Shown in pieces: positions 1 to 64,000 of a stretch of DNA of 64,000 nucleotides (position 1 is the first letter of the stretch; every line of letters starts with the position of its first letter). Below the pieces are notes generated by a model. That model searched no databases, was not told the origin of the DNA, and was given only the letters and a program-made list of their open reading frames with translations. The position numbers were made by a program, and so were the translations under genes. Origin of the DNA: an uncultured bacterium (GTDB lineage: Bacteria; Actinomycetota; Thermoleophilia; Solirubrobacterales; 70-9); NCBI GenBank assembly GCA_963811625.1, contig CAWERS010000001.1:28320-92319 (forward strand). The letters run 5' to 3'.

Positions 1-360
1 GCCGGTGCACGGGGTTACGTGACGAAGTCGATCTCCGGCCCGGAGCTGGCCGAGGCGATCGAGCGCGTCCGCGAAGGCGATGCGGTCTTCTCGCCGCGAC
101 TCGCCGGCTTCGTGCTCGACGCCTTCCACGGGGAGATCCCAGAGGCGGAGGTCGATCCCGAGCTCGACCTGCTGACGATGCGCGAGCGCGAGGTCCTACG
201 CCTCATCGCCCGCGGCTACCTCTACAAGGAGATCGGGCTCGAGCTGGGCATCTCGCCGAAGACCGTCGAGGCTCACGTGAGCGCCGTGCTCAGAAAGCTT
301 CAGCTCTCGAACCGGCACGAGCTGGGCCGCTGGGCGGTGGAGCGACGCTTAATCGACTGA
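1..360 (+). CDS. LuxR/NarL-family response regulator, C-terminal part (5-prime end outside window)
   Basis: Frame is open from nt 1. LuxR/GerE HTH present (LTMREREVLRLIARGYLYKEIGLELGISPKTVEAHVSAVLRKLQL). 109/114 aa identical to the C-terminus of the complete regulator at 35594-36244. Confidence 0.9.
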   Translation, partial: AGARGYVTKSISGPELAEAIERVREGDAVFSPRLAGFVLDAFHGEIPEAEVDPELDLLTMREREVLRLIARGYLYKEIGLELGISPKTVEAHVSAVLRKLQLSNRHELGRWAVERRLID

Positions 361-435
361 GCCTCGGGGCCTCCGGATCAGGCACATCAGGCCGGCAGGC
401 GTACGCGCTGGCATGTCGCTGGGGGCTCATCGGTC

Positions 436-1308
436 TCAAGCTCCCACGACACCTCCGACGAGTATTCCGGAGCCCAGGTGGGCGCCGAGCACCGGCCCGA
501 CTTGGGTGCAGAACAGCGGTTCGGCTCCGAAGATCTCAGCGCCCTGGGCCACCAAGTGCTCGGCGTCCTCGGGGCGCTGGGCGTGCTGCACGATCCAATC
601 CCTCGCGCCGCGGTCGTGCAGCTGATCCAGGTAGGCGCCCATCCGCTCCAGCGCCCGGCGCCGCGTTCGGACGCGGCCGATCGGGGCGATCTCGGTTCCG
701 AAGGTCAGGATTGGCTTGACCGCCAGCGCTGTCCCGAGCATCGCTTGTGCCGCTCCGATGCGCCCGCCGCGCCGCAGGTATTCCAGCGTGTCGAGGCAAA
801 ACCACATTTCGAGGTGCTTGCGTGTGTGGCGCACGGCATCGACGACGGCGTTGAGCTCTGCTCCCTGCTCGGCCGCGCGTGCGGCAGCTAGGACAAGGCA
901 GCCCAGACCGCCCGCGCCCGTCTGGCCGTCGATCACCTCCACACTCCCGGGATGCCCCGCCTCGGCCACAACCCGCGCTGCCTCAGCCGCGGTCTCGTAG
1001 GTCCCCGACAGGCCGCTTGCCAAATGGACGGAGATCACGTCGCGACCGACGCTGACGAGTGGCTCAAAGCAGGCGAGGAAGTCCCCCACCGAGGGTTGCG
1101 AGGTCGAAGGCAGGTCCGGGGACTCGCGAAGCCGCGCATAGAACGCATCCAGGTCGGCGTAGTCATGCTCGGGTCGTAGGTCACCGTCCCAGCCGACATA
1201 CAGGCTGACCTCGCGAATCCCCCACCGATCGACCAGCGACCGTGGCAGGTATGGCGTGCTGTCGGTCACCACGGCGACGCCGGCCCAGCTCTGAAGGTGC
1301 TTGGACAT
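436..1308 (-). CDS. DegV family fatty-acid-binding protein
   Basis: 290-aa ORF with DegV hallmarks: VAVVTDSTPYLP near the N-terminus and TSQPSVGDF. High GC3. Confidence 0.8.
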   Translation of the reverse strand: MSKHLQSWAGVAVVTDSTPYLPRSLVDRWGIREVSLYVGWDGDLRPEHDYADLDAFYARLRESPDLPSTSQPSVGDFLACFEPLVSVGRDVISVHLASGLSGTYETAAEAARVVAEAGHPGSVEVIDGQTGAGGLGCLVLAAARAAEQGAELNAVVDAVRHTRKHLEMWFCLDTLEYLRRGGRIGAAQAMLGTALAVKPILTFGTEIAPIGRVRTRRRALERMGAYLDQLHDRGARDWIVQHAQRPEDAEHLVAQGAEIFGAEPLFCTQVGPVLGAHLGSGILVGGVVGA

Positions 1309-1390
1309 CTCGAGCAGCGCTCACGCAGGGAAGACCCTACGGCCTCGCTCACCCAAGGGGGCATCCACTTTGGGCTGCCAGACTTGACTG

Positions 1391-2806
1391 GTGGCCGATC
1401 GGCAGCAGCGCAGCCCAACCCGTGGGCGCGGGGCCCGGACCTTGCGCCTCGGGCAGGTCGCCGCGGGCGGCGCGGTCCGCTGGGCAAGCGACCGCGTCGA
1501 CGGGCGCGGAAGCGAGGAGGACCGGCGACGCCGTCGCGGCGACCGACTGGTAGCGACGATCGACTCGCTGGTCGATCAGCTCCAGACGATGCGGGGCGCT
1601 GCGATGAAGGCCGGCCAGGTCCTTTCCACGGTCGAATTCCCCGGGCTCGACGCCGACCAGTCCGCCCATCTGCAGGCACGCCTCGCCTCGCTCCGCGACG
1701 ACGTTCCCGCGGTCGGCTGGAAGCAGATGCGGAAGGTGATCTCCAGCGAGTGGGGGGAGGACCCCGAGCGGATGCTCGCCTCGATCGATCCCGAGCCGGC
1801 AGCCGCGGCGAGCATCGGTCAGGTCTACCGGGGGAAGACCACAGCCGGGCTCGACGTTGCGATCAAAGTCCAGTACCCCGGGATTGCCGAGGCGGTGGAG
1901 TCGGACATGCGAAACATCCGGATGCTTGCGCCGCTCTTGCGCCGGATGATGCCCGGCCTTGATGTCAAGCCGGTGCTCGCCGAGCTCAGCGAGCGCATCT
2001 CCGCGGAGTGCGACTACGAGCTCGAAGCGTCCAGCCACCGCCGCCTCGCCCGCTTCTGGCGCGGCCATCCGTTCATCTCGGTCCCGGCGGTCGACATGCG
2101 CCTGAGCCGCCGCAGGGTGCTGGTCAGCGATTGGGTCGACGGCATCGACTTCGCGGAGGTCGGTCGGCAACCGGATCCGGTCCGCGACCGCTACGCGGAG
2201 ATCATCTACCGCTTCTTCTACGGGGCCGCCCGCGAGCTCGACCTGGCGCTCGGCGACCCCCACCCCGGCAACTATCTGCTCTGCGACGATGGGCGAGTCG
2301 CGTTCATCGACTTCGGCATGCTGCGCGACCTCCCGCGCGGCTACCTGGACCGGGAGGCGGTGATCCTCAAGGCGATCCGCGATCGGAACGCGCCGGCGCT
2401 CCTCGACGCGATGCGAGCGCTGGGCTACCTCGGGGATGACGGTGACTGGAATGGCTCGCTGCTGCTCGACCACATGCGCGCGGTCTCGTGGTGGCTCGAG
2501 GCCGACGGGCCCCTGCGGCTGGCGCCCGAGGACATCTGGCGCGGCGGCGCGTCGCTGCGCGATGACCGCAACGGGGAGCTGCGGCAGCAGATTCGCCGCA
2601 TGACCCTGCCGCCCGAGGCCCTGCTGCTGCGGAGGATGGAGGGTTTGCTCTTCCAGGTCGCGTCGACGCTTCGTGCGGAGGCGAGCTGGGGTGCGCTGCT
2701 GGGCGAGCTGATCGAGGGCGGCGAGCCCGTCGGCCAGCTCGGTCGGGAGCATGCCGCCTGGCTCGCCGAGCGGGGTCTGCGGCCGGCGACCGCCCCGAAC
2801 GCGTAG
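1391..2806 (+). CDS. ABC1/UbiB (AarF) atypical kinase family protein
   Basis: 471-aa ORF with ABC1 motifs KAGQVLS, AAASIGQVYRG, VAIKVQYPGI, GDPHPGNYLL, AFIDFGM. GTG start; exact start uncertain. Confidence 0.8.
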   Translation: MADRQQRSPTRGRGARTLRLGQVAAGGAVRWASDRVDGRGSEEDRRRRRGDRLVATIDSLVDQLQTMRGAAMKAGQVLSTVEFPGLDADQSAHLQARLASLRDDVPAVGWKQMRKVISSEWGEDPERMLASIDPEPAAAASIGQVYRGKTTAGLDVAIKVQYPGIAEAVESDMRNIRMLAPLLRRMMPGLDVKPVLAELSERISAECDYELEASSHRRLARFWRGHPFISVPAVDMRLSRRRVLVSDWVDGIDFAEVGRQPDPVRDRYAEIIYRFFYGAARELDLALGDPHPGNYLLCDDGRVAFIDFGMLRDLPRGYLDREAVILKAIRDRNAPALLDAMRALGYLGDDGDWNGSLLLDHMRAVSWWLEADGPLRLAPEDIWRGGASLRDDRNGELRQQIRRMTLPPEALLLRRMEGLLFQVASTLRAEASWGALLGELIEGGEPVGQLGREHAAWLAERGLRPATAPNA

Positions 2807-2821
2807 GCGCCCAGAGGGACG

Positions 2822-2933
2822 GGCTTATCTTTGCCGCTCGGGACCTGGAGTGGAGCTCCGAATCAGCCCGTCAGGCGTATCCGTTCGACTATCCGTGCGT
2901 GTAGCGAGAGACGAATCGGGCCACCGATCGGAT
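2822..2933 (+). repeat. Intergenic repeat family 1, copy A
   Basis: Starts GGCTTATCT. Its 42-nt core ATCCGTGCGTGTAGCGAGAGACGAATCGGGCCACCGATCGGA (2891-2933) matches 7211-7252 at 39 of 43 aligned columns. Contains the small hairpin ATCGG-gcca-CCGAT. Confidence 0.75.
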
Positions 2934-3150
2934 TTACCTGAGACGCACGGAGCGGACTGGGAAGACCCAGGCGAAGCGACCACATGCGCAACGGGTTTCC
3001 AAGCCTCCTCGCCGCTCTCTGGAGCCTGGTCTTCTTGGAACGCGGCACTCCTCGTACGCTAACCGCCAGACCACCCAAGTCAACGGGGAACAGAAGCACC
3101 TGTAGGTCCGCTGGGAGGAGAGCGATCCGCCGGAAGCTAAGCTGCGGCGC

Positions 3151-3516
3151 GTGAAGGTCGCCTACATCTTCTCGACCTCCGGGCACACGGCGAGCTACAA
3201 ACTCGGCAAGATGATCCTGCCGCAGCTCGAGCAAGGAAACCACGGGGTGGAGGTCGTCGGGATGTTCTTCTTCGACGACAACACCTACGTGCTGCGCGTG
3301 GGCGATCCGCTCGGCGAGCGCCTCGCCGAGGTTGCCGAGGAGCAGGGGATCATGCTGATGCTCTGCGACCGATGCGCGATCGAGCGCTCGCTCGCGGAGG
3401 GTGAGCCGGGCGACTGCCGTCCCAGCGGCACGGTCGCGGGAGTGCGGGTCGGCTGCTTTCCGGACCTCTACGGGGCGCTGTCGGAAAACCCGCCGGACCA
3501 AGTGATCACGCTGTAG
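3151..3516 (+). CDS. DsrE/DsrF/TusD-like sulfur-relay family protein
   Basis: 121-aa ORF with GTG start. DsrE-like pattern MKVAYIFS...VEVVGMFFFDDN...MLCDRCAIERS (conserved Cys followed by Arg). Confidence 0.65.
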   Translation: MKVAYIFSTSGHTASYKLGKMILPQLEQGNHGVEVVGMFFFDDNTYVLRVGDPLGERLAEVAEEQGIMLMLCDRCAIERSLAEGEPGDCRPSGTVAGVRVGCFPDLYGALSENPPDQVITL

Positions 3517-3556
3517 CTGCGAAGCGCAAGGCGGTCTCAGGGCTCGGTCGAGCCCG

Positions 3557-4960
3557 CTAAGCGGCCGGCTGGCTGCCGGCCACCGAGGCGCGCTGGATGT
3601 CGGTGGGCTCGGCGCAGCAGAACCATGCCTCGGTGAGCCGCGGGCGCGGCTCGACGTCGCCAAGGTCGGCCGGGTCGGCTGAATGTCCCGCGGCATCGGC
3701 CACCGCCCGATACAGGGTCCGAAACGTCGACGCGCTGCCGACCTCCGCCGCGACATCGGCCTCGACGATTTCGGCGAGCTCGGCATGGAGGCGATCCAGC
3801 TGCGGATCCCTGGCTTGCCAGTCATACGTGAGGCGGTCGCGATCGTAGTCCTGCAGGTGCGGTGTGATCTCGGGGCGATCGAGTAGCAGCGAGCCCTTGG
3901 GCACGAGCAGACGGATCGTGTACTGGATCGGATCCACGTTCCCCACCATCTCGTTGGCAATCACGAAATCGAGGATCTCGAGGATGTCTTGCGGTGTCGC
4001 CCAGGGCGTGAACGGCAACCACGACGGGCGGATCTCGATCCCGTGCTCGCGCAGCAAGGCCACCGCCTGGGCGGCCTCGTCCGCGGTGTGACCCTTGTCG
4101 AGATAGGTGAGGATCTCGGCGTTGAGCGACTCGAACGCCGAGATCACGAAGAGGCACCCATGTTCGCTGAGCTCGGGCCAGACCTGACGATGCTCGAGGA
4201 TGTGCTCGACCTTGGTCGTGCAGTCGAAGGTGACCTCGGGAAAGTGGCGGTGAAGCTCGCGCGCCACTTGCAGGGAATGCTTGACGCCGTTTAGGAAGTC
4301 CGGGTCGCCGAAGGTGATATGGCGTGCCCCCGCCGCCACCAGCTGGGCGATATCCGCCATCACCACGGAGCTCCCGACGATCCGGATCCGGCCGTCGTAG
4401 GCGACGGGCACCGGGCAGTGCCGGCACTTGTGCACGCAGCCGTGGCTGGCCTCGACGTACCCCGCGAGCTGCTCCTCGCCATCGCGCTCCAACCGCGCAT
4501 AGCGCTTGAGGGGCGGCAGCTGCCCTCGGCTCGGGGTGTGAAACTCGTGGCGCCCCAGGTCGATCGAGCTGGTCGCCGGTCGCAGCGCCGGCGAGTCGCC
4601 GAGCGCCTCAACCCACTCCACCAGCTCCGACTCGTACTCGCCGGCGATCAGCCGGTCGACCAGTCCACCGATCGTCGGGTCGTCACTGACCGCCGCGTAG
4701 AGACCGTAGAAACAGATCGGCAACTGCGGCCGGGTCGCTCGAATGTGCTCGCCGGCGCCAATCGCCAGTCGCATCGCGGTGTGCATGGGGACGGAGACGC
4801 CGACGGCCTCGGCCCAGTCGATCTTGTCTCTATCGAGCTGCTCGACGGAGAGATCGATGCACCGAACCCGATGCCCGGCGGCCCCCAGGGCGGCCGTCGG
4901 CGAGGCCAGGTGCAACGGCTGATGACCAAGTTCGTAGGTGGAGATCAGCAGGACCCGCAC
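3557..4960 (-). CDS. B12-binding-domain radical SAM protein with CCAEP C-terminal tail
   Basis: Track ORF 3557-5389 trimmed to GTG at 4960 (VRVLLISTYELGH), 27 nt after the ATP-grasp stop. Radical SAM CX3CX2C motif (SHGCVHKCRHCPV). C-terminal tail EAWFCCAEPT, with Cys codons TGC TGC at 3614-3619. Confidence 0.85.
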   Translation of the reverse strand: MRVLLISTYELGHQPLHLASPTAALGAAGHRVRCIDLSVEQLDRDKIDWAEAVGVSVPMHTAMRLAIGAGEHIRATRPQLPICFYGLYAAVSDDPTIGGLVDRLIAGEYESELVEWVEALGDSPALRPATSSIDLGRHEFHTPSRGQLPPLKRYARLERDGEEQLAGYVEASHGCVHKCRHCPVPVAYDGRIRIVGSSVVMADIAQLVAAGARHITFGDPDFLNGVKHSLQVARELHRHFPEVTFDCTTKVEHILEHRQVWPELSEHGCLFVISAFESLNAEILTYLDKGHTADEAAQAVALLREHGIEIRPSWLPFTPWATPQDILEILDFVIANEMVGNVDPIQYTIRLLVPKGSLLLDRPEITPHLQDYDRDRLTYDWQARDPQLDRLHAELAEIVEADVAAEVGSASTFRTLYRAVADAAGHSADPADLGDVEPRPRLTEAWFCCAEPTDIQRASVAGSQPAA

Positions 4961-4986
4961 AGCGCCAGGATAGCCTTCGCGCCGCT

Positions 4987-6216
4987 TCACTCCGACGGCT
5001 CGCCGATCACGATTTCGAGGCAGTTGTGGGCGGTGCGCAGTGCCCGCTCGACCTGCTCGGGCGTCTCGCCGCGGGCGAAGAGGAAGCCGAGGTAGCGATC
5101 GGCCTCCGGCAGCGTCTGCACCCGCTTGCCGGGCGCGATCGAGACCTCGAGCCCAGTCACGCCGGGCACCGCTCGCGCCCGCGCCTGCCCGCGCACCTCC
5201 TTCAGCATCCCCGCCTTCGGGATCGGGAGCATCATTACCCCGGAGGCGGCGGCCTCGCGGCTTAGGTCGTCGAGCGGCAGCCCGAGGGCGTGGCGCAGGA
5301 TGAGCTCCTCGAGGCTCACGCCCATCCCGAAGCGCAGCGAGCGCGAGCACAGCCCGCCAATCGAGCGGGCGGCGAGCTCGAGGATCCACACGCCATCCCC
5401 GTCGATCCGCAGCTCGGCGTGTATCGGCCCCTCGATTAGGCCGAGCGTGGCGGCCGCCTCGGCCGTGAGGAGGGTGACGGCCTCCAGGGTCTCCGCGGGC
5501 AGGCGCGACGGGGTCACGTAGATGGTTTCCTCGAAATAAGGGCCCTCGAGCGGATCGGGCTTGTCGAACACCGCCAGGATCTCGAGGGCGCCGCCGCGCA
5601 AGAGGCCCTCGACGGCCACCTCCACGCCCGGGACGTAGCGCTCGACCAGCAGCGGCGCGTCCGGGTCCTCGCCGGCCTCGGCGAGGATCGCCCTGACTCG
5701 CTCGGCCGCGGCGTCGGCCGCCGGCGGATCGTTGGCGCGGATCACGCCGCGGCTCGCCGACAGCGAAACCGCCTTGACCACGCAGGGAAGACCGACCTCG
5801 CCGGCGAGCTGCGCCACGTCCGCGTTGGGCCCGGCGACCCGGTAGTCGGGCTGGGGCAGGTCGGCGGCCGCGAAGGCTCCACGCATCGCGGTCTTGTCCC
5901 TGGTCGCCGTGACCGCCTCGGGCGGGTTGTGCGCGAGCCCCAAGCGCGCGGCGGCCAGCGCGGCCACGAGCACCCCCTGCTCGTCGGCGCCGACCACGGC
6001 GTCGAGCGGCTTATCCTGCGCCCGGGCGACGATGGCATCGGCGGCGGCCTCGGGCCGCCTCAGGTCCACGACCAGCGCCCGGTCTCCCATCGTCCCCGAC
6101 ATCGCCTGCCGGCGCTCGGAGGCGACCACCACCTCGGCGTCCAGCGCCCGGGACGCGGCGAGGAAATCGCTCGCGCGGTAGGTGGCTGTGGGTAGCAGCA
6201 GAAGGACGCGGGGCAT
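4987..6216 (-). CDS. ATP-grasp domain protein (ligase-like)
   Basis: 409-aa ORF with ATP-grasp pattern LPCVVKAVSLSASRGV, LLVERYVPGVEVAVEGL, GPIHAELRI...VWILELAARSIGG. ATG at 6216. Confidence 0.8.
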   Translation of the reverse strand: MPRVLLLLPTATYRASDFLAASRALDAEVVVASERRQAMSGTMGDRALVVDLRRPEAAADAIVARAQDKPLDAVVGADEQGVLVAALAAARLGLAHNPPEAVTATRDKTAMRGAFAAADLPQPDYRVAGPNADVAQLAGEVGLPCVVKAVSLSASRGVIRANDPPAADAAAERVRAILAEAGEDPDAPLLVERYVPGVEVAVEGLLRGGALEILAVFDKPDPLEGPYFEETIYVTPSRLPAETLEAVTLLTAEAAATLGLIEGPIHAELRIDGDGVWILELAARSIGGLCSRSLRFGMGVSLEELILRHALGLPLDDLSREAAASGVMMLPIPKAGMLKEVRGQARARAVPGVTGLEVSIAPGKRVQTLPEADRYLGFLFARGETPEQVERALRTAHNCLEIVIGEPSE

Positions 6217-6278
6217 GGGCGTATCGTAGGTAGCGGGGAGTCCGCAACTGGCGAACGGCCAGCCATACGGGACATGAG

Positions 6279-6968
6279 ATGAGCGCCGAAGACACAGCCG
6301 AGCCGACGCTCGCGATCACCGAGCAGGCGATCGAGAAGGTCAGGGGGTTCCGCGCGCAGTCCGAGGACCCCGAGAGCCAGGCGCTGTGGGTGGAGGTGAG
6401 CGGCGTCTCGGGCGGCGAATACGTCTGCAAGATCTCCCTCAACGCATTGCATGTTGCGCGCCAGGGCGACGTGGTGCAGCGCCACGGCGACCTGGCGATC
6501 GTGGTGCGCGAGTCGAGCGTCGAGAAGCTGCGGGGCGCCACCATCGACTGGTCGGAGGGACTCGCGCAGAGCGGCTTTACTCTCGTGAACCCGAACAGGC
6601 CGCCGGCCCCGGCGGAGCTCCCGATGATGAGCCCGTCGATGGCGCCGCCCGCGAGCCCGCCGATCGACGCTCGTCCACCCGCCGACCTCAGCGGCGACGT
6701 CGCCCAGCGGATCATCCAAGTGATCGACCAGCAGATCAACCCGGCCATCGCCGCGCACGGCGGGCATGCGGAGCTGGTCGCCGTCGAGGAGGACGCCGCC
6801 TACCTACGCCTGGGCGGCGGCTGCCAGGGCTGCGGGATGGCCACCGTCACCCTCGGCCAGGGGATCGAGGTCGCGATCACCGAGGCGGTTCCGGAGATCG
6901 CCCGCGTGGTCGACGTCACCGACCACGCCGTCGGCACCAACCCCTACTTCGAGCCCGCCAAGAAGTAG
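6279..6968 (+). CDS. Fe-S cluster carrier, IscA/HesB-like N-domain fused to Nfu domain (NfuA-like)
   Basis: 229-aa ORF. C-terminal Nfu signature INPAIAAHGGHAELV...GGGCQGCGMATVTLGQGIE. Confidence 0.8.
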   Translation: MSAEDTAEPTLAITEQAIEKVRGFRAQSEDPESQALWVEVSGVSGGEYVCKISLNALHVARQGDVVQRHGDLAIVVRESSVEKLRGATIDWSEGLAQSGFTLVNPNRPPAPAELPMMSPSMAPPASPPIDARPPADLSGDVAQRIIQVIDQQINPAIAAHGGHAELVAVEEDAAYLRLGGGCQGCGMATVTLGQGIEVAITEAVPEIARVVDVTDHAVGTNPYFEPAKK

Positions 6969-6977
6969 GGCGCCTGC

Positions 6978-7252
6978 GGCTTATCTCCGTGTCGTCCGGG
7001 CGAGCTCTGAGCGTCGGCGGCTCCGGGGCTGGAGCACTCGGCGCCTTGGCTTCACCCGTTTGTCCCGCCAACCGTCCAACCGTTCAACAGCGAACGTCGT
7101 CCACGCCGAGGGACGATGGGGTCGCCTGGGACGCTCAGGGACGCATCTGCATGCGTTCCGTGCTGGCTGGGGGCCGAAAAGGTCAGGGCGCCAAGCGCAC
7201 GCGCTCGACAATCCGTGCGTCGTAGCGAGAAACGAATCGGACCCCGATCGGA
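6978..7252 (+). repeat. Intergenic repeat family 1, copy B (expanded)
   Basis: Same GGCTTATCT start and same 42-nt core (7211-7252) as copy A. Carries about 150 nt of extra sequence between the two conserved ends. Confidence 0.7.
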
Positions 7253-7283
7253 ACCCGCGACACCGGTCGTGCTCCCGATTAAC

Positions 7284-7395
7284 CCTAGGTTCTAGATCTG
7301 CCTCCGGGCTGAGAACCCGAACGTCCCGTAAAGGACCGACGGCGCAGTATCTCGCGAGAGTCCCGAGGCGGCTCGAAAGCGGTGACCCGACTGCT
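7284..7395 (+). repeat. Intergenic repeat family 2, copy R1
   Basis: CCTAGGTTCTAGATCTGCCTCCGGGCTGAGAACCCGAACGTCC-loop-GGACCG...CGGCTCGA. Aligns with 8782-8855 and partly with 29721-29775. Confidence 0.7.
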
Positions 7396-7423
7396 GAACG
7401 AGTCCTTTGCGTAGGTCGTGCCC

Positions 7424-8779
7424 CTAGTCCTCGGGATCGAGGCCCAGCAGCGCCGCCACCTCGCGCCCGAAGGCGCCGACGATCTCGCCCGGATCGGGCA
7501 CAAGGCCGCGGTCGGCCATCACGCCGACCGTCACCTCGCCGGCGTAGCTCAAGATCGAGATGCTCATCGAGACGCCGCCAGAGGTAGGGGCCCAGACGAG
7601 CACCCCACGCACCGGTGTCCCGGCGAGGTAGACCGGCTCGCGCGGGCCCGGGACATTGGTCATCACCGCCGAGCCGGCGGCGGAGAAGAGGTCGAGCAGT
7701 CGCTGCTCGACCGCCGCCGGCGTCGCCCCAAGGGCGCCGAGCAGCCCGTAGCCGATCGCGCCCTCGGGCGAGTCCTTGATCTCGACCATCCGTCGGTGGA
7801 CCTCCTCCAGGCGCCGGCGGGGATCCTCGATCCCGACCGGGACCGGCAGCAGCACGAGCCCGAAGTGGTTGCCCAGGTCGCGCGGCAGCGGCTCGTCGAG
7901 CGGGCGGAGGTTGAAGGGGACGAAGGCGTGCAGCTCGTCGACGAGGCTGTCGCGCTCGGCGAGATAGCTGCGCAGCGCTCCGGCTACCGCCGCCAGCAGC
8001 ACGTCGTTGACGGTCGTGCCGGTCGCGTGCCCGACGGCCTTCACGTCGTCGAGCAGGATCGGATCGGACCAGGCGACCTGCTCGGCCACCCCCAGCTCGC
8101 CCTTGAAGACCGTGCTCGCGTCGGGGCTCGAGAAAAGCGCTTTGGCGATGGCCTTGGCGTCGTCGCGCGCAGCCGCGGCGAGGTCGATTAACTCGGAAGG
8201 GTCGCGGACCAGCTCGACCACCTCGTGGGTGAGGCCGCCCCCGACGTCGCGGCCGATCGAGGCGGCGCGTCGGGCGGGGCGAACCAGGTCGCCGACCAGA
8301 CCGCTGACCCCGCCGCCGTCGGCCTCCTCCGGTTCCTCGGGCTTGATGCCCGCGTCGGGCTGGGCGTCCGTCAGCGAAAGCAGGACCCTCGCCAGCGCGA
8401 TCCCATCGGCGATGCAGTGGTGCATGCGAGCGACGATCGCGGAGCCGGAGCCATAGCCGTCCACGAGATACCAATGCCACAGCGGACGGGACCGGTCGAG
8501 CGGTTGCGCCGTGAGATCGGCGACCAGCTCTTGCAGCGCAACCCGGTCGCCAGGGGCCGGCAGCGCGGTGTGGTGCAGGTGCAGGTCGAGGTTGAAGTCG
8601 GGGTCGTCCTCCCAGCTCGGACCGCGCAGCGGGATGCGGCTCTCGCTCACCCGCTGGCGGAAGCGCGGGAAGCAGTCGACCAGGCGTGTCGCGATCACCT
8701 CGCGCACCTCATCCCAACTCAGCGGCTCGTCGAACCACAGCGCCCCGGTTATGACCATGAGGTTGGTCGGGCGATCCAT
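7424..8779 (-). CDS. Wax ester synthase/diacylglycerol acyltransferase (WS/DGAT)
   Basis: 451-aa ORF with catalytic HHCIADG (HHxxxDG) motif and the N-terminal MDRPTNLMVI typical of the family. Confidence 0.9.
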   Translation of the reverse strand: MDRPTNLMVITGALWFDEPLSWDEVREVIATRLVDCFPRFRQRVSESRIPLRGPSWEDDPDFNLDLHLHHTALPAPGDRVALQELVADLTAQPLDRSRPLWHWYLVDGYGSGSAIVARMHHCIADGIALARVLLSLTDAQPDAGIKPEEPEEADGGGVSGLVGDLVRPARRAASIGRDVGGGLTHEVVELVRDPSELIDLAAAARDDAKAIAKALFSSPDASTVFKGELGVAEQVAWSDPILLDDVKAVGHATGTTVNDVLLAAVAGALRSYLAERDSLVDELHAFVPFNLRPLDEPLPRDLGNHFGLVLLPVPVGIEDPRRRLEEVHRRMVEIKDSPEGAIGYGLLGALGATPAAVEQRLLDLFSAAGSAVMTNVPGPREPVYLAGTPVRGVLVWAPTSGGVSMSISILSYAGEVTVGVMADRGLVPDPGEIVGAFGREVAALLGLDPED

Positions 8780-8781
8780 GT

Positions 8782-8855
8782 CCCGGGCTGAGAATCCGAA
8801 GGTCCTGCGCGCCAGGACCGGCGGACTAAGCCCGGACAGCGGCTCGACTGGTCCG
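8782..8855 (+). repeat. Intergenic repeat family 2, copy R2
   Basis: CCCGGGCTGAGAATCCGAAGGTCC-tgcgcgcca-GGACCGGCGG...CGGCTCGA. Lies between the WS/DGAT start (8779) and the MFS start (8872). Confidence 0.7.
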
Positions 8856-8871
8856 CAATCATGGGGCTCAC

Positions 8872-10251
8872 GTGAGCGACGACTGGTCCTCGCACGCGAT
8901 CGGCGGGGCGCTATCCATTGCCGTCGGCCTGGTGCTCGCCGACTCCTCGGTGGTGGTCCTCGCGCTGCCCGAGATCTACCGCGACTTCAACGTCTCCGTC
9001 AACGCCCTGATCTGGGTCCTCGTGGCGTTCAACCTGGTGCTCGCCGCGGCGGCGGTCCCGGCCGCGCTCGTGGCACGCCGGCTGGGCCCGGCACGGGTTA
9101 CGTCGGCGGGGCTTGCCGTGTTCGCCCTCGGCGGCCTGCTGTGCGGCCTCTCGACTTCGCTGGCGCCGCTGATCGCCGCTCGCTGCCTCCAGGCCATCGG
9201 CGGCGCCGCCGCGGTCACCGGCGCGCTCGAGCTGATGCCATTCGCGGTCGGCTCGGAGCGCCGGGCGGCCACCGTCTGGGCGACGGCCGGTGCGATCGGC
9301 GCGGCGCTCGGGCCGGCGGCCGGCGGCGTGCTCACCCAGCTCGTTTCCTGGCAGTCGATCTTCCTGGTCCAGGTGCCGCTGGCGATCGCGGTCGCGATCC
9401 CCGTGCTCGCCGTGGCCCGCCTGGAATCGACCGACGCGACGCGACGCGGCGAGCTCCGGGCGACGGGGCGGCCGCATCTGGCCGCAAACCTCGCGCTGTG
9501 CCTGGTCTCGGCGGCGCTGGCGGCTGCCCTCTTCCTGATCGTCCTGTTGCTGATCGAGGGCTGGAGGTACTCGCCGATCGTCGCCGCCCTGGCGGTCTCG
9601 GTGATGCCGCTCGCCGCACTGGGCGCCCGCCCGCTGGCCCGGGCCGTGCACGACGCCCGCGCTCGCGCCGCCGCCGGGGCGATTCTCGTGGCGGGAGGGC
9701 TCGCCGGCCTGGGCCTGCTTCCTCGGGCGCTGATCCTCGCAACGTTCCCCTCGCAGATCCTGGTCGGCGTCGGTCTGACGCTGGTGCTCTCGGCATTGAC
9801 GGAGACTGCCCTGGAGGGCGACGCCCCGCAGGCGATCCACGGGGGTTGGACGATCACAGCCCGCCACGCCGGGGTCGTCGCCGGACTCCTCGTGCTGACG
9901 CCGATCTTCACCGCCGATCTGGTCACCGAACGGGGTGCCGCCGAGCAAGCCGGCACCGCGGCCCTGCTCGATGCCGATCTTCCGGTCACCTCCAAGATCG
10001 ATCTTGCAGAGCGTCTGGCCGCTCAGCTCTCCACCGAGCGGGGCAAGGTACCCACCGTCGGATCGGCGTTCGACCAGCTTCCCGGCGATCCGGTCGAGCG
10101 CGCCGAGGCCCTGCGGCTGAAGAGCACGCTCCAAGACGATCTCGACCGCGCGGCGACCCACGCTTTCAGGAACTCGTTTCTGATCGCCGCCGGCTTTGGT
10201 CTCGCGGCGCTCCTGCCGATCGGCCTCGGGCGTAGAAGGGTCAGCCTGTGA
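8872..10251 (+). CDS. MFS transporter
   Basis: 459-aa ORF with multiple hydrophobic helices and an MFS-like N-terminus (LADSSVVVLALPEIYRDFNVSVNALIWVLVAFNL). GTG start, exact start uncertain. Confidence 0.7.
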   Translation: MSDDWSSHAIGGALSIAVGLVLADSSVVVLALPEIYRDFNVSVNALIWVLVAFNLVLAAAAVPAALVARRLGPARVTSAGLAVFALGGLLCGLSTSLAPLIAARCLQAIGGAAAVTGALELMPFAVGSERRAATVWATAGAIGAALGPAAGGVLTQLVSWQSIFLVQVPLAIAVAIPVLAVARLESTDATRRGELRATGRPHLAANLALCLVSAALAAALFLIVLLLIEGWRYSPIVAALAVSVMPLAALGARPLARAVHDARARAAAGAILVAGGLAGLGLLPRALILATFPSQILVGVGLTLVLSALTETALEGDAPQAIHGGWTITARHAGVVAGLLVLTPIFTADLVTERGAAEQAGTAALLDADLPVTSKIDLAERLAAQLSTERGKVPTVGSAFDQLPGDPVERAEALRLKSTLQDDLDRAATHAFRNSFLIAAGFGLAALLPIGLGRRRVSL

Positions 10252-10772
10252 GGCCGCGTGTCCTCGTGGTCGGCGCCGCAATCGCCTCGCTGGCGCTGGT
10301 CCTCACGTCATTGGCGCTCGGCGGCGCGTCGTACGAGCCAAGTCCAGTCCAGGATCCGTGCAAGCCGCGTCCCTGGCGCTCCCCGCAGGGCATCGACCAG
10401 GTCGCTCAGCAGCTGACCCTCTCGGCGCTCGACGGCGCCGCCTGCGAGCTCCATGTCTCGCGCGAGACCCTGGTCCTCGCCCTGGGAACCGCGGAGGGGC
10501 GATCCCAGTTTGCGAACGACCCACGCCTCGCAGCCGCGCTTCGCGCTGGCCTGATTCGGGCCATCGACGACGCCGAGCGCGCCGGCGCGATACCCGGGAC
10601 CGTCGCCGACGGTCTGCGAGCGGTCGTTGAAAGCCTCCCCACCGACAGGCTTGTCGCCGCCCTGATGAACGCCGCCAACCTGTTCGATCAGGCCCGCGGC
10701 GTGCTCGGTCCGCTGGGCGATCTCCTGGGAGCGCTCGGATGTTGTGAAGTGCAGACGCTCGAGGTCAATTGA
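10248..10772 (+). CDS. Hypothetical membrane-anchored protein
   Basis: 174-aa ORF. Its GTG start overlaps the MFS stop (GTGA). N-terminal hydrophobic helix, high GC3. No recognised domain. Confidence 0.55.
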   Translation: MRPRVLVVGAAIASLALVLTSLALGGASYEPSPVQDPCKPRPWRSPQGIDQVAQQLTLSALDGAACELHVSRETLVLALGTAEGRSQFANDPRLAAALRAGLIRAIDDAERAGAIPGTVADGLRAVVESLPTDRLVAALMNAANLFDQARGVLGPLGDLLGALGCCEVQTLEVN

Positions 10773-12273
10773 TTGCGTAACGCGCCAGTGCCTCCTGTCG
10801 CGCCGCGAGGTGGTCGACCATCGGGTGTGGGTAATCCTCGCCGATCACGCAGTCAACCCGGTGCTGGACCTCGATCGGCATCCTCCAGGGCTCGCGCAGG
10901 TGCTCGTCGGGCACGGCGCAAAGCTCGGGCAGGTTGCGGCGGACGTAGTTTCCACTGGGGTCGTAGCGCTCCATGTGACGCGTCGGGTTGTAGATGCGTC
11001 TGAAGGCAGGTTGGGGATCGACCCCGACCGACGCGATCCATTGCCAGTTGCCGTTGTTGTTGGCCTCGTCGCCGTCAATCAACAGGCGCATGAACCAGCG
11101 CTCGCCCCATCGCCAGTCGATGCCGAGGTCCTTGGTCAGGAACGAGGCGACGACGAGGCGAGCCCGATTGTGCATCCATCCCTCGTGGCGGAGCTGGCGC
11201 ATCCCGGCATCGACGAGCGGATATCCCGTTCGTCCCAGCGTCCAGGTTTCGAAGGCTCGCTCGGCGCGGCTCCAGCGGATCGAGCCCCGGTAGCGCTGCT
11301 GAAACTCCGAGCGGGCGTTGCGGGGAAAGTGCCGAAGCACGTGGTGATGGAAGTCGCGCCAGCAGAGCTGGCGTCGAAACGCGTCGGCTCCCTCGCCCCG
11401 CGGCAGAAGCTGCTCGACCTCGCGGGGAGAGAGGCAGCCGAGGTGCAGATAGGGGGAGAGGCGCGATGTCTTGTCCTCGCCGAGCGCATCCCGGTTCGAC
11501 CCGTATCGCCGTACGTCGGTGGCGAGAAAGCGGCGCAGCCGCTCGCGCGCCGGGCCCTCCCCGCCCCGGAGGGGCTCGGTGACCTCCTGCTCGAGCCCGA
11601 GCTCTCGGAGCTGGGGCAGGCGCCCGCGTCGCAGCCTCGAGGGGAGCGGCGGCAGCTTGCGCGGCGCGCCGAGCGGCGCGCGGCGCCCGCCGCGAAGCCA
11701 AGCACGATGAAACGGCGAGAAGACCGTGTACGGGCGGCCCTTCCCGGTGCGAAGCGCGCCGACGTCGTCCACCGTGGTCAGGCCGGGGTGGGCGACGAGC
11801 CCGATCCCAGCTTCGCGACAGGCCTCCTCGACTCGCTGATCACGACGGCGCGAGTATGGACTGACGTCGGCGGTGAGGTGGACCGTGTCCGCGTTCACCT
11901 GATTGGCAAGCTGAGGCAGTTCATGCTCGGGCGGCCCGCGCCGCACTACGAGGCTGGAACCGCGCACCCGCAGCGAAGCGTGGAGGTCGGCGAGACACTC
12001 GAGCAGGAACTGGGTGCGCGACCCGGACGCATGGCGACCGTGCAGAAGACGGTCGTCGAAGCAGAACACCGGCACGACTCGGTTGTGGTGGTCGAGCGCA
12101 GCACGCAGCGCCGGATGGTCGTGCAGCCGCAGATCGCGGCGAAGCCAGACCAGGGCGGTCAATGCGAGATCCGGATCACGGTGTCCGTGGACCCGCCTGC
12201 TTTCGGTACTCGGCCTCGTAGACGGGTTGCCCGGTGGGCTCCTCTCGGCGCCCGTGCCTCGCGGTGCGGGCAA
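10765..12273 (-). CDS. phr: Deoxyribodipyrimidine photolyase (cryptochrome/photolyase family)
   Basis: Motifs WLRRDLRLHDHPAL, CWRDFHHHVL, TGYPLVDAGMRQL, GWMHNRARLVVASFLTKDL, DGDEANNNGNWQW. The true start is probably downstream of 12273 (for example GTG near 12192), because the ORF overlaps the MMPL stop. Confidence 0.9.
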   Translation of the reverse strand: MPAPRGTGAERSPPGNPSTRPSTESRRVHGHRDPDLALTALVWLRRDLRLHDHPALRAALDHHNRVVPVFCFDDRLLHGRHASGSRTQFLLECLADLHASLRVRGSSLVVRRGPPEHELPQLANQVNADTVHLTADVSPYSRRRDQRVEEACREAGIGLVAHPGLTTVDDVGALRTGKGRPYTVFSPFHRAWLRGGRRAPLGAPRKLPPLPSRLRRGRLPQLRELGLEQEVTEPLRGGEGPARERLRRFLATDVRRYGSNRDALGEDKTSRLSPYLHLGCLSPREVEQLLPRGEGADAFRRQLCWRDFHHHVLRHFPRNARSEFQQRYRGSIRWSRAERAFETWTLGRTGYPLVDAGMRQLRHEGWMHNRARLVVASFLTKDLGIDWRWGERWFMRLLIDGDEANNNGNWQWIASVGVDPQPAFRRIYNPTRHMERYDPSGNYVRRNLPELCAVPDEHLREPWRMPIEVQHRVDCVIGEDYPHPMVDHLAARQEALARYAIN

Positions 12274-14353
12274 GCGACGAGGGCAGCCATACCGGGTCGC
12301 CGATATCGAGCACCAGGGCCGGCACCAGCAGCGATCTGACTAGGAAGGTGTCGATCAGGACGCCGACCGCGATCGTGAAGCCGATCTCGGTCAGCGCCAC
12401 GAGCGGCAGCACCGCCAGGGTCGAGAAGGTGCCTGCCAACACCACGCCGGCCGAAGTGATCACCGCCCCGGTGGCGGCAAGGCCTCGGATCGTCCCGCCG
12501 CGAGTGCCGTGCGTCAGGGTCTCCTCGCGCACCCGGGCCATCAGGAAGATGTTGTAGTCGATGCCGAGCGCCACCAGGAAGATGAACGCGAACAGCGGCA
12601 GGCCGGGGTCGATGCCATCGAACTGGAACACCTTCTCGAAGAAGAACGCTCCGATCCCCAGGGCGGCGAAGAACGAGACGATGACGGTCCCGATCAGGAC
12701 CAGCGGGGCAACGACGGCGCGCAGCAGCGCCATCAGGATCAGGAAGACGACGAGCAGGGCTATCGGGACGATGACGACGGTGTCGCGCGCCGTCGATTCG
12801 CGCAGGTCGCGCTCCTGGGCGGTGGGCCCGCCCACCAGGACGCTTTCGCCTCCGGCGGCGTGCACCGCCTTGCGCAGCCCCGGGATCAGGTTGAAGGCGG
12901 TCGTGCTGTAGGGATCCTCCGCAAGGGTGACCTCGAGCTTCGTGCCCGTCGGGCCCTGTTCCTCGTTCGGGGAGACCTCGGCTACGCCGGGAGCATTCGC
13001 CGCAGCGGTGCGCACCGCGTCGAGCTTCGACTCGTCGGTGACCACCACGTAGGTCGGCGCATTGGCGCCGGCGGGGAAGCCCTGGTTGAGCAGCTTCTGG
13101 CCCTGCACCGAGTCGACATCGTTCCGGAACCCGTTGCCGGTGGTCAGGTCGCTGTTGAGGTGGACCAACCCCAGGCTCATCACGGCCAGCACCGCCGTGG
13201 TCCCGATCCACACCCGGCGCGGGCCCCGGGCGACCCGCTCCGCGATCCGTCGCCAAGAGCCGTGGGTCTCATCGGCTCCCTCGGTGCCGTAGCGCGGAAT
13301 GAAGGGCCAGAAGGCGCGGCGCCCGAACACCGTCAGCAGCGCCGGGAGGAGCGTCAGCATCGAGATCATCGCCAGCGCGATCCCCATCGCGCCGACCGGC
13401 CCGAGCCCGGAGGTGCCCGTCACTTCGGCCAGGGTCAGGGTCAGGAGCGCCGCGATCACGGTCGCCCCGGAGGCGAGAATGACCGGGCTGGTTCGCGACA
13501 GCGTCCGCCGGATCGCGTCGTGCTTGTCCTCGTGCCGGCGCAGCTCCTCGCGGTAGCGCGAGACCATCAGCAGCGCATAGTCGGTGCCGGCGCCGAAGAC
13601 GAGCACCGGGAGGATCCCTCCGGACTGCCCGGTCACGGTCACCCCGGCCTCGGTGAGCAGGTAGCCGAGCCCGCGTGAGGTCACCTCGGCCAGGAGCACC
13701 GAGAAGAACGGGATCATCCAGAAGATCGGGCTGCGGTAGATGACGATCAGCAGGATCAGGACGAGCGCGCCGGTCGCGTACAGCAGGGTGCCGTTGATGT
13801 CGTTGAAGACGTCGACCGCGTCAGCCGAGAAGCCGGCCGGCCCCGTCACCTTGGCCACCAGACCGCTCGGCAGGGAGTCGAGCTCGTCCTTGATGTCATT
13901 CGGCGTCTCGGTGAGCACGTCCTGCGCAGCACCGGTGGCTCCCCGGGGCACGGTGATCGGCGTCGTCAACAGGGCGGTGGCGCCGTCGGCCGAGGTCAGC
14001 GCGGGCCCGGTCTTGGCCACGCCATCTCGGCGCTGGGCGTTGACTGCCGCGCGCACCTGCTGGATCGCGGCCCTGTCCTCGCCGGTCAGCCCGCCGTCGC
14101 GATGAAAGACGGTGATCGCGTCGGCCTCATCCTGCGATGGAAACCCCTTCAGCGCATCGATCGCCTTCACCGACTCCGCGTTTGCCGGAAGGTAGTCGGC
14201 GGGATCGTTCTCCTGGGCATCCTCGAACTTGCCCGACAGCGGCCCGATCGCCGCCGCGACCACCAGCCAGACGCCGATCACCGCGAACTTGGCGCGTCGG
14301 CCGCCGGGCAGCCGGGCCAGGGTGCTGGCGATCGGCCAACGCCTTTGCTTCAC
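12176..14353 (-). CDS. MMPL family (RND superfamily) membrane transporter
   Basis: 725-aa ORF with two blocks of transmembrane helices separated by soluble loops and a typical MMPL N-terminus. Its GTG start overlaps the cfa stop (GTGA at 14350-14353). Confidence 0.85.
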   Translation of the reverse strand: MKQRRWPIASTLARLPGGRRAKFAVIGVWLVVAAAIGPLSGKFEDAQENDPADYLPANAESVKAIDALKGFPSQDEADAITVFHRDGGLTGEDRAAIQQVRAAVNAQRRDGVAKTGPALTSADGATALLTTPITVPRGATGAAQDVLTETPNDIKDELDSLPSGLVAKVTGPAGFSADAVDVFNDINGTLLYATGALVLILLIVIYRSPIFWMIPFFSVLLAEVTSRGLGYLLTEAGVTVTGQSGGILPVLVFGAGTDYALLMVSRYREELRRHEDKHDAIRRTLSRTSPVILASGATVIAALLTLTLAEVTGTSGLGPVGAMGIALAMISMLTLLPALLTVFGRRAFWPFIPRYGTEGADETHGSWRRIAERVARGPRRVWIGTTAVLAVMSLGLVHLNSDLTTGNGFRNDVDSVQGQKLLNQGFPAGANAPTYVVVTDESKLDAVRTAAANAPGVAEVSPNEEQGPTGTKLEVTLAEDPYSTTAFNLIPGLRKAVHAAGGESVLVGGPTAQERDLRESTARDTVVIVPIALLVVFLILMALLRAVVAPLVLIGTVIVSFFAALGIGAFFFEKVFQFDGIDPGLPLFAFIFLVALGIDYNIFLMARVREETLTHGTRGGTIRGLAATGAVITSAGVVLAGTFSTLAVLPLVALTEIGFTIAVGVLIDTFLVRSLLVPALVLDIGDPVWLPSSLARTARHGRREEPTGQPVYEAEYRKQAGPRTP

Positions 14354-15664
14354 CGCGATCTCGCGCGGGCTTCGCTTTGGTCACGGGCGGGACCAAGATT
14401 CGGCGAACGGTCATTCGTCGCAGCCCGCGCCCCGGGGCTGGTCGGCAGGCGACAGGGGAACCCACTCGGCCAGGCCGGCTTAGCGAAGAGGAGTTGCAGG
14501 TCGCGCAGGCGTGCCTCGCGAAACCCGGCCTCCGAGATCGCGAGGTACATCTCCCAGAGGCGGCGAAAGCGCTCGTCGTAGCCGAGCTCTGCGAGCTGCT
14601 CCGAGGCCGCCAGAAAGCGTTGGCGCCAATGGCGCAGGGTGAGCACGTAGCTCGGGCCGATGTCATCGAGCCAGACCGGCCGCATGTCGGTCCGGCGGAT
14701 GACCGAGCGCTGGATCGCGCCGAGCGAGGGCAGGCAGCCGCCCGGGAAGATCAGCGTGTTGGAGAAGCTGCGTGCGCTCTTCTCGGCCTCGTAGGCGCGG
14801 TCATCGATCGCGATCGCCTGCAGGAACATCAGGCCGTGGGGCGCCAGCAGCGCGGAGCAACGCTCGAAGAAGGTGTCGAAGTACTCCCAACCGACCGCCT
14901 CGATCATCTCGATCGACGCCAGCCTGTCGTAGCTCCCCGTCAGCTCCCGATAGTCCGCGCCGAGCACCCGAACCCGCGATTCGAGCCCGGCGGCGCGGAT
15001 TCGCCCCTCCGCGTACTCGCGCTGCTCGCCCGAGATTGTGGTGGTGGTGACCCGGCAGCCGCGCCGTGACGCCGCGTAGAGCGCGAGCCCGCCCCAGCCG
15101 GTCCCGATCTCGAGCAGGTGCTGGTCGGGTCCCAGCTCGAGGGCATCGCAGATCCGCTCCAGCCGCGCCCGCTGAGCGTCCTCCAGCGTGGCCTCCGGCC
15201 GCTCGAACAGTGCGCTCGAGTACATCATCCACTCGCGGTCCAGAAACAGCTCGAACATCTCGTTGCCGAGGTCGTAGTGCGCGGCGATGTTGCGTCGAGC
15301 TCCGCGCCGAGTGTTCAGCACCGGCAGCGTCGCGGACTCGTTGGAGGGGGCGAAGCAGTGGTGCCAAGCGGCTGCGAAGGTGATCGCTGCGGCGAAGCTC
15401 GCGGGCGCCGATTCGAAACAGCGTGACCAGGTCGTCGGTGTCCCAGAGCCCCTCGGCGTAGGCCTGGCCGAGACCGACGCTGCGCTCTTTGACGAGCATC
15501 CCGTAGACGTCCGGTGAGAGGACGACGACCGTCGCCCGGAGGGCGGCGTCGTCCGGGCCGAAGCGATGGCAATCCCCGCTCCATCCCTCCCGCAGGTCGA
15601 TGCGGCCGCTCCGCACCCTCCCCAGGAGGGCGTGCACAGCGGCGCGCGCGGCCCGCTCGATCAT
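14350..15664 (-). pseudogene. cfa: Cyclopropane-fatty-acyl-phospholipid synthase, split by an apparent 1-nt frameshift
   Basis: The N-terminal part (MIERAARA...GLGQAYAEGLWDTDDLVTLFRI...LAPLLRP) is in the frame of ORF 14801-15664. The C-terminal part (NTRRGARRNIAAHYDLGNEMF...EIGTGWGGLA...) is in the frame of ORF 14350-15321. Total length is 1315 nt (3n+1). The frames switch at or near the G5 run at 15346-15350. Confidence 0.8.
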
Positions 15665-16456
15665 CGCCCCGCGACCCTCGGAGCGGATCGGTAAGCGTCG
15701 CCGCGGCCGCCGGCTCTCGCCCCGGGGTGGGGGTGATACCGCGCTCCCTTGAGCTTCAGACGCAGAGCGTTTGCGTAGATCCGGGCGGGGACCGCGAGCG
15801 ACATCGGCGGGTAGGTCAACAGAACGCGCGTCATCAGTGCGGGGGAGAGCTCACGCCGTCGCATCGCCAGCGTCGCGTCGAACACCCTGCTGCCTCCCTC
15901 GAGGTTGGCGATCCGGACGTGTAGGGCATCGCCCGGCTCCGTAATCCGCCATTCGTACTCTTGCTCCATGGGCATGAAGGGGGAGACATGGAGGCGCTTT
16001 GCGAGCCGCCCGCGGATGGGCCCCGAGCCATTCCGCTCGACCACATAGGCGTGGCGCTCGCGCCAGGGAATGTTCGTGACCTCGGCGATCACCGCCTCGA
16101 CACGCTCACCCGGCCCGATCGTAGAGGTAGTAGAAGCTGACCGGGTTGAAGCTGCGGCCGAGGTAGCGCAGGTGGGTGAGCAGGCGCACCGGGCCCTCCG
16201 GCCGGTGGCCGGTGCGCGCCTCGACCAGTCGCCGGGCCGACTCGGCCAGCGGGACGTCGGGGTCCCCAAGGTAGTCGGAGCGGCGGAACCGCACCGGCGC
16301 CGGGCGCCGCGCCGAGTAGAGGGGATGGCGGTCGAACAGCTCCGGGAGCTCGTCCAGATCGAGCAGAGTCATGAAGACCCGGTAGCGGAACGAGTGCTGG
16401 ACCTCGCCGAGGCGCCGGTGACGGACCCAGCCCTCGTAGATCGCCGAGCTGCTCAC
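15661..16456 (-). pseudogene. DUF1365 family protein, split by an apparent 1-nt frameshift
   Basis: SAIYEGWVRHRR...FNPVSFYYLYDRAG then a stop at 16106. The sequence continues as ERVEAVIAEVTNIPWRERHAYV in the frame of ORF 15661-16269. Total length is 796 nt (3n+1). Removing one C from the C3 run at 16109-16111 restores the frame. GTG start at 16456 overlaps the upstream stop. Confidence 0.8.
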
Positions 16457-17733
16457 GCGGCGATCCCCAGAGGCTCGGCTGCGGGCAGCGGCGACAGATT
16501 CCGCGTCAGCGGCTCGCAGGCGCGGAGCGCGCTCCACACGCCGTCCTCGTGAAAGCCCCAGCGCCAGTAGGCGCCGCAGTAGTGGGTGCGGTCTCGACCG
16601 CTGATCTCGCCGTGACGGCGTTGGGCGCCGACCCCGGCCCGTGTGAAGACCGGGTGCTGGTACTCGATCTTGCGGATCACCTTGGCGGGGTCGATCGCGT
16701 CGGTGCGGTTCAGGGTCACGCAGAATTCCCGGTCGGCCGAGAGCGCCTGCAGGCGATTCATGTGGTAGGTGACGGTGGTCAGGCCGGCTGGCTCGTCCAC
16801 CAGGTGGAAGTTCCAGCTCGCCCAGGCCCGCCGGCGGCGAGGAAGCAGGCGCTCGTCCGTGTGCAGGACCGTCTCGTTTCGCTGGTAGGGGAAGGAGCCG
16901 AGGATCTCCCGCTCGAGTGGCGAGGGGTCGGCCAGCATCCCGAGCGCCTGGTCGGAGTGGGTGGCGATCACGACCTCGTCGAAGTCCTGCGATCGGTCGT
17001 CGAAGGCGATCTCGACGCGATCGAGATGGCGCTCAATGCGCCGCACCGGCGTTCGCAGCCGGATGCGGTCGCGCATCGGGGCGATCAGCGCCTCGACGTA
17101 GGTCCGGCTGCCGCCGACGATCGTGCGCCAGCGGGGCCGTCCGGTCAGGGCAAGGATCCCGTGGTTGTCGAAGAACTCCGCGAGGAAGCTGGCCGGAAAG
17201 GACCAGAGCTGCTCCGGGTCTGCCGACCAGACCGCGGATACCTGGGGCACGATCAGTCGCTCGATGAAGTAGTCGGAATATCCGCCGTCGGCCAGGAACC
17301 GTCGTAGCGAGGGCCCGCTCCCGTTGGTCCCGATCAGCGCTCGGGCCTCCCGGTTGAAGCGAAGCATGTCGAGAAGCATTCGGTGAAAGCGCCGGTCGAC
17401 TAGGTGGGCGGGGTTTGCGAACAGGCCGGCCGGGCGGCTCGCCCATTCGAATTGGCCCGCCTCGTCGGCGACCGAGAAGCTCATGTCGGCGGGCTGGGTG
17501 GCGACCCCGAGCCGGTCGAGCAGCCGCCCGAAATTCGGATAGTTGCGGTCGTTGAAGACGATGAACCCGGTGTCCACGTTCCACGCACCGCACTCGGTCT
17601 CGACCCGGATCGTGTTGGTGTGGCCGCCGGGGTAGTCGGCGGCTTCGAACAAGGTGATCTCATGACCGGCGTCGTGGAGGCGGCGGGCGGCGACCAGGCC
17701 CGACACGCCGCCGCCGACGATCGCGACCCTCAT
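16453..17733 (-). CDS. NAD(P)/FAD-dependent oxidoreductase (amine-oxidase-like)
   Basis: 426-aa ORF with dinucleotide-binding N-terminus MRVAIVGGGVSGLVAARRLHDAGHEITLFEAADYPGGH. Sits in the usual position upstream of DUF1365 and cfa. Confidence 0.85.
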   Translation of the reverse strand: MRVAIVGGGVSGLVAARRLHDAGHEITLFEAADYPGGHTNTIRVETECGAWNVDTGFIVFNDRNYPNFGRLLDRLGVATQPADMSFSVADEAGQFEWASRPAGLFANPAHLVDRRFHRMLLDMLRFNREARALIGTNGSGPSLRRFLADGGYSDYFIERLIVPQVSAVWSADPEQLWSFPASFLAEFFDNHGILALTGRPRWRTIVGGSRTYVEALIAPMRDRIRLRTPVRRIERHLDRVEIAFDDRSQDFDEVVIATHSDQALGMLADPSPLEREILGSFPYQRNETVLHTDERLLPRRRRAWASWNFHLVDEPAGLTTVTYHMNRLQALSADREFCVTLNRTDAIDPAKVIRKIEYQHPVFTRAGVGAQRRHGEISGRDRTHYCGAYWRWGFHEDGVWSALRACEPLTRNLSPLPAAEPLGIAA

Positions 17734-18203
17734 GCGGACCCGCTGACCGGAGCCGGGGTGCGGCCGAAGCGATCTGCCAGGGTGGCGGCCAACCCCACCT
17801 TAGCCCGGTCGCCGACCCGCCGAAAGAGGAGGCCGAGGACCGGATCGGCGATGCGCAGCGCTCCCCGGAGGCGGAGCCTGGCGTCGTAGGTCACCTGCGC
17901 GCCGAAGCTGGGCAGGGCGCTCACCGTGATCGTGTCCTCGGAGACCACGGTCGGGGTCTCGGCGCGGAGCACCACACGGCGGGGCGGGTCGATCTCGACG
18001 GTGCGGTACTCGAGCGGGACGCGGCGACCGAGGAAGTCGGCGACGACGTGGAAGCGCGCCCCGACGCGCAGCGGCTCGTCGGTCAGGCTCCTGGCCTCGC
18101 TGACGCCCGGATCCCACTCGGCGGTCGAGCTGAAGTCGGCCAGATACTCGAACACCTCCATGGGGGATCCAGGTGAGGTCACGGTAGTTGCGTAGTGGGC
18201 CAT
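17730..18203 (-). CDS. SRPBCC (polyketide cyclase/dehydrase-like) family protein
   Basis: Track ORF 17730-19247 trimmed to ATG at 18203 (MAHYATTVTSPGSPMEVFEYLADFSSTAEWDPGV). ATGA overlaps at both ends (18203 and 17730-17733). Confidence 0.75.
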   Translation of the reverse strand: MAHYATTVTSPGSPMEVFEYLADFSSTAEWDPGVSEARSLTDEPLRVGARFHVVADFLGRRVPLEYRTVEIDPPRRVVLRAETPTVVSEDTITVSALPSFGAQVTYDARLRLRGALRIADPVLGLLFRRVGDRAKVGLAATLADRFGRTPAPVSGSA

Positions 18204-19255
18204 CAGGGGCTCCTCTCTGTCGTCTCTTCCTCGATCAGGTCGCCGAGCCGGGCGCACTCCGTCCAGAGTCGCTCCCGCTCCACCGCTGACTCCCGAGTCC
18301 AGGGGAGGCGGTGCTTCGCGCGTGGCCTGCGGTCGTGCCAGAAACCGCCCGAGCGCTGGTCGATCTCGTCGAGGTCGGCGGTCGCCAGCCAGACGATCGT
18401 GTCGGCGCCCTCGTGGGGGTCGCGAAGCAGCGGTCGCATCAACCTGTGGAAGCGGGGGAGCGAGCTGCTCAGACCGGGCGTGTCGGCCCAGCCGGGATGC
18501 ATCGAATGGCAGCTGATCCCGAGCTCTGCGAGCCGCTCGGCCCAAACCTCGGTGAGAACGACCTCGGCGCGCTTGGTGTGCGCGTAGAAGGATGGCCCGT
18601 CGAATTCGCGACCGTCCAGCTGAGGGTCGTCGACGTCGAGCCGGGCGGTGTACATGCCGCCTGAGGAGACGTTGATCACGCGGGCGCGGTCTCCGAGGCG
18701 GAGGGCTCCGACGAGCAGGCCGGTGAGCAGGAACGGGCCGAGCACGTTGGTGGCGAAGGCCAGCTCGACGCCGTCGTCGGTCCGCTGTCGTTCCGCCGGC
18801 AGAAGCCCCGCGTTGTTGACCAACACGTCGAGTCGCGGCTCGACGGCGGAGAAGCGCCGGGCGAAGCGCCGAACCGCCTCCAGGTCCGCGAGGTCGCATA
18901 GCTGCACCTCGAGCCGTGCGTCGGAGTCGAGGCGCGAGGCGATCCGCTCGCGTGCCGCCTCGCCCCGCTCGAGGTCGCGAACCAGCATGTGCACGCGCGC
19001 GCCGGCTCGAGCCAACCCCTCGCAGGTCGCCTCTCCCAGGCCCGAGCTCGCCCCGGTGACCAGGGCGACCTTGCCGGCGAGGCTGCCGGCGATCGCACTC
19101 GACCACGAGAGCCCTCGCAGGCGATAGCCGATCTTGGTATAGCCCGCCAGCGAGAGGTCGAGGACGGCATCCAGGAGGCTGGAGGCGGCGGTGGCGCTGC
19201 CCGGGCGCTGCTGTCCAGGACGAAGGGTCTGTCCAGGGATTGTACAAGTTGACAC
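18203..19255 (-). CDS. SDR family oxidoreductase
   Basis: Contains GKVALVTGASSGLG and a downstream SDR core. The ATG at 19411 or 19381 would overlap the divergent regulator gene, so GTG at 19255 is the most plausible start. This start is tentative. Confidence 0.75.
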   Translation of the reverse strand: MSTCTIPGQTLRPGQQRPGSATAASSLLDAVLDLSLAGYTKIGYRLRGLSWSSAIAGSLAGKVALVTGASSGLGEATCEGLARAGARVHMLVRDLERGEAARERIASRLDSDARLEVQLCDLADLEAVRRFARRFSAVEPRLDVLVNNAGLLPAERQRTDDGVELAFATNVLGPFLLTGLLVGALRLGDRARVINVSSGGMYTARLDVDDPQLDGREFDGPSFYAHTKRAEVVLTEVWAERLAELGISCHSMHPGWADTPGLSSSLPRFHRLMRPLLRDPHEGADTIVWLATADLDEIDQRSGGFWHDRRPRAKHRLPWTRESAVERERLWTECARLGDLIEEETTERSP

Positions 19256-19290
19256 GGGTGTCTTGTACCAGTTAGACTCGACGCTGTCAA
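19242..19290. promoter_or_regulatory. Divergent overlapping promoters with a candidate CarH/LitR operator
   Basis: Plus strand: TTGACA (19249-19254), 18-nt spacer, TAGACT (19273-19278). Minus strand: TTGACA (complement of 19285-19290), 17-nt spacer, TACAAG (complement of 19262-19267), 6 nt before GTG 19255. The inverted repeat GTACAAG (19242-19248) / CTTGTAC (19262-19268) straddles both. Confidence 0.5.
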
Positions 19291-19301
19291 GTGTTTGTCC
19301 A

Positions 19302-20228
19302 ATGATGGTCCAGCCCAATGACAGTCCGGATGCCGACGGTTCGGACCGCGGTGACTCAGCGCCCGCGGCCTCGGTCCGCATCGGTGAGATCTCCCGGCGA
19401 ACCGGGGTCAAGGCCGAGACGATTCGCGCCTGGGAGCGTCGCTACGGCCTCGTCGAGCCGGCGCGGAGCGCCGGTGGGTTTCGCCTCTACTCGTCAGCCG
19501 ACGAGGAACGCGTTCAGGCGATGCGCGACCTGATCGCCGAGGGCGTCTCGGCGGCGGAGGCCGCGACGCTCGCCAAATCGGGGGCCGGCGCGGCGGCTCC
19601 CTCCGTGCGCTCTCCGGATGCCGAGGCGGAGCGTCTTCGTGCCGCGCTGGAGGCGTACGACGAGGAAGCGGCGAACCGCGCCCTCGATCGAGCCCTGAGC
19701 GCCTTCTCGCTCGATGTCTTCACCGGCGCCGTGGTGCTGCCGGCGATCGCGGCGATCGGCAATCGCTGGGCCGCGGGTGAGGCCTCGGTTGCCCAGGAGC
19801 ACTTCGCCACCTCGGTCGTAAGGGGGCGTCTGCTCGCTCTTTCGCGAGGCTGGGGATCAGGACTTGGCCCGCTCGCGCTCCTGGCCTGCCCGCCCGGCGA
19901 ACAGCACGACATCGGCCTGATCGCGTTCGGGCTCTCGCTGCGAAACAGGGGCTGGCGGATCGTCTATCTGGGCCAGGAGACTCCGCTCGACACGCTTGCC
20001 GAGGCGGCCCGCAGGCTTGCCCCGGCCCTCGTCGTGGTCGGCGTCGCAGCCGCCGAGCCGTTCGCAGCCGCCGCTCCCGGGCTCGCCGAGCTCGCGGCCG
20101 TGGCGCCCGTGTGGGTTGGTGGCCGGGGGGTTAGCGAGGAGATGGCCCGCCGAGCCGGTGCGCGTGTGCTTGAGGAGCGCCCAGCCGAGGCTGCGGCGCG
20201 CCTCGCCGCGGACGCTGCTTATGCCTGA
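19302..20228 (+). CDS. MerR-family, cobalamin-binding light-responsive regulator (CarH/LitR type)
   Basis: Trimmed to ATG at 19302. MerR HTH VRIGEISRRTGVKAETIRAWERRYGL. B12-binding module with an exact Wx9EH motif (WAAGEASVAQEH) and GEQHDIG (ExHxxG, lower axial His). Confidence 0.85.
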   Translation: MMVQPNDSPDADGSDRGDSAPAASVRIGEISRRTGVKAETIRAWERRYGLVEPARSAGGFRLYSSADEERVQAMRDLIAEGVSAAEAATLAKSGAGAAAPSVRSPDAEAERLRAALEAYDEEAANRALDRALSAFSLDVFTGAVVLPAIAAIGNRWAAGEASVAQEHFATSVVRGRLLALSRGWGSGLGPLALLACPPGEQHDIGLIAFGLSLRNRGWRIVYLGQETPLDTLAEAARRLAPALVVVGVAAAEPFAAAAPGLAELAAVAPVWVGGRGVSEEMARRAGARVLEERPAEAAARLAADAAYA

Positions 20229-20445
20229 GGGGCGGCGCACGCGGCCGAAGGCGAGCGCGACGGGTAGCCAAGCCGCCTGGTGGCCGCAGCAACACAGTTG
20301 GAAACGTTGAATTGGCACAACGTACTTGGCCACTCGTTGCAAAAGCGGTACTTCCTACGGATGTTGGGGTGAGAGGCTCGAGCGATGATCCGCGAGGAGC
20401 AGGACAACCCACCGCGCTCTTTGCGCGATCAGAAAAGGGGTCAAG

Positions 20446-20715
20446 ATGGCGATTGCTGACAGGCCGACGGAGCTGTCCGAGGAGCTGCTCGAGGAGGTCA
20501 AGCAGGGCCAGCAGGCCGCGATCGAGGCGGTGCGCAAGTTCACCGACGCCGTCGACAAGACGCTGGAGGAAGGCGAGGGAGCCTCACAGCGCGAGGAGAT
20601 CGTCGACTCGGCCCTGAAGATGGCGGATCGGCTGGTCGAAACGCAGTACGACTTCCTTCGCAAGGTGGTCCGCAGCGCCGGCGAGTCGCTGGGGGCCACA
20701 AGCGGCGCCAAGTGA
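20446..20715 (+). CDS. Hypothetical small helical protein
   Basis: 89-aa ORF preceded by AAAAGGGG 6 nt upstream of the ATG. High GC3 and charged, helical composition. Confidence 0.6.
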   Translation: MAIADRPTELSEELLEEVKQGQQAAIEAVRKFTDAVDKTLEEGEGASQREEIVDSALKMADRLVETQYDFLRKVVRSAGESLGATSGAK

Positions 20716-20739
20716 GCCACCGGCAAGCGAAGGACGCGA

Positions 20740-21399
20740 TCAGCGGACCAGCAGAAGGCGCAGAATCGGCTCGGCGCGTTTCGCCTCCGCCGGCTCGCCG
20801 GTGATCAGGTCGAGGTAGGTGTACGACTCGATCAGGCGGACGATCACGTAGGCGACCTCGTGCAGGTCGGCGGGCAATTCGAGGCGCCCTGCGTCGGCCT
20901 CCTCGCGCAGCAGGCCTTCAATCCAGCCGATCAGCCGCGGCTGGAACCCGGTCGCGGAGCGGGTCAGCAGTCGCATCGCCTGTTCGCCCTCCTCGCGCAG
21001 CCAGTGGCGCATCCCAGGGTTCGCGATCACGTCGTCGAGGAACCGTGTCACCACCTCAACGACGCGCTCGCCTCCGGTCGCCTTCGCATCCGCATCGACC
21101 TTCTCGAGCGTGCGCACCGCCAAGGACCAGATCACCTCGACCAGCAGCTGCTCGCGTGAGCCCACCCATCGGTAGAGCGTCACCCGATTGACCCCCAGCT
21201 CCTCGGCGAGGGCGCTCATGTCGATTCGCTCGGCGGCCTGCCATCTGCGGCGCGCGAGCTTGAAGGCGTCGAGCGGCCCGGGCGGCTGCGGTCGCTCCCC
21301 GTCCACCAGGGCGCTCTGCAGCCGCGTCTGAGGAGGTCCGGCGACCTCGTCGGGTGAGTGGGACTTCACCGCGTTCAGATCGTAGGTCACGGGTTGCAC
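20740..21399 (-). CDS. TetR/AcrR family transcriptional regulator
   Basis: HTH segment IDMSALAEELGVNRVTLYRWVGSREQLL. The GTG start lies 12 nt after the HMGR stop. Confidence 0.8.
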   Translation of the reverse strand: MQPVTYDLNAVKSHSPDEVAGPPQTRLQSALVDGERPQPPGPLDAFKLARRRWQAAERIDMSALAEELGVNRVTLYRWVGSREQLLVEVIWSLAVRTLEKVDADAKATGGERVVEVVTRFLDDVIANPGMRHWLREEGEQAMRLLTRSATGFQPRLIGWIEGLLREEADAGRLELPADLHEVAYVIVRLIESYTYLDLITGEPAEAKRAEPILRLLLVR

Positions 21400-21411
21400 G
21401 GTCGCGGCGCG

Positions 21412-22599
21412 CTATGGCCGATTGCGGCCGTAGAGGTCGTGCGCCCTGACCCATTCTGCGACGACGATCGCCCAGCCAAGTGAGAGCTCCCCGCAGAGCA
21501 CCGTTGCCGCGACGATCTCGGCCAGCTTGCGGACCTTCCCGGTCCCATGGCAGCCGAGCAGCTGCAGGCATTCGCGCTGGGTGGCGAGCCCCGTGCCGCC
21601 GCCGTGGGTGGCGACGATCAGCGACGGAAGCGTGATCGAGCCGTAGTAGTCGCCGTTGGGGAGCAGCTCGCTGAAGCCGAGCGCCGCGGAGGATTCGGCG
21701 ACATTGGCTGCATCCTGGCCGGTGGCGATGAACAGGGCAGCGATTCCGTTGGCCGACTGCAGACCGTTGTTGTTGACCCCGGACATGAACCCACCCAGGT
21801 TCGCCACCTGGCGCGCCCGGAACAGCTCGTCGCCGCTCGTGTGCATGTGCTTCTCGATCAAGGCGGCGGGAATCGTCGCCTCTGCGACCACGCGCTTGCC
21901 CCGCGTGCGCAGCACGTTGACCTGCGAGCTCTTCTTGTCGGTGGCAAAGTTCGACTCCAGATAGAAGTTGGTGATGCCCTCGTAGTTGGACGTGATCCAG
22001 GCGCACGCCGCGGCGGTCGCCTTGCCGGTCAGGTTCTGGCCCGCGGCGTCCCCGGTCGTGTAGTCAAAGCGCGTGAACAGGATCCGGCTGGCGGAGTACT
22101 GCTCGATGCCGCGCAGGCGGCCGGTACGCGTGGTGGTCTCGGCCGCCTGCTTGACCTCGGCGAAGTGCTCCGTGAGCCATTCCCCGAACGCTCGTGCCTC
22201 GCGGGCGCTCTCGAACACGAAGGCGGGTGCCCGCTGCATGGCGTCGTCCAGGATCGTGGTCTTCACGCCCCCGGCCTCGCGCAGCGTCTTCATGCCGCGG
22301 TTGTAGCTCGCCACCAGCGTGCCCTCGCTCGTGGCCAGGGGAACGTAGAACTCACCCTGCGCGTGCTCCCCGTTGACCAGCAGCGGCCCGGCAATGCCGA
22401 TCGGCACCTGCGCCACCCCGGTGAAGTGCTCGATGTTGCCGGGGAGAGCCGATGGATCGAAGGAGTAGTGGGAGACGTGCTCCAGTTCGACGCCCGTCTG
22501 TTGACGCAGGAAGGCCCGACGCGCTTTCGCGGCCCGGGGCGTGTAGTCGTTCTCGCGATCACGCGGGACTTTCTTGCGCTCCGATCGGGGAGGCGTCAT
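21412..22599 (-). CDS. Hydroxymethylglutaryl-CoA reductase
   Basis: 395-aa ORF with HMGR motifs VPIGIAGPLLVNG, PLATSEGTLVASYNRG, TGDAAGQN, ATHGGGTGL. Confidence 0.85.
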   Translation of the reverse strand: MTPPRSERKKVPRDRENDYTPRAAKARRAFLRQQTGVELEHVSHYSFDPSALPGNIEHFTGVAQVPIGIAGPLLVNGEHAQGEFYVPLATSEGTLVASYNRGMKTLREAGGVKTTILDDAMQRAPAFVFESAREARAFGEWLTEHFAEVKQAAETTTRTGRLRGIEQYSASRILFTRFDYTTGDAAGQNLTGKATAAACAWITSNYEGITNFYLESNFATDKKSSQVNVLRTRGKRVVAEATIPAALIEKHMHTSGDELFRARQVANLGGFMSGVNNNGLQSANGIAALFIATGQDAANVAESSAALGFSELLPNGDYYGSITLPSLIVATHGGGTGLATQRECLQLLGCHGTGKVRKLAEIVAATVLCGELSLGWAIVVAEWVRAHDLYGRNRP

Positions 22600-22634
22600 T
22601 CCCGGCAGCCTTGTCCAGAACCCGTCTTCACCGC

Positions 22635-23486
22635 TCAGCCGATCACTGGCCAGCGCCGTTGGGCCGCGAGCTCATCGAGGGTCCGCTGCATGAGCTCGGT
22701 GATCGCCTGGTAGACCGCGTCCACGTCGGGATCGGGACCGAACCGCTCGCGGAGGTCGATCGGCTCCAGCACCTGGATCGTGATCTTCGCCGGGAGTGCG
22801 ATGTGGCCGAACAGGTCCCCGACATCCAGTCCCCAGGGCAGGGCGAGTGAGACCGGGAGAACCTTGAGGCGGAACCGTGTGTCGAGCCGCAAGGCGCGGG
22901 CGAGGCCCTCACCGCGGGTCAGGAACAGCGCCGTTTCCTGACCTCCGATCGAGACGACGGGGACGATGGGCACGCCCGCGGCGAGGGCCAGTCGGACGAA
23001 TCCTTCGCGCCCCGCGAACTCGACGCGGTGACCGTGCCAAGACGGTCGGTGCGCCTCCCAGTCGCCCCCCGGATAGACGAGGACCGCGGCCTCCGCGTCG
23101 AAGGCTGCCAGCGCGTTCTCCGAGCTGGCCTCGATGGTCCCGTACCTTCGCAGCAGCGACAGCCACGGCGCCCTCATCACCAGGTGATGGGCGAGCTGGA
23201 AGAAGGGCCGCTCGACGCCGAAGCGCCGGTAGAAGCCGAGTGTGAACGCGAGGGTGTCCGGGGCGACATTCCCGCCCGAGTGGTTGCCCACGAGCAGGAC
23301 CGGGCCGCTGGCGGGAATCCGGTCAAGGCCGCGGATGTCCGGACGGAACCAGGCCGCGATCAGCGCCCAGGTGAACGGAAGGGAGCGCCGGATGTACACC
23401 GGGTCGCGCTCGCTCAGGGCCTCGTGGGCGACCCGACCGTGCTCCGGCTGACCTAAGGAAGACAACGACGCAAATTGTTGCAGCAA
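22635..23486 (-). CDS. Lysophospholipid/glycerol-3-phosphate acyltransferase family protein (PlsC-like)
   Basis: HX4D acyltransferase motif in LLVGNHSGGNVAPD, followed by PGGDWE. TTG start is uncertain. Confidence 0.75.
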   Translation of the reverse strand: MLQQFASLSSLGQPEHGRVAHEALSERDPVYIRRSLPFTWALIAAWFRPDIRGLDRIPASGPVLLVGNHSGGNVAPDTLAFTLGFYRRFGVERPFFQLAHHLVMRAPWLSLLRRYGTIEASSENALAAFDAEAAVLVYPGGDWEAHRPSWHGHRVEFAGREGFVRLALAAGVPIVPVVSIGGQETALFLTRGEGLARALRLDTRFRLKVLPVSLALPWGLDVGDLFGHIALPAKITIQVLEPIDLRERFGPDPDVDAVYQAITELMQRTLDELAAQRRWPVIG

Positions 23487-23515
23487 GCAACAGCTAGCAG
23501 CTAGTGTTTCGGGCC

Positions 23516-24454
23516 ATGTCCTCCTTCCGGTTCGAGGGACAGCGCATCGCCTACACCGAGTTCGGCGGCGGCCCCGCCGCCGTCACCCCGGCGGGCGGGC
23601 GCGGCCGCACAGCGGGGAGCGCGTCGGCGAGCAAGCGACCGCTGATCCTCATCCATGGACTGCTGTTGTCCCAGGAGATGCACCGGCCACTGGCCGAGGA
23701 CCTCGCGGCCCGCGGGAATCGCGTGATCACGGTCGATCTGCTGGGCCACGGCGAATCGGACCGCCCGCGCGACATGTGGCGCTACTCGATGGCCTTCTTC
23801 GCCGCGCAGGTGATCGCGCTCATGGACCACCTTGAGATCGAGCAGGCCGTGGTGATGGGCACCTCGCTTGGGGCCAACACGGCGCTGGAGATGGCCTCGG
23901 CGGCGCCGGAGCGATTGCGCGGGATGGTGATCGAGATGCCCGTGCTCGACAACGGGCTGCTCCCCAGCGCGCTCACCTTCACCCCGGTGCTCGTCGCGCT
24001 CACGTTCGGCGAGCCGGCGATGAAGCTGCTCGCGCAGGCGGCGCGCGCGGTGCCGCGGCGGCTCCTTCCCCACTACGGCAACGTTCTGCTCGACCTGATC
24101 CGCCAGGAGCCCGGTCCCGGCGGCGCCCTGGTGCAGGGGTTGTTCTTCGGGCGCATCGCCCCGCACCGCAGCGAGCGGCGAACGTTCCAGCCGCCGACGC
24201 TGGTGCTCGGTCACCAGCGGGATCCCGTTCACCCCTTCACCGACGCCGGCATGCTCGCCGAAGAGCTGCCGAACGGCCGGTTGCTGGAGGCCGACTCGCT
24301 CGTGGAGCTGCGCCTGCGCCCCGAACGCCTCACCGGGGAGATTGCGTCCTTCCTGGACGAGGTCTGGGCCACGCGCAAGGGCAGTCGGGCAAAGCGCCCG
24401 AAGGCCGCACGCAGCAACGGCCGCGCAAAACGCTCGACGAAGCGCGCCGGCTGA
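23516..24454 (+). CDS. Alpha/beta hydrolase
   Basis: ILIHGLL, DLLGHGESDRP and nucleophile elbow MGTSLGA. ATG at 23516 chosen over GTG at 23504. Confidence 0.8.
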   Translation: MSSFRFEGQRIAYTEFGGGPAAVTPAGGRGRTAGSASASKRPLILIHGLLLSQEMHRPLAEDLAARGNRVITVDLLGHGESDRPRDMWRYSMAFFAAQVIALMDHLEIEQAVVMGTSLGANTALEMASAAPERLRGMVIEMPVLDNGLLPSALTFTPVLVALTFGEPAMKLLAQAARAVPRRLLPHYGNVLLDLIRQEPGPGGALVQGLFFGRIAPHRSERRTFQPPTLVLGHQRDPVHPFTDAGMLAEELPNGRLLEADSLVELRLRPERLTGEIASFLDEVWATRKGSRAKRPKAARSNGRAKRSTKRAG

Positions 24455-24608
24455 GTCCCGGGGACCCTCCGGGTTCGTTTCAAACCCACGCCGGGCGCCT
24501 CGGCGTGCCTCAGACAAGCGTCGGCGGAAGAGCCTTGGGGAGTAGGCTCGGCTGATCGCGGTCTCGTCTTGGAGCCTCGAAATCGGCTTCATCGGCTCAG
24601 GTGAGCAG

Positions 24609-24791
24609 ATGCCGCGAGCGCACGGGATCATTGAATCCATGCGTAAGCGCGGGACGCCCGTTCATGGCGAGCCCCCGTGGTGGAACGTCAGCTATCAGGA
24701 CCTCGAGACTCGCGCTGACGCGCTGGCCATGCTGAGGGGTGAGCTCGACGGGGTCGACCCCGATTGGCGGGACGTGCTGACAACCGACTGA
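24609..24791 (+). CDS. Hypothetical small protein
   Basis: 60-aa ORF with AGGTGAG upstream and about 80% GC3. No recognised domain. Confidence 0.4.
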   Translation: MPRAHGIIESMRKRGTPVHGEPPWWNVSYQDLETRADALAMLRGELDGVDPDWRDVLTTD

Positions 24792-24885
24792 GCTCGGGTG
24801 AGGCGGGGATCCCGCTCCCCGCAACCTGACCGTATTCGCGTTCTGCGCTCCCTAGCCCCTTCGCCACGCCTATAGCGTCTCGACG

Positions 24886-25608
24886 ATGACACTACCCGAT
24901 CGCCTCGCCCGCCAGGCTCGTTTCGGCATCCAGCTGGCCGGCGCTGCGTGGCCGCAGTTCCTCCGCCCGCTCGCGCTCGAGCTCGCATCGCACCGGCCAA
25001 TCCGTGAGGTGCTCCCCGGCGTTCACCACTGGACGTCGATCCACCCCAGAATCAGGCTGCCCGTGGACTCGTACTACATCGAGCCCGCCCGGATCGTTCT
25101 CGACCCGATGGTGCCGCGCGAGGGCCTCGAGTGGTTCGAACGGCGAGAGACCCCGAGCCAGATAGTGCTCACAAACCGCCACCATCTCCGGCACAGCGAG
25201 CGCTTCGCAGAGGCCTTCGGATGCCCGATTCGTTGCAGTGAAGCCGGCTTGCACGAGTTCGAGCGCGGCCCGAAGGTCGAGGGCTTCGCGTTCGCGGAGG
25301 AGCTGGCGCCGGGGATCACCGCACACCAGCTGGGAGCCATCTGCCCGGACGACACCGCGATCCACATCCGGAGCGCCGGCGACGGGGCCATCGCGCTCGC
25401 TGACGGCCTCAGCCGCCCCCGTGGCGGCGGGCTCACGTTCGTGCCGGGATTTCTGATGGGCGCCGACCCCTCGGCGGTGCGGGCTGGGCTGCGTGAGTCG
25501 CTTCGCCGCCTGCTCGACCTCGATTTCGACAATCTCCTGTTCGCCCACGGGGAGCCGCTGATCGGTGGCGGCAGGGTCGCCCTTCGCGAGTTCCTCGCGG
25601 GTGGATGA
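24886..25608 (+). CDS. Hypothetical protein, MBL-fold-like with degenerate metal motif
   Basis: 240-aa ORF whose layout resembles metallo-beta-lactamase fold proteins. It has IVLTNRHHLRHS where HxHxDH is expected, and a C-terminal FAHGEP. Confidence 0.5.
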   Translation: MTLPDRLARQARFGIQLAGAAWPQFLRPLALELASHRPIREVLPGVHHWTSIHPRIRLPVDSYYIEPARIVLDPMVPREGLEWFERRETPSQIVLTNRHHLRHSERFAEAFGCPIRCSEAGLHEFERGPKVEGFAFAEELAPGITAHQLGAICPDDTAIHIRSAGDGAIALADGLSRPRGGGLTFVPGFLMGADPSAVRAGLRESLRRLLDLDFDNLLFAHGEPLIGGGRVALREFLAGG

Positions 25609-25612
25609 CCTC

Positions 25613-25686
25613 GGTGGTACCACCCGTGGTACCGAAGTGAGCAAAACTCATCTGATCTCAGAGCGCCTCAGCCCGCCTGAGCGAAC
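25613..25686 (+). repeat. Intergenic repeat family 3, copy E1
   Basis: 12-nt palindrome GGTGGTACCACC followed by GTGGTACCGAAGTGAGCAAAACTCATCTGATCTCAGAGCGCCTCAGCCCGCCTGAGCGAAC. About 50/61 nt identical to 27537-27597. Confidence 0.75.
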
Positions 25687-25754
25687 ATCAGAAGTGCCAG
25701 CCGAGCGGGCTCAGGGCTTCTCATGACCCGGAGGTCGTGGGACCAGTGTGGTCC

Positions 25755-25830
25755 GAACGCCGCCTATCGGCGGCCGCCAGGGCTGCGGGATGGTCACCGT
25801 CACCCTAGGCTTGGGGGTCGCTAGGCTCGA
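25755..25830 (+). pseudogene. Relic fragment of an Nfu-domain gene
   Basis: 25776-25810 (GCCAGGGCTGCGGGATGGTCACCGTCACCCTAGGC) matches 6823-6857 inside the NfuA-like gene at 33/35 nt. Flanking similarity (GAACGCCGCCTAT versus GGACGCCGCCTAC) is out of frame. No intact ORF. Confidence 0.7.
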
Positions 25831-25838
25831 AGCGCAAG

Positions 25839-27551
25839 ATGCCCCTTCCCGTCCTCCTCGCTGTCGACGAAGACCGGCGCGCCCTCGAGGCCGTCGAAAC
25901 GCAGCTCGTCCAGCGCTATGCCCACGACTACCGGATCGAGACCGAGACCGATTCGGAGCAGGCGGTCCGGAGGCTCACAGAGCTGCGCGACGCCGGCGAA
26001 GAGGTGGCGCTGGTGCTCGTGGCCAAGTCGCCGTTGGACGCGACCGGCGGCGCGCTGCTGGAGGGAGCGCGGCAGCTCCACCCGCACGCAAAGCGGGGGC
26101 TGGTGGTGGCGGGCGGCGCCTGGACGGACCCGCCGACCGCCGAGGCGATCCTCGACTCGATGGCCCTGGGGCGAATCGACTACTACGTCGCCCAGCCGGC
26201 GGGCTCGCCGGATGAGGTGTTCCATCAGGCGATCTCGACCTTCCTGCTCGAGTGGGCGACGGAGCGACGGATGGTTCCGCACACCGTCCACATCGTCGGC
26301 GAGGCCTGGTCGGGCAGGGCGTACGAGCTCAGGGAGGTGTTCGAGCGCTGTGCGGCGCCGCATTCCTTCTGTCTCGCAGACTCAGAGCAGGGGCGCGAGT
26401 TTCTCGCAACGGCGGATCCGGGGGTGAAGCTCCCACTGATGGTGCTTCCCGACGGGCGGGCCCTGGGCGACCCCTCTGACGCCGAGATCGCGGACGCTGT
26501 CGGCGCCCCGCTCGACTTCGACGAGCAGGTCTATGACATCGCCATCGTGGGCGCCGGCCCGGCCGGCCTGTCGGCGGCCGTCTACGGCGCGTCCGAGGGG
26601 TTGCGCACCCTGGTGGTGGACGAGGGCGGCATCGGAGGGCAGGCCAGATCGAGCTCGCGGATCCGCAATTACCTGGGCTTTCCAAGCGGGCTCAGCGGGA
26701 GTCGGCTCGCTGAGCAGGCCCACGAGCAGGCCTCGGTGTTCGGGGCGAGCTTCGTGTTCATGCACGCGGCGACTGCGCTCGATCGCTCGGGGGACCGACT
26801 CGGGATCTCTCTCTCAGACGGCCGGCGCCTCACCGCCGCAGCGGTGATCCTCGCCACCGGCGCCAGCTACCGCCGCTTGGGCGCTCCCTCGCTCGAGGCC
26901 TTGAATGGCGCCGGCGTCTTCTACGGGGCGCCGGCCTCGGAGGCTCACGCGTTGATCGGAAGCGATGCGTACATCGCGGGTGGCGGGAACTCGGCCGGCC
27001 AGGCCGCGTTGCACCTTGCGCGTTACGCGCGTCGCGTCACGGTCGTTGTGCGCGCCGGATCGCTCGAGGCCGGGATGTCGCACTACCTCGTACGGGAGGT
27101 CAAGGCCACCCCGAACGTGGAAGTACACGTCGGCACCGAGGTGGTCGACGGGGGAGGCGATGGCCGTCTGCAGGAGTTGGTGCTTCGCGAGACGGCCACC
27201 GGCGACGAGAAGACGGTGGCCGCCGACGCCCTCTTCATCTTGATCGGCGCTCGGCCGCACACGGAGTGGCTGCCCGACGAGATAGCGACTGACCGACGGG
27301 GCTTCGTGTACACGGGCGAGGAGATCCCGGACGATCACGGCTGGCCGCTCGAGCGCCGGCCGTTCTCGCTCGAGACCAGCCTGCCCGGCGTGCTGGCGGC
27401 GGGGGACGTGCGACATGCCTCGGTCAAGCGCGTCGCCTCAGCGGTGGGGGAGGGCTCGATCGCAGTCCAACTAGTCCACAATCTATTCGAGGACGAGCGG
27501 CCACCGCCCGATCGAGGAAAGGTTGTGGCACCGCCGGTGGTACCGAACTGA
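25839..27551 (+). CDS. Thioredoxin-reductase-like FAD oxidoreductase fused to an N-terminal receiver-like domain
   Basis: 570-aa ORF. N-terminus VLLAVDEDRRALE...VALVLVAKSPLDATG has a receiver layout but Ala where the phospho-Asp is expected. C-terminal half has DIAIVGAGPAGLSAAVYGASEG and GGGNSAGQAALHLA. It has VFYGAPASEA where TrxR carries CxxC. Confidence 0.8.
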   Translation: MPLPVLLAVDEDRRALEAVETQLVQRYAHDYRIETETDSEQAVRRLTELRDAGEEVALVLVAKSPLDATGGALLEGARQLHPHAKRGLVVAGGAWTDPPTAEAILDSMALGRIDYYVAQPAGSPDEVFHQAISTFLLEWATERRMVPHTVHIVGEAWSGRAYELREVFERCAAPHSFCLADSEQGREFLATADPGVKLPLMVLPDGRALGDPSDAEIADAVGAPLDFDEQVYDIAIVGAGPAGLSAAVYGASEGLRTLVVDEGGIGGQARSSSRIRNYLGFPSGLSGSRLAEQAHEQASVFGASFVFMHAATALDRSGDRLGISLSDGRRLTAAAVILATGASYRRLGAPSLEALNGAGVFYGAPASEAHALIGSDAYIAGGGNSAGQAALHLARYARRVTVVVRAGSLEAGMSHYLVREVKATPNVEVHVGTEVVDGGGDGRLQELVLRETATGDEKTVAADALFILIGARPHTEWLPDEIATDRRGFVYTGEEIPDDHGWPLERRPFSLETSLPGVLAAGDVRHASVKRVASAVGEGSIAVQLVHNLFEDERPPPDRGKVVAPPVVPN

Positions 27552-27597
27552 GCGAAACTCAGCTGACCGCAGAGTGTCTCATCGCGCCTGAGCAAGC
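27535..27597 (+). repeat. Intergenic repeat family 3, copy E2
   Basis: CGGTGGTACCGAACTGAGCGAAACTCAGCTGACCGCAGAGTGTCTCATCGCGCCTGAGCAAGC. Overlaps the last 6 codons of the preceding gene. Confidence 0.75.
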
Positions 27598-27715
27598 GCG
27601 AGAGGACTCAGGCGAGTATCGAAGGCGGCAGCGGGCCGTTGCCATAGGTCGACTCATACGCGACGACCACTTTCATCGGGCGGATCCTGTGGGTGGGCGC
27701 CGATAGCGTGGGTCC

Positions 27716-28579
27716 ATGCGAATAGCGACCTGGAACGTGAACTCGGTCAAGCCCCGAGTGCCCCGACTGCTGCCGTGGTTGGATGAGCGGCGACCGGATG
27801 TGGTTTGTCTGCAAGAGACCAAGCTCGCGGATGAGGCGTTCGGCGAGCTCCTCGGCGACGAGCTCGCCGAGCGCGGCTACAACATCGCCGTTCACGGCCA
27901 GGCGACCTGGAACGGGGTGGCAATCCTCTCGCGCGTCGGACTGGAGGACGCCGTCTCGGGGCTCGCCGGCGCACCGGGCTTCCCGCATCCCGAGGCGCGC
28001 GCTGTGTCCGCCACCTGTGGCGGGATTCGGGTGCTCTCGGTGTATGTACCGAACGGGCGCGAGCCCGGCTCGGAGCACTATGAGTACAAGCTCGCGTGGC
28101 TCGCCTCCTTGCGGGAGATGGTTGCCGCCGGTCCGGGGGGAATGGTCGTATGCGGCGACATGAACATCGCGCCGACCGACGACGATGTGTTCGATCCGGA
28201 CGCCTACGTCGGCCAGACCCACGTGACACCGCCCGAGCGGGCGGCGCTGGCGGAACTGCAGGCGCTCGGTCTGCGTGACGTTGTGCGCGATCGCTGGCCG
28301 AATGAGCGGGTGTTCACCTACTGGGACTACCGGGCAGGAATGTTCCATCAGGACCTCGGGATGCGGATCGATCTGGTGCTGGCCAGCGAGACGGTCGCCG
28401 GCCGCGTTCGAGCGGCATGGGTGGACCGCCAGGCTCGCAAGGGCAGCGGGCCGAGCGATCACGCGCCGGTGATCGTCGACCTAGATGAGGCGCCGGACGG
28501 GGACATCGGGCCGGTCGTGCCGCCGCCGTCCGCCCCAGTGACTACCCGCGGCGCGGCCACGCTGCCGCAGTCGCCTTAA
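27716..28579 (+). CDS. xthA: Exodeoxyribonuclease III
   Basis: MRIATWNVNSV, VVCLQETK, WDYR and SDHAPV motifs, plus a short Pro-rich C-terminal extension. Confidence 0.9.
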   Translation: MRIATWNVNSVKPRVPRLLPWLDERRPDVVCLQETKLADEAFGELLGDELAERGYNIAVHGQATWNGVAILSRVGLEDAVSGLAGAPGFPHPEARAVSATCGGIRVLSVYVPNGREPGSEHYEYKLAWLASLREMVAAGPGGMVVCGDMNIAPTDDDVFDPDAYVGQTHVTPPERAALAELQALGLRDVVRDRWPNERVFTYWDYRAGMFHQDLGMRIDLVLASETVAGRVRAAWVDRQARKGSGPSDHAPVIVDLDEAPDGDIGPVVPPPSAPVTTRGAATLPQSP

Positions 28580-28589
28580 CCGACCAAGG

Positions 28590-29657
28590 TCATGCCCGCC
28601 GGCGGTCGCGATCGCGCGAGGGTTGAACCCGCTTCGGCTCTCCGGGCATCTTGGGATAGTCGGGCGGGTAGGGCATGTCGCCCTCTCCCTCGGCGGCGTC
28701 GTTCTCGTACATGTCCAGCAACGGCTGCAGCGAATGGGCTGCGTCGTCGATGGCCGCGTGGCGATCGCCTACCTCCGCGAAGCGCGCTGGCATCGTTTCG
28801 ACCGTGAAGTCCTCGGGCGCGACCTCCGGGAGCTCGTCCCACGTAAGCGGTGCGGACACCGGCGCACCGGGCTTCGGCCGCACGCTGTAGGCCGAGGCGA
28901 TGGTGCGATCGCGCGCGTTCTGGTTGTAGTCGATGAAGATGCGCTCGCCGCGCTCCTCCTTCCACCATTTTGTCGTCACCCGGCCCGAGAGACGTCGCTC
29001 GAGCTCGCGCCCGAAGGCGATCGCGGCGTGGCGAACGTCGGTGAAGGTCCAGCGCGGCTCGATCCGGACGTAGATGTGGAGGCCGCGGCCTCCGGATGTC
29101 TTCGGGAAACCGGTGTATCCAAGCTCGTCCAAGAGGACGCGTGCCTCACCAGCGACGCGCACGGCGTCGGCGAAGTCCGTGCCCGGCTGCGGGTCCAGGT
29201 CGATGCGCAGCTCGTCTGGATGGTCGACGTCGTCGTTGCGAACCGGCCACGGATGAAACGTGATCGTGCCCATCTGGGCCGCCCAGCCGACGACGGCGAT
29301 CTCCGTTGGACAGATCTCATCGGCGTGACGACCCGACGGGAACTCGATTCGTGCCGTCTGCACGTAGTCCGGAGCTCCGCGTGGAATGCGCTTTTGAAAA
29401 AAGGCGTCGCCACCCCCCTTCTCACGCGTCGAGAGCACGATGCCCGGATGCACGCCTTTGGGCCATCGCTCGAGCGTCGTCGGCCGCCGGTCGAGCGCGC
29501 GCATGATGCCGTCCTCGACGGCGAGGTAGTACTTGACGACGTCGAGCTTTGTGATCGTGCCCGAGCGCCCGGTCGACGGGAAGATCACGCGAGTGGGACT
29601 GGACACACGTAGATCGCGCCCGCCGGCATCGACGATCGTGGCATCGGCCGCGGTCAT
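28590..29657 (-). CDS. Non-homologous end-joining polymerase/primase (stand-alone LigD PolDom)
   Basis: 355-aa ORF with FPKTSGGRGLHIYV, IDYNQNARDRTIASAYSVRP and APVSAPLTWDEL, typical of the LigD polymerase domain. Confidence 0.85.
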   Translation of the reverse strand: MTAADATIVDAGGRDLRVSSPTRVIFPSTGRSGTITKLDVVKYYLAVEDGIMRALDRRPTTLERWPKGVHPGIVLSTREKGGGDAFFQKRIPRGAPDYVQTARIEFPSGRHADEICPTEIAVVGWAAQMGTITFHPWPVRNDDVDHPDELRIDLDPQPGTDFADAVRVAGEARVLLDELGYTGFPKTSGGRGLHIYVRIEPRWTFTDVRHAAIAFGRELERRLSGRVTTKWWKEERGERIFIDYNQNARDRTIASAYSVRPKPGAPVSAPLTWDELPEVAPEDFTVETMPARFAEVGDRHAAIDDAAHSLQPLLDMYENDAAEGEGDMPYPPDYPKMPGEPKRVQPSRDRDRRRA

Positions 29658-29720
29658 CCCGGAGTTCTACGGCAACGACACCCAGCGCGGATTCCGGGCT
29701 AGGGGTGCGCGATCGCGAGA

Positions 29721-29775
29721 CCTAGGTGCTCGCACCCGGGTCTAGATCAGCCTCCGGGTTGAGCACCCTAAGGGG
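29721..29775 (+). repeat. Intergenic repeat family 2, partial copy R3
   Basis: CCTAGGTGCT...TCTAGATCAGCCTCCGGGTTGAGCACCCTAAGG shares the CCTAGG / TCTAGATC / GCCTCCGGGyTGAGmACCC core with 7284-7320. Confidence 0.55.
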
Positions 29776-29968
29776 CGGGCTGTTGCCTTCCCATATCCGG
29801 AGGCATTGACCCCGATTCTCGCGGGGCGTAGCCAGCGGCGGTTGAAATCGGCTGTCGACCTGGCGAGGCACCCGCGCGTTTCCTTACCGAACCCTTGCCT
29901 CGGCTTGGCCTCGACCTTGGCGGCCCCTGATCACACTCGCTTACACCAAGAGTGTCTCCCAGAAAGGA

Positions 29969-30307
29969 GTGATCATGAGAGGCATATTCAGAAGCAGGCT
30001 TGGGCTCGGCTTGGTCGCGCTCATCGCGGCTCTCAGCATGGCGTCCCTCGCCGTCCCGGCGGCGCTGGCATCGAAGAACGAGGACCTCCGCGGCAAGGTA
30101 GTCTCGACTCATGTCCACCCCAGGACCGTCAACGTCCATAACCGGTCCAGGGGCACGGTGCGCTTCCGGGTCACGAAGCAGACCAGGTACGAGCACATCA
30201 AGGGGTTCTCGGCGCTGAAGCCTGGCCTCAAGGTCGAGGTACACGCCAAGCAACGGAACGGCGGTTGGGTCGCAACCAAGATCGACCGCCGCAGCTCGCA
30301 CTCCTAG
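29969..30307 (+). CDS. Small secreted protein of unknown function
   Basis: AGAAAGGAG lies 6 nt before the ATG. Signal peptide MIMRGIFRSRLGLGLVALIAALSMASLAVPAALA. 112 aa. Confidence 0.75.
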   Translation: MIMRGIFRSRLGLGLVALIAALSMASLAVPAALASKNEDLRGKVVSTHVHPRTVNVHNRSRGTVRFRVTKQTRYEHIKGFSALKPGLKVEVHAKQRNGGWVATKIDRRSSHS

Positions 30308-30309
30308 CT

Positions 30310-30338
30310 GTAGCGAGCGACCGATCCGACCGTATCGG
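30310..30338 (+). repeat. Intergenic repeat family 1, short partial copy
   Basis: GTAGCGAGCGACCGATCCGACCGTATCGG resembles the GTAGCGAGAnACGAATCGGnCCnCCGATCGG core of copies A and B. Confidence 0.4.
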
Positions 30339-30540
30339 CGCTTTCGGCCTCTCGGACAGAAGCCACAGCCAACTCGGTGACGGCCTCGGCGGCCGTGGGA
30401 ATTGGGACCGGGGAAAAGAGATCCCGGTGAGCTCATTGGTTCGCGTATTTCTAGGCGCCGGGGCCGAGCACCGAAATGGTCAGCACCCTGTACCAAGCCG
30501 AACCCCCATCTTCGCCCGGCTCCCGAGCGGGTCAGGAAGC

Positions 30541-30571
30541 GAGAAGGGCGGCAGGGGGTGCCGCCCTTCTC
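30541..30571. terminator. Strong GC hairpin (terminator-like)
   Basis: GAGAAGGGCGGC-agggggt-GCCGCCCTTCTC, a perfect 12-bp stem. There is no U-tract on either strand, and it lies in a 475-nt gene-free region. Confidence 0.45.
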
Positions 30572-30743
30572 CAATCGCTAGCGCTGATGGTGCCGAAGCT
30601 GCGCTAGAGGTGCAGACCCACTCCGTTGGGGTGCATGGAGTTCGGAGCGGGACTATCTGCCCCATGTAACACCCTCGAACGCGGAGAGTTGCCCCGAAAG
30701 CTGCAGGCGCGACACTCTGAAGTCGATCGAAATGGACGACGGT

Positions 30744-30778
30744 GCTCACCCGGCCCGCAGATACCGGCGCGGGTGAGC
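30744..30778 (-). terminator. Hairpin downstream of the Cys-repeat secreted protein gene
   Basis: GCTCACCCG (30744-30752) pairs with CGGGTGAGC (30770-30778), with further pairing inside the loop. It lies 5 nt past the stop at 30783. Confidence 0.5.
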
Positions 30779-30782
30779 GGAG

Positions 30783-31744
30783 CTAGGCCGGCTTGACGCA
30801 GATCGCGTGAACGAGAAGCGCGGCCGGGTCGGCGCCCGGGCTGAGCTGGACCGTCGCCCGCCAGCCGTCATCGGGCGCTTTGGCCTTGTCGCCGCCGTCG
30901 AACGGCTCCGAGGCGTCGATTCGCGAGAAGAAGCCCTGCACGCCGCCCCCGCTCACGTGCCATCCGCCCTTGGGGCAGCTGCGCCTCACCGTCGATGCGC
31001 CGGGGAAGACCACCTTGGCGGTGAACCGGTAGCGCATCTTCATCACCCCACCGGGCAGACAGATCGCGTGCGCAACCGGCGTGCGGTTGACGGTGCTGTT
31101 GTTGACGTTCAGCTTCCCCGACCACCCCTCGTCGAACACCTTGTCCGAGTCGATGTCCCTTGGGTGGCTGGAGTTCAGCTGCTCCTCGAACTGGGTCGTC
31201 GCCGCTCCGGGGATCCTCAGGCCGCCGCCTACGACTCGCCCCGAGGCGCAGTTCACCGACGCCCCCGTGCCGACGCTGCTCCCCATCGTGATCAGGGGTC
31301 CGAGACCGGTGTTGTAGAGCAGGCTGGAGCCGCCCTTCGTGTTGCGCAGGCAGATCGCCACGGACTTGGCGGTCCGGGTCGCTGCGGACGCGTTGAACGT
31401 CTCCGCCGTGTAGCCGTCATCGGCGAGCGAATCCGCGTCGACGAAGTCGAACGGGGCGATCGAGCCGATGCGCACCTGGTCGGCCGGCCGCTGATCCTGC
31501 CCCCGCCGCCCGCGACCCTGAAGCCGGTGGGGCAGACGACGAAGGCGTTGCCGTCGTCGTCTGCGGGCGCGGAGGCCGTGTCGCTGACATATCGGAACGG
31601 CCCGGCCTGGGTGCTCACGAGGCCGCCGAGCGCCGTCGCCGGGCCGATCGCGAGCGAGGCCGCGCCGACCGCTGTCGCCGCCAACACCCCTGCCAGCCGC
31701 CCGACGCCGTTCGCTCGAATCTCGACCTCCTTGTGGCCAATCAT
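30783..31744 (-). pseudogene. Secreted protein with three Cys/GGG repeats, split by an apparent frameshift
   Basis: Signal peptide and first repeat (FVVCPTGFRVAGGGGRISG) are in the frame of ORF 31292-31792. The remainder (ADQVRIGSIAPFDFVDADS...) is in the frame of ORF 30783-31475. Total length is 962 nt (3n+2). The frames switch within GGCCGGCCG at about 31478-31495. Confidence 0.65.
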
Positions 31745-31815
31745 GGGAGGGTGCGAAGGCTGTGTCAAGGGGCGCGGGCCGCTCTGGACCAATTACCGAG
31801 CGCGGTGCCCGGGTG

Positions 31816-32979
31816 TCAGCTCGCCGGCAGTGCCAGCAATGCGATCGCGGCCATCAGCGCGGCGAGGGCCCCGTAGCCGAGCTTGCGGAGGGCGCCATCG
31901 CATGTGCGTAGCGCGATCACGCATTGGGCGCAGTAGTAGGCAGCAAAGGCGCGCGAGGCCACGGCGATGATGGTCAGCGTCGGCACGGTCCAGATCAGCC
32001 CAACCGCGGCGATCCCGTTCAGCGCATAGGCTCGGGGACCGCGCATGACTCTGCTCGCGAGCGAGTGAAGGTTGCCGCCCACCGCGGCCGAGTCTGCGGT
32101 CGCGGCGCTGAGCTGGCTGAGCACCGCGCACACCACGAGCACCGGTGCCAGGCCGGCGGCCACCCGCTCAGTGATGTCGAGCAGGTCAGCGTCTACCCCA
32201 GCGGGCGTTCCGAGCCCCATCAACGGGGTGCAGACGATGACGAAGCCGAGATAGATGGAGGCGGCGACCAGCTGGGCTACGCGGGAGGCCCAGATCCTCG
32301 TCGGTCCGTCGTACTCCTCACCCAGGTAGCGAACCGTCTCGAACCCCTGCACCGCGATCAGGACTCCACCGACCATCAGCAATGCGGTGCCGAGCCCAGT
32401 GTCGGTCAACGGCGGCAGGTGGAGCCCGTCTGCGACCAGATCATGAGCGTCTGTGACGAAGAACGCCGCCCCAAGCGCCGTCGTCATCACGAGCACCGCG
32501 ATCAGGGCGATCCGCTCGAGAATGTCGAGTCCGGCAAAGCCTCGAACCACCCCGACCGCGGTGATCCCGATCACCGCCGCCGAGGCCAGCGCCCGCTCGG
32601 CATCCACGGAGCCGGGGCCGATGAAGTTGACGATGTACTGGGCCATGATCCGCAGGTAGAGCGCCACCGAGATCACATAGGCGATCACGATCAGCACGTC
32701 CCCGATCCGCTCCAAGCGTTCGGTCAGCGGATCGAGGCTCTCGGATGCCACCAGCGGCTCGACGGTGCTGATGATGTGGCGGATCGCAGATCCGACGAAC
32801 CAGGCGACCGTGCAGACCCCGATCACCCCGAGGATCGCCAGAGGTCCGATCGAGCGCTCCAGCACCGGGACCAGGATCAGGAATCCGCTGCCGAAGATCG
32901 AAGCGAGCGGCGTCACCGTGGCCAGGAGCACGGATCGGCGACTGACGGCAGGAGCGTGACCCGGCATCGGCGGATTCAA
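31816..32979 (-). CDS. Polytopic membrane protein of unknown family
   Basis: 387-aa ORF with about 10-11 hydrophobic helices and high GC3. Confidence 0.65.
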   Translation of the reverse strand: MNPPMPGHAPAVSRRSVLLATVTPLASIFGSGFLILVPVLERSIGPLAILGVIGVCTVAWFVGSAIRHIISTVEPLVASESLDPLTERLERIGDVLIVIAYVISVALYLRIMAQYIVNFIGPGSVDAERALASAAVIGITAVGVVRGFAGLDILERIALIAVLVMTTALGAAFFVTDAHDLVADGLHLPPLTDTGLGTALLMVGGVLIAVQGFETVRYLGEEYDGPTRIWASRVAQLVAASIYLGFVIVCTPLMGLGTPAGVDADLLDITERVAAGLAPVLVVCAVLSQLSAATADSAAVGGNLHSLASRVMRGPRAYALNGIAAVGLIWTVPTLTIIAVASRAFAAYYCAQCVIALRTCDGALRKLGYGALAALMAAIALLALPAS

Positions 32980-33057
32980 GGCGGTCTATGCTGACTCAAT
33001 GGCCGAGAGGGTGTTGAGCTCTGCGCGAAACACCTACGTCCACGGGCGCTAGCGGGT

Positions 33058-33267
33058 GTGTTGACTTACGCGGAAGTCAGGCTCATGAACGGTGACGTCG
33101 TCACGGTGGAGGGAGCACTGGACGAGGTCGAGGGCAAGCTCTCCGATGCTGCTCGATCAGGCCAATCGCGTCTGGCCTGGTTCGCGCAGCACGGGACCGC
33201 TGATTCAATCGGCATTAACCCGGCCCACGTGGCCACTTTGAGGGTTAGCGGGATCTCAGACTCATAA
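33058..33267 (+). CDS. Hypothetical small protein
   Basis: 69-aa ORF with GTG start, moderate GC3 and a TAA stop. No recognised domain. Confidence 0.35.
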   Translation: MLTYAEVRLMNGDVVTVEGALDEVEGKLSDAARSGQSRLAWFAQHGTADSIGINPAHVATLRVSGISDS

Positions 33268-33550
33268 CCCGAAGGTCGCGGCCCCGCTGCTGGTGAAGCC
33301 CCGCTTGTTCTCACCCACTGGACCCTGGACGTCGATCCCCGGGGTATTGACGCTTGATCTGCGCTGGGTTGCCTCTCACTCTCGCTTGCGCAAGCGGGAT
33401 GCGCGGTCTGGGGCCACCTCATTCCCGCGACTAGGCTCGCCCTCCGGGAACGAGTAGGGGTCCCTCGGGGGCATCCCCAATAGATGAGAGGGCGATTGGC
33501 TGGGAGCCTCGGCAGGCAAGCAATCGACAGCCTGCAAGGAGGCATTCCCG

Positions 33551-34572
33551 ATGAACGACGACACTCCAACGATCGAAAACCCTGAGCCACCCGACCGAGA
33601 GGAACCCACCGCTCCGACCGAGGTCCAGGAGCCGGAGGCAGGGCCACAGCGGCTCATGCGCTCGACGGGCGACCGCGTGATCGCCGGCGTGGCCGGCGGT
33701 CTCGGCCGCTACTTCGGCGTCGACCCCGTGATGTTTCGGATCGGCTTCGTGATCTCCGTGTTCTTCGGAGGTCTCGGCGCGGTCGCCTACGGGTTGCTCT
33801 GGCTGTTCGTCCCCACGGACGGAGAGCCAGATCGCGGCGAGCGCGCGGGCGGGCGCCTGCGGCGCGTCGGATTGTGGCGCGGGCTCGGGCTAGCATTCGT
33901 GGCGTTGATCGGCCTCGGCGCGCTGTTGTCACTCGCGGCCATCGCGGCCTTCGGCGTCGCCGTTGGCTGGGGCATCCCCATCGCGGCGACGATTGTCGGG
34001 CTGGGCATCGGGCTCGTGGCGATGTCGTTCCGCGGCCGCGCTCGCTGGCTGATCCCGCCGGCCGTGGCTCTCGCTGTCGGAGGGGGCGTTGCGGCGGCGA
34101 CCGACCTGGACTTCCGGGGCGGGATCGGCGACCGCGAATACCGCCCCTGTCGGCCAAGGCGATCCCAGCCGATGGCTACAAGCTCGGGATCGGGCGCTTG
34201 ATCGTCGACCTGCGGGACCTGAACTGGGAGCAGCAGAGGGTGGTGCATCTGGACGCACGGCTCGGCGCGGGGCAGTCGAACGTGTTCGTACCGGCCAACG
34301 TCTGCGTCGTCGGCTCGACCCATGTCGGCGCCGGCGAGAGCGAGGTGGTCGGGCGGCTGAACCAGGGGTTCAATGTGGACCACTCGCCGGGTTCGTCTGC
34401 GACCACCGCCAAACCGAGGCTCGTCCTCGATGCGAAGGTCCAGACCGGTCAGCTCCGGGTGATCAACAACAACCGCGCCAGCGTGGACAAGCCCGGCTCC
34501 GGGCCGGGCCCATACCACGAGGATTCGGCGCCACTGCGCGCGGCGGAGGCAAGGGCGTGCGCGACGGGCTGA
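33551..34572 (+). pseudogene. PspC-domain membrane protein, split by an apparent 1-nt frameshift
   Basis: AGGAGG lies before the ATG at 33551. PspC domain RVIAGVAGGLGRYFGVDPVMFRIGFVI. GGIGDREYRP in frame 1 continues as LSAKAIPADGYKLGIGRLIVDLRDL in the frame of ORF 33874-34572. Total length is 1022 nt (3n+2). Extending the C4 run at 34144-34147 to C5 restores the frame. Confidence 0.8.
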
Positions 34573-35597
34573 GATCGGATCGCATCTCGCTCACGTCGGG
34601 GGCGGCGGTCGCCGCCCTCGGCGCGCTCGTCCTCTTCGACTCGGCAGGGGTGGTCGACCTCTCCCTGTGGGTGATGGCCGTGATCCTGGCCGCCTTCGGC
34701 GTCGCCCTGTTGTGGGGCGGGCGCGCGCGGGCCGAGGCGCCCCCTCCGGGGGCGCCGCGACGGCTCCCCGCTCCGGTCGAGTCCCCGGCCGGTGCGCGGC
34801 GCTCCCGCTTCGCCGAGCTCTACAACGGGGTCTTCGGCGCGCTCCTCGTCCTCGGCGCGGCGCTGCTCTTTCTCTCCTCCAACGACGTGCTGAGCGGCGT
34901 CCGCGACGCGGCGCTCACCACGGTGGTAGTGGTCGTCGCGATCGGGCTTATCCTGGCGCCGTTCCTCTGGCGGCTTGGGCGTAACCTCGCCGCCGAGCGT
35001 GCCGAGCGGATTCGCTCCCAGGAGCGCTCCGAGCTCGCCGCCCACCTCCACGACTCGGTGCTCCAGACGCTGACCCTGATGCAGAAACGCGCCCACGATC
35101 CGCGCGAGGTCGCGGCGCTCGCCCGGCGCCAGGAGCGCGAGCTTCGCGACTGGCTTGCCGCCGAGGGGCAGCGGGGCGGGCCCGATAGCTTCGCCTCGGC
35201 GTTCCGGTCCACCGCCGAGGCGGTCGAGGACGACCATCGCGTGGCGATCGAGGTGGTCACTGTCGGCGACTGCGAACTCGACTCTCGCGGCGACGCGATG
35301 CTCGGCGCCGCCCGCGAGGCGCTCACAAACGCCGCCAAGCACGCCGCCGAGCCGGGCCCGATCCGCGCCTACGCGGAAATCGAGCCGGGCACGATCGAGG
35401 TGTTCGTCCGCGATCGCGGGCCCGGCTTTGACCTCACCGCCGTGCCCGTCGACCGCCGAGGCGTCCGGGAGTCGATTGTGGGCCGGATGGAGCGCGCAGG
35501 CGGCCGGGCCGAGGTCCGCGCGATCCCTGGCGGCGGGACCGAGGTTGCGCTGCGGATCGCCCGGACGGCGAGGACCCGAGAGGATGGCTCTCGATGA
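34557..35597 (+). CDS. Sensor histidine kinase (HisKA_3 type, PspC-associated)
   Basis: Track ORF trimmed to GTG at 34557 (GGAGG 8 nt upstream). TM segments, H-box ELAAHLHDSVLQTL, N-box LTNAAKHA, and DRGPGF...GGT. Confidence 0.85.
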   Translation: MRDGLRSDRISLTSGAAVAALGALVLFDSAGVVDLSLWVMAVILAAFGVALLWGGRARAEAPPPGAPRRLPAPVESPAGARRSRFAELYNGVFGALLVLGAALLFLSSNDVLSGVRDAALTTVVVVVAIGLILAPFLWRLGRNLAAERAERIRSQERSELAAHLHDSVLQTLTLMQKRAHDPREVAALARRQERELRDWLAAEGQRGGPDSFASAFRSTAEAVEDDHRVAIEVVTVGDCELDSRGDAMLGAAREALTNAAKHAAEPGPIRAYAEIEPGTIEVFVRDRGPGFDLTAVPVDRRGVRESIVGRMERAGGRAEVRAIPGGGTEVALRIARTARTREDGSR

Positions 35598-36244
35598 GTG
35601 GCTTCCGACCCAGCGTCGTCATCGTCGACGACCACGCCCTCTTCCGCGCCGGCGTGCGCTCCGAGCTCGAGGAGCTGGTCGACGTCCGCGCCGACGTCGG
35701 GACGGTCGAGGAGGCCGTGGCGGCGATCCTGCGTGAGAAGCCCGACGTGGTTCTGCTCGACGTACACATGCCGGGCGGCGGGGGGGTGGAGGTGATCCGT
35801 AAGGTCGCGGAGGCGCGCCCGACACAGCGATTCCTTGGCCTCTCGGTCTCCGACGCCGCCGAGGATGTGATCGCGCTGATTCGAGCTGGCGCCCGCGGTT
35901 ACGTCACGAAGTCGATCTCCGGCCCCGAACTGGCCCAGGCGATCGAGCGGGTCCGTGGGGGGGACGCGGTCTTCTCGCCGCGACTTGCGGGCTTCGTGCT
36001 CGACGCCTTCCACGGCGAGATCCCGGAGGCCGAGGTCGACCCCGAGCTCGACCAGCTGACGATGCGTGAGCGCGAGGTCCTGCGCCTCATCGCCCGCGGC
36101 TACCTCTACAAGGAGATCGGGCTGGAGCTGGCGATCTCGCCGAAGACGGTTGAAGCTCATGTGAGCGCAGTGCTCAGAAAGCTGCAGCTCTCGAACCGCC
36201 ACGAGCTCGGCCGCTGGGCGGTGGAGCGGCGCTTGGTCGACTGA
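35594..36244 (+). CDS. LuxR/NarL-family response regulator
   Basis: ATGA overlap with the kinase stop. Receiver domain VVIVDDHALFRAG, VVLLDVHMPGGGG. LuxR HTH at the C-terminus. Confidence 0.9.
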   Translation: MSGFRPSVVIVDDHALFRAGVRSELEELVDVRADVGTVEEAVAAILREKPDVVLLDVHMPGGGGVEVIRKVAEARPTQRFLGLSVSDAAEDVIALIRAGARGYVTKSISGPELAQAIERVRGGDAVFSPRLAGFVLDAFHGEIPEAEVDPELDQLTMREREVLRLIARGYLYKEIGLELAISPKTVEAHVSAVLRKLQLSNRHELGRWAVERRLVD

Positions 36245-36305
36245 GCCTGGGGCCTGTGGATCGGACTCCAGCACACCGGCCGACGATGACCCGTACGCCG
36301 AGAGG

Positions 36306-37517
36306 TCAACCCCCTGGCTGGACGCGATCGGCCCGGCGCTCACCCTGAAGCTCGAGCGCGAGCTGGCCGACGACTATGGCAACGATCAACGCGAGAAACA
36401 GCAGGGGCGCGAAGGCCCCGCTCACAGCTGCGAGCGCCAGCGTCAGCACGACGGTCGCGAGGCCTATGCGCGGCCCCTGATCACCTGTCGTGCGGGCCAT
36501 CGCCACTTGCATCCCCGCGCTCCCGAGCAGGTACACCGCCAGCCCGCCGGCAAGCGCCCACCGCACCTCCGCAGAGAGCGTTGGGTCGCCGCTGTGAGCG
36601 ATGACCTGCTCGGCGCCAACGCTTGCTGCGGCAAGGCCGATGACCACGGGGAGGTGGCCGTAGGAGTAGACGTCGCGCGCGTAGGCGGCGGGGTGGCCGC
36701 TCGCCGCTAGACCGCGACTAGCCGACCAGGATCCGAAGTCAAAGTACTCCCACCACACGGCGGCCGCCAATACGAAGCAGCCCACCGCGCTGAGAGTGAT
36801 CGTCACGGTCCACTCGATGTCGGCGAGGCTGAGGCCGACCGCTGCGACGGACTCGCCGAGGACAATGATCACGAACAGCCCGAAGCGCTCGGGGAGGTGT
36901 GAGAGGTGGATCCCTGGGGCGCGCTTCATACGCCCGCTGGCGAGAGCGGGAGTCGCCACCTCGACCGAGAACCCCGCGGCCCACAGAACATAGCGTGCCG
37001 GCTCGGGCACGGCGGCCGAAACCAGCCAAAGCACCACCCCGAGCCCGAAGCCAGCGATGTAGAAGTCGACCAGCTCCCGCGCCGCCGGCTCCCGTCTTCT
37101 CGTCAGGACATAAAGCGCGACTAGACAGGCGCGAAGACCGGCGTAGGAGAGGGCGAATCCAACCGCGGTCTGGCCGGTCAAGGCACCATGGACGTTTGTG
37201 GAGAGCGCCGCGACGGCGAGCATCGCGGCCAGCATCAGCAGCCGGACGAGGTTGTCCTCGCGAGGAAATCGGCTGACGAAGAAGCTGAAGCCGACCCAGC
37301 CCCACCAAAGCGGAAGAAAGACCAGCACGAAATGCAGAAAGCCCGTGGGCGAGAGGTCGTGATCGAGCGCGTCGGCTACCTGGGTCACTGCGAGGACAAA
37401 GACGAGGTCGAAGAAGAGCTCGAGCCAGCTCGCGTGCCGTACCTCCAGCTTGTCGGTGCGTCCCGGGCTCGGTCCTCTTGCTTTCAGCTCCATCGGGGCG
37501 GTTGTTACTCGAAACAC
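36306..37517 (-). CDS. Low temperature requirement protein A (LtrA) family membrane protein
   Basis: 403-aa ORF with signature SWLELFFDLVFVLAV and many TM helices. Confidence 0.75.
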   Translation of the reverse strand: MFRVTTAPMELKARGPSPGRTDKLEVRHASWLELFFDLVFVLAVTQVADALDHDLSPTGFLHFVLVFLPLWWGWVGFSFFVSRFPREDNLVRLLMLAAMLAVAALSTNVHGALTGQTAVGFALSYAGLRACLVALYVLTRRREPAARELVDFYIAGFGLGVVLWLVSAAVPEPARYVLWAAGFSVEVATPALASGRMKRAPGIHLSHLPERFGLFVIIVLGESVAAVGLSLADIEWTVTITLSAVGCFVLAAAVWWEYFDFGSWSASRGLAASGHPAAYARDVYSYGHLPVVIGLAAASVGAEQVIAHSGDPTLSAEVRWALAGGLAVYLLGSAGMQVAMARTTGDQGPRIGLATVVLTLALAAVSGAFAPLLFLALIVAIVVGQLALELQGERRADRVQPGG

Positions 37518-37611
37518 CGCGCCATTGACCAGATGGAGGATCGCCCCCGGGACTGGCCAGAGCGCCGGTGCGCGACAAGCTTGCCGAGCAGACGCGAGGG
37601 GAAGCTTGGCG

Positions 37612-38565
37612 CTAGGGGCGGACGCCCCAGCCCGAGGGATAGTTGCTGAACGTCGTTCCCGTCAGGCGGTGCTGGTGGGAGCCATCGGTGCGCATGACGA
37701 ATGCCTGGTAGTGGGGCCCATTCCGATCGCTCGAGAACGTGATCTTCTTGCCGCTGGGCGAGAACCAGGGCTCGAAGCTGTTCGCCGAAGTGCCAGTCAA
37801 CGCCTCTGCGTGCGTGCCGTCGGCGTGCGCGATGAAGATCCTCGACTTGCCCATGCCGAGCGCACGGTCGAAGACGAGCCGCTTGCCGTTCGGCGAGATG
37901 TCCGCATACTCGTCGTATCCGGCGCTGTGGGTCAGCCGGCGCCTGTGGGTGCCGTCGGTGCGAATCTTGTAGATGTGTCCGTTCCCCCCGGCGAACAGGA
38001 TCTGCTTGCCGCTTGGCGTGAAAACGGGGTCGTATTGGACGAGACCGCTCAGCTTGACGGGATGCTGGTTGGCCCCGTTGGCCTTCATAAGGTAGATCTG
38101 GTCGGTTCCGCTTCGACGGCTTACGAAGGCGATCCTGTTTCCGCTCGGAGACCAGGCCGGGTGAGCGTCATACCCCGGATAGTTGGTGACGTCATGCTGG
38201 TTGGAGCCGTTGGCGTTCATGACGTAGACGTCGGTCTCGTCGTTTCCGACGAACTGCCTGTAGGCGATCTTCTTCGCGTTGGGGGAGGGGGTGGCGTCTT
38301 CGTTGTAGAAGTCGTTGTCGGTCAGCTGGCGCACGCCGCGGCCGCTGGGCTTCATCGAGTAGATCTCGTTCGAGCGCCCGTCGCGATCGCTCGCGAACAG
38401 GATGCGCCCATTCTTGCCCGGAAAGGCTGCCCCCGCTTCCATCCCCGAGGCGAACAGCGCGATCGCCAAGCAGAGCAGGCCGAGCGAAACGCGAACGACC
38501 GCGGGCGCTGGCACCGTTCTTGTCGAGCCTCCCCTCATCGCTGCGTCTCGCGGGTGGACCAGCAA
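37612..38565 (-). CDS. Secreted WD40-like beta-propeller (TolB/PD40 repeat) protein
   Basis: Repeated NG..I.F.S.R.G...IY units (for example GKNGRILFASDRDGRSNEIYSM). N-terminal signal-like helix. The start is probably the internal ATG near 38538. Confidence 0.75.
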   Translation of the reverse strand: MLVHPRDAAMRGGSTRTVPAPAVVRVSLGLLCLAIALFASGMEAGAAFPGKNGRILFASDRDGRSNEIYSMKPSGRGVRQLTDNDFYNEDATPSPNAKKIAYRQFVGNDETDVYVMNANGSNQHDVTNYPGYDAHPAWSPSGNRIAFVSRRSGTDQIYLMKANGANQHPVKLSGLVQYDPVFTPSGKQILFAGGNGHIYKIRTDGTHRRRLTHSAGYDEYADISPNGKRLVFDRALGMGKSRIFIAHADGTHAEALTGTSANSFEPWFSPSGKKITFSSDRNGPHYQAFVMRTDGSHQHRLTGTTFSNYPSGWGVRP

Positions 38566-38677
38566 CTCGATCGGGTGGATGAGGAGTCAAGACGGCGTCA
38601 GCCACCCGTCCAACTACGAAGCGCCAACCGAGGCTACCACGCGCACGGGGTGACCAGTCGCCGCCGAGCCGCGGGCC

Positions 38678-39375
38678 TCAGCCCCCAACCAACACCCGCG
38701 CCGACGTCGGTTGGGGCGAGACGTTCCTGTGGCGGTGGTACATCTCGGCAACCCACCGTCCACCCGGGCGTTGTGCCAGGGGGTCGAGGAACTCAAGCGC
38801 CGAGTCGGGCGGGTCGGCCACCAACGGGTAGGGGAACTCGGGAGGACGGGCCACCGGATACAAGAGGGCGGCCGCCGTCAGGTCGGCGACCGTAAAGTGC
38901 TCCCCGACCAGGTACCCGCTCGGTCCGATCTCGTCCTCCAGTCGCTCGATCGCGGCGACTGTCTTCTTGCGGCTCGCCTCCGCGGGCATCTCGAGCGTGA
39001 AGCATCCGGGAAATGATGCCCCGGACCAGCGTTCGCGCCCACCACGGCTGGCCATCGGCCATGAGGGGAACCAACTTGTCAGGGTGGTCAATCAACTCTT
39101 GGTAGCCCGCCCGGCGGATGTGGGGGCCGAGCTCCTCGTCGAAGAATTCCTCGAGCTCCAGCGCGCGGCGCCCCGTTGAGAGTCAGCACCGGCGTGGTGG
39201 CGCAGTCGTCCGTAAGGGCCTTGGCCTTTCGGGAATGCAGGCCCGGTAGGAGGGAGCGCCGGATATGGGGAATCCGCTTGTAGTCGAGTGCCCACCGCAC
39301 CTTCTCGTTGTAGTGGGAGATCCGGAGCTGCCAAAGGACCGGACGGGTACGGGTGCTGGCTGGCGTTGCGGCCAT
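38678..39375 (-). pseudogene. Glutathione S-transferase, split by two apparent frameshifts
   Basis: Frame 1: VLWQLRISHYNEKVRWALDYK...TTPVLTLNG. Frame 2: RRALELEEFFDEELGPHIRRAGYQELIDHPDKLVPLMADGQPWWARTLVRG. Frame 3: FPGCFTLEMP...GYLVGEHFTVADLTAAALLYP. Total length is 698 nt (3n+2). The switches are at the C4 run 39171-39174 and near the C4 run 39019-39022. Confidence 0.75.
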
Positions 39376-39447
39376 CGGGCCCTTATACCACTGACCGGGT
39401 CGCGCTCATCCGAGTCCCGCGGTACCAGCCTTGGTGGTCGGGGTCTG

Positions 39448-41169
39448 TCAGCGCTCGCCCGCGCGATAGATCGTCACGCCCCCGAAGGTGCCGGTGTAGA
39501 CCGTTCGGTCGGGCCCGACCTCTGTGGCGGCGTAGAAGGAGTTCTCGCAGTAGTTGGGTGCCGCCTCCAGCGCGGGGGCGAGGAACGGCTCGATCAGCGG
39601 ATCCAGGTCGGCTTGCGGGCACCCCTTCGTGGGTGCCTCGGCGAACATCCGGTTCCGTCCGGTGTTGAAATCGAGCGCGCGAACACCGAAGTTCCCCCGC
39701 AACAGGCCGATCCCGTAGAACAGTCCCGCCCGCTGGCTCATCGTTGGGACTCCGTTCGGGATGCTCGCGTTGCTTGTCCACCTCGTCCTGCATTTCCGTT
39801 TCCGCGGGACCCAGTCGATTCGCTCGACGCCGTGAGGGGCGTACCGCGGCTTGCCGCCGTAGAGGGCAGCGAGGGCGTTGCGAAGCGGGCCCGGCACGTT
39901 GCCCCCAATCGGAGCGCCGCGAAGAACGTTGTTGACCATTACCACGGCATTGCCACGCACCAGCACGGACTGCTCTGAGTTCGCGACCGCTGCGTCGGGA
40001 TCGCCGAAGTCGACCCGGTGCTCGCAGGCGAGTCGCGGGTCGTCACCTCCCGCGTGCCCCGCGCCCCCCGGTATGCCGTCGCGGTAGAAGAGGTCGAGGT
40101 GCATCACGTCCTCGCCGTCGGTGATCGCGACCAGCCGGTTTCCCTTTCCGTCCCGGGCAGTCCCCATGAGTGACGGCGTCGAGCCCGACCCCTCGCCGAG
40201 TCGGATGTCGCCACCACCGGCGCCGGTCCGGTATGCGGCGCTCCACGCCGATCCCAGCCGCTGGGAGCGCCGATGCCACTGGATCTTCCGCATCCGCTTC
40301 GAGGTGACGACGTAGATGCCACCCTTCTCGTCCACCGCGATGCTGTTCGATACCTGCTCGAGGTCCGCTGTAGGCACCGACGGCTCCGAGCAATCCTTGC
40401 CATTGATCGAAAGCACGCGCACGTTGTGCGGCGTCATCCACGTTGGCTTGCGGGGCATGACCATGATCATCCCCTGGGCCGTCGCGAGCGCCAGCTTGCC
40501 GTCGTAGGTCATCGTCGCGCCGACGAATGCGTCATCGCTTCGACAGAAGGCGTCATCGGGCACCTGGAACCGCTTCACGAGTCGGATCGGCGAGTTGCGC
40601 CGCTGCTTCGATCCCGGGGCCCCGACCGTGCTGTCAGCGAACACCTCGATGTCGCGCTGGCGCGGGACGATGAAGCGCCCCTCGCGAGTCAGCAGGTTGT
40701 AAGCGCCGCTGATGCTGCCCAGGGAGGGCTCCGGCGGATCCGTCTCTCGCTCGTCCGGGAAGTAGACGTCGATGGCCTTACCGGTGTCGGCGTCGAGCTT
40801 GAATACCCCGCGCCGATCCGGCGAGTTGATCAGCGAGCCCCAGACGGCGCGTCCCCCGTCGTGGTACTTGTTCGAGAAGTCGAGCACGATCGGCGCCCCG
40901 GGGAGCTGGATGTGGCGCGCCGTCACTTTGCGGTCGGGGAGGAGCCCAGCGATTGCACCCGAGCCCTGCGCGTAGCTCGAGCGGTGCGGCGCGCCCCACG
41001 GCGAGGCGGCGAGCGCCGGGTTGCACGGGGGGTCAGACTCGGCCCTCGACGCCTTGCATCCCGCCGCTTGGGCGCCGGGCGCCGCCAGTAGCGCGAGCGC
41101 CGCGAGCGCCGCTGCGAGCCCGCCGGCCACGGTCGGTTTGGATGAGAACTGTTTCTCGTGGTCGATCAT
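39448..41169 (-). CDS. Secreted protein of unknown function
   Basis: Trimmed to ATG at 41169 (GGGAGAG upstream). Signal peptide ...GGLAAALAALALLAAPGAQA. 573 aa, no recognised domain. Confidence 0.7.
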   Translation of the reverse strand: MIDHEKQFSSKPTVAGGLAAALAALALLAAPGAQAAGCKASRAESDPPCNPALAASPWGAPHRSSYAQGSGAIAGLLPDRKVTARHIQLPGAPIVLDFSNKYHDGGRAVWGSLINSPDRRGVFKLDADTGKAIDVYFPDERETDPPEPSLGSISGAYNLLTREGRFIVPRQRDIEVFADSTVGAPGSKQRRNSPIRLVKRFQVPDDAFCRSDDAFVGATMTYDGKLALATAQGMIMVMPRKPTWMTPHNVRVLSINGKDCSEPSVPTADLEQVSNSIAVDEKGGIYVVTSKRMRKIQWHRRSQRLGSAWSAAYRTGAGGGDIRLGEGSGSTPSLMGTARDGKGNRLVAITDGEDVMHLDLFYRDGIPGGAGHAGGDDPRLACEHRVDFGDPDAAVANSEQSVLVRGNAVVMVNNVLRGAPIGGNVPGPLRNALAALYGGKPRYAPHGVERIDWVPRKRKCRTRWTSNASIPNGVPTMSQRAGLFYGIGLLRGNFGVRALDFNTGRNRMFAEAPTKGCPQADLDPLIEPFLAPALEAAPNYCENSFYAATEVGPDRTVYTGTFGGVTIYRAGER

Positions 41170-41218
41170 GACTCTCCCGGGTCTGGCGGGGTCTTGACCC
41201 CGCGGCGGAAGCCTGCCA

Positions 41219-41281
41219 CTATTGACCACGCGGTCAATAGCACTAAGGAACGGTAGCATCTATTGAACGCGCGGTCAATAG
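41219..41281. promoter_or_regulatory. Two copies of a 22-bp palindromic operator (probable TetR binding sites)
   Basis: CTATTGACC-acgc-GGTCAATAG (41219-41240, perfect 9-bp arms) and CTATTGAAC-gcgc-GGTCAATAG (41260-41281, one mismatch). Both lie between the divergent genes starting at 41169 and 41314. Confidence 0.75.
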
Positions 41282-41313
41282 CCGCGGAGCGTTCGCGGAG
41301 AATCCCACAGCCC

Positions 41314-41913
41314 ATGCCGGCGAAAGCACTACAGCGAACCCGCCTCGACCCCGACGAACGCCGCCGGCAGCTGCTCGAGGTTGCGATCGCGAGCTTCGGC
41401 TCGCGCCCCTACGGCGAGGTGACGATTGCAGACATCGCCGATCGGGCCCGTGTGTCGAAGGGCCTCGTCCTCAATTACTTCGACACCAAGCGCCACCTCT
41501 TCCACGAGGTCCTGCGCGTCGCGGCCGCTCGCGCCGATCTGGCAAGTGACCCCGACCCGGCGCTTCCCGCGCCGGAGCGCTTCCGCATCGGGCTTGAGCG
41601 GTTCGTGACGACCGTAGCGGCGAACCCGTACCTGCTGCTGGCGGTCGCCGCCGACCCGGACGTGCGAGCTCCCGTCGAGGCCGCCTACCAGTCGGTTGCG
41701 GACCGGATGATCGAACGGATGGGCGTCGACCCGACACCGCGGCTTCGTCACGCGGTGCTCGGCTGGCTCGAGTTCGTTCGCGCCACGACCGCGAGCTGGG
41801 TCGCCGATCCGGCGCTGACCCGCGAGGAGTTGATTGAGCTGCAGATCGCGACCTTCCGGGCGGCGGCGGGTTCCGCCCTCGGCGCTGACTCCGGTGTTGC
41901 CGCGCTCCCCTGA
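41314..41913 (+). CDS. TetR/AcrR family transcriptional regulator
   Basis: HTH YGEVTIADIADRARVSKGLVLNYFDTKRHLF. ATG at 41314 chosen because the TTG at 41263 lies inside the second operator palindrome. Confidence 0.85.
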   Translation: MPAKALQRTRLDPDERRRQLLEVAIASFGSRPYGEVTIADIADRARVSKGLVLNYFDTKRHLFHEVLRVAAARADLASDPDPALPAPERFRIGLERFVTTVAANPYLLLAVAADPDVRAPVEAAYQSVADRMIERMGVDPTPRLRHAVLGWLEFVRATTASWVADPALTREELIELQIATFRAAAGSALGADSGVAALP

Positions 41914-41933
41914 GGGTTTGGCGCAAAGGTCGC

Positions 41934-42842
41934 TCATGCACGAGCGGTTTGGCCCATGTGTGCAATCGCGTCGGGCACGCCCTGATCGGCGGTGGGAAAG
42001 CGAGGTTCCCAGCCCAGCTCGGACTTGATGCGGGCGTTGGAGCTCTTGGCGGACCGCGTCACTGCGCGGACTGGATCGGTGCCCGCGACGAAGCGCGCCA
42101 GCCAGGCGGGAATGCGCCGCGGGGGACCCTTGCCCAGGGCCGTCGCGGCGAGGGCCACGAAGTCGTAGAACCGGATCGGCTCGTCATCGACGACGTGATA
42201 GAGAGCCCCAGCAGGGGCGCGCTCGGCTGCGTCGGCGCAGGCACGCGCCACGTCCTCGACCCTGACGACGTCCCACCAGTTCTTGCCGGATCCGATCACC
42301 GCGAAACGACCCGGCTGACGGAGGCGATTGACGAACTCCTCGACGAACCAACCGCCGGGGCCGTAGACGTGGCTGGGCCGGATGATCACCTCCTCGAGCG
42401 AAGATTCGCGGAGCAGGCGCTCGCCCTCCTGTTTGGAGCGCCCGTACTCGGTCTCGACCGGCAGCTCCGTCTTCTCATCGAGCAGGGCGCCCTTCGCATC
42501 CCCGGTGACGACGGTCGAGGAGAAGACGACCCGGCGAACGCCGGCGGCTTCGCACGCGGCGATCAACTTCCTGGTGCCGCCGACATTGACCCTCTCGATC
42601 TTCGCCGGGTCTCGCTGCGACGCGATCTCGGCCGCGAGGTGAACGACGCACTCCGGCGATGCAGATTCAACGGCGCTGAGAAGCGATCCGGAGTCCGTGA
42701 GGTCGCCGACGAGCGCGGCTGTGCCCGGCGGTTGAGAGCCTTCCCGGCGAACCAGGGCGTGAACCTCATGGCCGCGCTGAAGCAACTCATCGCAGACCAC
42801 GCAGCCGAGAAAGCCACTGGCGCCCGTGACGAGGAGTCTCAC
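41934..42842 (-). CDS. NAD-dependent epimerase/dehydratase family protein
   Basis: MRLLVTGASGFLG Rossmann N-terminus. 302 aa. Confidence 0.8.
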   Translation of the reverse strand: MRLLVTGASGFLGCVVCDELLQRGHEVHALVRREGSQPPGTAALVGDLTDSGSLLSAVESASPECVVHLAAEIASQRDPAKIERVNVGGTRKLIAACEAAGVRRVVFSSTVVTGDAKGALLDEKTELPVETEYGRSKQEGERLLRESSLEEVIIRPSHVYGPGGWFVEEFVNRLRQPGRFAVIGSGKNWWDVVRVEDVARACADAAERAPAGALYHVVDDEPIRFYDFVALAATALGKGPPRRIPAWLARFVAGTDPVRAVTRSAKSSNARIKSELGWEPRFPTADQGVPDAIAHMGQTARA

Positions 42843-42892
42843 AGGGGCTTATGGGCCACGACGCCTTTCAAGCGCCTCAGTCTAGGGCGAGG

Positions 42893-44719
42893 CTAGCCTC
42901 CCGGATGGCCCTGGACGATCCGCAGCACCTCGTCGCCGTGGCGGGAGACGAACGCCGGCCCGATGCCGTGGATCGCCGCCAGCTCGCCGACCCCGCCCGG
43001 GCGCGAGGCCGCGATCGCCTCCAAGGTGCGGTTGTGGGCCACCGTGTAGGCCGGCTTGCCGGCGGCCGCATCCAGGCGCCAGGCCCTCAGCGCCTCGAAT
43101 AGGCCCTGATCTCGAGCGGAGAGCTCCGGGGCGGGGGCCGGGGAGCGCCGCCGCGAGCGCGCGGGCCGGATCTCGATCGTCTCGGGGGAGGGCAGCCACT
43201 CGAGCGGGTCGCAGACGTCGCAGCATCGGCCCTCGGGAGCGGCGACCCGCCGGTCGCCGAAGTGGTCGAGCAGGCTGCGGCGGCGGCAGGTCGCGGAGAA
43301 GCTGAAGGCCTCGACCGCACGGTAGGCGCGCCAGCCGCGGTCCTGCGCAACGCGGCAGGCCGCGCGGGCTCGGCCGGCGTCGAGCTTGCCCTGGAGGCTG
43401 ACGCTCAGCCGCCCCCCGGGGGCCGGGTCGATGGTGCAGGCGCCCGCCCGCTCGGCGATCGCAAGCCGGATCCGCTCCTCATCGGAGCGAGGATTCTCGA
43501 TCAGCAGCGACCCATCGGAGTCGGCCGTACGGCGCAGACGTTCAACATAGGCGGCGACCGCCTGCTCGTCCACGTTGCGTTGCCGGATGAACCGCACCAG
43601 GCGGCCCAGATCGGAGCGCCCGGCGAGCAGCACCGCCCGGGCCGGCCGTCCGTCGCGCCCCGCGCGCCCGGCCTCCTGGTAGTACGCCTCGACGCTGGTG
43701 GGGATCGCCCAGTGCCAAACCGAGCGAACATTTGCCTTGTCGACTCCCATGCCGAAGGCGTTGGTGGCGACGATCACCTCGACGTCTCCGGACATGAAGC
43801 CGTGCTGGACGGCGGCACGCTCATCGGGCGCCATGCCCGCGTGGTAGGCGGCGGCGAGCAGGCCGGCCGCGCGCAGCGACTCCGCGACCTCCTCGCTGTC
43901 TCGGCGCGTGCCGCAGTAGACGATCGCCGGCCGGTTCTGGGCATCGCCGAGGCCGTGCTCGAGCAGCCCCAGCTTCCGTGCCTTGGAGCCCTTTCCCTCG
44001 AGGGTGACGATGTCGAAGGAGAGGTTGGGGCGGTCGAAGCCGGAGCGCACAAGCAGCGGGTCGTGTAGGCCCAGGCGGCGCTCGATCTCGCCGGCCACCT
44101 CCGGCGTGGCGGTCGCCGTGCAGGCCAAGACCGCCGGCCGGCCGAGCCGCTCGATCGCCTTCGGCAGCCGCAGGTAGTCAGGGCGAAAGTCGTGTCCCCA
44201 TTCCGAGACGCAGTGCGCCTCGTCGATGGCCATCAAGTCGACCTCGCGGCTGCTTACAGCGTCGAGGAACGCCGTCGAGCCGAAGCGCTCCGGCGAGCAG
44301 TACGCGATCCGCGCCCGGCCATCACGCATCCGCGCGAGGGCCTCGCGGTTTCGCTCCGCGCTCAATCCCGAGGCGACCATCACGGCCGGATGGGACGCCG
44401 CGGTCAGGGCGCGGACTTGGTCGGCCATCAGCGCGATCAGGGGGCTGACCACGATCGTGAGCTTGGGTGAGGCGAGGCCGGGCAGCTGGTAGCAGAGGCT
44501 CTTGCCCCCGCCCGTGGGCATGACGATCAGCGCGTCGCGGCCCTCGAGCGCCGCCTCGACGCCCTCGCGTTGCCCTGGCCGGAAGACCTCATGGCCGACG
44601 TGTGCGAGCAGCGCGTCCGGGTTCCGCGGCCCCTCATAGATTCGTTCGGCGCAGTCGGGCCCCTCAAATCCCTCCAGCCCCTGGAGAGCGAGCGTCGCCT
44701 GTTCCTGTTCGATCGCCAC
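42893..44719 (-). CDS. recQ: ATP-dependent DNA helicase RecQ
   Basis: FRPGQREGV, MPTGGGKSLCYQLP, AIDEAHCVSEWGHDFRPDY, and a C-terminal HRDC-like region. 608 aa. Confidence 0.9.
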   Translation of the reverse strand: MAIEQEQATLALQGLEGFEGPDCAERIYEGPRNPDALLAHVGHEVFRPGQREGVEAALEGRDALIVMPTGGGKSLCYQLPGLASPKLTIVVSPLIALMADQVRALTAASHPAVMVASGLSAERNREALARMRDGRARIAYCSPERFGSTAFLDAVSSREVDLMAIDEAHCVSEWGHDFRPDYLRLPKAIERLGRPAVLACTATATPEVAGEIERRLGLHDPLLVRSGFDRPNLSFDIVTLEGKGSKARKLGLLEHGLGDAQNRPAIVYCGTRRDSEEVAESLRAAGLLAAAYHAGMAPDERAAVQHGFMSGDVEVIVATNAFGMGVDKANVRSVWHWAIPTSVEAYYQEAGRAGRDGRPARAVLLAGRSDLGRLVRFIRQRNVDEQAVAAYVERLRRTADSDGSLLIENPRSDEERIRLAIAERAGACTIDPAPGGRLSVSLQGKLDAGRARAACRVAQDRGWRAYRAVEAFSFSATCRRRSLLDHFGDRRVAAPEGRCCDVCDPLEWLPSPETIEIRPARSRRRSPAPAPELSARDQGLFEALRAWRLDAAAGKPAYTVAHNRTLEAIAASRPGGVGELAAIHGIGPAFVSRHGDEVLRIVQGHPGG

Positions 44720-44805
44720 CTGGCAAGCCTAGGGACCACTTCGGCACGAAACTGGGGGCGCGCGGAACGGTCCCGAATGTCATCACAGACGGGCCGGCGA
44801 GCGGC

Positions 44806-45087
44806 CTAGGAGAAGTGCTCGATCAGCCGCGAGGCGTACCAGTCCGGCCAGGGCTCGTCGGGCGACTCGGCCGCGTAGTCGCGGTCGAGCTTGACCAGCA
44901 TGAAGGTGAGCTCGCTGCGGACGGGCTTTGTGGGCAGCAGGTCGGGGAGCTCGGAGTGCTGGGTGAGCCAGTCCGAGTACCAGGAGGCCCAGTCGTCGTC
45001 GGCGCCGTCGGTGATCCGGAAGACCGTGTGATGGGTCTCGCCGGCCTCGTGGAGGAGGTCAGAGATCTGCTTGGCGTTGTCGTTCAT
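44806..45087 (-). CDS. Hypothetical protein
   Basis: Trimmed to ATG at 45087 (AAGGGGA upstream). 93 aa, Trp/Asp-rich (DDDWASWYSDWL). Confidence 0.6.
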   Translation of the reverse strand: MNDNAKQISDLLHEAGETHHTVFRITDGADDDWASWYSDWLTQHSELPDLLPTKPVRSELTFMLVKLDRDYAAESPDEPWPDWYASRLIEHFS

Positions 45088-45170
45088 CGCGGTTGGTCCC
45101 CTTTCGCCGTGCCGCGTTACGGAGTCTCGCACGCGGGGTCGGCACCGGTGGATCGGGTTGAATTGCCCGG

Positions 45171-45515
45171 ATGGACGCGCTCACCGAGGAGCAGTACTGC
45201 TACCTGACCACGATCGGGCGGGTGAGCGGGGAGCCGCGCGAGATCGAGATCTGGTTCGGGCTCGAGGGCGAGACCCTCTTCATGCTGGCCGAGGGCCGCG
45301 AGCGCTCCAACTGGGTCAGGAACCTGCTGAAGACACCAGAGGTCACGGTGCGGATCGCCGAGCGCAGCTTCGAGGGCCGCGCCAGGGCGGTCGTCGAGCC
45401 CGACGAGGACGCCCGCGCCCGCCGCCTGTTGTTCGAGAAGTACTCGCCCGTCTACTCGGGCGACCTGGCCGAGTGGCGCGACACGGCGCTGGCGATCGCG
45501 GTCGACTTGAGCTGA
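45171..45515 (+). CDS. Deazaflavin (F420)-dependent nitroreductase-like (DUF385/Ddn-like) protein
   Basis: 114 aa. The pattern LTTIGRVSGEPREIEIWF...NWVRNLLKTPEVTV is typical of the family, based on recollection. Confidence 0.55.
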   Translation: MDALTEEQYCYLTTIGRVSGEPREIEIWFGLEGETLFMLAEGRERSNWVRNLLKTPEVTVRIAERSFEGRARAVVEPDEDARARRLLFEKYSPVYSGDLAEWRDTALAIAVDLS

Positions 45516-45542
45516 GGCGCCAACGCGCTAGGGTCCAAATCG

Positions 45543-45998
45543 ATGGCCACCAAGACCAAACCCGCTGCGCCCACCGCGAGCGAGGAGTCCGAGGCTTTCG
45601 TCGAGAAGTTCATCGCGGCCTGGAGCGATCCGACCGTCGAGCGCCTCCAGGAGCTGACGCATGACGAGGTCGTGCTCGAGCAGCCGATGATGCTGCGGAT
45701 GGTGGGCAAGGAGGCGGCGCGGGAGGGGTTCGGGCGCCTGCTCGGCCTGTTCCCCGGGATTCGCGGTGAGGTGTTGCGCTGGAGCGCCGAGGACAGCCTC
45801 GTCCTGATCGAGATGCGGATGACCGTGCCGGCGGGCTCGCGCCCGCTCGAGTGGGACCTGGTCGACCGGATCGAGCTCGAGGGCGGCCTGGTGCGCGAAC
45901 GGATCACCTACATGGACTCGCTGCCGATCGTGCTCGGCGTGCTGACACGCCCCGCGCTGTGGCCTGCGATGGCGCGCCTGTACCTGCCGGGTCGCTGA
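45543..45998 (+). CDS. NTF2-like (SnoaL-like) family protein
   Basis: 151 aa with an NTF2-like layout (FVEKFIAAW...LVDRIELEGGLVRERITYMD). Confidence 0.55.
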   Translation: MATKTKPAAPTASEESEAFVEKFIAAWSDPTVERLQELTHDEVVLEQPMMLRMVGKEAAREGFGRLLGLFPGIRGEVLRWSAEDSLVLIEMRMTVPAGSRPLEWDLVDRIELEGGLVRERITYMDSLPIVLGVLTRPALWPAMARLYLPGR

Positions 45999-46022
45999 CC
46001 GGCAGGGCCATTCCGGGGGTCC

Positions 46023-46301
46023 TCAGGCCGGCTGGTTCTCCTTCGCCCAGCGGGCGATGTCGCCGGAGCCGCTGATCACCTCGCCGTCGTCGAGCACGAG
46101 GATGGGCACGTTCTCCTGGCCGCTGAGGCGCTTGATCTCGTCGCGGCTGCCGCCCTTGCGGGTCCAGGGCAGGAGCCGGTAGCCGGGGACCGTCTTCAGC
46201 TCATAGTCGATGCCCGCCTGATCGAGGGCCTTGCCCGCCTTGCCGCAGGGATGACCGAGACTCCCCTGCTTCGTCTTCTGTCCACACGTGTAGAGAACCA
46301 T
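46023..46301 (-). CDS. Glutaredoxin/GST-N-terminal-like thioredoxin-fold protein
   Basis: 92 aa. The pattern MVLYTC...HPCGKA...VPILVLDDGEVISGS is a Grx-like fold. Confidence 0.6.
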   Translation of the reverse strand: MVLYTCGQKTKQGSLGHPCGKAGKALDQAGIDYELKTVPGYRLLPWTRKGGSRDEIKRLSGQENVPILVLDDGEVISGSGDIARWAKENQPA

Positions 46302-46344
46302 CGCGCCGAACCCTCTCAGATGTGGTGCCCTGTTGCCAGCGCCG

Positions 46345-46992
46345 TCAGCTGATGACTCGATACCGCAGGTGGGTGACCGCCGGCGAGGAGATCACCTGGA
46401 TCGGCTCGAGCTCGACCTGGTCGGCGCCCGGGTCGTCGAACAGCCGCACCCCGTCGCCGATCAGGATCGGCGCGACGTGGATCAGGAGCTCGTCGAGCAG
46501 CCTCGCCTTCAGGTACTGGCGGGCGACGCTGGCGCCGCCGCCGATGGCGACGTTCTTGTCGCCGGCGGCATCCCGGGCCTGGTCGAGCGCGACCTCGATC
46601 CCGTCGGTGACGAAGTGGAAGGTGGTGCCGCCCTTCATCTCAAGCGGCTCGCGGGCGTGGTGGGTGAGGACGTACACCGGCACTCCGAAGGGCGGCTCGT
46701 CTCCCCACCAGCCGTTCGCGTTCGGGTCCTGCTCCCACGGCCCGGACCCGCCGCTGTACATGCGGCGGCCCATGATCACCGCCCCGTTGGCCTCGAACGA
46801 CTCGCGCATGAGGTCGTCGTCAGGCCCCGTCTCCCCACCTGAGCGGCCGTGGCGCTCGTTGAAGGTGCGAAGGTCGTACGCCCACTCGTGGAGCCGTCCG
46901 CCGCCGACCCCCAGCGGGTTCTCGAGGTCGATCGCGGGCCCGGTGGTGCAGCCGTCGAGCGAGATCGTGGTCTCGTAGGTCAGCTTCGGCAT
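46345..46992 (-). CDS. Dihydrofolate reductase family protein (RibD C-terminal domain-like)
   Basis: Trimmed to ATG at 46992 (AGGAGG upstream). MPKLTYETTISLDGC...NVAIGGGASVARQYL. Confidence 0.7.
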   Translation of the reverse strand: MPKLTYETTISLDGCTTGPAIDLENPLGVGGGRLHEWAYDLRTFNERHGRSGGETGPDDDLMRESFEANGAVIMGRRMYSGGSGPWEQDPNANGWWGDEPPFGVPVYVLTHHAREPLEMKGGTTFHFVTDGIEVALDQARDAAGDKNVAIGGGASVARQYLKARLLDELLIHVAPILIGDGVRLFDDPGADQVELEPIQVISSPAVTHLRYRVIS

Positions 46993-47399
46993 CGTCGCTT
47001 GCCTCCTGTCTCGGGTGGTGTGAGAGAGCGTTCGCGGCCCGCAGTGAACAGGACCGCCACCGGCCACGCAACTCATCGCGGGGGTGGATCAACGGAGTCG
47101 GCACGAATTCGGTGCGTTCGGTGCGACACCCGTCACTCGTGGCGACCTACCCTTGGGCAATGCGACGGAATACTCCGAGCCCGCCCCCGGCGAAAGCCCG
47201 CCCGGCGATCACCTCAAGGGGCCGCGACAGGGTCTCGGCTCGATCACGAAGCCGTGACGCTCGTGGCGGGCCTCGTGCGTGAGTCGTATCACCGCGGCTC
47301 CGCGGAGCCGTACGAAGTGATCAACTCGTGACATTCGCCGCGGCCGGGTCGGTCGCCCTGGTGTCCTCGGTGCCCTGATCCAGGGAGTAACTTGACGAC

Positions 47400-47594
47400 A
47401 TGTCGCGGCGAGCAATGGTGATTTCGTGGATCGCCGGCTTCCTTGCCGCTGCACCCTTGATCGTCTTGGGGACCCTCCTCGAATGGCCGGGGATCTCCTT
47501 CATGGGTGCCGTGCTTCTGTTCGGGGTGGTCTTCTTCGCCACGCTTGATCGGATGGAGCGACGCCCGGGCCGGCACTCGCGTCGCTCGATCTAG
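47400..47594 (+). CDS. Hypothetical small membrane protein
   Basis: 64 aa with two hydrophobic helices and a basic C-terminus. Confidence 0.45.
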   Translation: MSRRAMVISWIAGFLAAAPLIVLGTLLEWPGISFMGAVLLFGVVFFATLDRMERRPGRHSRRSI

Positions 47595-47717
47595 CCGCAG
47601 CCCCACGCGCGCCGCGCAGCCGTCGCCCCTTGCAGCGAGCTAGAGTCTCGTGGAGGGGATCAAGGGAATCGGCGGCGGGACGAGGAGCCCGTTCGCGTGA
47701 GGGACGGAGGTGATCCG

Positions 47718-49850
47718 ATGAGCAGACGCAGACCGGTCGTCCGGGTTGCGACCGCCTCCGCCTGCGTCGCCGCGGTCGCCGTGCTGGGAATCTGGCCGGC
47801 GATCGGCTCGGCGGCCTCGCCTCCGGTCGACCTGAGCGCCGCCAACCGCTGCGACTTCATCGGCCAGCAGTCGGGCTCGACCTGCCTGCTCCCGTTCCCC
47901 GACGACTACTACACCGTCCGCGACGACTCGACTCCCACCGGGCGCCGGGTCAACCTGAAGACCGCCGCCATGCCCGCCAACGCGGACGGCGACCACGTCG
48001 GCGCCGCGCCGTACAACGCAAGCGACGGCTTCAGCCCCGGCGAGGCGATCGTGGTCAAGGTCCCCGGGCTCGACACGCCGGCGGCGCTGACCAGCACCGG
48101 CGCGGTTCCGATCGACCACATCGCCCGCTACCGCCGGCGCAGTCAGCCGATCGTCGTGATCGACGCCGAGACCGGCAAGCGGTGGCCGATCTGGGCCGAG
48201 GTCGACTCCAACGCGTCGAGCCCGGCCGGCACCGCGCTGCTGATCAACCCGGCGAAGAACTTCGACTCCGGGCATCGCTACATCGTCGCCCTTCGCAAGC
48301 TGAAGACGGCCGCCGGCCACACGATCAAGGCCCCCGCGGGATTCCGCTACTACCGCGACCGCCTGCCCTCGGGCTCGAAGACCATCAACCGCCGCCGCGC
48401 CCACTTCGAGGGCATCTTCGACACCCTGGCCAAGGCGGGAATCGCCCGCAAGAGCCTCTACCTGGCCTGGGACTTCACCGTCGCCAGCGACCGCAACATC
48501 GCCCGCCGCGCCCTCCACATGCGCGACCACGCCTTCGCCGCCCTGGGCGACACCGATCTCGCCGACCAGACCGTGCAGGGCGACTCGCCGGCCTTCCAGG
48601 TCACCGACGTGCAGGACTTCACCGAGGCCGAGAACTCGCAGGTCGCACGCCGGGTCAAGGGCACGGTGACGGTGCCCTGCTACCTGGAGCCGAGCTGCGC
48701 GACCGGCGGGCAGTTCGCCACCCTCGGGCGCCAACTGCCGAAACGGAACGGCACCTGGGACGCCAACTTCGACTGCATCATCCCGCGCTCCGCGGTCGAG
48801 GGGACGCCGTCGCCGGCGCGGCCCTCGCTCTACGGACACGGGCTCTTCGGCAGCGCCTCCGAGGTCGGATCGGGCGCCCAGCGCGACCTCGCCGACACCT
48901 ACAACTTCGTCCTCTGCGCCACCGACGAGATCGGGATGTCGTCGGGCGACCTGCCGACCGCGTTGGCGATCACGAGCGACGTCAGCAACTTCCCCAAGCT
49001 CGCCGACCGGCTCCAGCAGGGGCTCCTGGACGAGCTCTACCTGGGCCGGACGATGATCCATCCCGACGGCTTCTCCAGCGACCCGGCCTTCCACGTCGAC
49101 GGCACCCTGGGCAGCCCGTCGGTGATCGACACCGACCACCTCTACTACGACGGCAACAGCCAGGGCGGGATCATGGGCGGGGCGCTGACCGCGCTGGCGC
49201 CCGACTTCACCCGGGCCGCCCTGGGCGTCGCCGCGATGCGCTACTCGCTGCTCCTGCCCCGCTCGGTCGACTTCGACCAGTTCTCCTCCGTGCTCTACCC
49301 GAACTACCCGGACCAGCTCTCGCGGCCCCTGATCCTGTCGCTGATCCAGATGCTGTGGGACCGCGGCGAGCCGAACGGCTACGCGCACCGGATGACCGTC
49401 GACCCGCTGCCCGACACCCCGCGGCACAAGGTGCTGATCAACGTCGCCCTGGGCGACCACCAGGTGTCGAACTTCGCCTCCGGCGTCGAAGCGCGGACGA
49501 TCGGCGCCCTCGCCCACGTCCCCGTGCTCGACCCGGGCCGCTGGCCGGGCGTCGGGGTGCTCTCCGGGGTCCCCCGGATCACCCAGTACCCGTTCAAGGG
49601 GCCCGCCTCGATCTTCTACTGGGACATCGGCCCGGTGAGGCCCGATCCGGACAACCCGATGCAGACGATCGGCGTCCCGCCGCCGCCGCTCGAGAACGTG
49701 CCCAACCGGGCGGGGGAGGATCCCCACGGCGCGCCGCGCGGTGCGGCCCAGGCCGAGCAGCTGATCTCCGGTTTCCTGCGGCCGAACGGAGTGATCACCG
49801 ACGTCTGCGGCGGCGAGGCCTGCCGCTCCGGCGGCTGGACGGGACCGTAG
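47718..49850 (+). CDS. Secreted alpha/beta-hydrolase-like protein
   Basis: GGAGG lies 7 nt before the ATG at 47718. Signal peptide present. GHGLFGS and the nucleophile-elbow-like YDGNSQGG. Confidence 0.7.
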   Translation: MSRRRPVVRVATASACVAAVAVLGIWPAIGSAASPPVDLSAANRCDFIGQQSGSTCLLPFPDDYYTVRDDSTPTGRRVNLKTAAMPANADGDHVGAAPYNASDGFSPGEAIVVKVPGLDTPAALTSTGAVPIDHIARYRRRSQPIVVIDAETGKRWPIWAEVDSNASSPAGTALLINPAKNFDSGHRYIVALRKLKTAAGHTIKAPAGFRYYRDRLPSGSKTINRRRAHFEGIFDTLAKAGIARKSLYLAWDFTVASDRNIARRALHMRDHAFAALGDTDLADQTVQGDSPAFQVTDVQDFTEAENSQVARRVKGTVTVPCYLEPSCATGGQFATLGRQLPKRNGTWDANFDCIIPRSAVEGTPSPARPSLYGHGLFGSASEVGSGAQRDLADTYNFVLCATDEIGMSSGDLPTALAITSDVSNFPKLADRLQQGLLDELYLGRTMIHPDGFSSDPAFHVDGTLGSPSVIDTDHLYYDGNSQGGIMGGALTALAPDFTRAALGVAAMRYSLLLPRSVDFDQFSSVLYPNYPDQLSRPLILSLIQMLWDRGEPNGYAHRMTVDPLPDTPRHKVLINVALGDHQVSNFASGVEARTIGALAHVPVLDPGRWPGVGVLSGVPRITQYPFKGPASIFYWDIGPVRPDPDNPMQTIGVPPPPLENVPNRAGEDPHGAPRGAAQAEQLISGFLRPNGVITDVCGGEACRSGGWTGP

Positions 49851-49851
49851 C

Positions 49852-51042
49852 GTGGTGCGCCGGATGCGAAAGATCGCCCTCGCTTCGGCCGCCGCCGCGA
49901 CCCTGGCGCTCGGAGTCGCAGCGCCCGCCGGCGCCGTCGACCCCGGCCGCTGGCTGCTGACCGGGGCAAGTTCGGTTCCCAACACCTACTGGCAGGGGCT
50001 GACCTCGAACCCTGAGCGGTCGCGGCTCTACTTCGTCGGCGTCTTCCAGGGTCTTTGGCGGACCACGCCGAGGCTGCACGAGAACGCCGGGGTCGCGATG
50101 GAGATCCCGAGCTCGGTCACCGCGGACGAGGGCTACAACCACATCGGGGATCCGACCTGGGACCCGGGCGACGGCGGGCGAGTGATCCTGCCGATGGAGT
50201 GCTACACGCCGGGGGTCGGCAACACCTGCGGCCACGGCGCCTTCGGGGTCGCCGACCCGGCGACGCTCGCCTTCCGCTACTACGTCAACCTCGACCCGGC
50301 CGAGATCCCGAAGGCGATGTGGGCCGAGACCTCGCCCGACGGCCAGCTGATCTGGACCTCGAGCGGCAACGACCTGCTCGCCTACCGCTCAAGCGACGTG
50401 ATCGAGCCAAACCAGGGACCGGCGGGCCCGGCGATCCAGGCGGTGCGCCGGCTACGAAACGCGGTCCCGCCGACCGGGGTCACGGGGGCCGTGTTCGGGA
50501 AACGAAGGCTCTTCCTCGCCGGCGAGGCCGGCGGCGTCTACCAGGTTTGGAGCGTCAACACCAAGACCGGCGGGCGCACCCTCCAGCTCGAGATGCGGAT
50601 CTGCGGCGAGTCCGAGGGCCTCGACGTGATCCCGACCCTCGGCGGCTCGCTCCACTGGCTGATCTCACCCTTCGATCCGGGGTGCGAGCTGACCTATGGC
50701 CCCAGCAGCGCTCTGCTCCACTTCGTCCCCAGGCCGCCGAACAAGGTGTTCACGGTCAAGGTCACCGACACCGAGGTCGGGACGCTTCCCGGAAGGGTGC
50801 GGGCGACGATTCGGGCGAAGCGGTCCGGCCAGGCCGTGCGCGACGCCAAGGTGTCGTTCGCCGGCGGCAAGGCCCGCACCAACGCACACGGAGTCGCCAC
50901 CGTCTCGACCCGCCTCGAGCTGCCGGGGCGCTTCCGGGCGCTGGTGCGAAAGCAGCAGGGCTACGGGATCTCGCCGCTGGTCCCGGTCGGGATCGAGCAG
51001 GCGGCCAAGAGCGGCCCGGCGCCGAAGCGGGGAGCCCGCTAG
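49852..51042 (+). CDS. Secreted protein of unknown function
   Basis: Starts 1 nt after the preceding stop. Signal peptide MRKIALASAAAATLALGVAAPAGA. 396 aa. Confidence 0.7.
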   Translation: MVRRMRKIALASAAAATLALGVAAPAGAVDPGRWLLTGASSVPNTYWQGLTSNPERSRLYFVGVFQGLWRTTPRLHENAGVAMEIPSSVTADEGYNHIGDPTWDPGDGGRVILPMECYTPGVGNTCGHGAFGVADPATLAFRYYVNLDPAEIPKAMWAETSPDGQLIWTSSGNDLLAYRSSDVIEPNQGPAGPAIQAVRRLRNAVPPTGVTGAVFGKRRLFLAGEAGGVYQVWSVNTKTGGRTLQLEMRICGESEGLDVIPTLGGSLHWLISPFDPGCELTYGPSSALLHFVPRPPNKVFTVKVTDTEVGTLPGRVRATIRAKRSGQAVRDAKVSFAGGKARTNAHGVATVSTRLELPGRFRALVRKQQGYGISPLVPVGIEQAAKSGPAPKRGAR

Positions 51043-51064
51043 CGATCTGAAAGGATCCGCGCGA

Positions 51065-52135
51065 ATGACCGACTTCCTGGTCAAGCGCGACGATCTGCGC
51101 GACTGCCGGATCGCCGAGTCGGAGCCGCCGGAGGTCGGGCCCGGCGAGGCGCTCCTGCGGGTCGACACCTTCGGCCTCACCGCCAACAACGTCACCTACG
51201 CGGTGATGGGGGAGGCGATGTCCTACTGGAACTTCTTCCCCGCCGAGGACGGCTGGGGCCGGGTGCCGATGTGGGGGTTCGCCGAGGTCGAGCGCTCGGA
51301 GACGGCCGGGGTCGAGCCCGGCACCCGCCTGTACGGCTACCTGCCGCCGTCCTCGCACCTGGTGGTGGCGCCGGCCGACGTCGGCGAGCGCGGCTTCGTC
51401 GACACGCAGCCACACCGGGCCGAGCTTCCCTCCGCCTACCACCGCTATCTGGCCGCGGGCACCGACCCCTTCTACCGGGATGACACCGAGGACATCCAGA
51501 TGCTGCTTCGCCCGCTCTTCTTCACCTCGTTCTTGATCGACGACCAGCTCGCCGACGACGGCCTGATCAGCCGGGGGCCGATCCTGATCTCGAGCGCCTC
51601 CAGCAAGACCGCGATCGCCGCCGCCTTCATGCTCGCCCAGCGCGAGGGGGTGGAGCTGATCGCGCTCACCTCACCGCGGAGCGCCGAGTTCGTCGACGGC
51701 CTCGAGATCTACGACCGCACCGTCACCTACGACGCGATCGGCTCGCTGGAGCCGGGCCCCGCCACCTACGTCGACGTCTCCGGCGACGGCGAGGTCCGCC
51801 GCGCCGTCCACGAGCGCTTCGGCGACCAGCTCGCCCACAGCATGGCGGTCGGGCTCACCCACTGGGAGGAGCTCGGCGCCGGCGGCGAGGGCGAGCTTCC
51901 GGGGCCGACGCCGACCCTGTTCTTCGCCCCCGACCGGGTCGTGAAGCGCTCCGCCGACTGGGGCCAGGCAGGGCTCGAGCAGCGGGTGGCCGAGGCCTGG
52001 CACCCGTTCTGCGAGTGGATCGGCGGCTGGCTCGAGGTCGTCCACGGCCGCGGCTTCGAGGCCGTGGATCGCGCCTACCTCGAGGTGCTCGAGGGCGACG
52101 TGGAGCCGAAGACGGCCCACGTGCTGAAGCTCTGA
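51065..52135 (+). CDS. DUF2855-like (MDR dehydrogenase-like) protein
   Basis: Trimmed to ATG at 51065. 356 aa. The family assignment is from recollection of the FGLTANNVTYA...YWNFFP pattern. Confidence 0.55.
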   Translation: MTDFLVKRDDLRDCRIAESEPPEVGPGEALLRVDTFGLTANNVTYAVMGEAMSYWNFFPAEDGWGRVPMWGFAEVERSETAGVEPGTRLYGYLPPSSHLVVAPADVGERGFVDTQPHRAELPSAYHRYLAAGTDPFYRDDTEDIQMLLRPLFFTSFLIDDQLADDGLISRGPILISSASSKTAIAAAFMLAQREGVELIALTSPRSAEFVDGLEIYDRTVTYDAIGSLEPGPATYVDVSGDGEVRRAVHERFGDQLAHSMAVGLTHWEELGAGGEGELPGPTPTLFFAPDRVVKRSADWGQAGLEQRVAEAWHPFCEWIGGWLEVVHGRGFEAVDRAYLEVLEGDVEPKTAHVLKL

Positions 52136-52145
52136 ATTAGCCGAG

Positions 52146-52517
52146 TCAGCCCGCCTCCATGTTCTTGGTCACCACCTCCATGGTGCGGCCGAGCTCCTCG
52201 CTGGGGCTGAACTCGATCACCTCGGTGCCGGCGTAGAGGATCGGCGTATGGCCGGGACCGACGTAGTACGCGTCGCCCTGCTCGAAGACCTCCTCCTGAT
52301 CTCCGGAGCGAAAGGCGACCTTGCCCTTGACCACGTAGCCCATGTGCTCGCACTGGCACTCGTCGTCGGGCAGCCCCTTGAAGAAGGGGGACAGGTCGGC
52401 GTCCTGCGTGTAGGTCTCAAAGCCGACGCTCCAGCCACCTTCGAAGTGCTCGAAGTGACCTTCGTAGCCTTCGACCGTCTCGTGCTCGGATGCGGTTTCC
52501 TTCGATGCCTTCGGCAC
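52146..52517 (-). CDS. Cupin domain protein
   Basis: 123 aa with a beta-barrel-like GYVVKGKVAF...GDAYYVGPGHTP. Confidence 0.6.
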   Translation of the reverse strand: MPKASKETASEHETVEGYEGHFEHFEGGWSVGFETYTQDADLSPFFKGLPDDECQCEHMGYVVKGKVAFRSGDQEEVFEQGDAYYVGPGHTPILYAGTEVIEFSPSEELGRTMEVVTKNMEAG

Positions 52518-52600
52518 TCTCTACCTCCTGTTCGGGGTCCTGTTCGGGTTTGGTGAACTCTCTCCGCTGTGACGCAGTTGTCAAGCGGACTCGAGGCTCG

Positions 52601-52969
52601 TTACTTCGGGTCGCCGGACTCGATGTGGTGCTCCCGCACGATCCGGCCGTCCCCCAGCTCGAGCATGGCATTGGCGACGACCCTCCGACCACCCGGGAAC
52701 TCGCAGGTGACGGTGGCGGCGGCGCGATCGCCTGACGACACCGCATGCTCAACCGTCGCCCTGACGCCGGCCGCGGCGCAGTGCTCGAACATGCCCTTGA
52801 ACAGCTCCTTGCCGTGCCGAACGCGAGGCGAGCTCGGCGTGTTGTCGCGGTCCACCTGGATCAGCTCGACGTCGTCGGCGTACAGGGCGAGCAGGGCCCC
52901 GATGTCCCACTCCTCGTAGCCGCGGCGAAAGGCTTCGAGATCGAACGACGTGCTGGTCTTGATGGTCAT
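52601..52969 (-). CDS. SnoaL-like/NTF2-like protein
   Basis: Trimmed to ATG at 52969 (GGAGG upstream). 122 aa. Confidence 0.6.
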   Translation of the reverse strand: MTIKTSTSFDLEAFRRGYEEWDIGALLALYADDVELIQVDRDNTPSSPRVRHGKELFKGMFEHCAAAGVRATVEHAVSSGDRAAATVTCEFPGGRRVVANAMLELGDGRIVREHHIESGDPK

Positions 52970-53021
52970 TTCTACCTCCGTGGGTTTGTGTGGATTTGAC
53001 CGTTCGCGGGCTACCATGGCC

Positions 53022-53039
53022 CTTGAACCGTGGTTCAAG
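53022..53039. promoter_or_regulatory. Palindromic candidate MerR operator
   Basis: CTTGAACC-gt-GGTTCAAG has perfect 8-bp arms. It lies in the 88-nt divergent region, 19 nt upstream of the MerR start. Confidence 0.6.
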
Positions 53040-53057
53040 TCAAGGGCTGATCCGAAA

Positions 53058-53531
53058 ATGGACGGACTCCCGGAGCTGACAATCGGCGAAGTGGCGCAGC
53101 GCGCCGGAGTGGCGACGTCCTCAATCCGCTACTACGAGCGGATCGGCCTTCTCCCGGAGCCCGATCGCGTGGGAGGCCAGCGACGCTACGACGCGGAGGT
53201 GCTCGGCAAGCTGGGGTTCATCGGCGTCGCCCAGAGCGCCGGATTCAAGCTGCGCGAGATCAAGGAGCTGCTGGAAGGTGTCGAGGGCGCAGACGGCCTC
53301 GGCGATCAGATGCGCTCGCTGTCAGCTCAGAAGCTGGGTGAGGTCGAGGCTCTCCTCGAACGCACCAAGGCGATGAAGGGGTGGCTCGAGGTGGCGCAGG
53401 AGTGTGGCTGCGCGACGCCGGAGGAGTGCGCGCTTTTCCCCGCTCCCGGGGAGGAGCTTGGGGGCGACTTCGCTCTCCAGGTTGTGCGGGTGGAGGGCAA
53501 GGACTGTCGACGTCCTCCCGTCCACGGTTGA
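53058..53531 (+). CDS. MerR family transcriptional regulator
   Basis: LTIGEVAQRAGVATSSIRYYERIGLL HTH. C-terminal Cys pair ECGCATPEEC. Confidence 0.85.
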   Translation: MDGLPELTIGEVAQRAGVATSSIRYYERIGLLPEPDRVGGQRRYDAEVLGKLGFIGVAQSAGFKLREIKELLEGVEGADGLGDQMRSLSAQKLGEVEALLERTKAMKGWLEVAQECGCATPEECALFPAPGEELGGDFALQVVRVEGKDCRRPPVHG

Positions 53532-53544
53532 AAGGCGACCCTCC

Positions 53545-54411
53545 TCAGAGCGCCGCGTCGGCGAGCAGGCCGACCTGGGCCGGGTCCGGCGAACAGGGGA
53601 AGTAGATCAGCTCGTCGATCCCGGCCTTCGCGTAGTCCTCGCGGTAGCGCTGGACCCCTTCCGCGTCGATCGCAGCTCTCTGGGCGACGTAGTCGGCACC
53701 CGCCTCGCCGGTGAACCCGTAGTAGCGCTTCAGGTAGAGGTCGGCCGCCTCCCGGGCGCCCTCGCCGAGGGCGAAGTAGCAGAGCGCCATCACGCGTGGT
53801 GTGTCCTTGCGGCCGGCGTCCGACCATGCCTGCTTCACCAACCCCACTAGCGGCGCCGTGTCCTCGGGCGCCGAGCCGCCGACCGTGAAGCCGTCGGCGA
53901 AGCGCGCCGCCCGGCGGGCCGAGGCCTCGACGTAGCCGCCGACCAGGAGCTCGGGGCCTCCTTCGCGGGCCGGCGGCGGTCCGATCCCGCCGTCGAAGCC
54001 GCGCTTCTCGCCGGCCCAGATCTGCTTCATCTCGGCCAGCAGCTCGTCCATCCGGCGCCCGCGGCGCTCGAACGGGATCCCGGCTGCGTTGAAGTCGTCG
54101 TCGCGCCCGCCGATCCCCAGGCCCAGCGTCAGTCGCCCGTTGGAGATCGCATCGAGGGTGGCCGCCTGCTTGGCGAGCAGCGCGCCGTTGCCGCGAAGCG
54201 GCGCCAGCAGCACGTCGGTGACCAGGCGGATTCTCTCCGTGACCGCCGCGGCCGCGCCCAGGGCGACCATCGGCTCGAAGCCCGGAAAGACGAACCGGTC
54301 GATCGTCCCCAACGAGTGAAAGCCCCGCTCCTCGGCCGCCCGCGCCCAGTCCAGGAGCTGCTCGCGGGTCCTGCCGGGGATGGTCGCCGGGAGTCCGATG
54401 CCGATGTCCAC
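53545..54411 (-). CDS. LLM-class (luciferase-like) oxidoreductase, probably F420-dependent
   Basis: Trimmed to GTG at 54411 (AAGGAGG 6 nt upstream). VDIGIGLP...GRLTLGLGIGGRDDDF. Confidence 0.75.
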   Translation of the reverse strand: MDIGIGLPATIPGRTREQLLDWARAAEERGFHSLGTIDRFVFPGFEPMVALGAAAAVTERIRLVTDVLLAPLRGNGALLAKQAATLDAISNGRLTLGLGIGGRDDDFNAAGIPFERRGRRMDELLAEMKQIWAGEKRGFDGGIGPPPAREGGPELLVGGYVEASARRAARFADGFTVGGSAPEDTAPLVGLVKQAWSDAGRKDTPRVMALCYFALGEGAREAADLYLKRYYGFTGEAGADYVAQRAAIDAEGVQRYREDYAKAGIDELIYFPCSPDPAQVGLLADAAL

Positions 54412-54509
54412 GAGCGCCTCCTTGGGATGGGTCGACGAAGCAGCGAATGCTAGTCGCCGCCAGAGCTCGCGCTCGCAGAACAGCATGATCGAGCGCCGAC
54501 GGCGGAGCT

Positions 54510-54692
54510 TTGCGACGCCGCCTGCCCGTGCCGGTCTCGAGCGCGGGTGACGAGCTGGCGGCCCTGGAGCGCGAGGGACTCGTCCGGGTGGGCGCGATGA
54601 AGCTCCCGAAGGGCTTTCTCGATGCCCCGAGGCCCAGGGCCAGCGCCAGTGCCACCGAGGCGTTGCTCGAGGAGCGTCGCGAGGGCCGCTAG
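54510..54692 (+). CDS. Putative antitoxin-like small protein
   Basis: 60-aa ORF that ends 6 nt before the PIN gene ATG. Acidic/basic C-terminus ATEALLEERREGR. The family is not recognised with certainty. Confidence 0.35.
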   Translation: MRRRLPVPVSSAGDELAALEREGLVRVGAMKLPKGFLDAPRPRASASATEALLEERREGR

Positions 54693-54698
54693 TCGCTG

Positions 54699-55126
54699 AT
54701 GCGGTTCTGGGATCATCGGCGATCGTCCCGTTGCTCTCCTCGGAGGGCTCCTCGAAGCAGGCCCGCGGGCTGCTGCGTGAGGATCCGGCGATGGTCGTCT
54801 GGTGGGGGAGCCGAGTCGAATGCACGTCGGCCGTTCGTCGCCTCGAGCGCCGGGGGCAGCTCGATGCGGCCGGCGCGCGACAAGCGGTGGCGCTGCTGGA
54901 TCAGCTCGCCGGCTCCTGGTCGGAGCTGCTCCCGAGCGACGGGATCCGGGCCGAGGCCGAGCGGGCGCTGGCCGTGCATGCGCTGAGCGTCGCCGATGCC
55001 CTCCAGCTCGCCTCGGCGCTCACCTGGCGACGCGAGCGGGCGCGCCCCGCAGACGTCGTCTGCCTGGCCGAGCGCCTTCGTGACGCCGCCGCCCGGGAGG
55101 GGTTCGCCCTGCTGCCGAGCGGGTGA
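54699..55126 (+). pseudogene. vapC: PIN-domain (VapC-like) toxin, apparent frameshift after codon 2
   Basis: The PIN frame reads VLGSSAIVPLLSSEGSSKQARGLL...SVADALQLASAL but has no start codon before TTG at 54731. The only upstream ATG (54699) is one nucleotide out of frame. Extending GG at 54703-54704 to GGG would give MRVLGSSAIV. Total length is 428 nt (3n+2). Confidence 0.6.
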
Positions 55127-55178
55127 GCGGGGCTCACCCGGCCCGGGCGGCGGCCGCGATCGGCGCTACGGTGCGTCT

Positions 55179-55409
55179 ATGAACATCGGTCCGCTCGAGG
55201 TCGTGATCGTGGTCTTGGTCCTGCTGCTGATCTTCGGCGGGCGGCGGATCCCGGAGCTCGGACGCGCGCTCGGGACCGGGTTTCATGACCTGCGCGAGCA
55301 CGTCGGCCGAAAGCCGCCGAAGGACCGCAAGCTCGACGGCGGCGGGGAGGCCCCGCGGCCCTCGTCCCCCGAGCGGGTCGAGAACGAGGAGACCGCGAAG
55401 CACCCCTGA
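55179..55409 (+). CDS. tatA: Twin-arginine translocase subunit TatA/E
   Basis: MNIGPLEVVIVVLVLLLIFGGRRIPELGRALG is a typical TatA helix plus hinge. 76 aa. Confidence 0.85.
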   Translation: MNIGPLEVVIVVLVLLLIFGGRRIPELGRALGTGFHDLREHVGRKPPKDRKLDGGGEAPRPSSPERVENEETAKHP

Positions 55410-55436
55410 GCCGGCGTTGCGCCGGCCGTGGCCGAA

Positions 55437-55874
55437 CTAGCTTGTGGCCGAAGCCGCGGCGGCCTCGGGAACCGCCCCGATGTCGCGCATGAAGGTCAGC
55501 GTGTCCCACTGGGACCAGCTCTCGGCGCACTTGCCGCCCTCGTAGCGGTCGATCGTGATCCCGCGCACGGGATCGCCCCTCTCGTGGGTGGGCTGAAGGC
55601 CCATCATCTCGTTCTCGAAGGTGCCCTGGGCGCTCCAGCGGTAGATCACCTTGTCGCCCGCGTCGACGATGTCCTCGATCGTGCAGTGCAGATCGGGGAA
55701 CGCGGCGCGGTAGCCGGCGATCGACTGCTTGGCCCCCTCGGCGTCCTGGTCGCCGAGCATCGGGTCGTGGTCGACGAAGCCCTCGGCGACGATCTCGTCG
55801 ATCACCTCGAGGTTGCCCTGGTTGAAGGCCTCGTCGATGAACCGTCGCGAGCTGGCAACGTTCTCTGCGGACAT
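55437..55874 (-). CDS. Ester cyclase (SnoaL-like polyketide cyclase family)
   Basis: 145 aa. FIDEAFNQGNLEVIDEIVAEGFVDHDP and AFPDLHCTIEDI are typical of the family. Confidence 0.7.
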   Translation of the reverse strand: MSAENVASSRRFIDEAFNQGNLEVIDEIVAEGFVDHDPMLGDQDAEGAKQSIAGYRAAFPDLHCTIEDIVDAGDKVIYRWSAQGTFENEMMGLQPTHERGDPVRGITIDRYEGGKCAESWSQWDTLTFMRDIGAVPEAAAASATS

Positions 55875-55944
55875 GGCTCGCTCTCCTCCTGGTGGCTTGC
55901 CGACCGAGCCTACGCCCGCCGGCCCCGCCGCGCAAGCCCCGCGT

Positions 55945-57429
55945 TCAGAGCTCGGCCAGGACCTCGTCGGCGGCCCGCTCGCCGGAGCGAACGGCGCCGT
56001 CCATGTAGCCGTTCCAGTAGGTCGAGGTCTCGGTCCCGGCCCAGTGGATCCGCCCCACGGGACGGCGAATCGCGCGCCCGTACGCGAGCAGGGTCCCGGG
56101 CCCGGCGATCGCCACCGGGCAGCCGCGGGTCCAGGTCTCCTGCGACCAGTTGGTCTCGAAGTACTGCTTCGGGTGCCCGGCTCGGGGCCCGAAGTACTTC
56201 TTGAAGTTGGCCAGCACCGCCGCCTTGCGGTTGGCCTTGGTCATGCGCTGGAACTTGCGCGCCTCGTCGCCGCCGATGAACCCGAACACGACCCCCCTTG
56301 AACCGTCCGGCGGGGAGTCGTCGAAGGTGACGTTGGCCGGGCCCTCGAACGAGACGACCTGGCCGTTCAGCCCCTTGTCGCGCCACCACGGCTCCGCGTA
56401 GACGGCCGTCGCCTTGATCAGCGTTCCCTGTGGCAGGCGCTGGGTGAGCTGGTCGCGGTTCGCCGGCAGCCGCGGCGTGTACTCGATCCTCCCGGCGAGG
56501 GTCGGCGGGATGGCGACGATCGCGCGCTTGGCCCGGACGAGCAGCTTCGCGGACTGAACGTTCACCCGCCCGTTGCCCTGGCCGATGTGCTGGACCGGCG
56601 AGTTCAGCACCACCCGGTGGCCGAGCACGTGGGCCATCTTCAACGGGATCCGCTGGGTGCCGCCGAAGAAGCGCCACATCTGGGCCCCGTCGCGGGTGTT
56701 GAAGTTGCGCTCGAAGGTCCCCGGGTGGGTCTCGTCGCCCGAGGCGGCGATGTAGAACAGGGTGAAGAGCAGCGACAGCTCGCGCGGCTCGGCGCCGAAG
56801 ATCGGCCGGGTCGCCACCGAGACCAGCTTGCGGAAGTTGGGGTTGGCGCTGTTGTCTTCGACCCAGCTGGCCAGGGTCTCGTCGTCCCAGTCGCCTGCGT
56901 TCGGGGACGACCACGGCGCGTTCACCGGCACCTGGGTCGCCATCTGGTCGAGCTCCAGGATCGCCGGGATCAGGTCGGGAAGGATGGTCGGGTCCGGGGG
57001 CGCGGTGCCGAGGGGCCCGGAGTCGCTGTAGGTGCTGCGCTGCCCCTGGGCGTTGACGTAGACGTTGTCGCCGTCCTCGAAGGTGGGGAACTTGTGGACC
57101 TTGAACTCCTGCGCCAGGTTGAGGATGCGGTTCTGGGTCGGCCCGACGAAGGTCGCCCCCGTCTCCGTGATCTCACCACCGCCGATCGCGCGGTTGAAGG
57201 CCCGGCCGCCGACCCGGTCGCGGGCCTCGAGCACGACCACCGAGTGGCCCGCCTGCTTGATCCGTAGCGCCGCGGTCAGGCCCGCGAACCCGGCCCCTAC
57301 CACGACCACGTCGGCGGTTCGCTCCGACCCCGCCGCGCCCACCCCGGGGACCCGCCCCAGAAGCGCTCCCAGGCCGGCTGCGGTCCCGACCCCGATCAGG
57401 CGGCGGCGGCTGATCGCTTGCTCGGACAT
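55945..57429 (-). CDS. Tat-exported flavin monoamine oxidase family protein
   Basis: Trimmed to ATG at 57429 (AGGAGG upstream). Tat motif SRRRLIGVGTAAGLGAL. FAD fold VVVVGAGFAGLTAALRIKQAGHSVVVLEARDRVGGR. Confidence 0.8.
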   Translation of the reverse strand: MSEQAISRRRLIGVGTAAGLGALLGRVPGVGAAGSERTADVVVVGAGFAGLTAALRIKQAGHSVVVLEARDRVGGRAFNRAIGGGEITETGATFVGPTQNRILNLAQEFKVHKFPTFEDGDNVYVNAQGQRSTYSDSGPLGTAPPDPTILPDLIPAILELDQMATQVPVNAPWSSPNAGDWDDETLASWVEDNSANPNFRKLVSVATRPIFGAEPRELSLLFTLFYIAASGDETHPGTFERNFNTRDGAQMWRFFGGTQRIPLKMAHVLGHRVVLNSPVQHIGQGNGRVNVQSAKLLVRAKRAIVAIPPTLAGRIEYTPRLPANRDQLTQRLPQGTLIKATAVYAEPWWRDKGLNGQVVSFEGPANVTFDDSPPDGSRGVVFGFIGGDEARKFQRMTKANRKAAVLANFKKYFGPRAGHPKQYFETNWSQETWTRGCPVAIAGPGTLLAYGRAIRRPVGRIHWAGTETSTYWNGYMDGAVRSGERAADEVLAEL

Positions 57430-57541
57430 CCGTTTCCTCCTTGCTCGCTGCGGTTTGCTGAAGGATGACGGGGATCGCCTCCGCGTGCGCCGGCGCCAAC
57501 CGGCGCATGGCGACGATCTCGCTGTTAGACATGGTGCCCTG

Positions 57542-59494
57542 ATGAAGGGAAGGAGGCTCGGCGCGCTCGGCGCGCTCGCAGCGATGGCTGTGCTGGCGGC
57601 CACCATGCCGGCGACGGCATCCGCCGCCTGGCAGCCGGGGCCGGAGCAGTACGGGGTCGGCCAGCGGCTGAACGTTCCGGTGACCATGGACGACGGCACC
57701 GTGCTTCGCGCCGACGTCTACTACCCGACCAACCTGCAAAACGGCGCCGCGGCCAATGGCCCCTTCCCGGTGATCCTCACCCAGACGCCCTACGGCAAGG
57801 GCTCGGGCTCGGCGGCCAGCTTCCCGGGCGGCGAGCAGCTCGCCGGGCTCAGCGGCACCAGCCCCTACCTGGTCAAGCGCGGCTACATCGACGTGATCGC
57901 CGACGTGCGCGGCACCGGGGCCTCGGAGGGGTCGTGGGGGCTGTTCGACCCAGTCCAGGGCGAGGACGGCGCCCACCTGGTCCGGTGGGCCGCGAAGCTC
58001 GCCCACTCGAACGGCAAGGTGGGAACGCTCGGCGCCTCCTACCTGGGCATCGTGCAGCTGTTCACGGCCGCCAACCTCGGGCCCGGCTCGCCGCTGAAGG
58101 CGATGCTCCCGATCATCTCCGCCAACGACGTCTATCGCGACACCGCCTTCGACGGCGGCCTGCTCGACACCGAGTTCGGCGGCATCTTCCTCGGCCTCAC
58201 CGGGGGGCTGAACCTGATCCAGCCGCTGCTCGAGAGCTTCGTCCAGCAGCCCGCCAACGGCAACCTGCTCCAGGTGCTCGCCCAGCACATCGGCGGGCTG
58301 CTCGCCTTCCACGCCTCGCTGATCGCCAACGTCGAGACGGACGGCGACCAGGCCTACGACCAGGCATACTGGCGCGCCCGCCGTCCGCGCTCCTTCCTTC
58401 GGACGATCGTCCGAAACCGGGTCCCCGCCTTCCTGGTCGGCGGCTGGTTCGACCTCTTCCAGCGTGGCGAGCCGCTCAACTACGCCGACCTCCAGAACCT
58501 GTCGGCGGGGCGGGGAGTGGGGCTGCCGATGAAGGCCGGCCAGCCCGCAACCGGCCGCTACCAGCTGATGATGGGCCCCTGGTACCACGTCACCACCGGC
58601 GAGGGGATCGACATCAACCGGCTCGAGCTGGCCTGGTTCGACCGCTGGCTGAAGGGCAAGGCGACCGGGATCGACAAGACCAAGACCCCGCTCCACCTCT
58701 ACCAACTCGGGTCGGGCAAGTGGCTCGACGCCTCGCGCTACCCGCTCGAGGGCGCCACCCCGCGGACCTACTACCTGCGGCCCGGGAAGGCGCTGGCGCC
58801 GGCCAAGCCGGGCGCCGCCGGCGGCTCGGATAACGTCGTGTGGACCGGCCTCTCCAGCCCCTGCGGGCTGTCGACCGAGCAGTGGGGGGCCGGGCTGCTT
58901 CAGCTGATCCTCGAGCAGGCGGGTGGCTCCGATCCCTGCGCGGGCGAGGACTCGACCACCCAGGTGGGCCCGGGGGCGGTCACCTACACGACCCAGCCGT
59001 TCGCCAAGCCGCAGGCGCTCGCCGGGCCGATCGCCGCCACCCTGTATGCGACCTCGACCCGCCCCGACGCCGAGTTCGTGGTCACGCTCGAGGACGTGGC
59101 TCCGAACGGGAGCTCGAGGCCGCTGACCGCCGGGGCGCTGCTGGGCTCGTTCCGAAAGCTGGACTCGGGCCAGACCTGGAAGGCACCCGACGGCAGGCCG
59201 CTGCTCCCGTACCACCCCTATACGCGGGCGTCGGTGCAGCCGGTGCCGACCTCGGGGACGACCCGCTTCGACGTCGAGGTGCGCCCGACCTTCGCCAAGC
59301 TGGCCGCCGGGCACCGGCTGCGGGTGACGATCAGCACCTCCGACGTCCCGCACCTGGTCCCCTCGCCACCCCAGATCGCCAACCTCGCCGGCGGGGTCTA
59401 CGGGATCCAGCACCACGCCGCCGCGGCCTCCTACCTGGAGCTTCCGCTTGCCCCGGCCGGGTCCTTCACCACCCAGTGCCGGATCTGCCGGTGA
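57542..59494 (+). CDS. CocE/NonD family hydrolase (S15 X-Pro dipeptidyl-peptidase-like)
   Basis: Trimmed to ATG at 57542. Signal peptide present. DGTVLRADVYYP, PVILTQTPYGKG, and nucleophile motif GASYLG. Confidence 0.8.
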   Translation: MKGRRLGALGALAAMAVLAATMPATASAAWQPGPEQYGVGQRLNVPVTMDDGTVLRADVYYPTNLQNGAAANGPFPVILTQTPYGKGSGSAASFPGGEQLAGLSGTSPYLVKRGYIDVIADVRGTGASEGSWGLFDPVQGEDGAHLVRWAAKLAHSNGKVGTLGASYLGIVQLFTAANLGPGSPLKAMLPIISANDVYRDTAFDGGLLDTEFGGIFLGLTGGLNLIQPLLESFVQQPANGNLLQVLAQHIGGLLAFHASLIANVETDGDQAYDQAYWRARRPRSFLRTIVRNRVPAFLVGGWFDLFQRGEPLNYADLQNLSAGRGVGLPMKAGQPATGRYQLMMGPWYHVTTGEGIDINRLELAWFDRWLKGKATGIDKTKTPLHLYQLGSGKWLDASRYPLEGATPRTYYLRPGKALAPAKPGAAGGSDNVVWTGLSSPCGLSTEQWGAGLLQLILEQAGGSDPCAGEDSTTQVGPGAVTYTTQPFAKPQALAGPIAATLYATSTRPDAEFVVTLEDVAPNGSSRPLTAGALLGSFRKLDSGQTWKAPDGRPLLPYHPYTRASVQPVPTSGTTRFDVEVRPTFAKLAAGHRLRVTISTSDVPHLVPSPPQIANLAGGVYGIQHHAAAASYLELPLAPAGSFTTQCRICR

Positions 59495-59506
59495 GCCCTC
59501 TCCCTC

Positions 59507-59556
59507 ACCGGTGGTCGAATTGCGCTCGTTCGCTCGGGTGCGATTCGGCCACCGGT
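59507..59556. terminator. Long imperfect hairpin between convergent genes
   Basis: ACCGGTGGTCGAATTGCGC pairs with GTGCGATTCGGCCACCGGT. About 16 of 19 positions are complementary around a 12-nt loop. Confidence 0.5.
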
Positions 59557-59572
59557 GGTGGCGAAGCACACC

Positions 59573-59615
59573 GATGGCCGACTTTCGCTCGATAGACGAG
59601 CGCTATTCGGCCATC
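59573..59615. terminator. Second hairpin between convergent genes
   Basis: GATGGCCGA-cttt-CGCTCG-ataga-CGAGCG-ctat-TCGGCCATC gives 9+6 bp of perfect pairing. Confidence 0.5.
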
Positions 59616-59629
59616 GGCGGAGGCACCAG

Positions 59630-60286
59630 CTAGCTCAGCGCGGCGAGCGCCTCGGCGATCGGGGCCTCCCCGCCGAGCAGGTCGAACTCCTTGCCGACTG
59701 TGCTCGGGTCGTCGAGGCAGGCGAGCAGGGTGGCGGCGACGTCGTCACGGGGAATCTGCCCGCTTCGCTCGAGGCGCGCCGCGGCCTCGACAAGGCCGGT
59801 GCCGGGATCGTCGGTGAGCCGGCCGGGGCGGGCGATCGTGTAATCGAGGCCGCTCGCCGCGAGCGCCTGGTCGGCCTCGAGCTTGGCCTCGTAGTAGGGG
59901 CGCATCTGCTCGTCGCGGGCCGCGGGGTCGTGGACTCCCATCGCGCTGACCATCAGGTAGCGCGAGATCCCGGCGAGCCTACAGGCGTCGATCAGCTTCA
60001 CGGCCGCTCCGTAGTCGACGGTGCGCTTTCGCGCCGGGCCGCTCCCCGGCCCCGCGCCGGCGGCGAACACGACCGCCCCGGCCCCGGCGATGGAATCCGC
60101 GATCGCCTGGGGATCGAGGTTCTCGAGATCCGCGCCGACTGCCAAGGCGCCCACCGCCTCGAGGTCGGCGGCGTGGTCGGGATTTCGGATCAGCCCCCGG
60201 GCCCGGTCACCGCGCTCGGCGAGCAGCCGAAGCAGGCGCAGGGCGATCTTGCCGTGTCCACCCGCAACCGCGACGTCGATCGCCAT
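59630..60286 (-). CDS. NAD(P)H-binding (NmrA/atypical SDR-like) protein
   Basis: Trimmed to ATG at 60286. MAIDVAVAGGHGKIAL Rossmann start. 218 aa. Confidence 0.7.
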   Translation of the reverse strand: MAIDVAVAGGHGKIALRLLRLLAERGDRARGLIRNPDHAADLEAVGALAVGADLENLDPQAIADSIAGAGAVVFAAGAGPGSGPARKRTVDYGAAVKLIDACRLAGISRYLMVSAMGVHDPAARDEQMRPYYEAKLEADQALAASGLDYTIARPGRLTDDPGTGLVEAAARLERSGQIPRDDVAATLLACLDDPSTVGKEFDLLGGEAPIAEALAALS

Positions 60287-60359
60287 CTCGCTGATGCTAG
60301 CCCTTGGCCGGGGCGTAGGATGCAGCCGAGAAGGCGGAACCGAGAGGCTGGAGGAGCGG

Positions 60360-60659
60360 ATGGCAGACGCGGTGATCCACGTGCTTCCGCAGGGAATCGG
60401 GCAGGAGCAGTACCAGGCGGTGAACGAGAAGCTGAACGCCCAGGGCGACATGCCCTCCGGGTTGATCTTCCATGCCGCGGGCCCCGGCGAGGACGGGCGC
60501 TGGCGGATCGTCGAGGCATGGGAGTCGCGCGCCCACTTCGACCAGTTCAACGAGCAGCGCCTGACCCCGGCGATCGCCGAGGTCACCGGGATCGAACCGG
60601 CCCAGCTTCCCGGGGCCGACGACACCTGGTTCCCGGCCCACACGCTGTTCCCCGAATAG
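60360..60659 (+). CDS. Hypothetical small protein (possibly ABM/Dabb-fold)
   Basis: GGAGGAG lies before the ATG at 60360. 99 aa. Confidence 0.5.
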   Translation: MADAVIHVLPQGIGQEQYQAVNEKLNAQGDMPSGLIFHAAGPGEDGRWRIVEAWESRAHFDQFNEQRLTPAIAEVTGIEPAQLPGADDTWFPAHTLFPE

Positions 60660-60739
60660 CGGGTTCGGGGGCGGTTGCTCCGGGCCGAGCGACGACTTTA
60701 GGCGCGCTTAGGGTTCGTCGTTAGGGTCCCCTTAGGAAG

Positions 60740-61360
60740 ATGAGCTCCAGGCTGCGGACTGCAATCGCCGGACTCGTGCTGGTGGCGGCGCTCACCGGCG
60801 CCGTGGGCTGCGGCGGCGACTCCCCGGCGAGCGGCGACGCGACCACGGCCGACTACGAAGGCGCCCTGGCCAAGCCCCAGAAGCCGGTTCCACCATTGGC
60901 GCTGGACAACTACCAGGGCCAACCGGTCAACATCGACCAGTTCGCCGGCAAGGCGGTGCTGGTGACGTTCGTCTACTCCCACTGCCCTGACGTCTGCCCG
61001 CTGATCGTCGGCAACCTCCACGCCGCCCTGCAGCAACTCGGCCCGGAGGCGAGCAAGGTGCAGATCATCGCCGTCTCGACGGACCCCGAGGGTGACACGC
61101 CGCAGAGCGTGAGCAAGTTCCTCAAGGACCGCCAGATGGCGGGCGAGATGGACTGGCTGCTCGGCTCGCGTTCCCAGCTCGAGAAGACCTGGAAGGCCTG
61201 GGGAATCGCGGTCCACGTGCCCAAGAGCGACCCGGAGCTGGTCGAGCACTCAGCCGAGGTGTTCGGGATCTCGAGCGGCGGCGAGGTGACGACGCTCTAC
61301 CCGGCCAACTTCAAGCCGAAGTGGATCGTCAACGACGTGCCCCTGCTCGCCTCGAGCTGA
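60740..61360 (+). CDS. SCO1/SenC family copper chaperone lipoprotein
   Basis: Lipobox LTGAVGC. Thioredoxin-like VLVTFVYSHCPDVCP (CxxxC). Confidence 0.85.
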   Translation: MSSRLRTAIAGLVLVAALTGAVGCGGDSPASGDATTADYEGALAKPQKPVPPLALDNYQGQPVNIDQFAGKAVLVTFVYSHCPDVCPLIVGNLHAALQQLGPEASKVQIIAVSTDPEGDTPQSVSKFLKDRQMAGEMDWLLGSRSQLEKTWKAWGIAVHVPKSDPELVEHSAEVFGISSGGEVTTLYPANFKPKWIVNDVPLLASS

Positions 61361-61393
61361 CGGGCGCGAATCCGGACGGCCAGCGGCGCGAAC

Positions 61394-61951
61394 CTAGAAG
61401 CGGGACCGGTGGCGGGTGGCGTAGGACTGGGAGCTCTCCCAGCCCATGCCCTTGGCCCAGCCCGGGCCGGCACCGCGGGTGTCGGCGGTGTCGAAGCGAA
61501 GGCCCGCGATCTTCATCCAGGCATGGCCCGAGTTGGCGTAGACCGAGATCCACTTCCCGTGGCCGTGCTGTCCCCAGCTCCGAAGGCTGGTCGGCGGCAT
61601 CGCCTGCTTGATCAGCCCGCCGCCGTGGAGCGCGTAGCTGACCGCGCTGGCACAGTCGTAGCAGGGCGACTTCCACTTCGAGTAGCCGCCGCCGTTGCAG
61701 TAGCCGTGGCCCTTGGCGATCTTGTTCGCCGCGGCGATCACCCGCTTGACGCGCCGGGGCGCGTTCCGGGGGGCCACCGCCCGGCCGTGACGGAGCTTCG
61801 CCTTCGAGCCCTTGACGGTCGGCGCGGGCTGGCCGGTGCCGCCGCTGCCGGCGGTCGCCGGGGTGCCGGGCAGCACCAGCGGAATCGCGCAGGCGAGCGC
61901 GAGCGCGCCGGCCAATCGCAGACGGACCATCTGATGCGGGTTTGACGACAT
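61394..61951 (-). CDS. Secreted protein, possibly NlpC/P60 (C40)-like
   Basis: Signal peptide present. YSKWKSPCYDCASAVSYAL resembles the Y.WGG...DCSG.V nucleophile region. Assignment is tentative. Confidence 0.5.
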   Translation of the reverse strand: MSSNPHQMVRLRLAGALALACAIPLVLPGTPATAGSGGTGQPAPTVKGSKAKLRHGRAVAPRNAPRRVKRVIAAANKIAKGHGYCNGGGYSKWKSPCYDCASAVSYALHGGGLIKQAMPPTSLRSWGQHGHGKWISVYANSGHAWMKIAGLRFDTADTRGAGPGWAKGMGWESSQSYATRHRSRF

Positions 61952-62201
61952 CGAGCGGTTTCCTCTCGGCCTACGGGGTTAGCTGTCGGGCTCGCGCGGT
62001 GCGGTCGCGCTTGGTCCGCTTGGCCAGCCGGCCTTGGACCGTTCGCCCCGGGGAACTGTTTGGTTCCCCCGCTCCACCCGGGTGGCCCGGGCGGATTCGG
62101 CTCACTAGGCGCGGCAGGGTAGCAGGGAGGGTCGGACCCCACAAAAGTTCCCGCAAATCGGGGATGGCGCGGAGCGCCACGCCGCCATAGGATCCGGGGC
62201 C

Positions 62202-63578
62202 ATGGGTGTCGGGCTGAGGGGAACAGGCGGACTCGTGCTGCTCGGGCTGGCCATGGCCGTGATCGGTGGCTGCGGCGGCGAGGACGACCTCTCGAAGAGC
62301 GAGGCGACCAAGAAGCTCAACGCGCTCTGCCGCCAATCGGCTGATCGCAGCGAGAATGCTGGCGGCCCGGAGGGCAGCTCGGGGGAGTCGTTCGTCAACG
62401 GGCTGCGGGCCCAGGTGCGGGAGTTCGACCGCCTCCAGGGCGAGCTGGAGGATATGTCGCTCGGCGGCCCCAGCCAGGCGGCGGCCGACTATGTGGCCGC
62501 CCACGACCGAGCGGTGGAGGCGAGCCAGGCGACGCTCGACAAGTTGACCGAAAGCGACAACGGCCAGCCCGACCAGGGCGAGCTGAACCAGCTGATCAAG
62601 GAGCAGGAGAACGCCACCGACGCATCGATCGAGGCCGCCGAGAAGGCTGGCCTCGACGACTGCGGGCCGCGTACGCGCGAGATCCAGGCCGCCGCCTCGC
62701 CGGTCGGCCTGGGCACCAAGCCGCGCAGCATCGGCGGCGGTCAGGCGATCGTCGCCGGGTCCGGCTTTGTCGGGATCTGGAAGGGCCTGGCGACCCAGAA
62801 CGGACCCGGAGCCCGCGAGACTCGAACCTACCCCGTCTCGATGGGGATCGAGGCCGGATACGGCATACCCCCGGGAGGCGGGTCTGGGGAGGTCGCGCGC
62901 CAGTACTGGGGCAACGGCGACATTCGCTACCCGTCGTTCCACTGCAGTGGCCGAGTGAAGATCGTCGAGGCCGGGTCCGGCCCTGGCGGCATCGGGTATC
63001 GCTACAAGCTCGAGGAGCGGATCTACGACGGCCGTGACAAGTGCGGTTCGGGTGGCACGATCACCGCCGTCAGCGAGGGCGACGAGCTCGACTGGCGCTG
63101 GAAGGATGATCAGGTTGAGGCGACCGCAATTCTCGGCCAGGTCCAGGCGCCGAAGCGGATGCCGGTGTCCGAGCAGACGATCCGGGAGCTTCAGGGGCAC
63201 GAGTACTCGGGGACGGTCACCCAATGGGGTCCGCGGGGCCAGAAGGCGAGCTACCAGCTCTACTACGTCCTATACCCGCCGGACGGACCGAGGTTCGGCC
63301 CCGGGGACGGGCACACGCAGTCCTACGACGGCCCCTGCATGGGGAACGGCGTGCTGCACATCGAGTCCGTGTCCGGCGACCGGGCCGTGCTGCGGCGGCG
63401 GTTCGACCGCTACAGCAACTGCATCGGGGGCGGGGTGGTCGAGACCCGGTTGGTTGGAGACAAGCTGCTCTTCCGCTGGCTTCGCCAAGGCGACGACGAG
63501 CGGGGCGAGCAGGAGGACGTGATCGCGCTCGGGACGCTCTCCGAATCAGGCCCCGCGCGAGGACCGGCTCCGGGCTAG
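62202..63578 (+). CDS. Lipoprotein of unknown function
   Basis: Lipobox AVIGGCGGEDD. 458 aa. Its N-terminal roughly 130 aa are paralogous to the next gene. Confidence 0.7.
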   Translation: MGVGLRGTGGLVLLGLAMAVIGGCGGEDDLSKSEATKKLNALCRQSADRSENAGGPEGSSGESFVNGLRAQVREFDRLQGELEDMSLGGPSQAAADYVAAHDRAVEASQATLDKLTESDNGQPDQGELNQLIKEQENATDASIEAAEKAGLDDCGPRTREIQAAASPVGLGTKPRSIGGGQAIVAGSGFVGIWKGLATQNGPGARETRTYPVSMGIEAGYGIPPGGGSGEVARQYWGNGDIRYPSFHCSGRVKIVEAGSGPGGIGYRYKLEERIYDGRDKCGSGGTITAVSEGDELDWRWKDDQVEATAILGQVQAPKRMPVSEQTIRELQGHEYSGTVTQWGPRGQKASYQLYYVLYPPDGPRFGPGDGHTQSYDGPCMGNGVLHIESVSGDRAVLRRRFDRYSNCIGGGVVETRLVGDKLLFRWLRQGDDERGEQEDVIALGTLSESGPARGPAPG

Positions 63579-63588
63579 GGCAACGCTG

Positions 63589-64000
63589 ATGCGGCTAGGA
63601 TCGGCGATCGTGGGTGTCGGGTCGAGGGGACCGGGGATCGTCGTCCTGGTGGCGCTGGGCGTCGGGCTGCTCGGCGGCTGCGGCGGCAGCGACGACCTGT
63701 CGCGGGCCGAGGCGACGGCGAAGATCAGCGCCCTCTGTCGCGCATCGGCCGACCGCAGCGAGAAGATCACGCTCGACCCGGCGAGCCAGAGCGGGGAGGA
63801 GTTCGCAGCCGCCTACCAGGCCAAGCTGCGCGAGTACGAGCGCCTGCGAGCCGAGCTCGAGGAGCTCCCGCTGGGAGGCGAGAGCCAGCCGGCGGCAGAC
63901 TACGTCGCCGCCCAGGCCCAGGGGGTGGAGGCGACCCGGGATGCGGTCAAGACAATCGTCGACAGCCAGCCCGGCGACCAGGTGACCGCGATCAAGGAGG
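63589..64000 (+). CDS. Lipoprotein paralogue (3-prime end outside window)
   Basis: Not in the ORF track because it has no stop inside the window. ATG at 63589, MRLGSAIVGVGSRGPGIVVLVALGVGLLGGCGGSDDLSRAEATAKISALCRASADRSE. It aligns with the N-terminus of the 62202 product. Confidence 0.7.
   Translation, partial: MRLGSAIVGVGSRGPGIVVLVALGVGLLGGCGGSDDLSRAEATAKISALCRASADRSEKITLDPASQSGEEFAAAYQAKLREYERLRAELEELPLGGESQPAADYVAAQAQGVEATRDAVKTIVDSQPGDQVTAIKE

Follow-up and report, generated by a model that had tools for sequence, protein, structure and literature searches.

The stretch of DNA analyzed here (64,000 nucleotides, hereafter the window) contains a gene for a radical SAM protein of the CUAEP/CCAEP-tail family, together with genes for an ATP-grasp ligase, an NfuA-like Fe-S carrier and a DsrE-like protein. 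The locus raises the question of whether these four genes form a functional unit and, if so, which chemistry they would perform.

Organization and limits of the cassette

All four ORFs are located where the original prediction had placed them (Table 1). In blastn comparisons with eight other Solirubrobacterales/Thermoleophilia genomes, a block of 93-97% nucleotide identity was detected, and its flanks were unrelated. The left homology break fell at 3132-3135 in every case, and the right break at 6974-7082. In loci L004, L010 and L005, the block is adjoined by IS110, IS3 or DDE transposase genes, or by tRNA-Met and integrase genes. The four-gene block is a mobile cassette, which moves between related soil bacteria.

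Table 1. Coordinates of the cassette, its genes and associated features in the window.
Feature	Position	Strand	Remarks
Repeat, left copy	2863..2933	+	216 nt upstream of DsrE-like start, outside conserved block
Four-gene cassette	3132..7082	.	blastn homology block
DsrE-like protein, SaoD-related 'ELSE' clade	3151..3516	+	NF040913, 201.1 bits; convergent with radical SAM gene
CCAEP-tail radical SAM protein, 467 aa	3557..4960	-	NF040546, 567 bits
Cys448-Cys449 dyad of tail E-x-W-F-C-C-A-E-P-T	3614..3619	-	TGC TGC
Radical SAM cluster motif C175-x3-C179-x2-C182 (GCVHKCRHCP)	4415..4438	-	Codons
ATP-grasp ligase, L-amino-acid-ligase type	4987..6216	-	Pfam and 3VOT; directly upstream of radical SAM gene
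Divergent intergenic region, ATP-grasp/NfuA-like genes	6217..6278	.	62 nt
NfuA-like Fe-S carrier	6279..6968	+	Pfam NifU, 75 bits
Repeat, right copy	7183..7252	+	82% identical to left copy

The ATP-grasp and radical SAM genes are separated by a short gap, as proposed earlier, although it measures 26 nt (from the stop codon at 4987-4989 to the GTG start at 4960) rather than 27. A GAAGG sequence lies ∼15 nt 5' of this GTG, and an alternative GTG start at 4990 would produce a 4-nt overlap with the ATP-grasp stop codon. The two genes are probably co-transcribed. The divergent gap between the ATP-grasp and NfuA-like (IscA/Nfu) genes has the predicted length, and the divergent arrangement is kept in most loci; no match to a sigma-70 consensus was detected in this region. 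The reported absence of a precursor-peptide ORF likewise held, as none of the intergenic ORFs displays coding-like GC3 (≤0.77 versus 0.86-0.93 for the real genes), and none is conserved beyond near-identical relatives. Genes for an exporter, a methyltransferase or resistance are absent from the window.

Conservation of gene linkage

The predicted linkage of the radical SAM and ATP-grasp genes is widespread: of 61 genome loci, 44 have the two genes side by side on one strand and 17 carry no ATP-grasp gene. Reciprocal look-ups agree with this linkage, which was also observed, with shuffled gene order, in 41 of 80 distant metagenome loci, and one natural ATP-grasp-radical SAM fusion protein (P0373) was identified. 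The expected association with the IscA/Nfu gene was equally apparent (within 2.5 kb of the radical SAM gene in 49 of the 61 loci). The DsrE-like gene, which had been counted as part of the four-gene module, occurred in only 12 of 59 loci, all from the Solirubrobacterales, and is a lineage-specific accessory. The conserved core consists of the ATP-grasp ligase, the radical SAM protein and the NfuA-like Fe-S carrier, and is found in Thermoleophilia, Acidimicrobiia, Chloroflexota and more distant lineages, its gene order being shuffled.

Several types of Fe or Fe-S trafficking proteins recur as partners of the radical SAM protein, namely NfuA, Nfu, YggX, CDGSH and DUF971. In other branches of the family, the partners include DUF169 proteins, methyltransferases or Fe-trafficking proteins, and some members are fused to a MerB (organomercurial lyase) domain or lie beside MerB, MerT and MerR genes. 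The MerB fusions retain the equivalents of the catalytic residues Cys96, Asp99 and Cys159. In Catenulispora, Nonomuraea and Thermoanaerobaculia, separate MerB, MerT, MerR and ArsR-type genes and MFS exporters adjoin the radical SAM gene, and in the same set a methyltransferase occupies an ArsM-like position beside it. This metal(loid) context is confined to an actinomycete/Acidobacteriota branch that is more distant; neither the window nor the 160 loci from two neighbourhood scans contain ars or mer genes.

The radical SAM protein and its C-terminal tail

In the radical SAM protein, a Rossmann-like domain at the N-terminus is followed by the CX3CX2C core and the C-terminal tail. Its proposed membership in the CUAEP/CCAEP-tail family was confirmed by model NF040546 (567.2 bits, with the cut-off at 500; the match extends over model positions 1-466 of 468). 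This named but functionally uncharacterised family is very large: scoring covered more than 8000 clusters at 90% identity, 416 clusters at 50% identity were recovered at E≤1e-30, and sequence identity is about 60% across several phyla.

The C-terminus of the window protein (...EAWFCCAEPTDIQ...) includes the tail WFCCAEPT, both Cys codons of which are TGC, as noted previously. The tail is conserved, again in line with the prediction: 119 of the 120 best homologues have it, as do all 78 scorable loci, and it is kept in homologues down to 35% identity. The cluster motif (C175/C179/C182) is unchanged in 65 of 66 diverse members of the family and also in ArsL. Apart from this triad, Cys448 (with Cys or Sec at 449) is the only family-wide Cys, and C83, C247 and C269 vary; H181, P183, H291, E444 and W446 are family-specific invariants. 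In the AF2 model (mean pLDDT 75), the tail has a pLDDT below 50, which would fit a mobile arm.

The earlier label of "B12 radical SAM" describes the fold rather than the cofactor. The match to the Pfam B12-binding domain (PF02310) is weak, reaching 21.8 bits versus a gathering score of 32.1. The fold resembles both AprD4, the best structural match and an enzyme without B12, and the B12 enzymes TsrM/OxsB (TM about 0.46); MgmA, TokK and CysS are further structural neighbours, and MiaB, RimO and LIAS are also among the structural hits.

Selenocysteine, which had been suggested for the first Cys of the dyad in orthologues, does occur in the family, but at the second position, where about 45% of the orthologues carry TGA/Sec. 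In 35 loci, the in-frame TGA is followed by AEPTxxQ.G.L. A SECIS-like hairpin follows, its 7-bp stem lying 15 nt after the TGA; in this stem 93% of cells are paired and 6 of 7 pairs display compensatory changes (none of 500 shuffles was as good). These orthologues have the features of bacterial selenoprotein genes, and the window copy is of the Cys type.

Relationship to ArsL

The nearest characterised relative of the radical SAM protein is ArsL (NF040542), the enzyme of the arsQML set for arsinothricin biosynthesis, with a score of 298.7 bits; every other radical SAM family scored ≤42 bits. Alignment with a bona fide ArsL revealed 33% identity over 409 aa. The two proteins share the Rossmann-like N-domain, the CX3CX2C core and a Cys-rich C-terminal tail, and both lack conserved Cys residues for an auxiliary cluster. 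ArsL generates a 3-amino-3-carboxypropyl (ACP) species and joins carbon to arsenic (C-As bond); As(III) is bound by the RCCLKC motif at its C-terminus (10.1101/2024.02.01.577332; 10.64898/2026.04.29.721666). The CC of this motif aligns with the C(C/U) dyad of the window family. The ArsL variant MCCA, which as we read it retains the CC dyad alone, is the most efficient on methylarsenic (PMC13598754).

The window protein is nevertheless distinct from ArsL, since its score falls below the ArsL cut-off of 450 bits, its tail is of the CCAEP type and no ars genes were found among its recurrent neighbours. The tail of the window family, FC(C/U)AEP, offers two ligands versus three in RCCLKC. The partners differ as well, being an L-amino-acid ligase and an NfuA-like protein here, with no ars operon, versus ArsM and ArsQ for ArsL. 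Moreover, the window family is far larger, spans several phyla and consists of selenoproteins in about half of its members. The ArsL relationship, the strongest functional lead, was absent from the original prediction.

Partner proteins

The ATP-grasp product carries the ATP-grasp core and the LAL-specific C-terminal domain characteristic of L-amino acid ligases (LALs), with Pfam scores of 97.9 bits for ATP-grasp_4, 64.9 bits for LAL_C2 and 29.9 bits for ATPgrasp_N. The same domains are common to BL00235/3VOT, BacD/YwfE, RizA and TabS. In bacilysin and rhizocticin, for example, LALs couple a "warhead" amino acid, which is non-proteinogenic, to a carrier amino acid. Among solved relatives, 3VOT (L-amino acid ligase BL00235) ranks first, with E 1.6e-27 versus 1e-10 for BacD, and the similarity is so distant (100 bits, residues 55-402) that substrate specificity should not be carried over. 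None of the NCBIfam equivalog models scored above its cut-off. The ATP-grasp gene is coupled to a radical SAM gene, one protein of the family even being a fusion of the two; the searchable literature describes no such arrangement among known LALs.

The NfuA-like protein has a degenerate A-type N-domain devoid of conserved Cys ligands and a C-terminal Nfu domain with a CxxC motif (C182, C185), the same architecture as E. coli-type NfuA, although it scored 99.2 bits against the TIGR03341 NfuA equivalog (cut-off 269). Unlike NfuA, it contains a ∼35-residue Pro/Ala-rich linker and is dedicated, by position, to the radical SAM-ligase operon.

The DsrE-like protein passed the cut-off of NF040913 (152 bits) but not that of SaoD proper (NF040732, 121.8 bits versus 169), and belongs to a sister clade of SaoD. 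Its CxxC motif (C72, C75) and C102 show no variation among 11 orthologues, and SaoD has the same invariant CxxC plus Cys. No genes of the SAO (selenocysteine-assisted organometallic) system occur near the DsrE-like gene, and a sequence-based search for a solved structural relative returned none. The role of sulfur/selenium relay previously assigned to this gene is unproven, because clade NF040913 has been tied to metal handling (Haft, bioRxiv 10.1101/2022.07.06.499078). A Cys-Sec dyad has been described in SAO proteins, HgcA and MerT (Haft 2022, 10.1101/2022.07.06.499078). In contrast to the SAO/MerB systems, the window contains no SaoL/MerB, SAO transporter genes or Sec.

Proposed function and alternative explanations

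The kinship with ArsL, combined with the pairing with an amino-acid ligase and an Fe-S carrier, probably points to an unusual amino acid or dipeptide built around a soft atom. As a tentative reading, to which we give somewhat less than even chances, the module would be a mobile cassette for a non-standard amino acid or dipeptide made by ArsL-type chemistry; the soft atom would be a metal, a metalloid or a chalcogen. The analysis establishes family membership, gene linkage, tail conservation and cassette boundaries, whereas the chemical steps of the following scheme are all inferred.

The NfuA-like protein would supply or repair the single [4Fe-4S] cluster on C175/C179/C182. The radical SAM protein would then cut the C-gamma-S bond of SAM, as in ArsL, yielding methylthioadenosine and a cluster-bound ACP species, although 33% identity does not fix this regiochemistry. 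The flexible tail (E-x-W-F-C-C/U-A-E-P) may offer a soft atom X, held by two chalcogen ligands only (Cys-Cys or Cys-Sec), to the ACP carbon, resulting in 2-amino-4-X-butanoate; candidates for X are a two-coordinate metal or metalloid, Hg(II) or methylarsenite for instance, or Se/S. The ATP-grasp ligase, probably co-translated with the radical SAM protein, would couple this amino acid, which has the shape of methionine, to another one. Met-Gly and Met-Met are products of BL00235 (PMC6920838), whose own N-terminal substrate is therefore of the ACP-X type. In the Solirubrobacterales, the DsrE-like CxxC+C protein could serve as an optional thiol-based carrier of X, whereas DUF169, MerB-like and other proteins would play accessory roles in other lineages. 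The organometal theme of other branches and the recurrent Fe/Fe-S partners also speak for this reading. Against it stand the 17 of 61 loci without an ATP-grasp gene, the absence of ars and mer genes from the window and the 160 scanned loci, and the lack of exporter, methyltransferase and resistance genes in the window. The size of the family and its strong conservation across phyla would likewise fit a housekeeping or cofactor function more readily than metal chemistry of an exotic kind.

Alternatively, the radical SAM protein could be a class-B (cobalamin) or 5'-deoxyadenosyl-radical enzyme, which methylates or rearranges a ligase product (a small molecule or peptide), the tail acting as a redox or H-atom-donating arm comparable to the GCUG tail in thioredoxin reductase or to the resolving Cys in RlmN/Cfr. 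The weak Pfam B12-binding match, the structural neighbours TsrM, OxsB, MgmA, TokK and CysS, and the Sec/Cys interchange, typical of redox-active residues, are consistent with such a role. We consider it unlikely, however, as the B12 match is below threshold and all class-B methylase models scored ≤42 bits versus 299 for ArsL. In addition, AprD4, the best structural match, works without cobalamin. The closest relative, ArsL, does so too, its papers mentioning no cobalamin (10.1101/2024.02.01.577332; 10.64898/2026.04.29.721666). Still less probable is an S/Se-inserting enzyme, in which a carbon radical would capture S or Se from a DsrE-loaded persulfide/perselenide on the tail or from a sacrificial Nfu cluster. 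The resulting homocysteine/selenohomocysteine-type amino acid would be conjugated by the ligase, e.g., into a new low-molecular-weight thiol. The presence of a DsrE-family neighbour speaks for it, but this gene is restricted to one order and belongs to a metal-associated, SaoD-like clade, and no third conserved Cys set exists for an auxiliary cluster. NfuA does regenerate sacrificial clusters in LipA; MiaB, RimO and LIAS are among the structural matches, and S-Se or S-S bonds are chemically easy targets for radicals. Yet the replacement of Nfu elsewhere by YggX, CDGSH or DUF971 fits cluster or iron maintenance better than a sulfur-donor role, and there is no evident metabolic reason to make homocysteine from SAM.

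It is highly improbable that the ATP-grasp and radical SAM proteins are maturases of a RiPP or protein encoded elsewhere. Both enzyme types do occur in RiPP pathways, and Dph2 provides a precedent for ACP transfer onto a protein (10.1101/2024.02.01.577332; 10.64898/2026.04.29.721666). No conserved small ORF was found, however, in or beside the module in the window or among the recurrent neighbour clusters, and the ATP-grasp product carries LAL_C2 and matches free-amino-acid ligases, not the graspetide or RimK types.

Extending ArsL-type synthesis of an X-containing amino acid to the family as a whole, the CUAEP/CCAEP proteins would be widespread, mobile formers of carbon-metal(loid) or carbon-chalcogen bonds. 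The Cys-Cys/Cys-Sec dyad would bind a two-coordinate soft element (Hg(II), methylarsenite or Se, for example), the ACP group of SAM would alkylate it, and a dedicated L-amino-acid ligase would turn the product into a peptide. We regard this generalization as rather doubtful. If true, soil Actinomycetota, Chloroflexota and Acidobacteriota would possess an organometal(loid) metabolism of amino acids that has so far gone unrecognised.

The flanking repeats

The block had been described as repeat-bounded. Two copies of the same repeat do bracket it, in direct orientation and as the only copies in the whole 64 kb, but solely as a 71-nt core; the extents originally given (2822-2933 and 6978-7252) rest, beyond this core, on the common 9-mer GGCTTATCT. 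It is not the repeats that set the limits of the module but the abrupt loss of homology at 3132 and at about 6974-7082. An Rfam search with the repeat gave no match, and its predicted folding was no better than that of shuffled sequences (z about 0). Most of the related cassettes have no repeat in their flanks, and one (L008) carries a related copy at the same relative position. The right copy overlaps a minus-strand terminator-like hairpin (7238-7257), located downstream of a convergent WS/DGAT gene.

Family assignment of the four gene products

The four genes of the original prediction were recovered at the same coordinates in a mechanical list of ORFs, and their reading frames were backed by a GC3-based gene call (GC3 0.86-0.93; G+C of the window ∼70%). 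The ATP-grasp and IscA/Nfu genes diverge, as described, across 62 nt. The ATP-grasp gene ends in TGA (4987-4989, minus strand), followed 26 nt on by the GTG at 4960 that begins the radical SAM (rSAM) gene and is preceded by GAAGG. A second possible GTG start, at 4990, would overlap the ATP-grasp stop codon, but the start at 4960 is favored, since the homologues mostly start with MRVLL. A sigma-70 promoter scan of positions 2700-7500 returned zero sites.

Membership of the rSAM product in the CUAEP/CCAEP-tail family, which had been suggested from its tail, held up against the curated cut-off of NF040546. The second-best model (299 bits) was NF040542 of ArsL, the radical SAM enzyme that forms C-As bonds, and all other radical SAM families scored ≤42 bits. 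The DsrE-like product did not pass the model for SaoD proper. The best solved relative of the ATP-grasp product was the L-amino-acid ligase (LAL) BL00235 (3VOT, E 1.6e-27), followed by BacD; the products of BL00235 are Met-Gly and Met-Met (PMC6920838).

Cassette genes of the window, and mobile-element genes adjoining near-identical cassettes in other genomes (loci L004, L005 and L010)
Feature	Sequence	Position	Strand	Assignment
DsrE-like	window	3151-3516	+	NF040913 (SaoD/DsrE 'ELSE' family), 201 bits vs 152
rSAM	window	3557-4960	-	NF040546 (CUAEP/CCAEP-tail radical SAM (seleno)protein), 567 bits vs cut-off 500
ATP-grasp	window	4987-6216	-	Domains ATP-grasp_4, LAL_C2, ATPgrasp_N
NfuA-like	window	6279-6968	+	NfuA architecture: A-type N-domain (Cys not conserved), NifU C-domain with conserved CxxC
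Mobile-element genes	L004	6302-6670 and 12376-13760		IS110 transposase and DDE transposase fragment
Mobile-element genes	L005	5365-6895		tRNA-Met and tyrosine integrase
Mobile-element genes	L010	2707-3351		IS3 integrase

The C-terminal tail and selenocysteine

The rSAM product ends in ...RPRLTEAWFCCAEPTDIQRASVAGSQPAA, and both codons of the Cys448-Cys449 dyad are TGC, at positions 3614-3619 as originally placed. The tail proved to be conserved: among the 120 best homologues, C-C-A-E-P is present, or the sequence stops directly after ...WFC, in 119, the remaining one being a fragment, and the pattern x-L-x-E-x-W-F/Y-C-(C/U)-(A/S/T)-E-P is kept in every scorable copy among 80 genome loci. In a scan of 1.84 billion cluster representatives, which yielded 416 clusters at E<=1e-30, the tail persisted to ∼35% identity, and true ArsL proteins (KRCCLKC) turned up only at ∼225 bits.

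An in-frame TGA occupies the second dyad position in 35 of these scorable copies and is followed by the conserved AEPTxxQ.G.L. A 7-bp hairpin with the loop AGUU(C/U/G) lies 15 nt past the TGA (93% paired); compensatory changes were observed in six of its seven pairs, and none of 500 shuffles was as good. The conserved downstream coding sequence and the covarying hairpin thus identify the TGA-bearing orthologues as genuine selenoproteins. Selenocysteine (Sec) orthologues, which the original prediction would have sought at the first Cys, therefore exist, but Sec replaces the second Cys of the dyad. Within the NF040546 family, the window copy belongs to the ordinary Cys type.

Conserved neighborhood of the rSAM gene

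The suggested linkage of the rSAM gene to its partners extends to other genomes for the ATP-grasp and Nfu genes, but only within Solirubrobacterales for the DsrE-like gene. In 44 of the 61 genome loci with enough sequence, the ATP-grasp gene directly precedes the rSAM gene on the same strand, an NfuA-like gene occurs within 2.5 kb in 49 of 61, and the DsrE-like gene was detected in 12 of 59. The same trio was recovered by look-ups begun from ATP-grasp homologues.

A second scan started from distant members, with 38-50% identity to the window rSAM, and provided 80 metagenome loci. The ATP-grasp gene was adjacent in 41 of these, in shuffled order: upstream, downstream or with a short Nfu gene in between. 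Nineteen loci contained a YggX/Iron_traffic gene, which often shares 4 nt with the start of the rSAM gene; the further recurrent neighbors were short Nfu, zf-CDGSH, GBBH-like_N/DUF971, DUF169, flavin reductase and, in 11 loci, a formyltransferase. Pooled over all look-ups, DUF169 occurred near the rSAM gene in 23 of the 171 loci fetched by then.

The 4-nt overlap with the YggX (Fe(2+)-trafficking) gene was seen in L095, L100, L103, L123, L134, L145, L149 and L160. In these eight loci the YggX gene is located at ∼7660-7986 (8-kb-flank loci), a divergent formyltransferase-like gene lies upstream, and the ATP-grasp gene is absent or distant. Another locus, L082 (6524-10005), contains a trio of DUF169, NifU and ATP-grasp without an rSAM gene, followed by short unannotated ORFs, with transposase genes ∼3.6 kb further on. 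This copy may be disrupted, since the same ATP-grasp protein adjoins an rSAM on another contig (L081).

The cassette as a mobile unit

The four genes form a discrete, mobile cassette. In eight other genomes, nucleotide identity to the window reaches 93-97%, over the cassette block only. The common block starts exactly at 3132-3135, where the DsrE-like gene has its ribosome-binding site, and ends at 6974-7082, shortly after the stop codon of the Nfu gene. Outside these limits none of the eight relatives could be aligned with the window, and their flanks are mutually unrelated as well. In three of the eight, genes of mobile elements adjoin the block (see table).

The locus L003 (8064-11407) has a mosaic make-up. 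In its ATP-grasp and Nfu genes it matches the Sec-type genomes L013, L014 and L019 at 92-94% identity, its rSAM is of the Cys type of the window (96-98%), and the DsrE-like gene is absent. It looks as if a Cys-type rSAM allele had replaced a Sec-type one with gene precision, which argues that the two forms are functionally interchangeable. In L006, a 644-nt internal deletion (9634-9954, equivalent to window positions 5018-5661) has left a probable ATP-grasp pseudogene beside intact rSAM, Nfu and DsrE-like genes.

Fusions and mer-type context in another branch

Natural fusions of two kinds were identified among the homologue protein clusters. Cluster P0373 joins the ATP-grasp/LAL to the rSAM, while P0257, which passes NF040546 with 623 bits, and four related clusters join the rSAM to a MerB domain, in which the equivalents of Cys96, Asp99 and Cys159 are kept.

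In the branch to which the MerB fusions belong, the rSAM gene occurs in extended clusters. One side of the Catenulispora rubra cluster encodes MerR, MerB and an ArsR-type regulator; the other encodes the rSAM together with DUF169, an ArsR-type regulator, LAL, a PLP decarboxylase and an ABC exporter. Both Nonomuraea and a 7.3-Mb genome carry rSAM, methyltransferase, aminotransferase, an unknown protein and MerB; nearby are DUF169, a second MerB, LAL genes and MFS. In a Thermoanaerobaculia MAG, genes for MerR and a CopZ-like protein lie to one side, and those for rSAM, DUF169, LAL-GNAT, decarboxylase, MerT and MerR to the other. Several MerR proteins of these clusters carry a Cys...Cys-x8-Cys pattern, which we take to be that of Hg(II)-sensing MerR. 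The clusters of the cultured Catenulispora rubra and Nonomuraea look metal-regulated. Neither the extra genes of the extended clusters nor any ars/mer genes were found adjoining the cassette or in either of the two scans (160 loci together).

The sole ars/mer-type match in the window is a MerR-family regulator gene (∼53067-53465, plus strand), 34-36% identical to MerR genes that adjoin CCAEP-tail rSAM genes in other phyla; it was treated as unlinked owing to its distance of 46 kb from the cassette. A 187-aa protein encoded upstream of the rSAM gene in L165 was considered as a split MerB and rejected for lack of similarity. In L164 (3378-9406) and L167 (79-4755), rSAM-MerB fusion genes are clustered with genes for a conserved unknown protein of 267-285 aa and a BpsA_C-domain protein, and in L164 also for PhyH and a sulfotransferase-like protein. 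Both look like small-molecule biosynthetic clusters.

Comparison with ArsL and proposed function

ArsL converts SAM to methylthioadenosine and a 3-amino-3-carboxypropyl (ACP) radical/organometallic species; the As(III) that it alkylates is bound by an RCCLKC motif at its C-terminus (10.1101/2024.02.01.577332; 10.64898/2026.04.29.721666). The window rSAM has its whole architecture in common with ArsL (33% identity over 409 aa), and in the alignment its dyad falls on the CC of RCCLKC. According to a review, the ArsL variant most active on methylarsenic is MCCA (PMC13598754), which suggests that a CC dyad may be enough for a substrate needing two thiolates. In an AF2 model (mean pLDDT 75 overall, the core of moderate confidence) residues 443-467 are unplaced, which would fit a mobile arm formed by the tail. 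The structural neighbors of the model were AprD4, TsrM and OxsB (TM ∼0.46). A sequence search of the PDB returned no structure of ArsL or a CUAEP protein, the best matches being MgmA and AprD4, in the core only.

On the basis of the ArsL-like architecture, the aligned dyad and the LAL, a mechanism is tentatively proposed, with somewhat less than even confidence. The rSAM would transfer ACP, as in ArsL, onto a soft atom bound to the Cys-Cys/Sec dyad, the LAL would then ligate the methionine-shaped product, and the NfuA-like protein would maintain the rSAM cluster. The mer-type context and MerB fusions of other branches point to an Hg-like or other two-coordinate species as the soft atom, while selenium or sulfur is possible given the DsrE-like gene and Sec; the genes of the window itself do not discriminate between them.

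Three main rivals were weighed against ACP transfer. A radical enzyme, either conventional or dependent on B12, whose tail is redox-active would agree with the B12-binding label of the original prediction, of which a Pfam match remains, yet below threshold (21.8 versus 32.1). An auxiliary Fe-S cluster is unlikely, because the window rSAM has no other Cys conserved family-wide: C83, C247 and C269 are invariant in close homologues, yet are kept in 23, few and 45 of 66 members, respectively, across the family. Sulfur or selenium insertion draws on the DsrE-like gene, which is restricted to Solirubrobacterales. For peptide or protein maturation, the enzymes come with no visible substrate gene: as originally remarked for a precursor peptide, the module contains no candidate ORF for one, or for a carrier protein, with coding-like GC3 or conservation.

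Relative to known systems, the family is a variation on the ArsL kind. NF040546 is named yet explicitly uncharacterised (Haft 2022); in the literature its name occurs in one preprint only, it is not listed in a 2026 selenoproteome review, and the search retrieved no paper on its ligase/Nfu linkage, fusions or mobility. The discovery that ArsL forms C-As bonds is recent and isolated, and if a larger sister family (hundreds of 50%-identity clusters, about half of the members selenoproteins) indeed performs analogous chemistry on another soft element, a curiosity would become a major soil-bacterial theme. The three-gene minimal core, the ligase and MerB fusions, the cultured hosts and the L003 mosaic make the function of the family directly testable.

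Flanking repeat and genomic surroundings

The repeat reported to bracket the module is real and present in two copies, but smaller than the original 2822-2933 and 6978-7252. It is a direct repeat of 71 nt (2863-2933 versus 7183-7252; 82% identity), found only twice in the window, and both copies lie 100-270 nt outside the homology breaks (within 300 nt). A structured RNA or known RNA family was ruled out (no Rfam match at E<=1; folding z -0.07 to +0.66). A role as a general cassette boundary was not supported: the flanks of L004, L005, L009 and L010 lack the repeat, which is located elsewhere in L006 and L008. One copy in L008 has the same relative position as in the window, and most relatives are without this repeat. 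The repeats are regarded as a dispersed intergenic element, their link to the cassette being unproven. Inside the right copy, a terminator-like hairpin followed by a T-rich tail (7238-7257, minus strand) lies ∼170 nt downstream of the convergent WS/DGAT gene.

The genes flanking the module encode a LuxR-type regulator, DegV, an ABC1 kinase, WS/DGAT, MFS, photolyase and MMPL proteins, none of them related to it. The sole Rfam match in the window is a c-di-AMP riboswitch (RF00379) at 61958-62112 on the minus strand, with 44.8 bits versus a gathering score of 38.

Follow-up and report, generated by a model that had tools for sequence, protein, structure and literature searches.

The window (the whole 64-kb stretch of DNA that was analysed) contains a carH/litR class I-type regulator gene on the plus strand (19302..20228) and, diverging from it, seven minus-strand genes whose families, as named in the preliminary description, were all recovered with Pfam. 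From the first gene onwards, these encode an SDR oxidoreductase (18203..19255; adh_short), a 157-aa protein of the SRPBCC / Polyketide_cyc2 lipid-binding fold (17730..18203; Polyketide_cyc2), a UfaD-like FAD-dependent fatty-acyl desaturase with an amine-oxidase / phytoene-desaturase fold (16453..17733; Amino_oxidase and NAD_binding_8), a UfaO-like DUF1365 protein (15661..16456; DUF1365 profile), a SAM methylase of the UfaM/CFA-synthase family (14350..15664; CMAS on its 3′ piece), an MMPL-family RND transporter of 725 aa (12176..14353; MMPL) and a CPD photolyase, phr (10765..12162; DNA_photolyase and FAD_binding_7). The NCBIfam equivalog models, those for CarH and CFA synthase included, all scored under their cutoffs; the best match of the regulator was nevertheless CarH, with a score below cutoff, and the photolyase models matched phr below theirs.

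The regulator gene encodes a full-length homologue of the class I CarH/LitR proteins, predicted to bind AdoB12. The coordinates first proposed for it were right, as were its MerR HTH and B12-binding domains: the protein comprises a MerR wHTH, a four-helix bundle and a Rossmann B12-binding domain (Pfam MerR_1, B12-binding_2 and B12-binding), and it aligns with the Thermus thermophilus CarH structure 5C8D over residues 25-295 (E=5.9e-39). The residues W131, E141 and H142 of T. thermophilus CarH, found there in WHRGEIGVAEEH, align with WAAGEASVAQEH of the regulator and H177 aligns with GEQHDIG, so that the Wx9EH and ExHxxG motifs are both in register, in agreement with what had been read from the sequence; Wx9EH is a published criterion for membership in class I (PMC9304148). 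The RxWERRY recognition helix, which is IRAWERRY in the regulator, likewise aligns with that of T. thermophilus CarH. Across 54 regulators (the window's own and 53 orthologues), the R, W, E, R and Y of this helix are invariant or nearly so, the W, E and H of Wx9EH are present in 54/54, the E and H of ExHxxG are equally invariant and its Gly is retained in 52. Of the Rossmann motif D/ExHx2G...SxT/V...GG, the window regulator has ExHxxG and GG, and the Ser position, which is Ala in 33 of the 54 regulators, is occupied by Gly, a difference from the known CarH proteins.

The start and stop codons of the operon are closely packed. Four of the overlaps reported earlier stand as given (ATGA at 17730-17733, GTGA at 16453-16456, ATGA at 15661-15664 and GTGA at 14350-14353), but the SDR/SRPBCC junction reads TGATG and not ATGA, with a one-base overlap of the stop with the ATG at 18203-18201. 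The overlap described between the MMPL and photolyase genes exists for the longest photolyase ORF alone, which opens at TTG 12273; the start is probably TTG 12162 (MTALVWLRRDL...), upstream of which the sequence of L148, a near-identical relative, is unrelated, and this start lies 13 nt past the MMPL stop at 12176, leaving a gap in place of an overlap. At the other end of the operon, the SDR start at GTG 19255 was borne out, since it is the sole in-frame ATG/GTG/TTG candidate and relatives have start codons at the same position: GTG in L147 and an in-frame ATG in L001, L006 and L148. An ATG also occupies this position in L002, L003 and L040, where it opens an ORF of just 17 codons in L002 and L040. 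The GTG lies 6 nt after the -10-like hexamer TACAAG (19262..19267, minus strand), which suggests that the operon mRNA may be leaderless.

This hexamer, read from the sequence 17 bp after the -35 box TTGACA (19290-19285), is conserved in position among the relatives as TAnAAn, and is missed by a consensus scan because its final T is absent. The same scan, covering 10000-20800, returned a single sigma-70-like site, the putative regulator promoter on the plus strand (19249..19278; TTGACA, an 18-bp spacer and TAGACT), whose two hexamers recur in relatives as TTGAC(A/G) and TAGnCT, and it found no promoter-like site within the operon. A matrix scan together with sequence conservation places the operator on the minus strand at 19280..19312, in the form of three tandem 11-bp direct repeats, TGGACCATCAT TGGACAAACAC TTGACAGCGTC, two of them full and one a pseudo-repeat. 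The third repeat contains the operon -35 box, and the repeats also span the 5′ leader and the ATG of the regulator gene. Published CarH operators consist of tandem nnnnTnnACAn repeats, one of which holds the -35 box (PMC9304148), and the operator found here matches this pattern, with three tandem repeats that overlap the -35. At 37.2 bits, it is the sole locus in the 64-kb window above the threshold of the position-weight matrix; a second match of 24.8 bits is the operator itself shifted by 11 bp, and the maximum in shuffled sequence was 15.7 bits. The operator recurs in the same place, at the boundary between regulator and operon, in 52 of 80 related Solirubrobacterales loci collected with the FAD oxidoreductase as anchor, although some of the sites so recovered had served to train the matrix, so that the independent evidence resides in its specificity elsewhere: it matched nowhere else in those related loci and had no match in the control loci, which amount to 397 kb.

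Taken together, we consider it likely that the locus comprises an AdoB12-dependent photoreceptor-repressor of the CarH/LitR class I type and its target operon. Given a class I protein and a conserved operator between regulator and operon, B12- and light-dependent derepression is the best reading of the arrangement. In the dark, an oligomer of the B12-bound regulator would bind the three repeats at 19280-19312 and, as these overlap both the operon -35 and the regulator 5′ leader, both divergent promoters would be blocked; in the light, cleavage of the Co-C bond of the cofactor would cause the oligomer to dissociate and allow transcription. The pairing of regulator and ufa genes is conserved across Solirubrobacterales: a divergent regulator is present in 53/80 loci, an SDR orthologue lies upstream of the FAD oxidoreductase in 53/80, and the SRPBCC gene is found in as many. 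In 27 of the 80 loci, however, ufaD-ufaO occur without a divergent upstream regulator, and control by CarH is thus common but not universal. The regulator has the domain order of CarH from T. thermophilus, Myxococcus xanthus and Bacillus megaterium, its alignment to the first of these being full-length, and it shares with them RxWERRY, Wx9EH, ExHxxG and an 11-bp TnnACA operator with the -35 TTGACA, as well as the placement of the regulator gene under its own operator. Whereas the known targets of CarH are carotenoid genes, the target here would be a fatty-acid modification operon. Our literature searches found no studied CarH in Thermoleophilia, the group of the host.

The genes that would be controlled in this manner had been labelled a photo-oxidative stress cluster, which is right in general and can be sharpened. 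In family (Pfam) and order, the FAD oxidoreductase, DUF1365 and CFA-like genes match ufaD-ufaO-ufaM, the furan fatty acid genes RPA2571-2569 of Rhodopseudomonas palustris (PMC7380195), and they are predicted to be the corresponding genes, with a furan fatty acid as the predicted product. The identity of UfaD follows the family description of an NAD/FAD-binding, phytoene-desaturase-like oxidoreductase, DUF1365 comes after the FAD oxidoreductase in 79/80 loci, and the furan fatty acid pathway of R. sphaeroides and R. palustris protects against singlet oxygen (PMC7380195). The conserved cargo of SDR, SRPBCC, UfaD-like desaturase, UfaO-like DUF1365 oxygenase and UfaM-like methylase is accordingly expected, if the prediction holds, to convert vaccenate-type acyl chains of the membrane into methylated furan fatty acids, which would act as scavengers of singlet oxygen. 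The UfaD, UfaO and UfaM families are those of R. palustris RPA2571-2569, in the same order, and of R. sphaeroides RSP1091-1087 with ufaM. In the latter, as here, the core is accompanied by accessory genes, those of R. sphaeroides encoding among others an SDR and a small protein. The R. sphaeroides operon is under the singlet-oxygen-responsive sigmaE/ChrR system and not, as here, next to a putative B12 photoreceptor, and it has neither the transporter nor the photolyase that are both found in the window operon.

It is also conceivable that regulation is as proposed and that the product is not a furan fatty acid but, for example, cyclopropane or mid-chain methyl-branched acyl chains made by the CFA-like enzyme, or a different oxidised lipid made by the SDR, SRPBCC, FAD oxidoreductase and DUF1365 proteins. 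This would agree with the distribution of the genes, as the CFA-like gene is kept beside ufaD-ufaO in only 38/80 loci, which makes the methylase separable from the core, and SDR and SRPBCC are as frequent as the regulator although R. sphaeroides does not require their counterparts, RSP1087-1089, to make furan fatty acids. The best NCBIfam matches of the methylase are moreover cyclopropane synthases, below cutoffs, and its assignment as UfaM draws on membership in the CMAS family and on its place after ufaO as in R. palustris, since sequence tools cannot separate such a methylase from a cyclopropane synthase; UfaM itself makes 11-methyl-12-trans-18:1, with no cyclopropane ring (PMC7380195). However, the pair of FAD desaturase and DUF1365 has so far been experimentally linked to furan ring formation alone, the order of the three genes is that of the proven R. 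palustris set, and light-induced Pseudomonas clusters of the same families are annotated with ufaM, so that we find a different product somewhat unlikely. A further alternative concerns the state of ufaO and ufaM, which had been described as translationally coupled genes and are each split between frames in this assembly. The first frame of DUF1365 ends at TGA 16106-16108, a single T being inserted near 16108, and the rest of the gene is read in a different frame down to 15661, the two pieces covering positions 1-107 and 108-233 of the 235 in the profile; the CFA synthase runs from 15664 to about 15335, where a C is inserted, and then in a second frame to 14350. If these frameshifts were real, ufaO and ufaM would be recent pseudogenes, the furan pathway would be inactive in this strain, no modified lipid would be made and the light-controlled transcript would mainly serve the SDR, SRPBCC, UfaD, MMPL and photolyase genes. 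The insertions are indeed in the deposited assembly, a truncated CFA product of 323 aa is on record (P0025, 100% identity), and the contexts GGG-T-GAG and GT-C-CGC do not lie in long homopolymers. Against this, each split amounts to one inserted base that is absent from all eight relatives compared, and close relatives have their own, different insertions: across the same 2.1 kb, L148, L149 and L150 have 6, 3 and 3 private single-base insertions and L147 is intact, a pattern of random assembly error, and split matches are common in related long-read MAG loci. Further decay is not seen in the frames after the insertions, which stay open with 94-97% amino-acid identity to intact orthologues (the 264-aa DUF1365 protein of L147, 97%; a 428-aa CFA protein, P0001, 94%), and a synonymous change of an Arg codon (AGA to CGT) adjoins one insertion, which shows that selection has acted on the correct frame. 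Real frameshifts are hence quite improbable in our view, and both are most likely errors of long-read assembly.

The last two genes of the operon have a different history, and the assumption that all seven form one long-standing unit does not hold: MMPL and phr are recent, lineage-specific additions and not conserved members of the cluster. A same-strand phr downstream of the cluster occurs in 0/80 related loci, and there is no MMPL at this position in the nearest relatives (L147, L149 and L150), in which cfa is followed by a convergent NmrA-like gene, or in the next tier of relatives, L001-L004 and L040. The cfa-MMPL junction is common to L148 only, and is therefore not a misassembly of this contig alone. 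In L148, a 1.88-kb segment with an opposite-strand gene lies between MMPL and phr, and the junction at 12172-12174 shows, in comparison with it, a CCG microhomology. The MMPL gene was inserted behind the methylase gene first, and a deletion of ~1.9 kb then brought the photolyase gene behind MMPL, with the consequence that the operon transcript now probably includes both. That the seven genes nonetheless make up one functionally integrated operon against light stress, with MMPL exporting or flipping a lipid modified by the Ufa/CFA enzymes, would be in keeping with the overlap of the MMPL start with the cfa stop, with phr following 13 nt later, with the junction shared by L148 and with hints of repeated recruitment, as 4/80 loci (L027, L028, L036 and L072) have a different MMPL, about 45% identical, after DUF1365 in the same orientation, and another (43% identical) is convergent after cfa in L006. 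The preliminary description had proposed the export of a modified lipid from gene adjacency, to which these four loci add an extra hint, and had recommended a survey of comparable clusters for MMPL: outside the window, the orthologue is in the cluster in L148 only, and the adjacent gene in the four loci is a different paralogue. In none of 65 metagenome loci with MMPL orthologues (53-80% identical), about 20 of which include 3 kb or more of upstream sequence, does a cluster gene lie beside the transporter, whose neighbours vary (P450, enoyl-CoA hydratase, acyl-CoA dehydrogenase, MFS, GAF-domain cyclase). Together with the relatives that have no MMPL here, and with the known furan pathway, which modifies acyl chains in situ within phospholipids and does not depend on a transporter (PMC7380195), this makes the integrated operon unlikely. 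The closest solved structures to MMPL are MmpL4/MmpL5 (E about 1e-52) and its best NCBIfam match is the actII subfamily model TIGR00833; it has the MMPL fold in common with these mycobacterial proteins and with actII-type RND transporters, but is shorter than MmpL4/MmpL5 (725 against about 970 aa), and no MmpS partner or siderophore genes were found near it.

The recent arrival of MMPL and phr illustrates how a light regulon may grow, by insertion of a transporter gene and then by a small deletion capturing a photolyase gene. With regard to the regulator, the locus would add the furan fatty acid pathway to the targets of class I CarH, which is best known as a regulator of carotenoid genes, and would do so in a soil actinobacterial order dominated by uncultured members and with a clear, testable operator. 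Nothing known is overturned, as control of phr and ufa genes by the LitR family has already been described in Pseudomonas, where phrB, SDR, FAD oxidoreductase and ufaM genes adjoin the regulator of class II LitR type (PplR/PmlR) and are light-induced (PMC9758184). The gene families beside the regulator are thus the same as here; however, the class II proteins have no Rossmann B12-binding domain and work with a LOV protein, whereas the regulator of the window has the complete B12 module, and no MMPL is described in the Pseudomonas cluster. The 52 natural pairs of CarH and operator could also serve the mining of optogenetic parts.

As a more speculative extension, which we regard as possible but doubtful, CarH could be the standard switch in Solirubrobacterales for furan-fatty-acid membrane remodelling and not for carotenoids, acting through a bipartite operator whose two in-phase three-repeat sites, separated by ~66 bp, flank the two divergent promoters, and MMPL, recruited more than once, could move the modified or oxidised lipid; if true, this would be the first B12/light-controlled system of lipid modification and export. 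The window has a second, weaker pair of 11-bp repeats, TGTACAATCCC TGGACAGACCC (19225..19246, minus strand), both units of which fit TnnACA and which scores under the matrix threshold; it falls within the 5′-terminal part of the SDR ORF, at a helically phased distance of 66 bp downstream from the first repeat. Many relatives differ from the known CarH systems in having a second three-repeat site beyond the promoter, and about 26 related loci have such a second site with a score of 20 bits or more, located 43-67 bp downstream and in most cases 64-67 bp.

The gene at 19302-20228 on the forward strand encodes a product in which Pfam recognizes MerR_1, B12-binding_2 and B12-binding domains, in agreement with the preliminary description, and residues 25-295 of this regulator align with T. 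thermophilus CarH (5C8D) with an E-value of 5.9e-39. In that alignment, WAAGEASVAQEH falls on the Wx9EH motif and GEQHDIG on the loop with the lower-ligand His. When the regulator was compared with its 53 orthologues, RxWERRY, the W, the EH and both the E and the H of ExHxxG were invariant in all 54 sequences and the Gly of ExHxxG was found in 52 of them, while the Ser of the SxT/V element was not conserved. CarH-like proteins have been separated from CarA-like ones by an intact Wx9EH together with the B12 motif (PMC9304148), and by these published motifs the regulator is predicted to be CarH-like, not CarA-like; its predicted mechanism is of the class I CarH type.

The intergenic DNA reads, in the orientation of the operon (10765-19255, minus strand), TGGACCATCAT TGGACAAACAC TTGACAGCGTC GAGTCTAACTG GTACAAGACAC CCGTGTCAACT TGTACAATCCC TGGACAGACCC, the first three 11-mers being direct repeats (19280-19312) with the operon -35 element TTGACA inside the third. 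Repeats 2 and 3 match the published CarH register nnnnTnnACAn (PMC9304148) fully; in repeat 1, a pseudo-repeat, ACC replaces ACA. A strict regular expression (three GAC[AG] units spaced 11 bp apart) overlooked the window's own site, whose first repeat is GACC, and a position-weight matrix was used instead. With this repeat-unit matrix the operator scored 37.2 bits, the maximum in shuffled sequence being 15.7. No other locus in the 64-kb window exceeded the threshold, the one further match being the operator itself at an offset of 11 bp. Of 80 related loci, 52 have sites scoring 20 bits or more, solely at the boundary between regulator and operon, and 397 kb of control DNA from unrelated loci contained none. 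About 26 of the related loci have a second site downstream, mostly at 64-67 bp (six repeat lengths), such that the two three-repeat sites flank both core promoters on the same helical face (examples are 8000 and 8066 in L014, and 8362 and 8428 in L033, two of the related loci). At the corresponding position the window keeps two consensus repeats (19225-19246).

The two promoters are divergent and interlocking: that of the regulator lies at 19249-19278 on the plus strand (TTGACA, 18 bp, TAGACT), and that of the operon on the minus strand has TTGACA at 19290-19285 and, after 17 bp, TACAAG at 19267-19262. Since the GTG start of the SDR gene (19255) is only 6 nt beyond this -10 element, the SDR mRNA is likely leaderless. 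The operator extends over the leader and ATG of the regulator, which implies that the regulator would be autoregulated. In two related loci (L002 and L040) the conserved ATG predicted as leaderless start leads into an ORF of just 17 codons (MSTYTVPVQTLPHAGSR), and the SDR gene begins at a later ATG; in the window this start position is fused in frame with the SDR gene. In many relatives the promoter and the SDR gene are separated by two small genes for predicted membrane proteins, which the window and its nearest relatives lack. These proteins of about 75 and 60 aa are then encoded by the first genes of the operon (e.g. 8103-8330 and ~8327-8509 in L014), the first having a good Shine-Dalgarno sequence, and a similar arrangement is seen in about 24 loci in which 450-550 nt lie between the operator and the SDR gene.

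In regards to the genes under this operator, Pfam placed all the minus-strand families where they had been described, namely SDR, Polyketide_cyc2 (SRPBCC), Amino_oxidase/NAD_binding_8, DUF1365, CMAS, MMPL and photolyase. The overlapping stops and starts also stood at four junctions (ATGA, GTGA, ATGA and GTGA), the exception being SDR/SRPBCC, which is TGATG and not ATGA. [quoted passage not shown] The predicted cargo is thus an already known furan fatty acid module. In Pseudomonas, phrB, ufaM and genes for an SDR and a FAD oxidoreductase are among the light-induced genes adjoining class II LitR (PMC9758184); the pairing of a LitR-family regulator with phr and ufa genes is thus known from these B12-independent class II proteins. 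In the literature searched, we found no description of a B12-type CarH on furan fatty acid cargo, of the prevalence of such a CarH in Solirubrobacterales or of a frequent two-site operator, and no paper combining CarH with 'furan fatty acid'.

The related loci were collected by a scan with the FAD oxidoreductase, one genome per species being kept, and nearly all 80 are labelled Solirubrobacterales or other Thermoleophilia, a few only 'uncultured Actinomycetes' or 'uncultured bacterium'; the top match has 88% protein identity. The FAD oxidoreductase is followed by DUF1365 in 79 of these loci; the counts are 53 each for a divergent regulator, the SDR and the SRPBCC gene, and 38 for an adjacent CFA-like gene. 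Clustering of the genes downstream of DUF1365 gave no conserved partner other than CFA across the loci. Closer relatives, at about 95-96% DNA identity, came from ENA metagenome contigs (L147, L148, L149 and L150): for L147 and L148 the relationship was confirmed by direct DNA alignment to the window, and L149 and L150 were taken from a 90%-identity protein cluster containing the window's CFA fragment. In L147 (region 3345-6364) an IS5-like transposase (DUF772 and DDE_Tnp_1) lies upstream and the CarH gene gave fragmented tblastn matches only (63-88% identity, no gene call); this CarH gene is either degraded or badly assembled, the operator itself being intact.

The embedded MMPL gene, considered the most interesting feature in the preliminary description, turned out to be a recent local rearrangement outside the conserved system. 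A metagenome scan with the MMPL protein recovered 65 orthologue loci, mostly 53-80% identical with a distant tail at 39-46%; their neighbours vary, and in none of the 65 was a gene of the cluster found nearby. The cfa-MMPL arrangement is seen among the relatives in L148 only, the CFA-like gene of L147, L149 and L150 being followed by a convergent NmrA-like gene. In L148 a 1.88-kb segment (11400-13283) with an NmrA/epimerase-like gene on the opposite strand parts MMPL from phr. This segment is absent from the window, where its flanks meet at a CCG microhomology (12172-12174) and phr is directly behind MMPL. The overlap reported for MMPL and photolyase requires the longest possible ORF; the probable photolyase start is TTG 12162, where the conserved N-terminus (MTALVWLRRDL) begins, 13 nt past the MMPL stop, and the L148 DNA upstream of this point is unrelated. 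In the most economical history, a recent ancestor would have gained MMPL by insertion behind cfa, and a later deletion would have joined phr, stripped of its own upstream region, to the operon. A phr gene lies within 10 kb in 19 of the 80 loci, never downstream of the cluster on the same strand, and no operator was found upstream of phr in these 19 loci or in L148. A different MMPL, with about 45% identity, comes after DUF1365 in four of the loci, and in one locus it sits downstream of cfa in convergent orientation; these cases hint weakly that MMPL genes were recruited more than once.

Two genes of the operon, DUF1365 and the CFA-like gene, are broken in the window sequence, a point missed in the preliminary description. 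The first piece of DUF1365 runs on the minus strand from 16537/16456 down to 16106 (Pfam profile positions 1-107) and the second, in another frame, from 16269 down to 15661 (positions 108-233); the CFA-like gene begins at 15664 and continues in another frame from ~15321 to 14350, also on the minus strand. Alignment with eight relatives reduces each break to one inserted base, T near 16108 in DUF1365 and C near 15335 in the CFA-like gene, past which the correct frame is open and 94-97% identical to intact orthologues, and a synonymous Arg codon change is directly beside one insertion. In L147, at 95% DNA identity, both genes are intact (264 and 428 aa). Over the same 2.1 kb, private single-base insertions number six in L148, three each in L149 and L150, none in L147 and two in the window, and split matches are also frequent in related long-read MAG loci. 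Breaks in the N-terminal part of the CFA-like gene in L040, L149 and L150 had raised programmed frameshifting as a candidate, which was ruled out by the indel positions, all of them different, as are those of the insertions in L148, L149 and L150. The window's two frameshifts are thus probably assembly noise. The truncated 323-aa CFA-like product is already recorded at 100% identity (P0025), and therefore the error, if there is one, sits in the deposited assembly. A GC3 frame plot for other frameshifts in the window was too noisy, and ten suspicious ORF pairs checked with Pfam gave no clear split gene; hence the case for an assembly error leans on the sister contigs and not on the window's own error rate.

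The window has a G+C content of about 70%. Its flanks at 20740-23486 and 7424-10251 are rich in lipid genes, with a TetR regulator, an HMG-CoA reductase and an acyltransferase on one and WS/DGAT, an MFS transporter and a 174-aa protein without Pfam match on the other. Of 13 neighbouring proteins, almost none was shared with the 80 loci, synteny being limited to WS/DGAT in L002, so the neighbourhood offers no functional clue. Away from the cluster, the minus strand at 3557-6315 encodes a B12-binding radical SAM protein beside an ATP-grasp/L-amino-acid-ligase-like protein, perhaps as a small pair for peptide modification. Three ORFs in tandem at 33488-36244 (plus strand) encode a PspC-domain protein, a histidine-kinase ATPase and a LuxR-type response regulator; the first two overlap but differ in frame, and could be a single gene broken by another indel. 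Finally, a second full-length amine-oxidase-family flavoprotein, with no relation to the ufa cluster, lies beside a SnoaL-like protein at 55437-57717 (minus strand).
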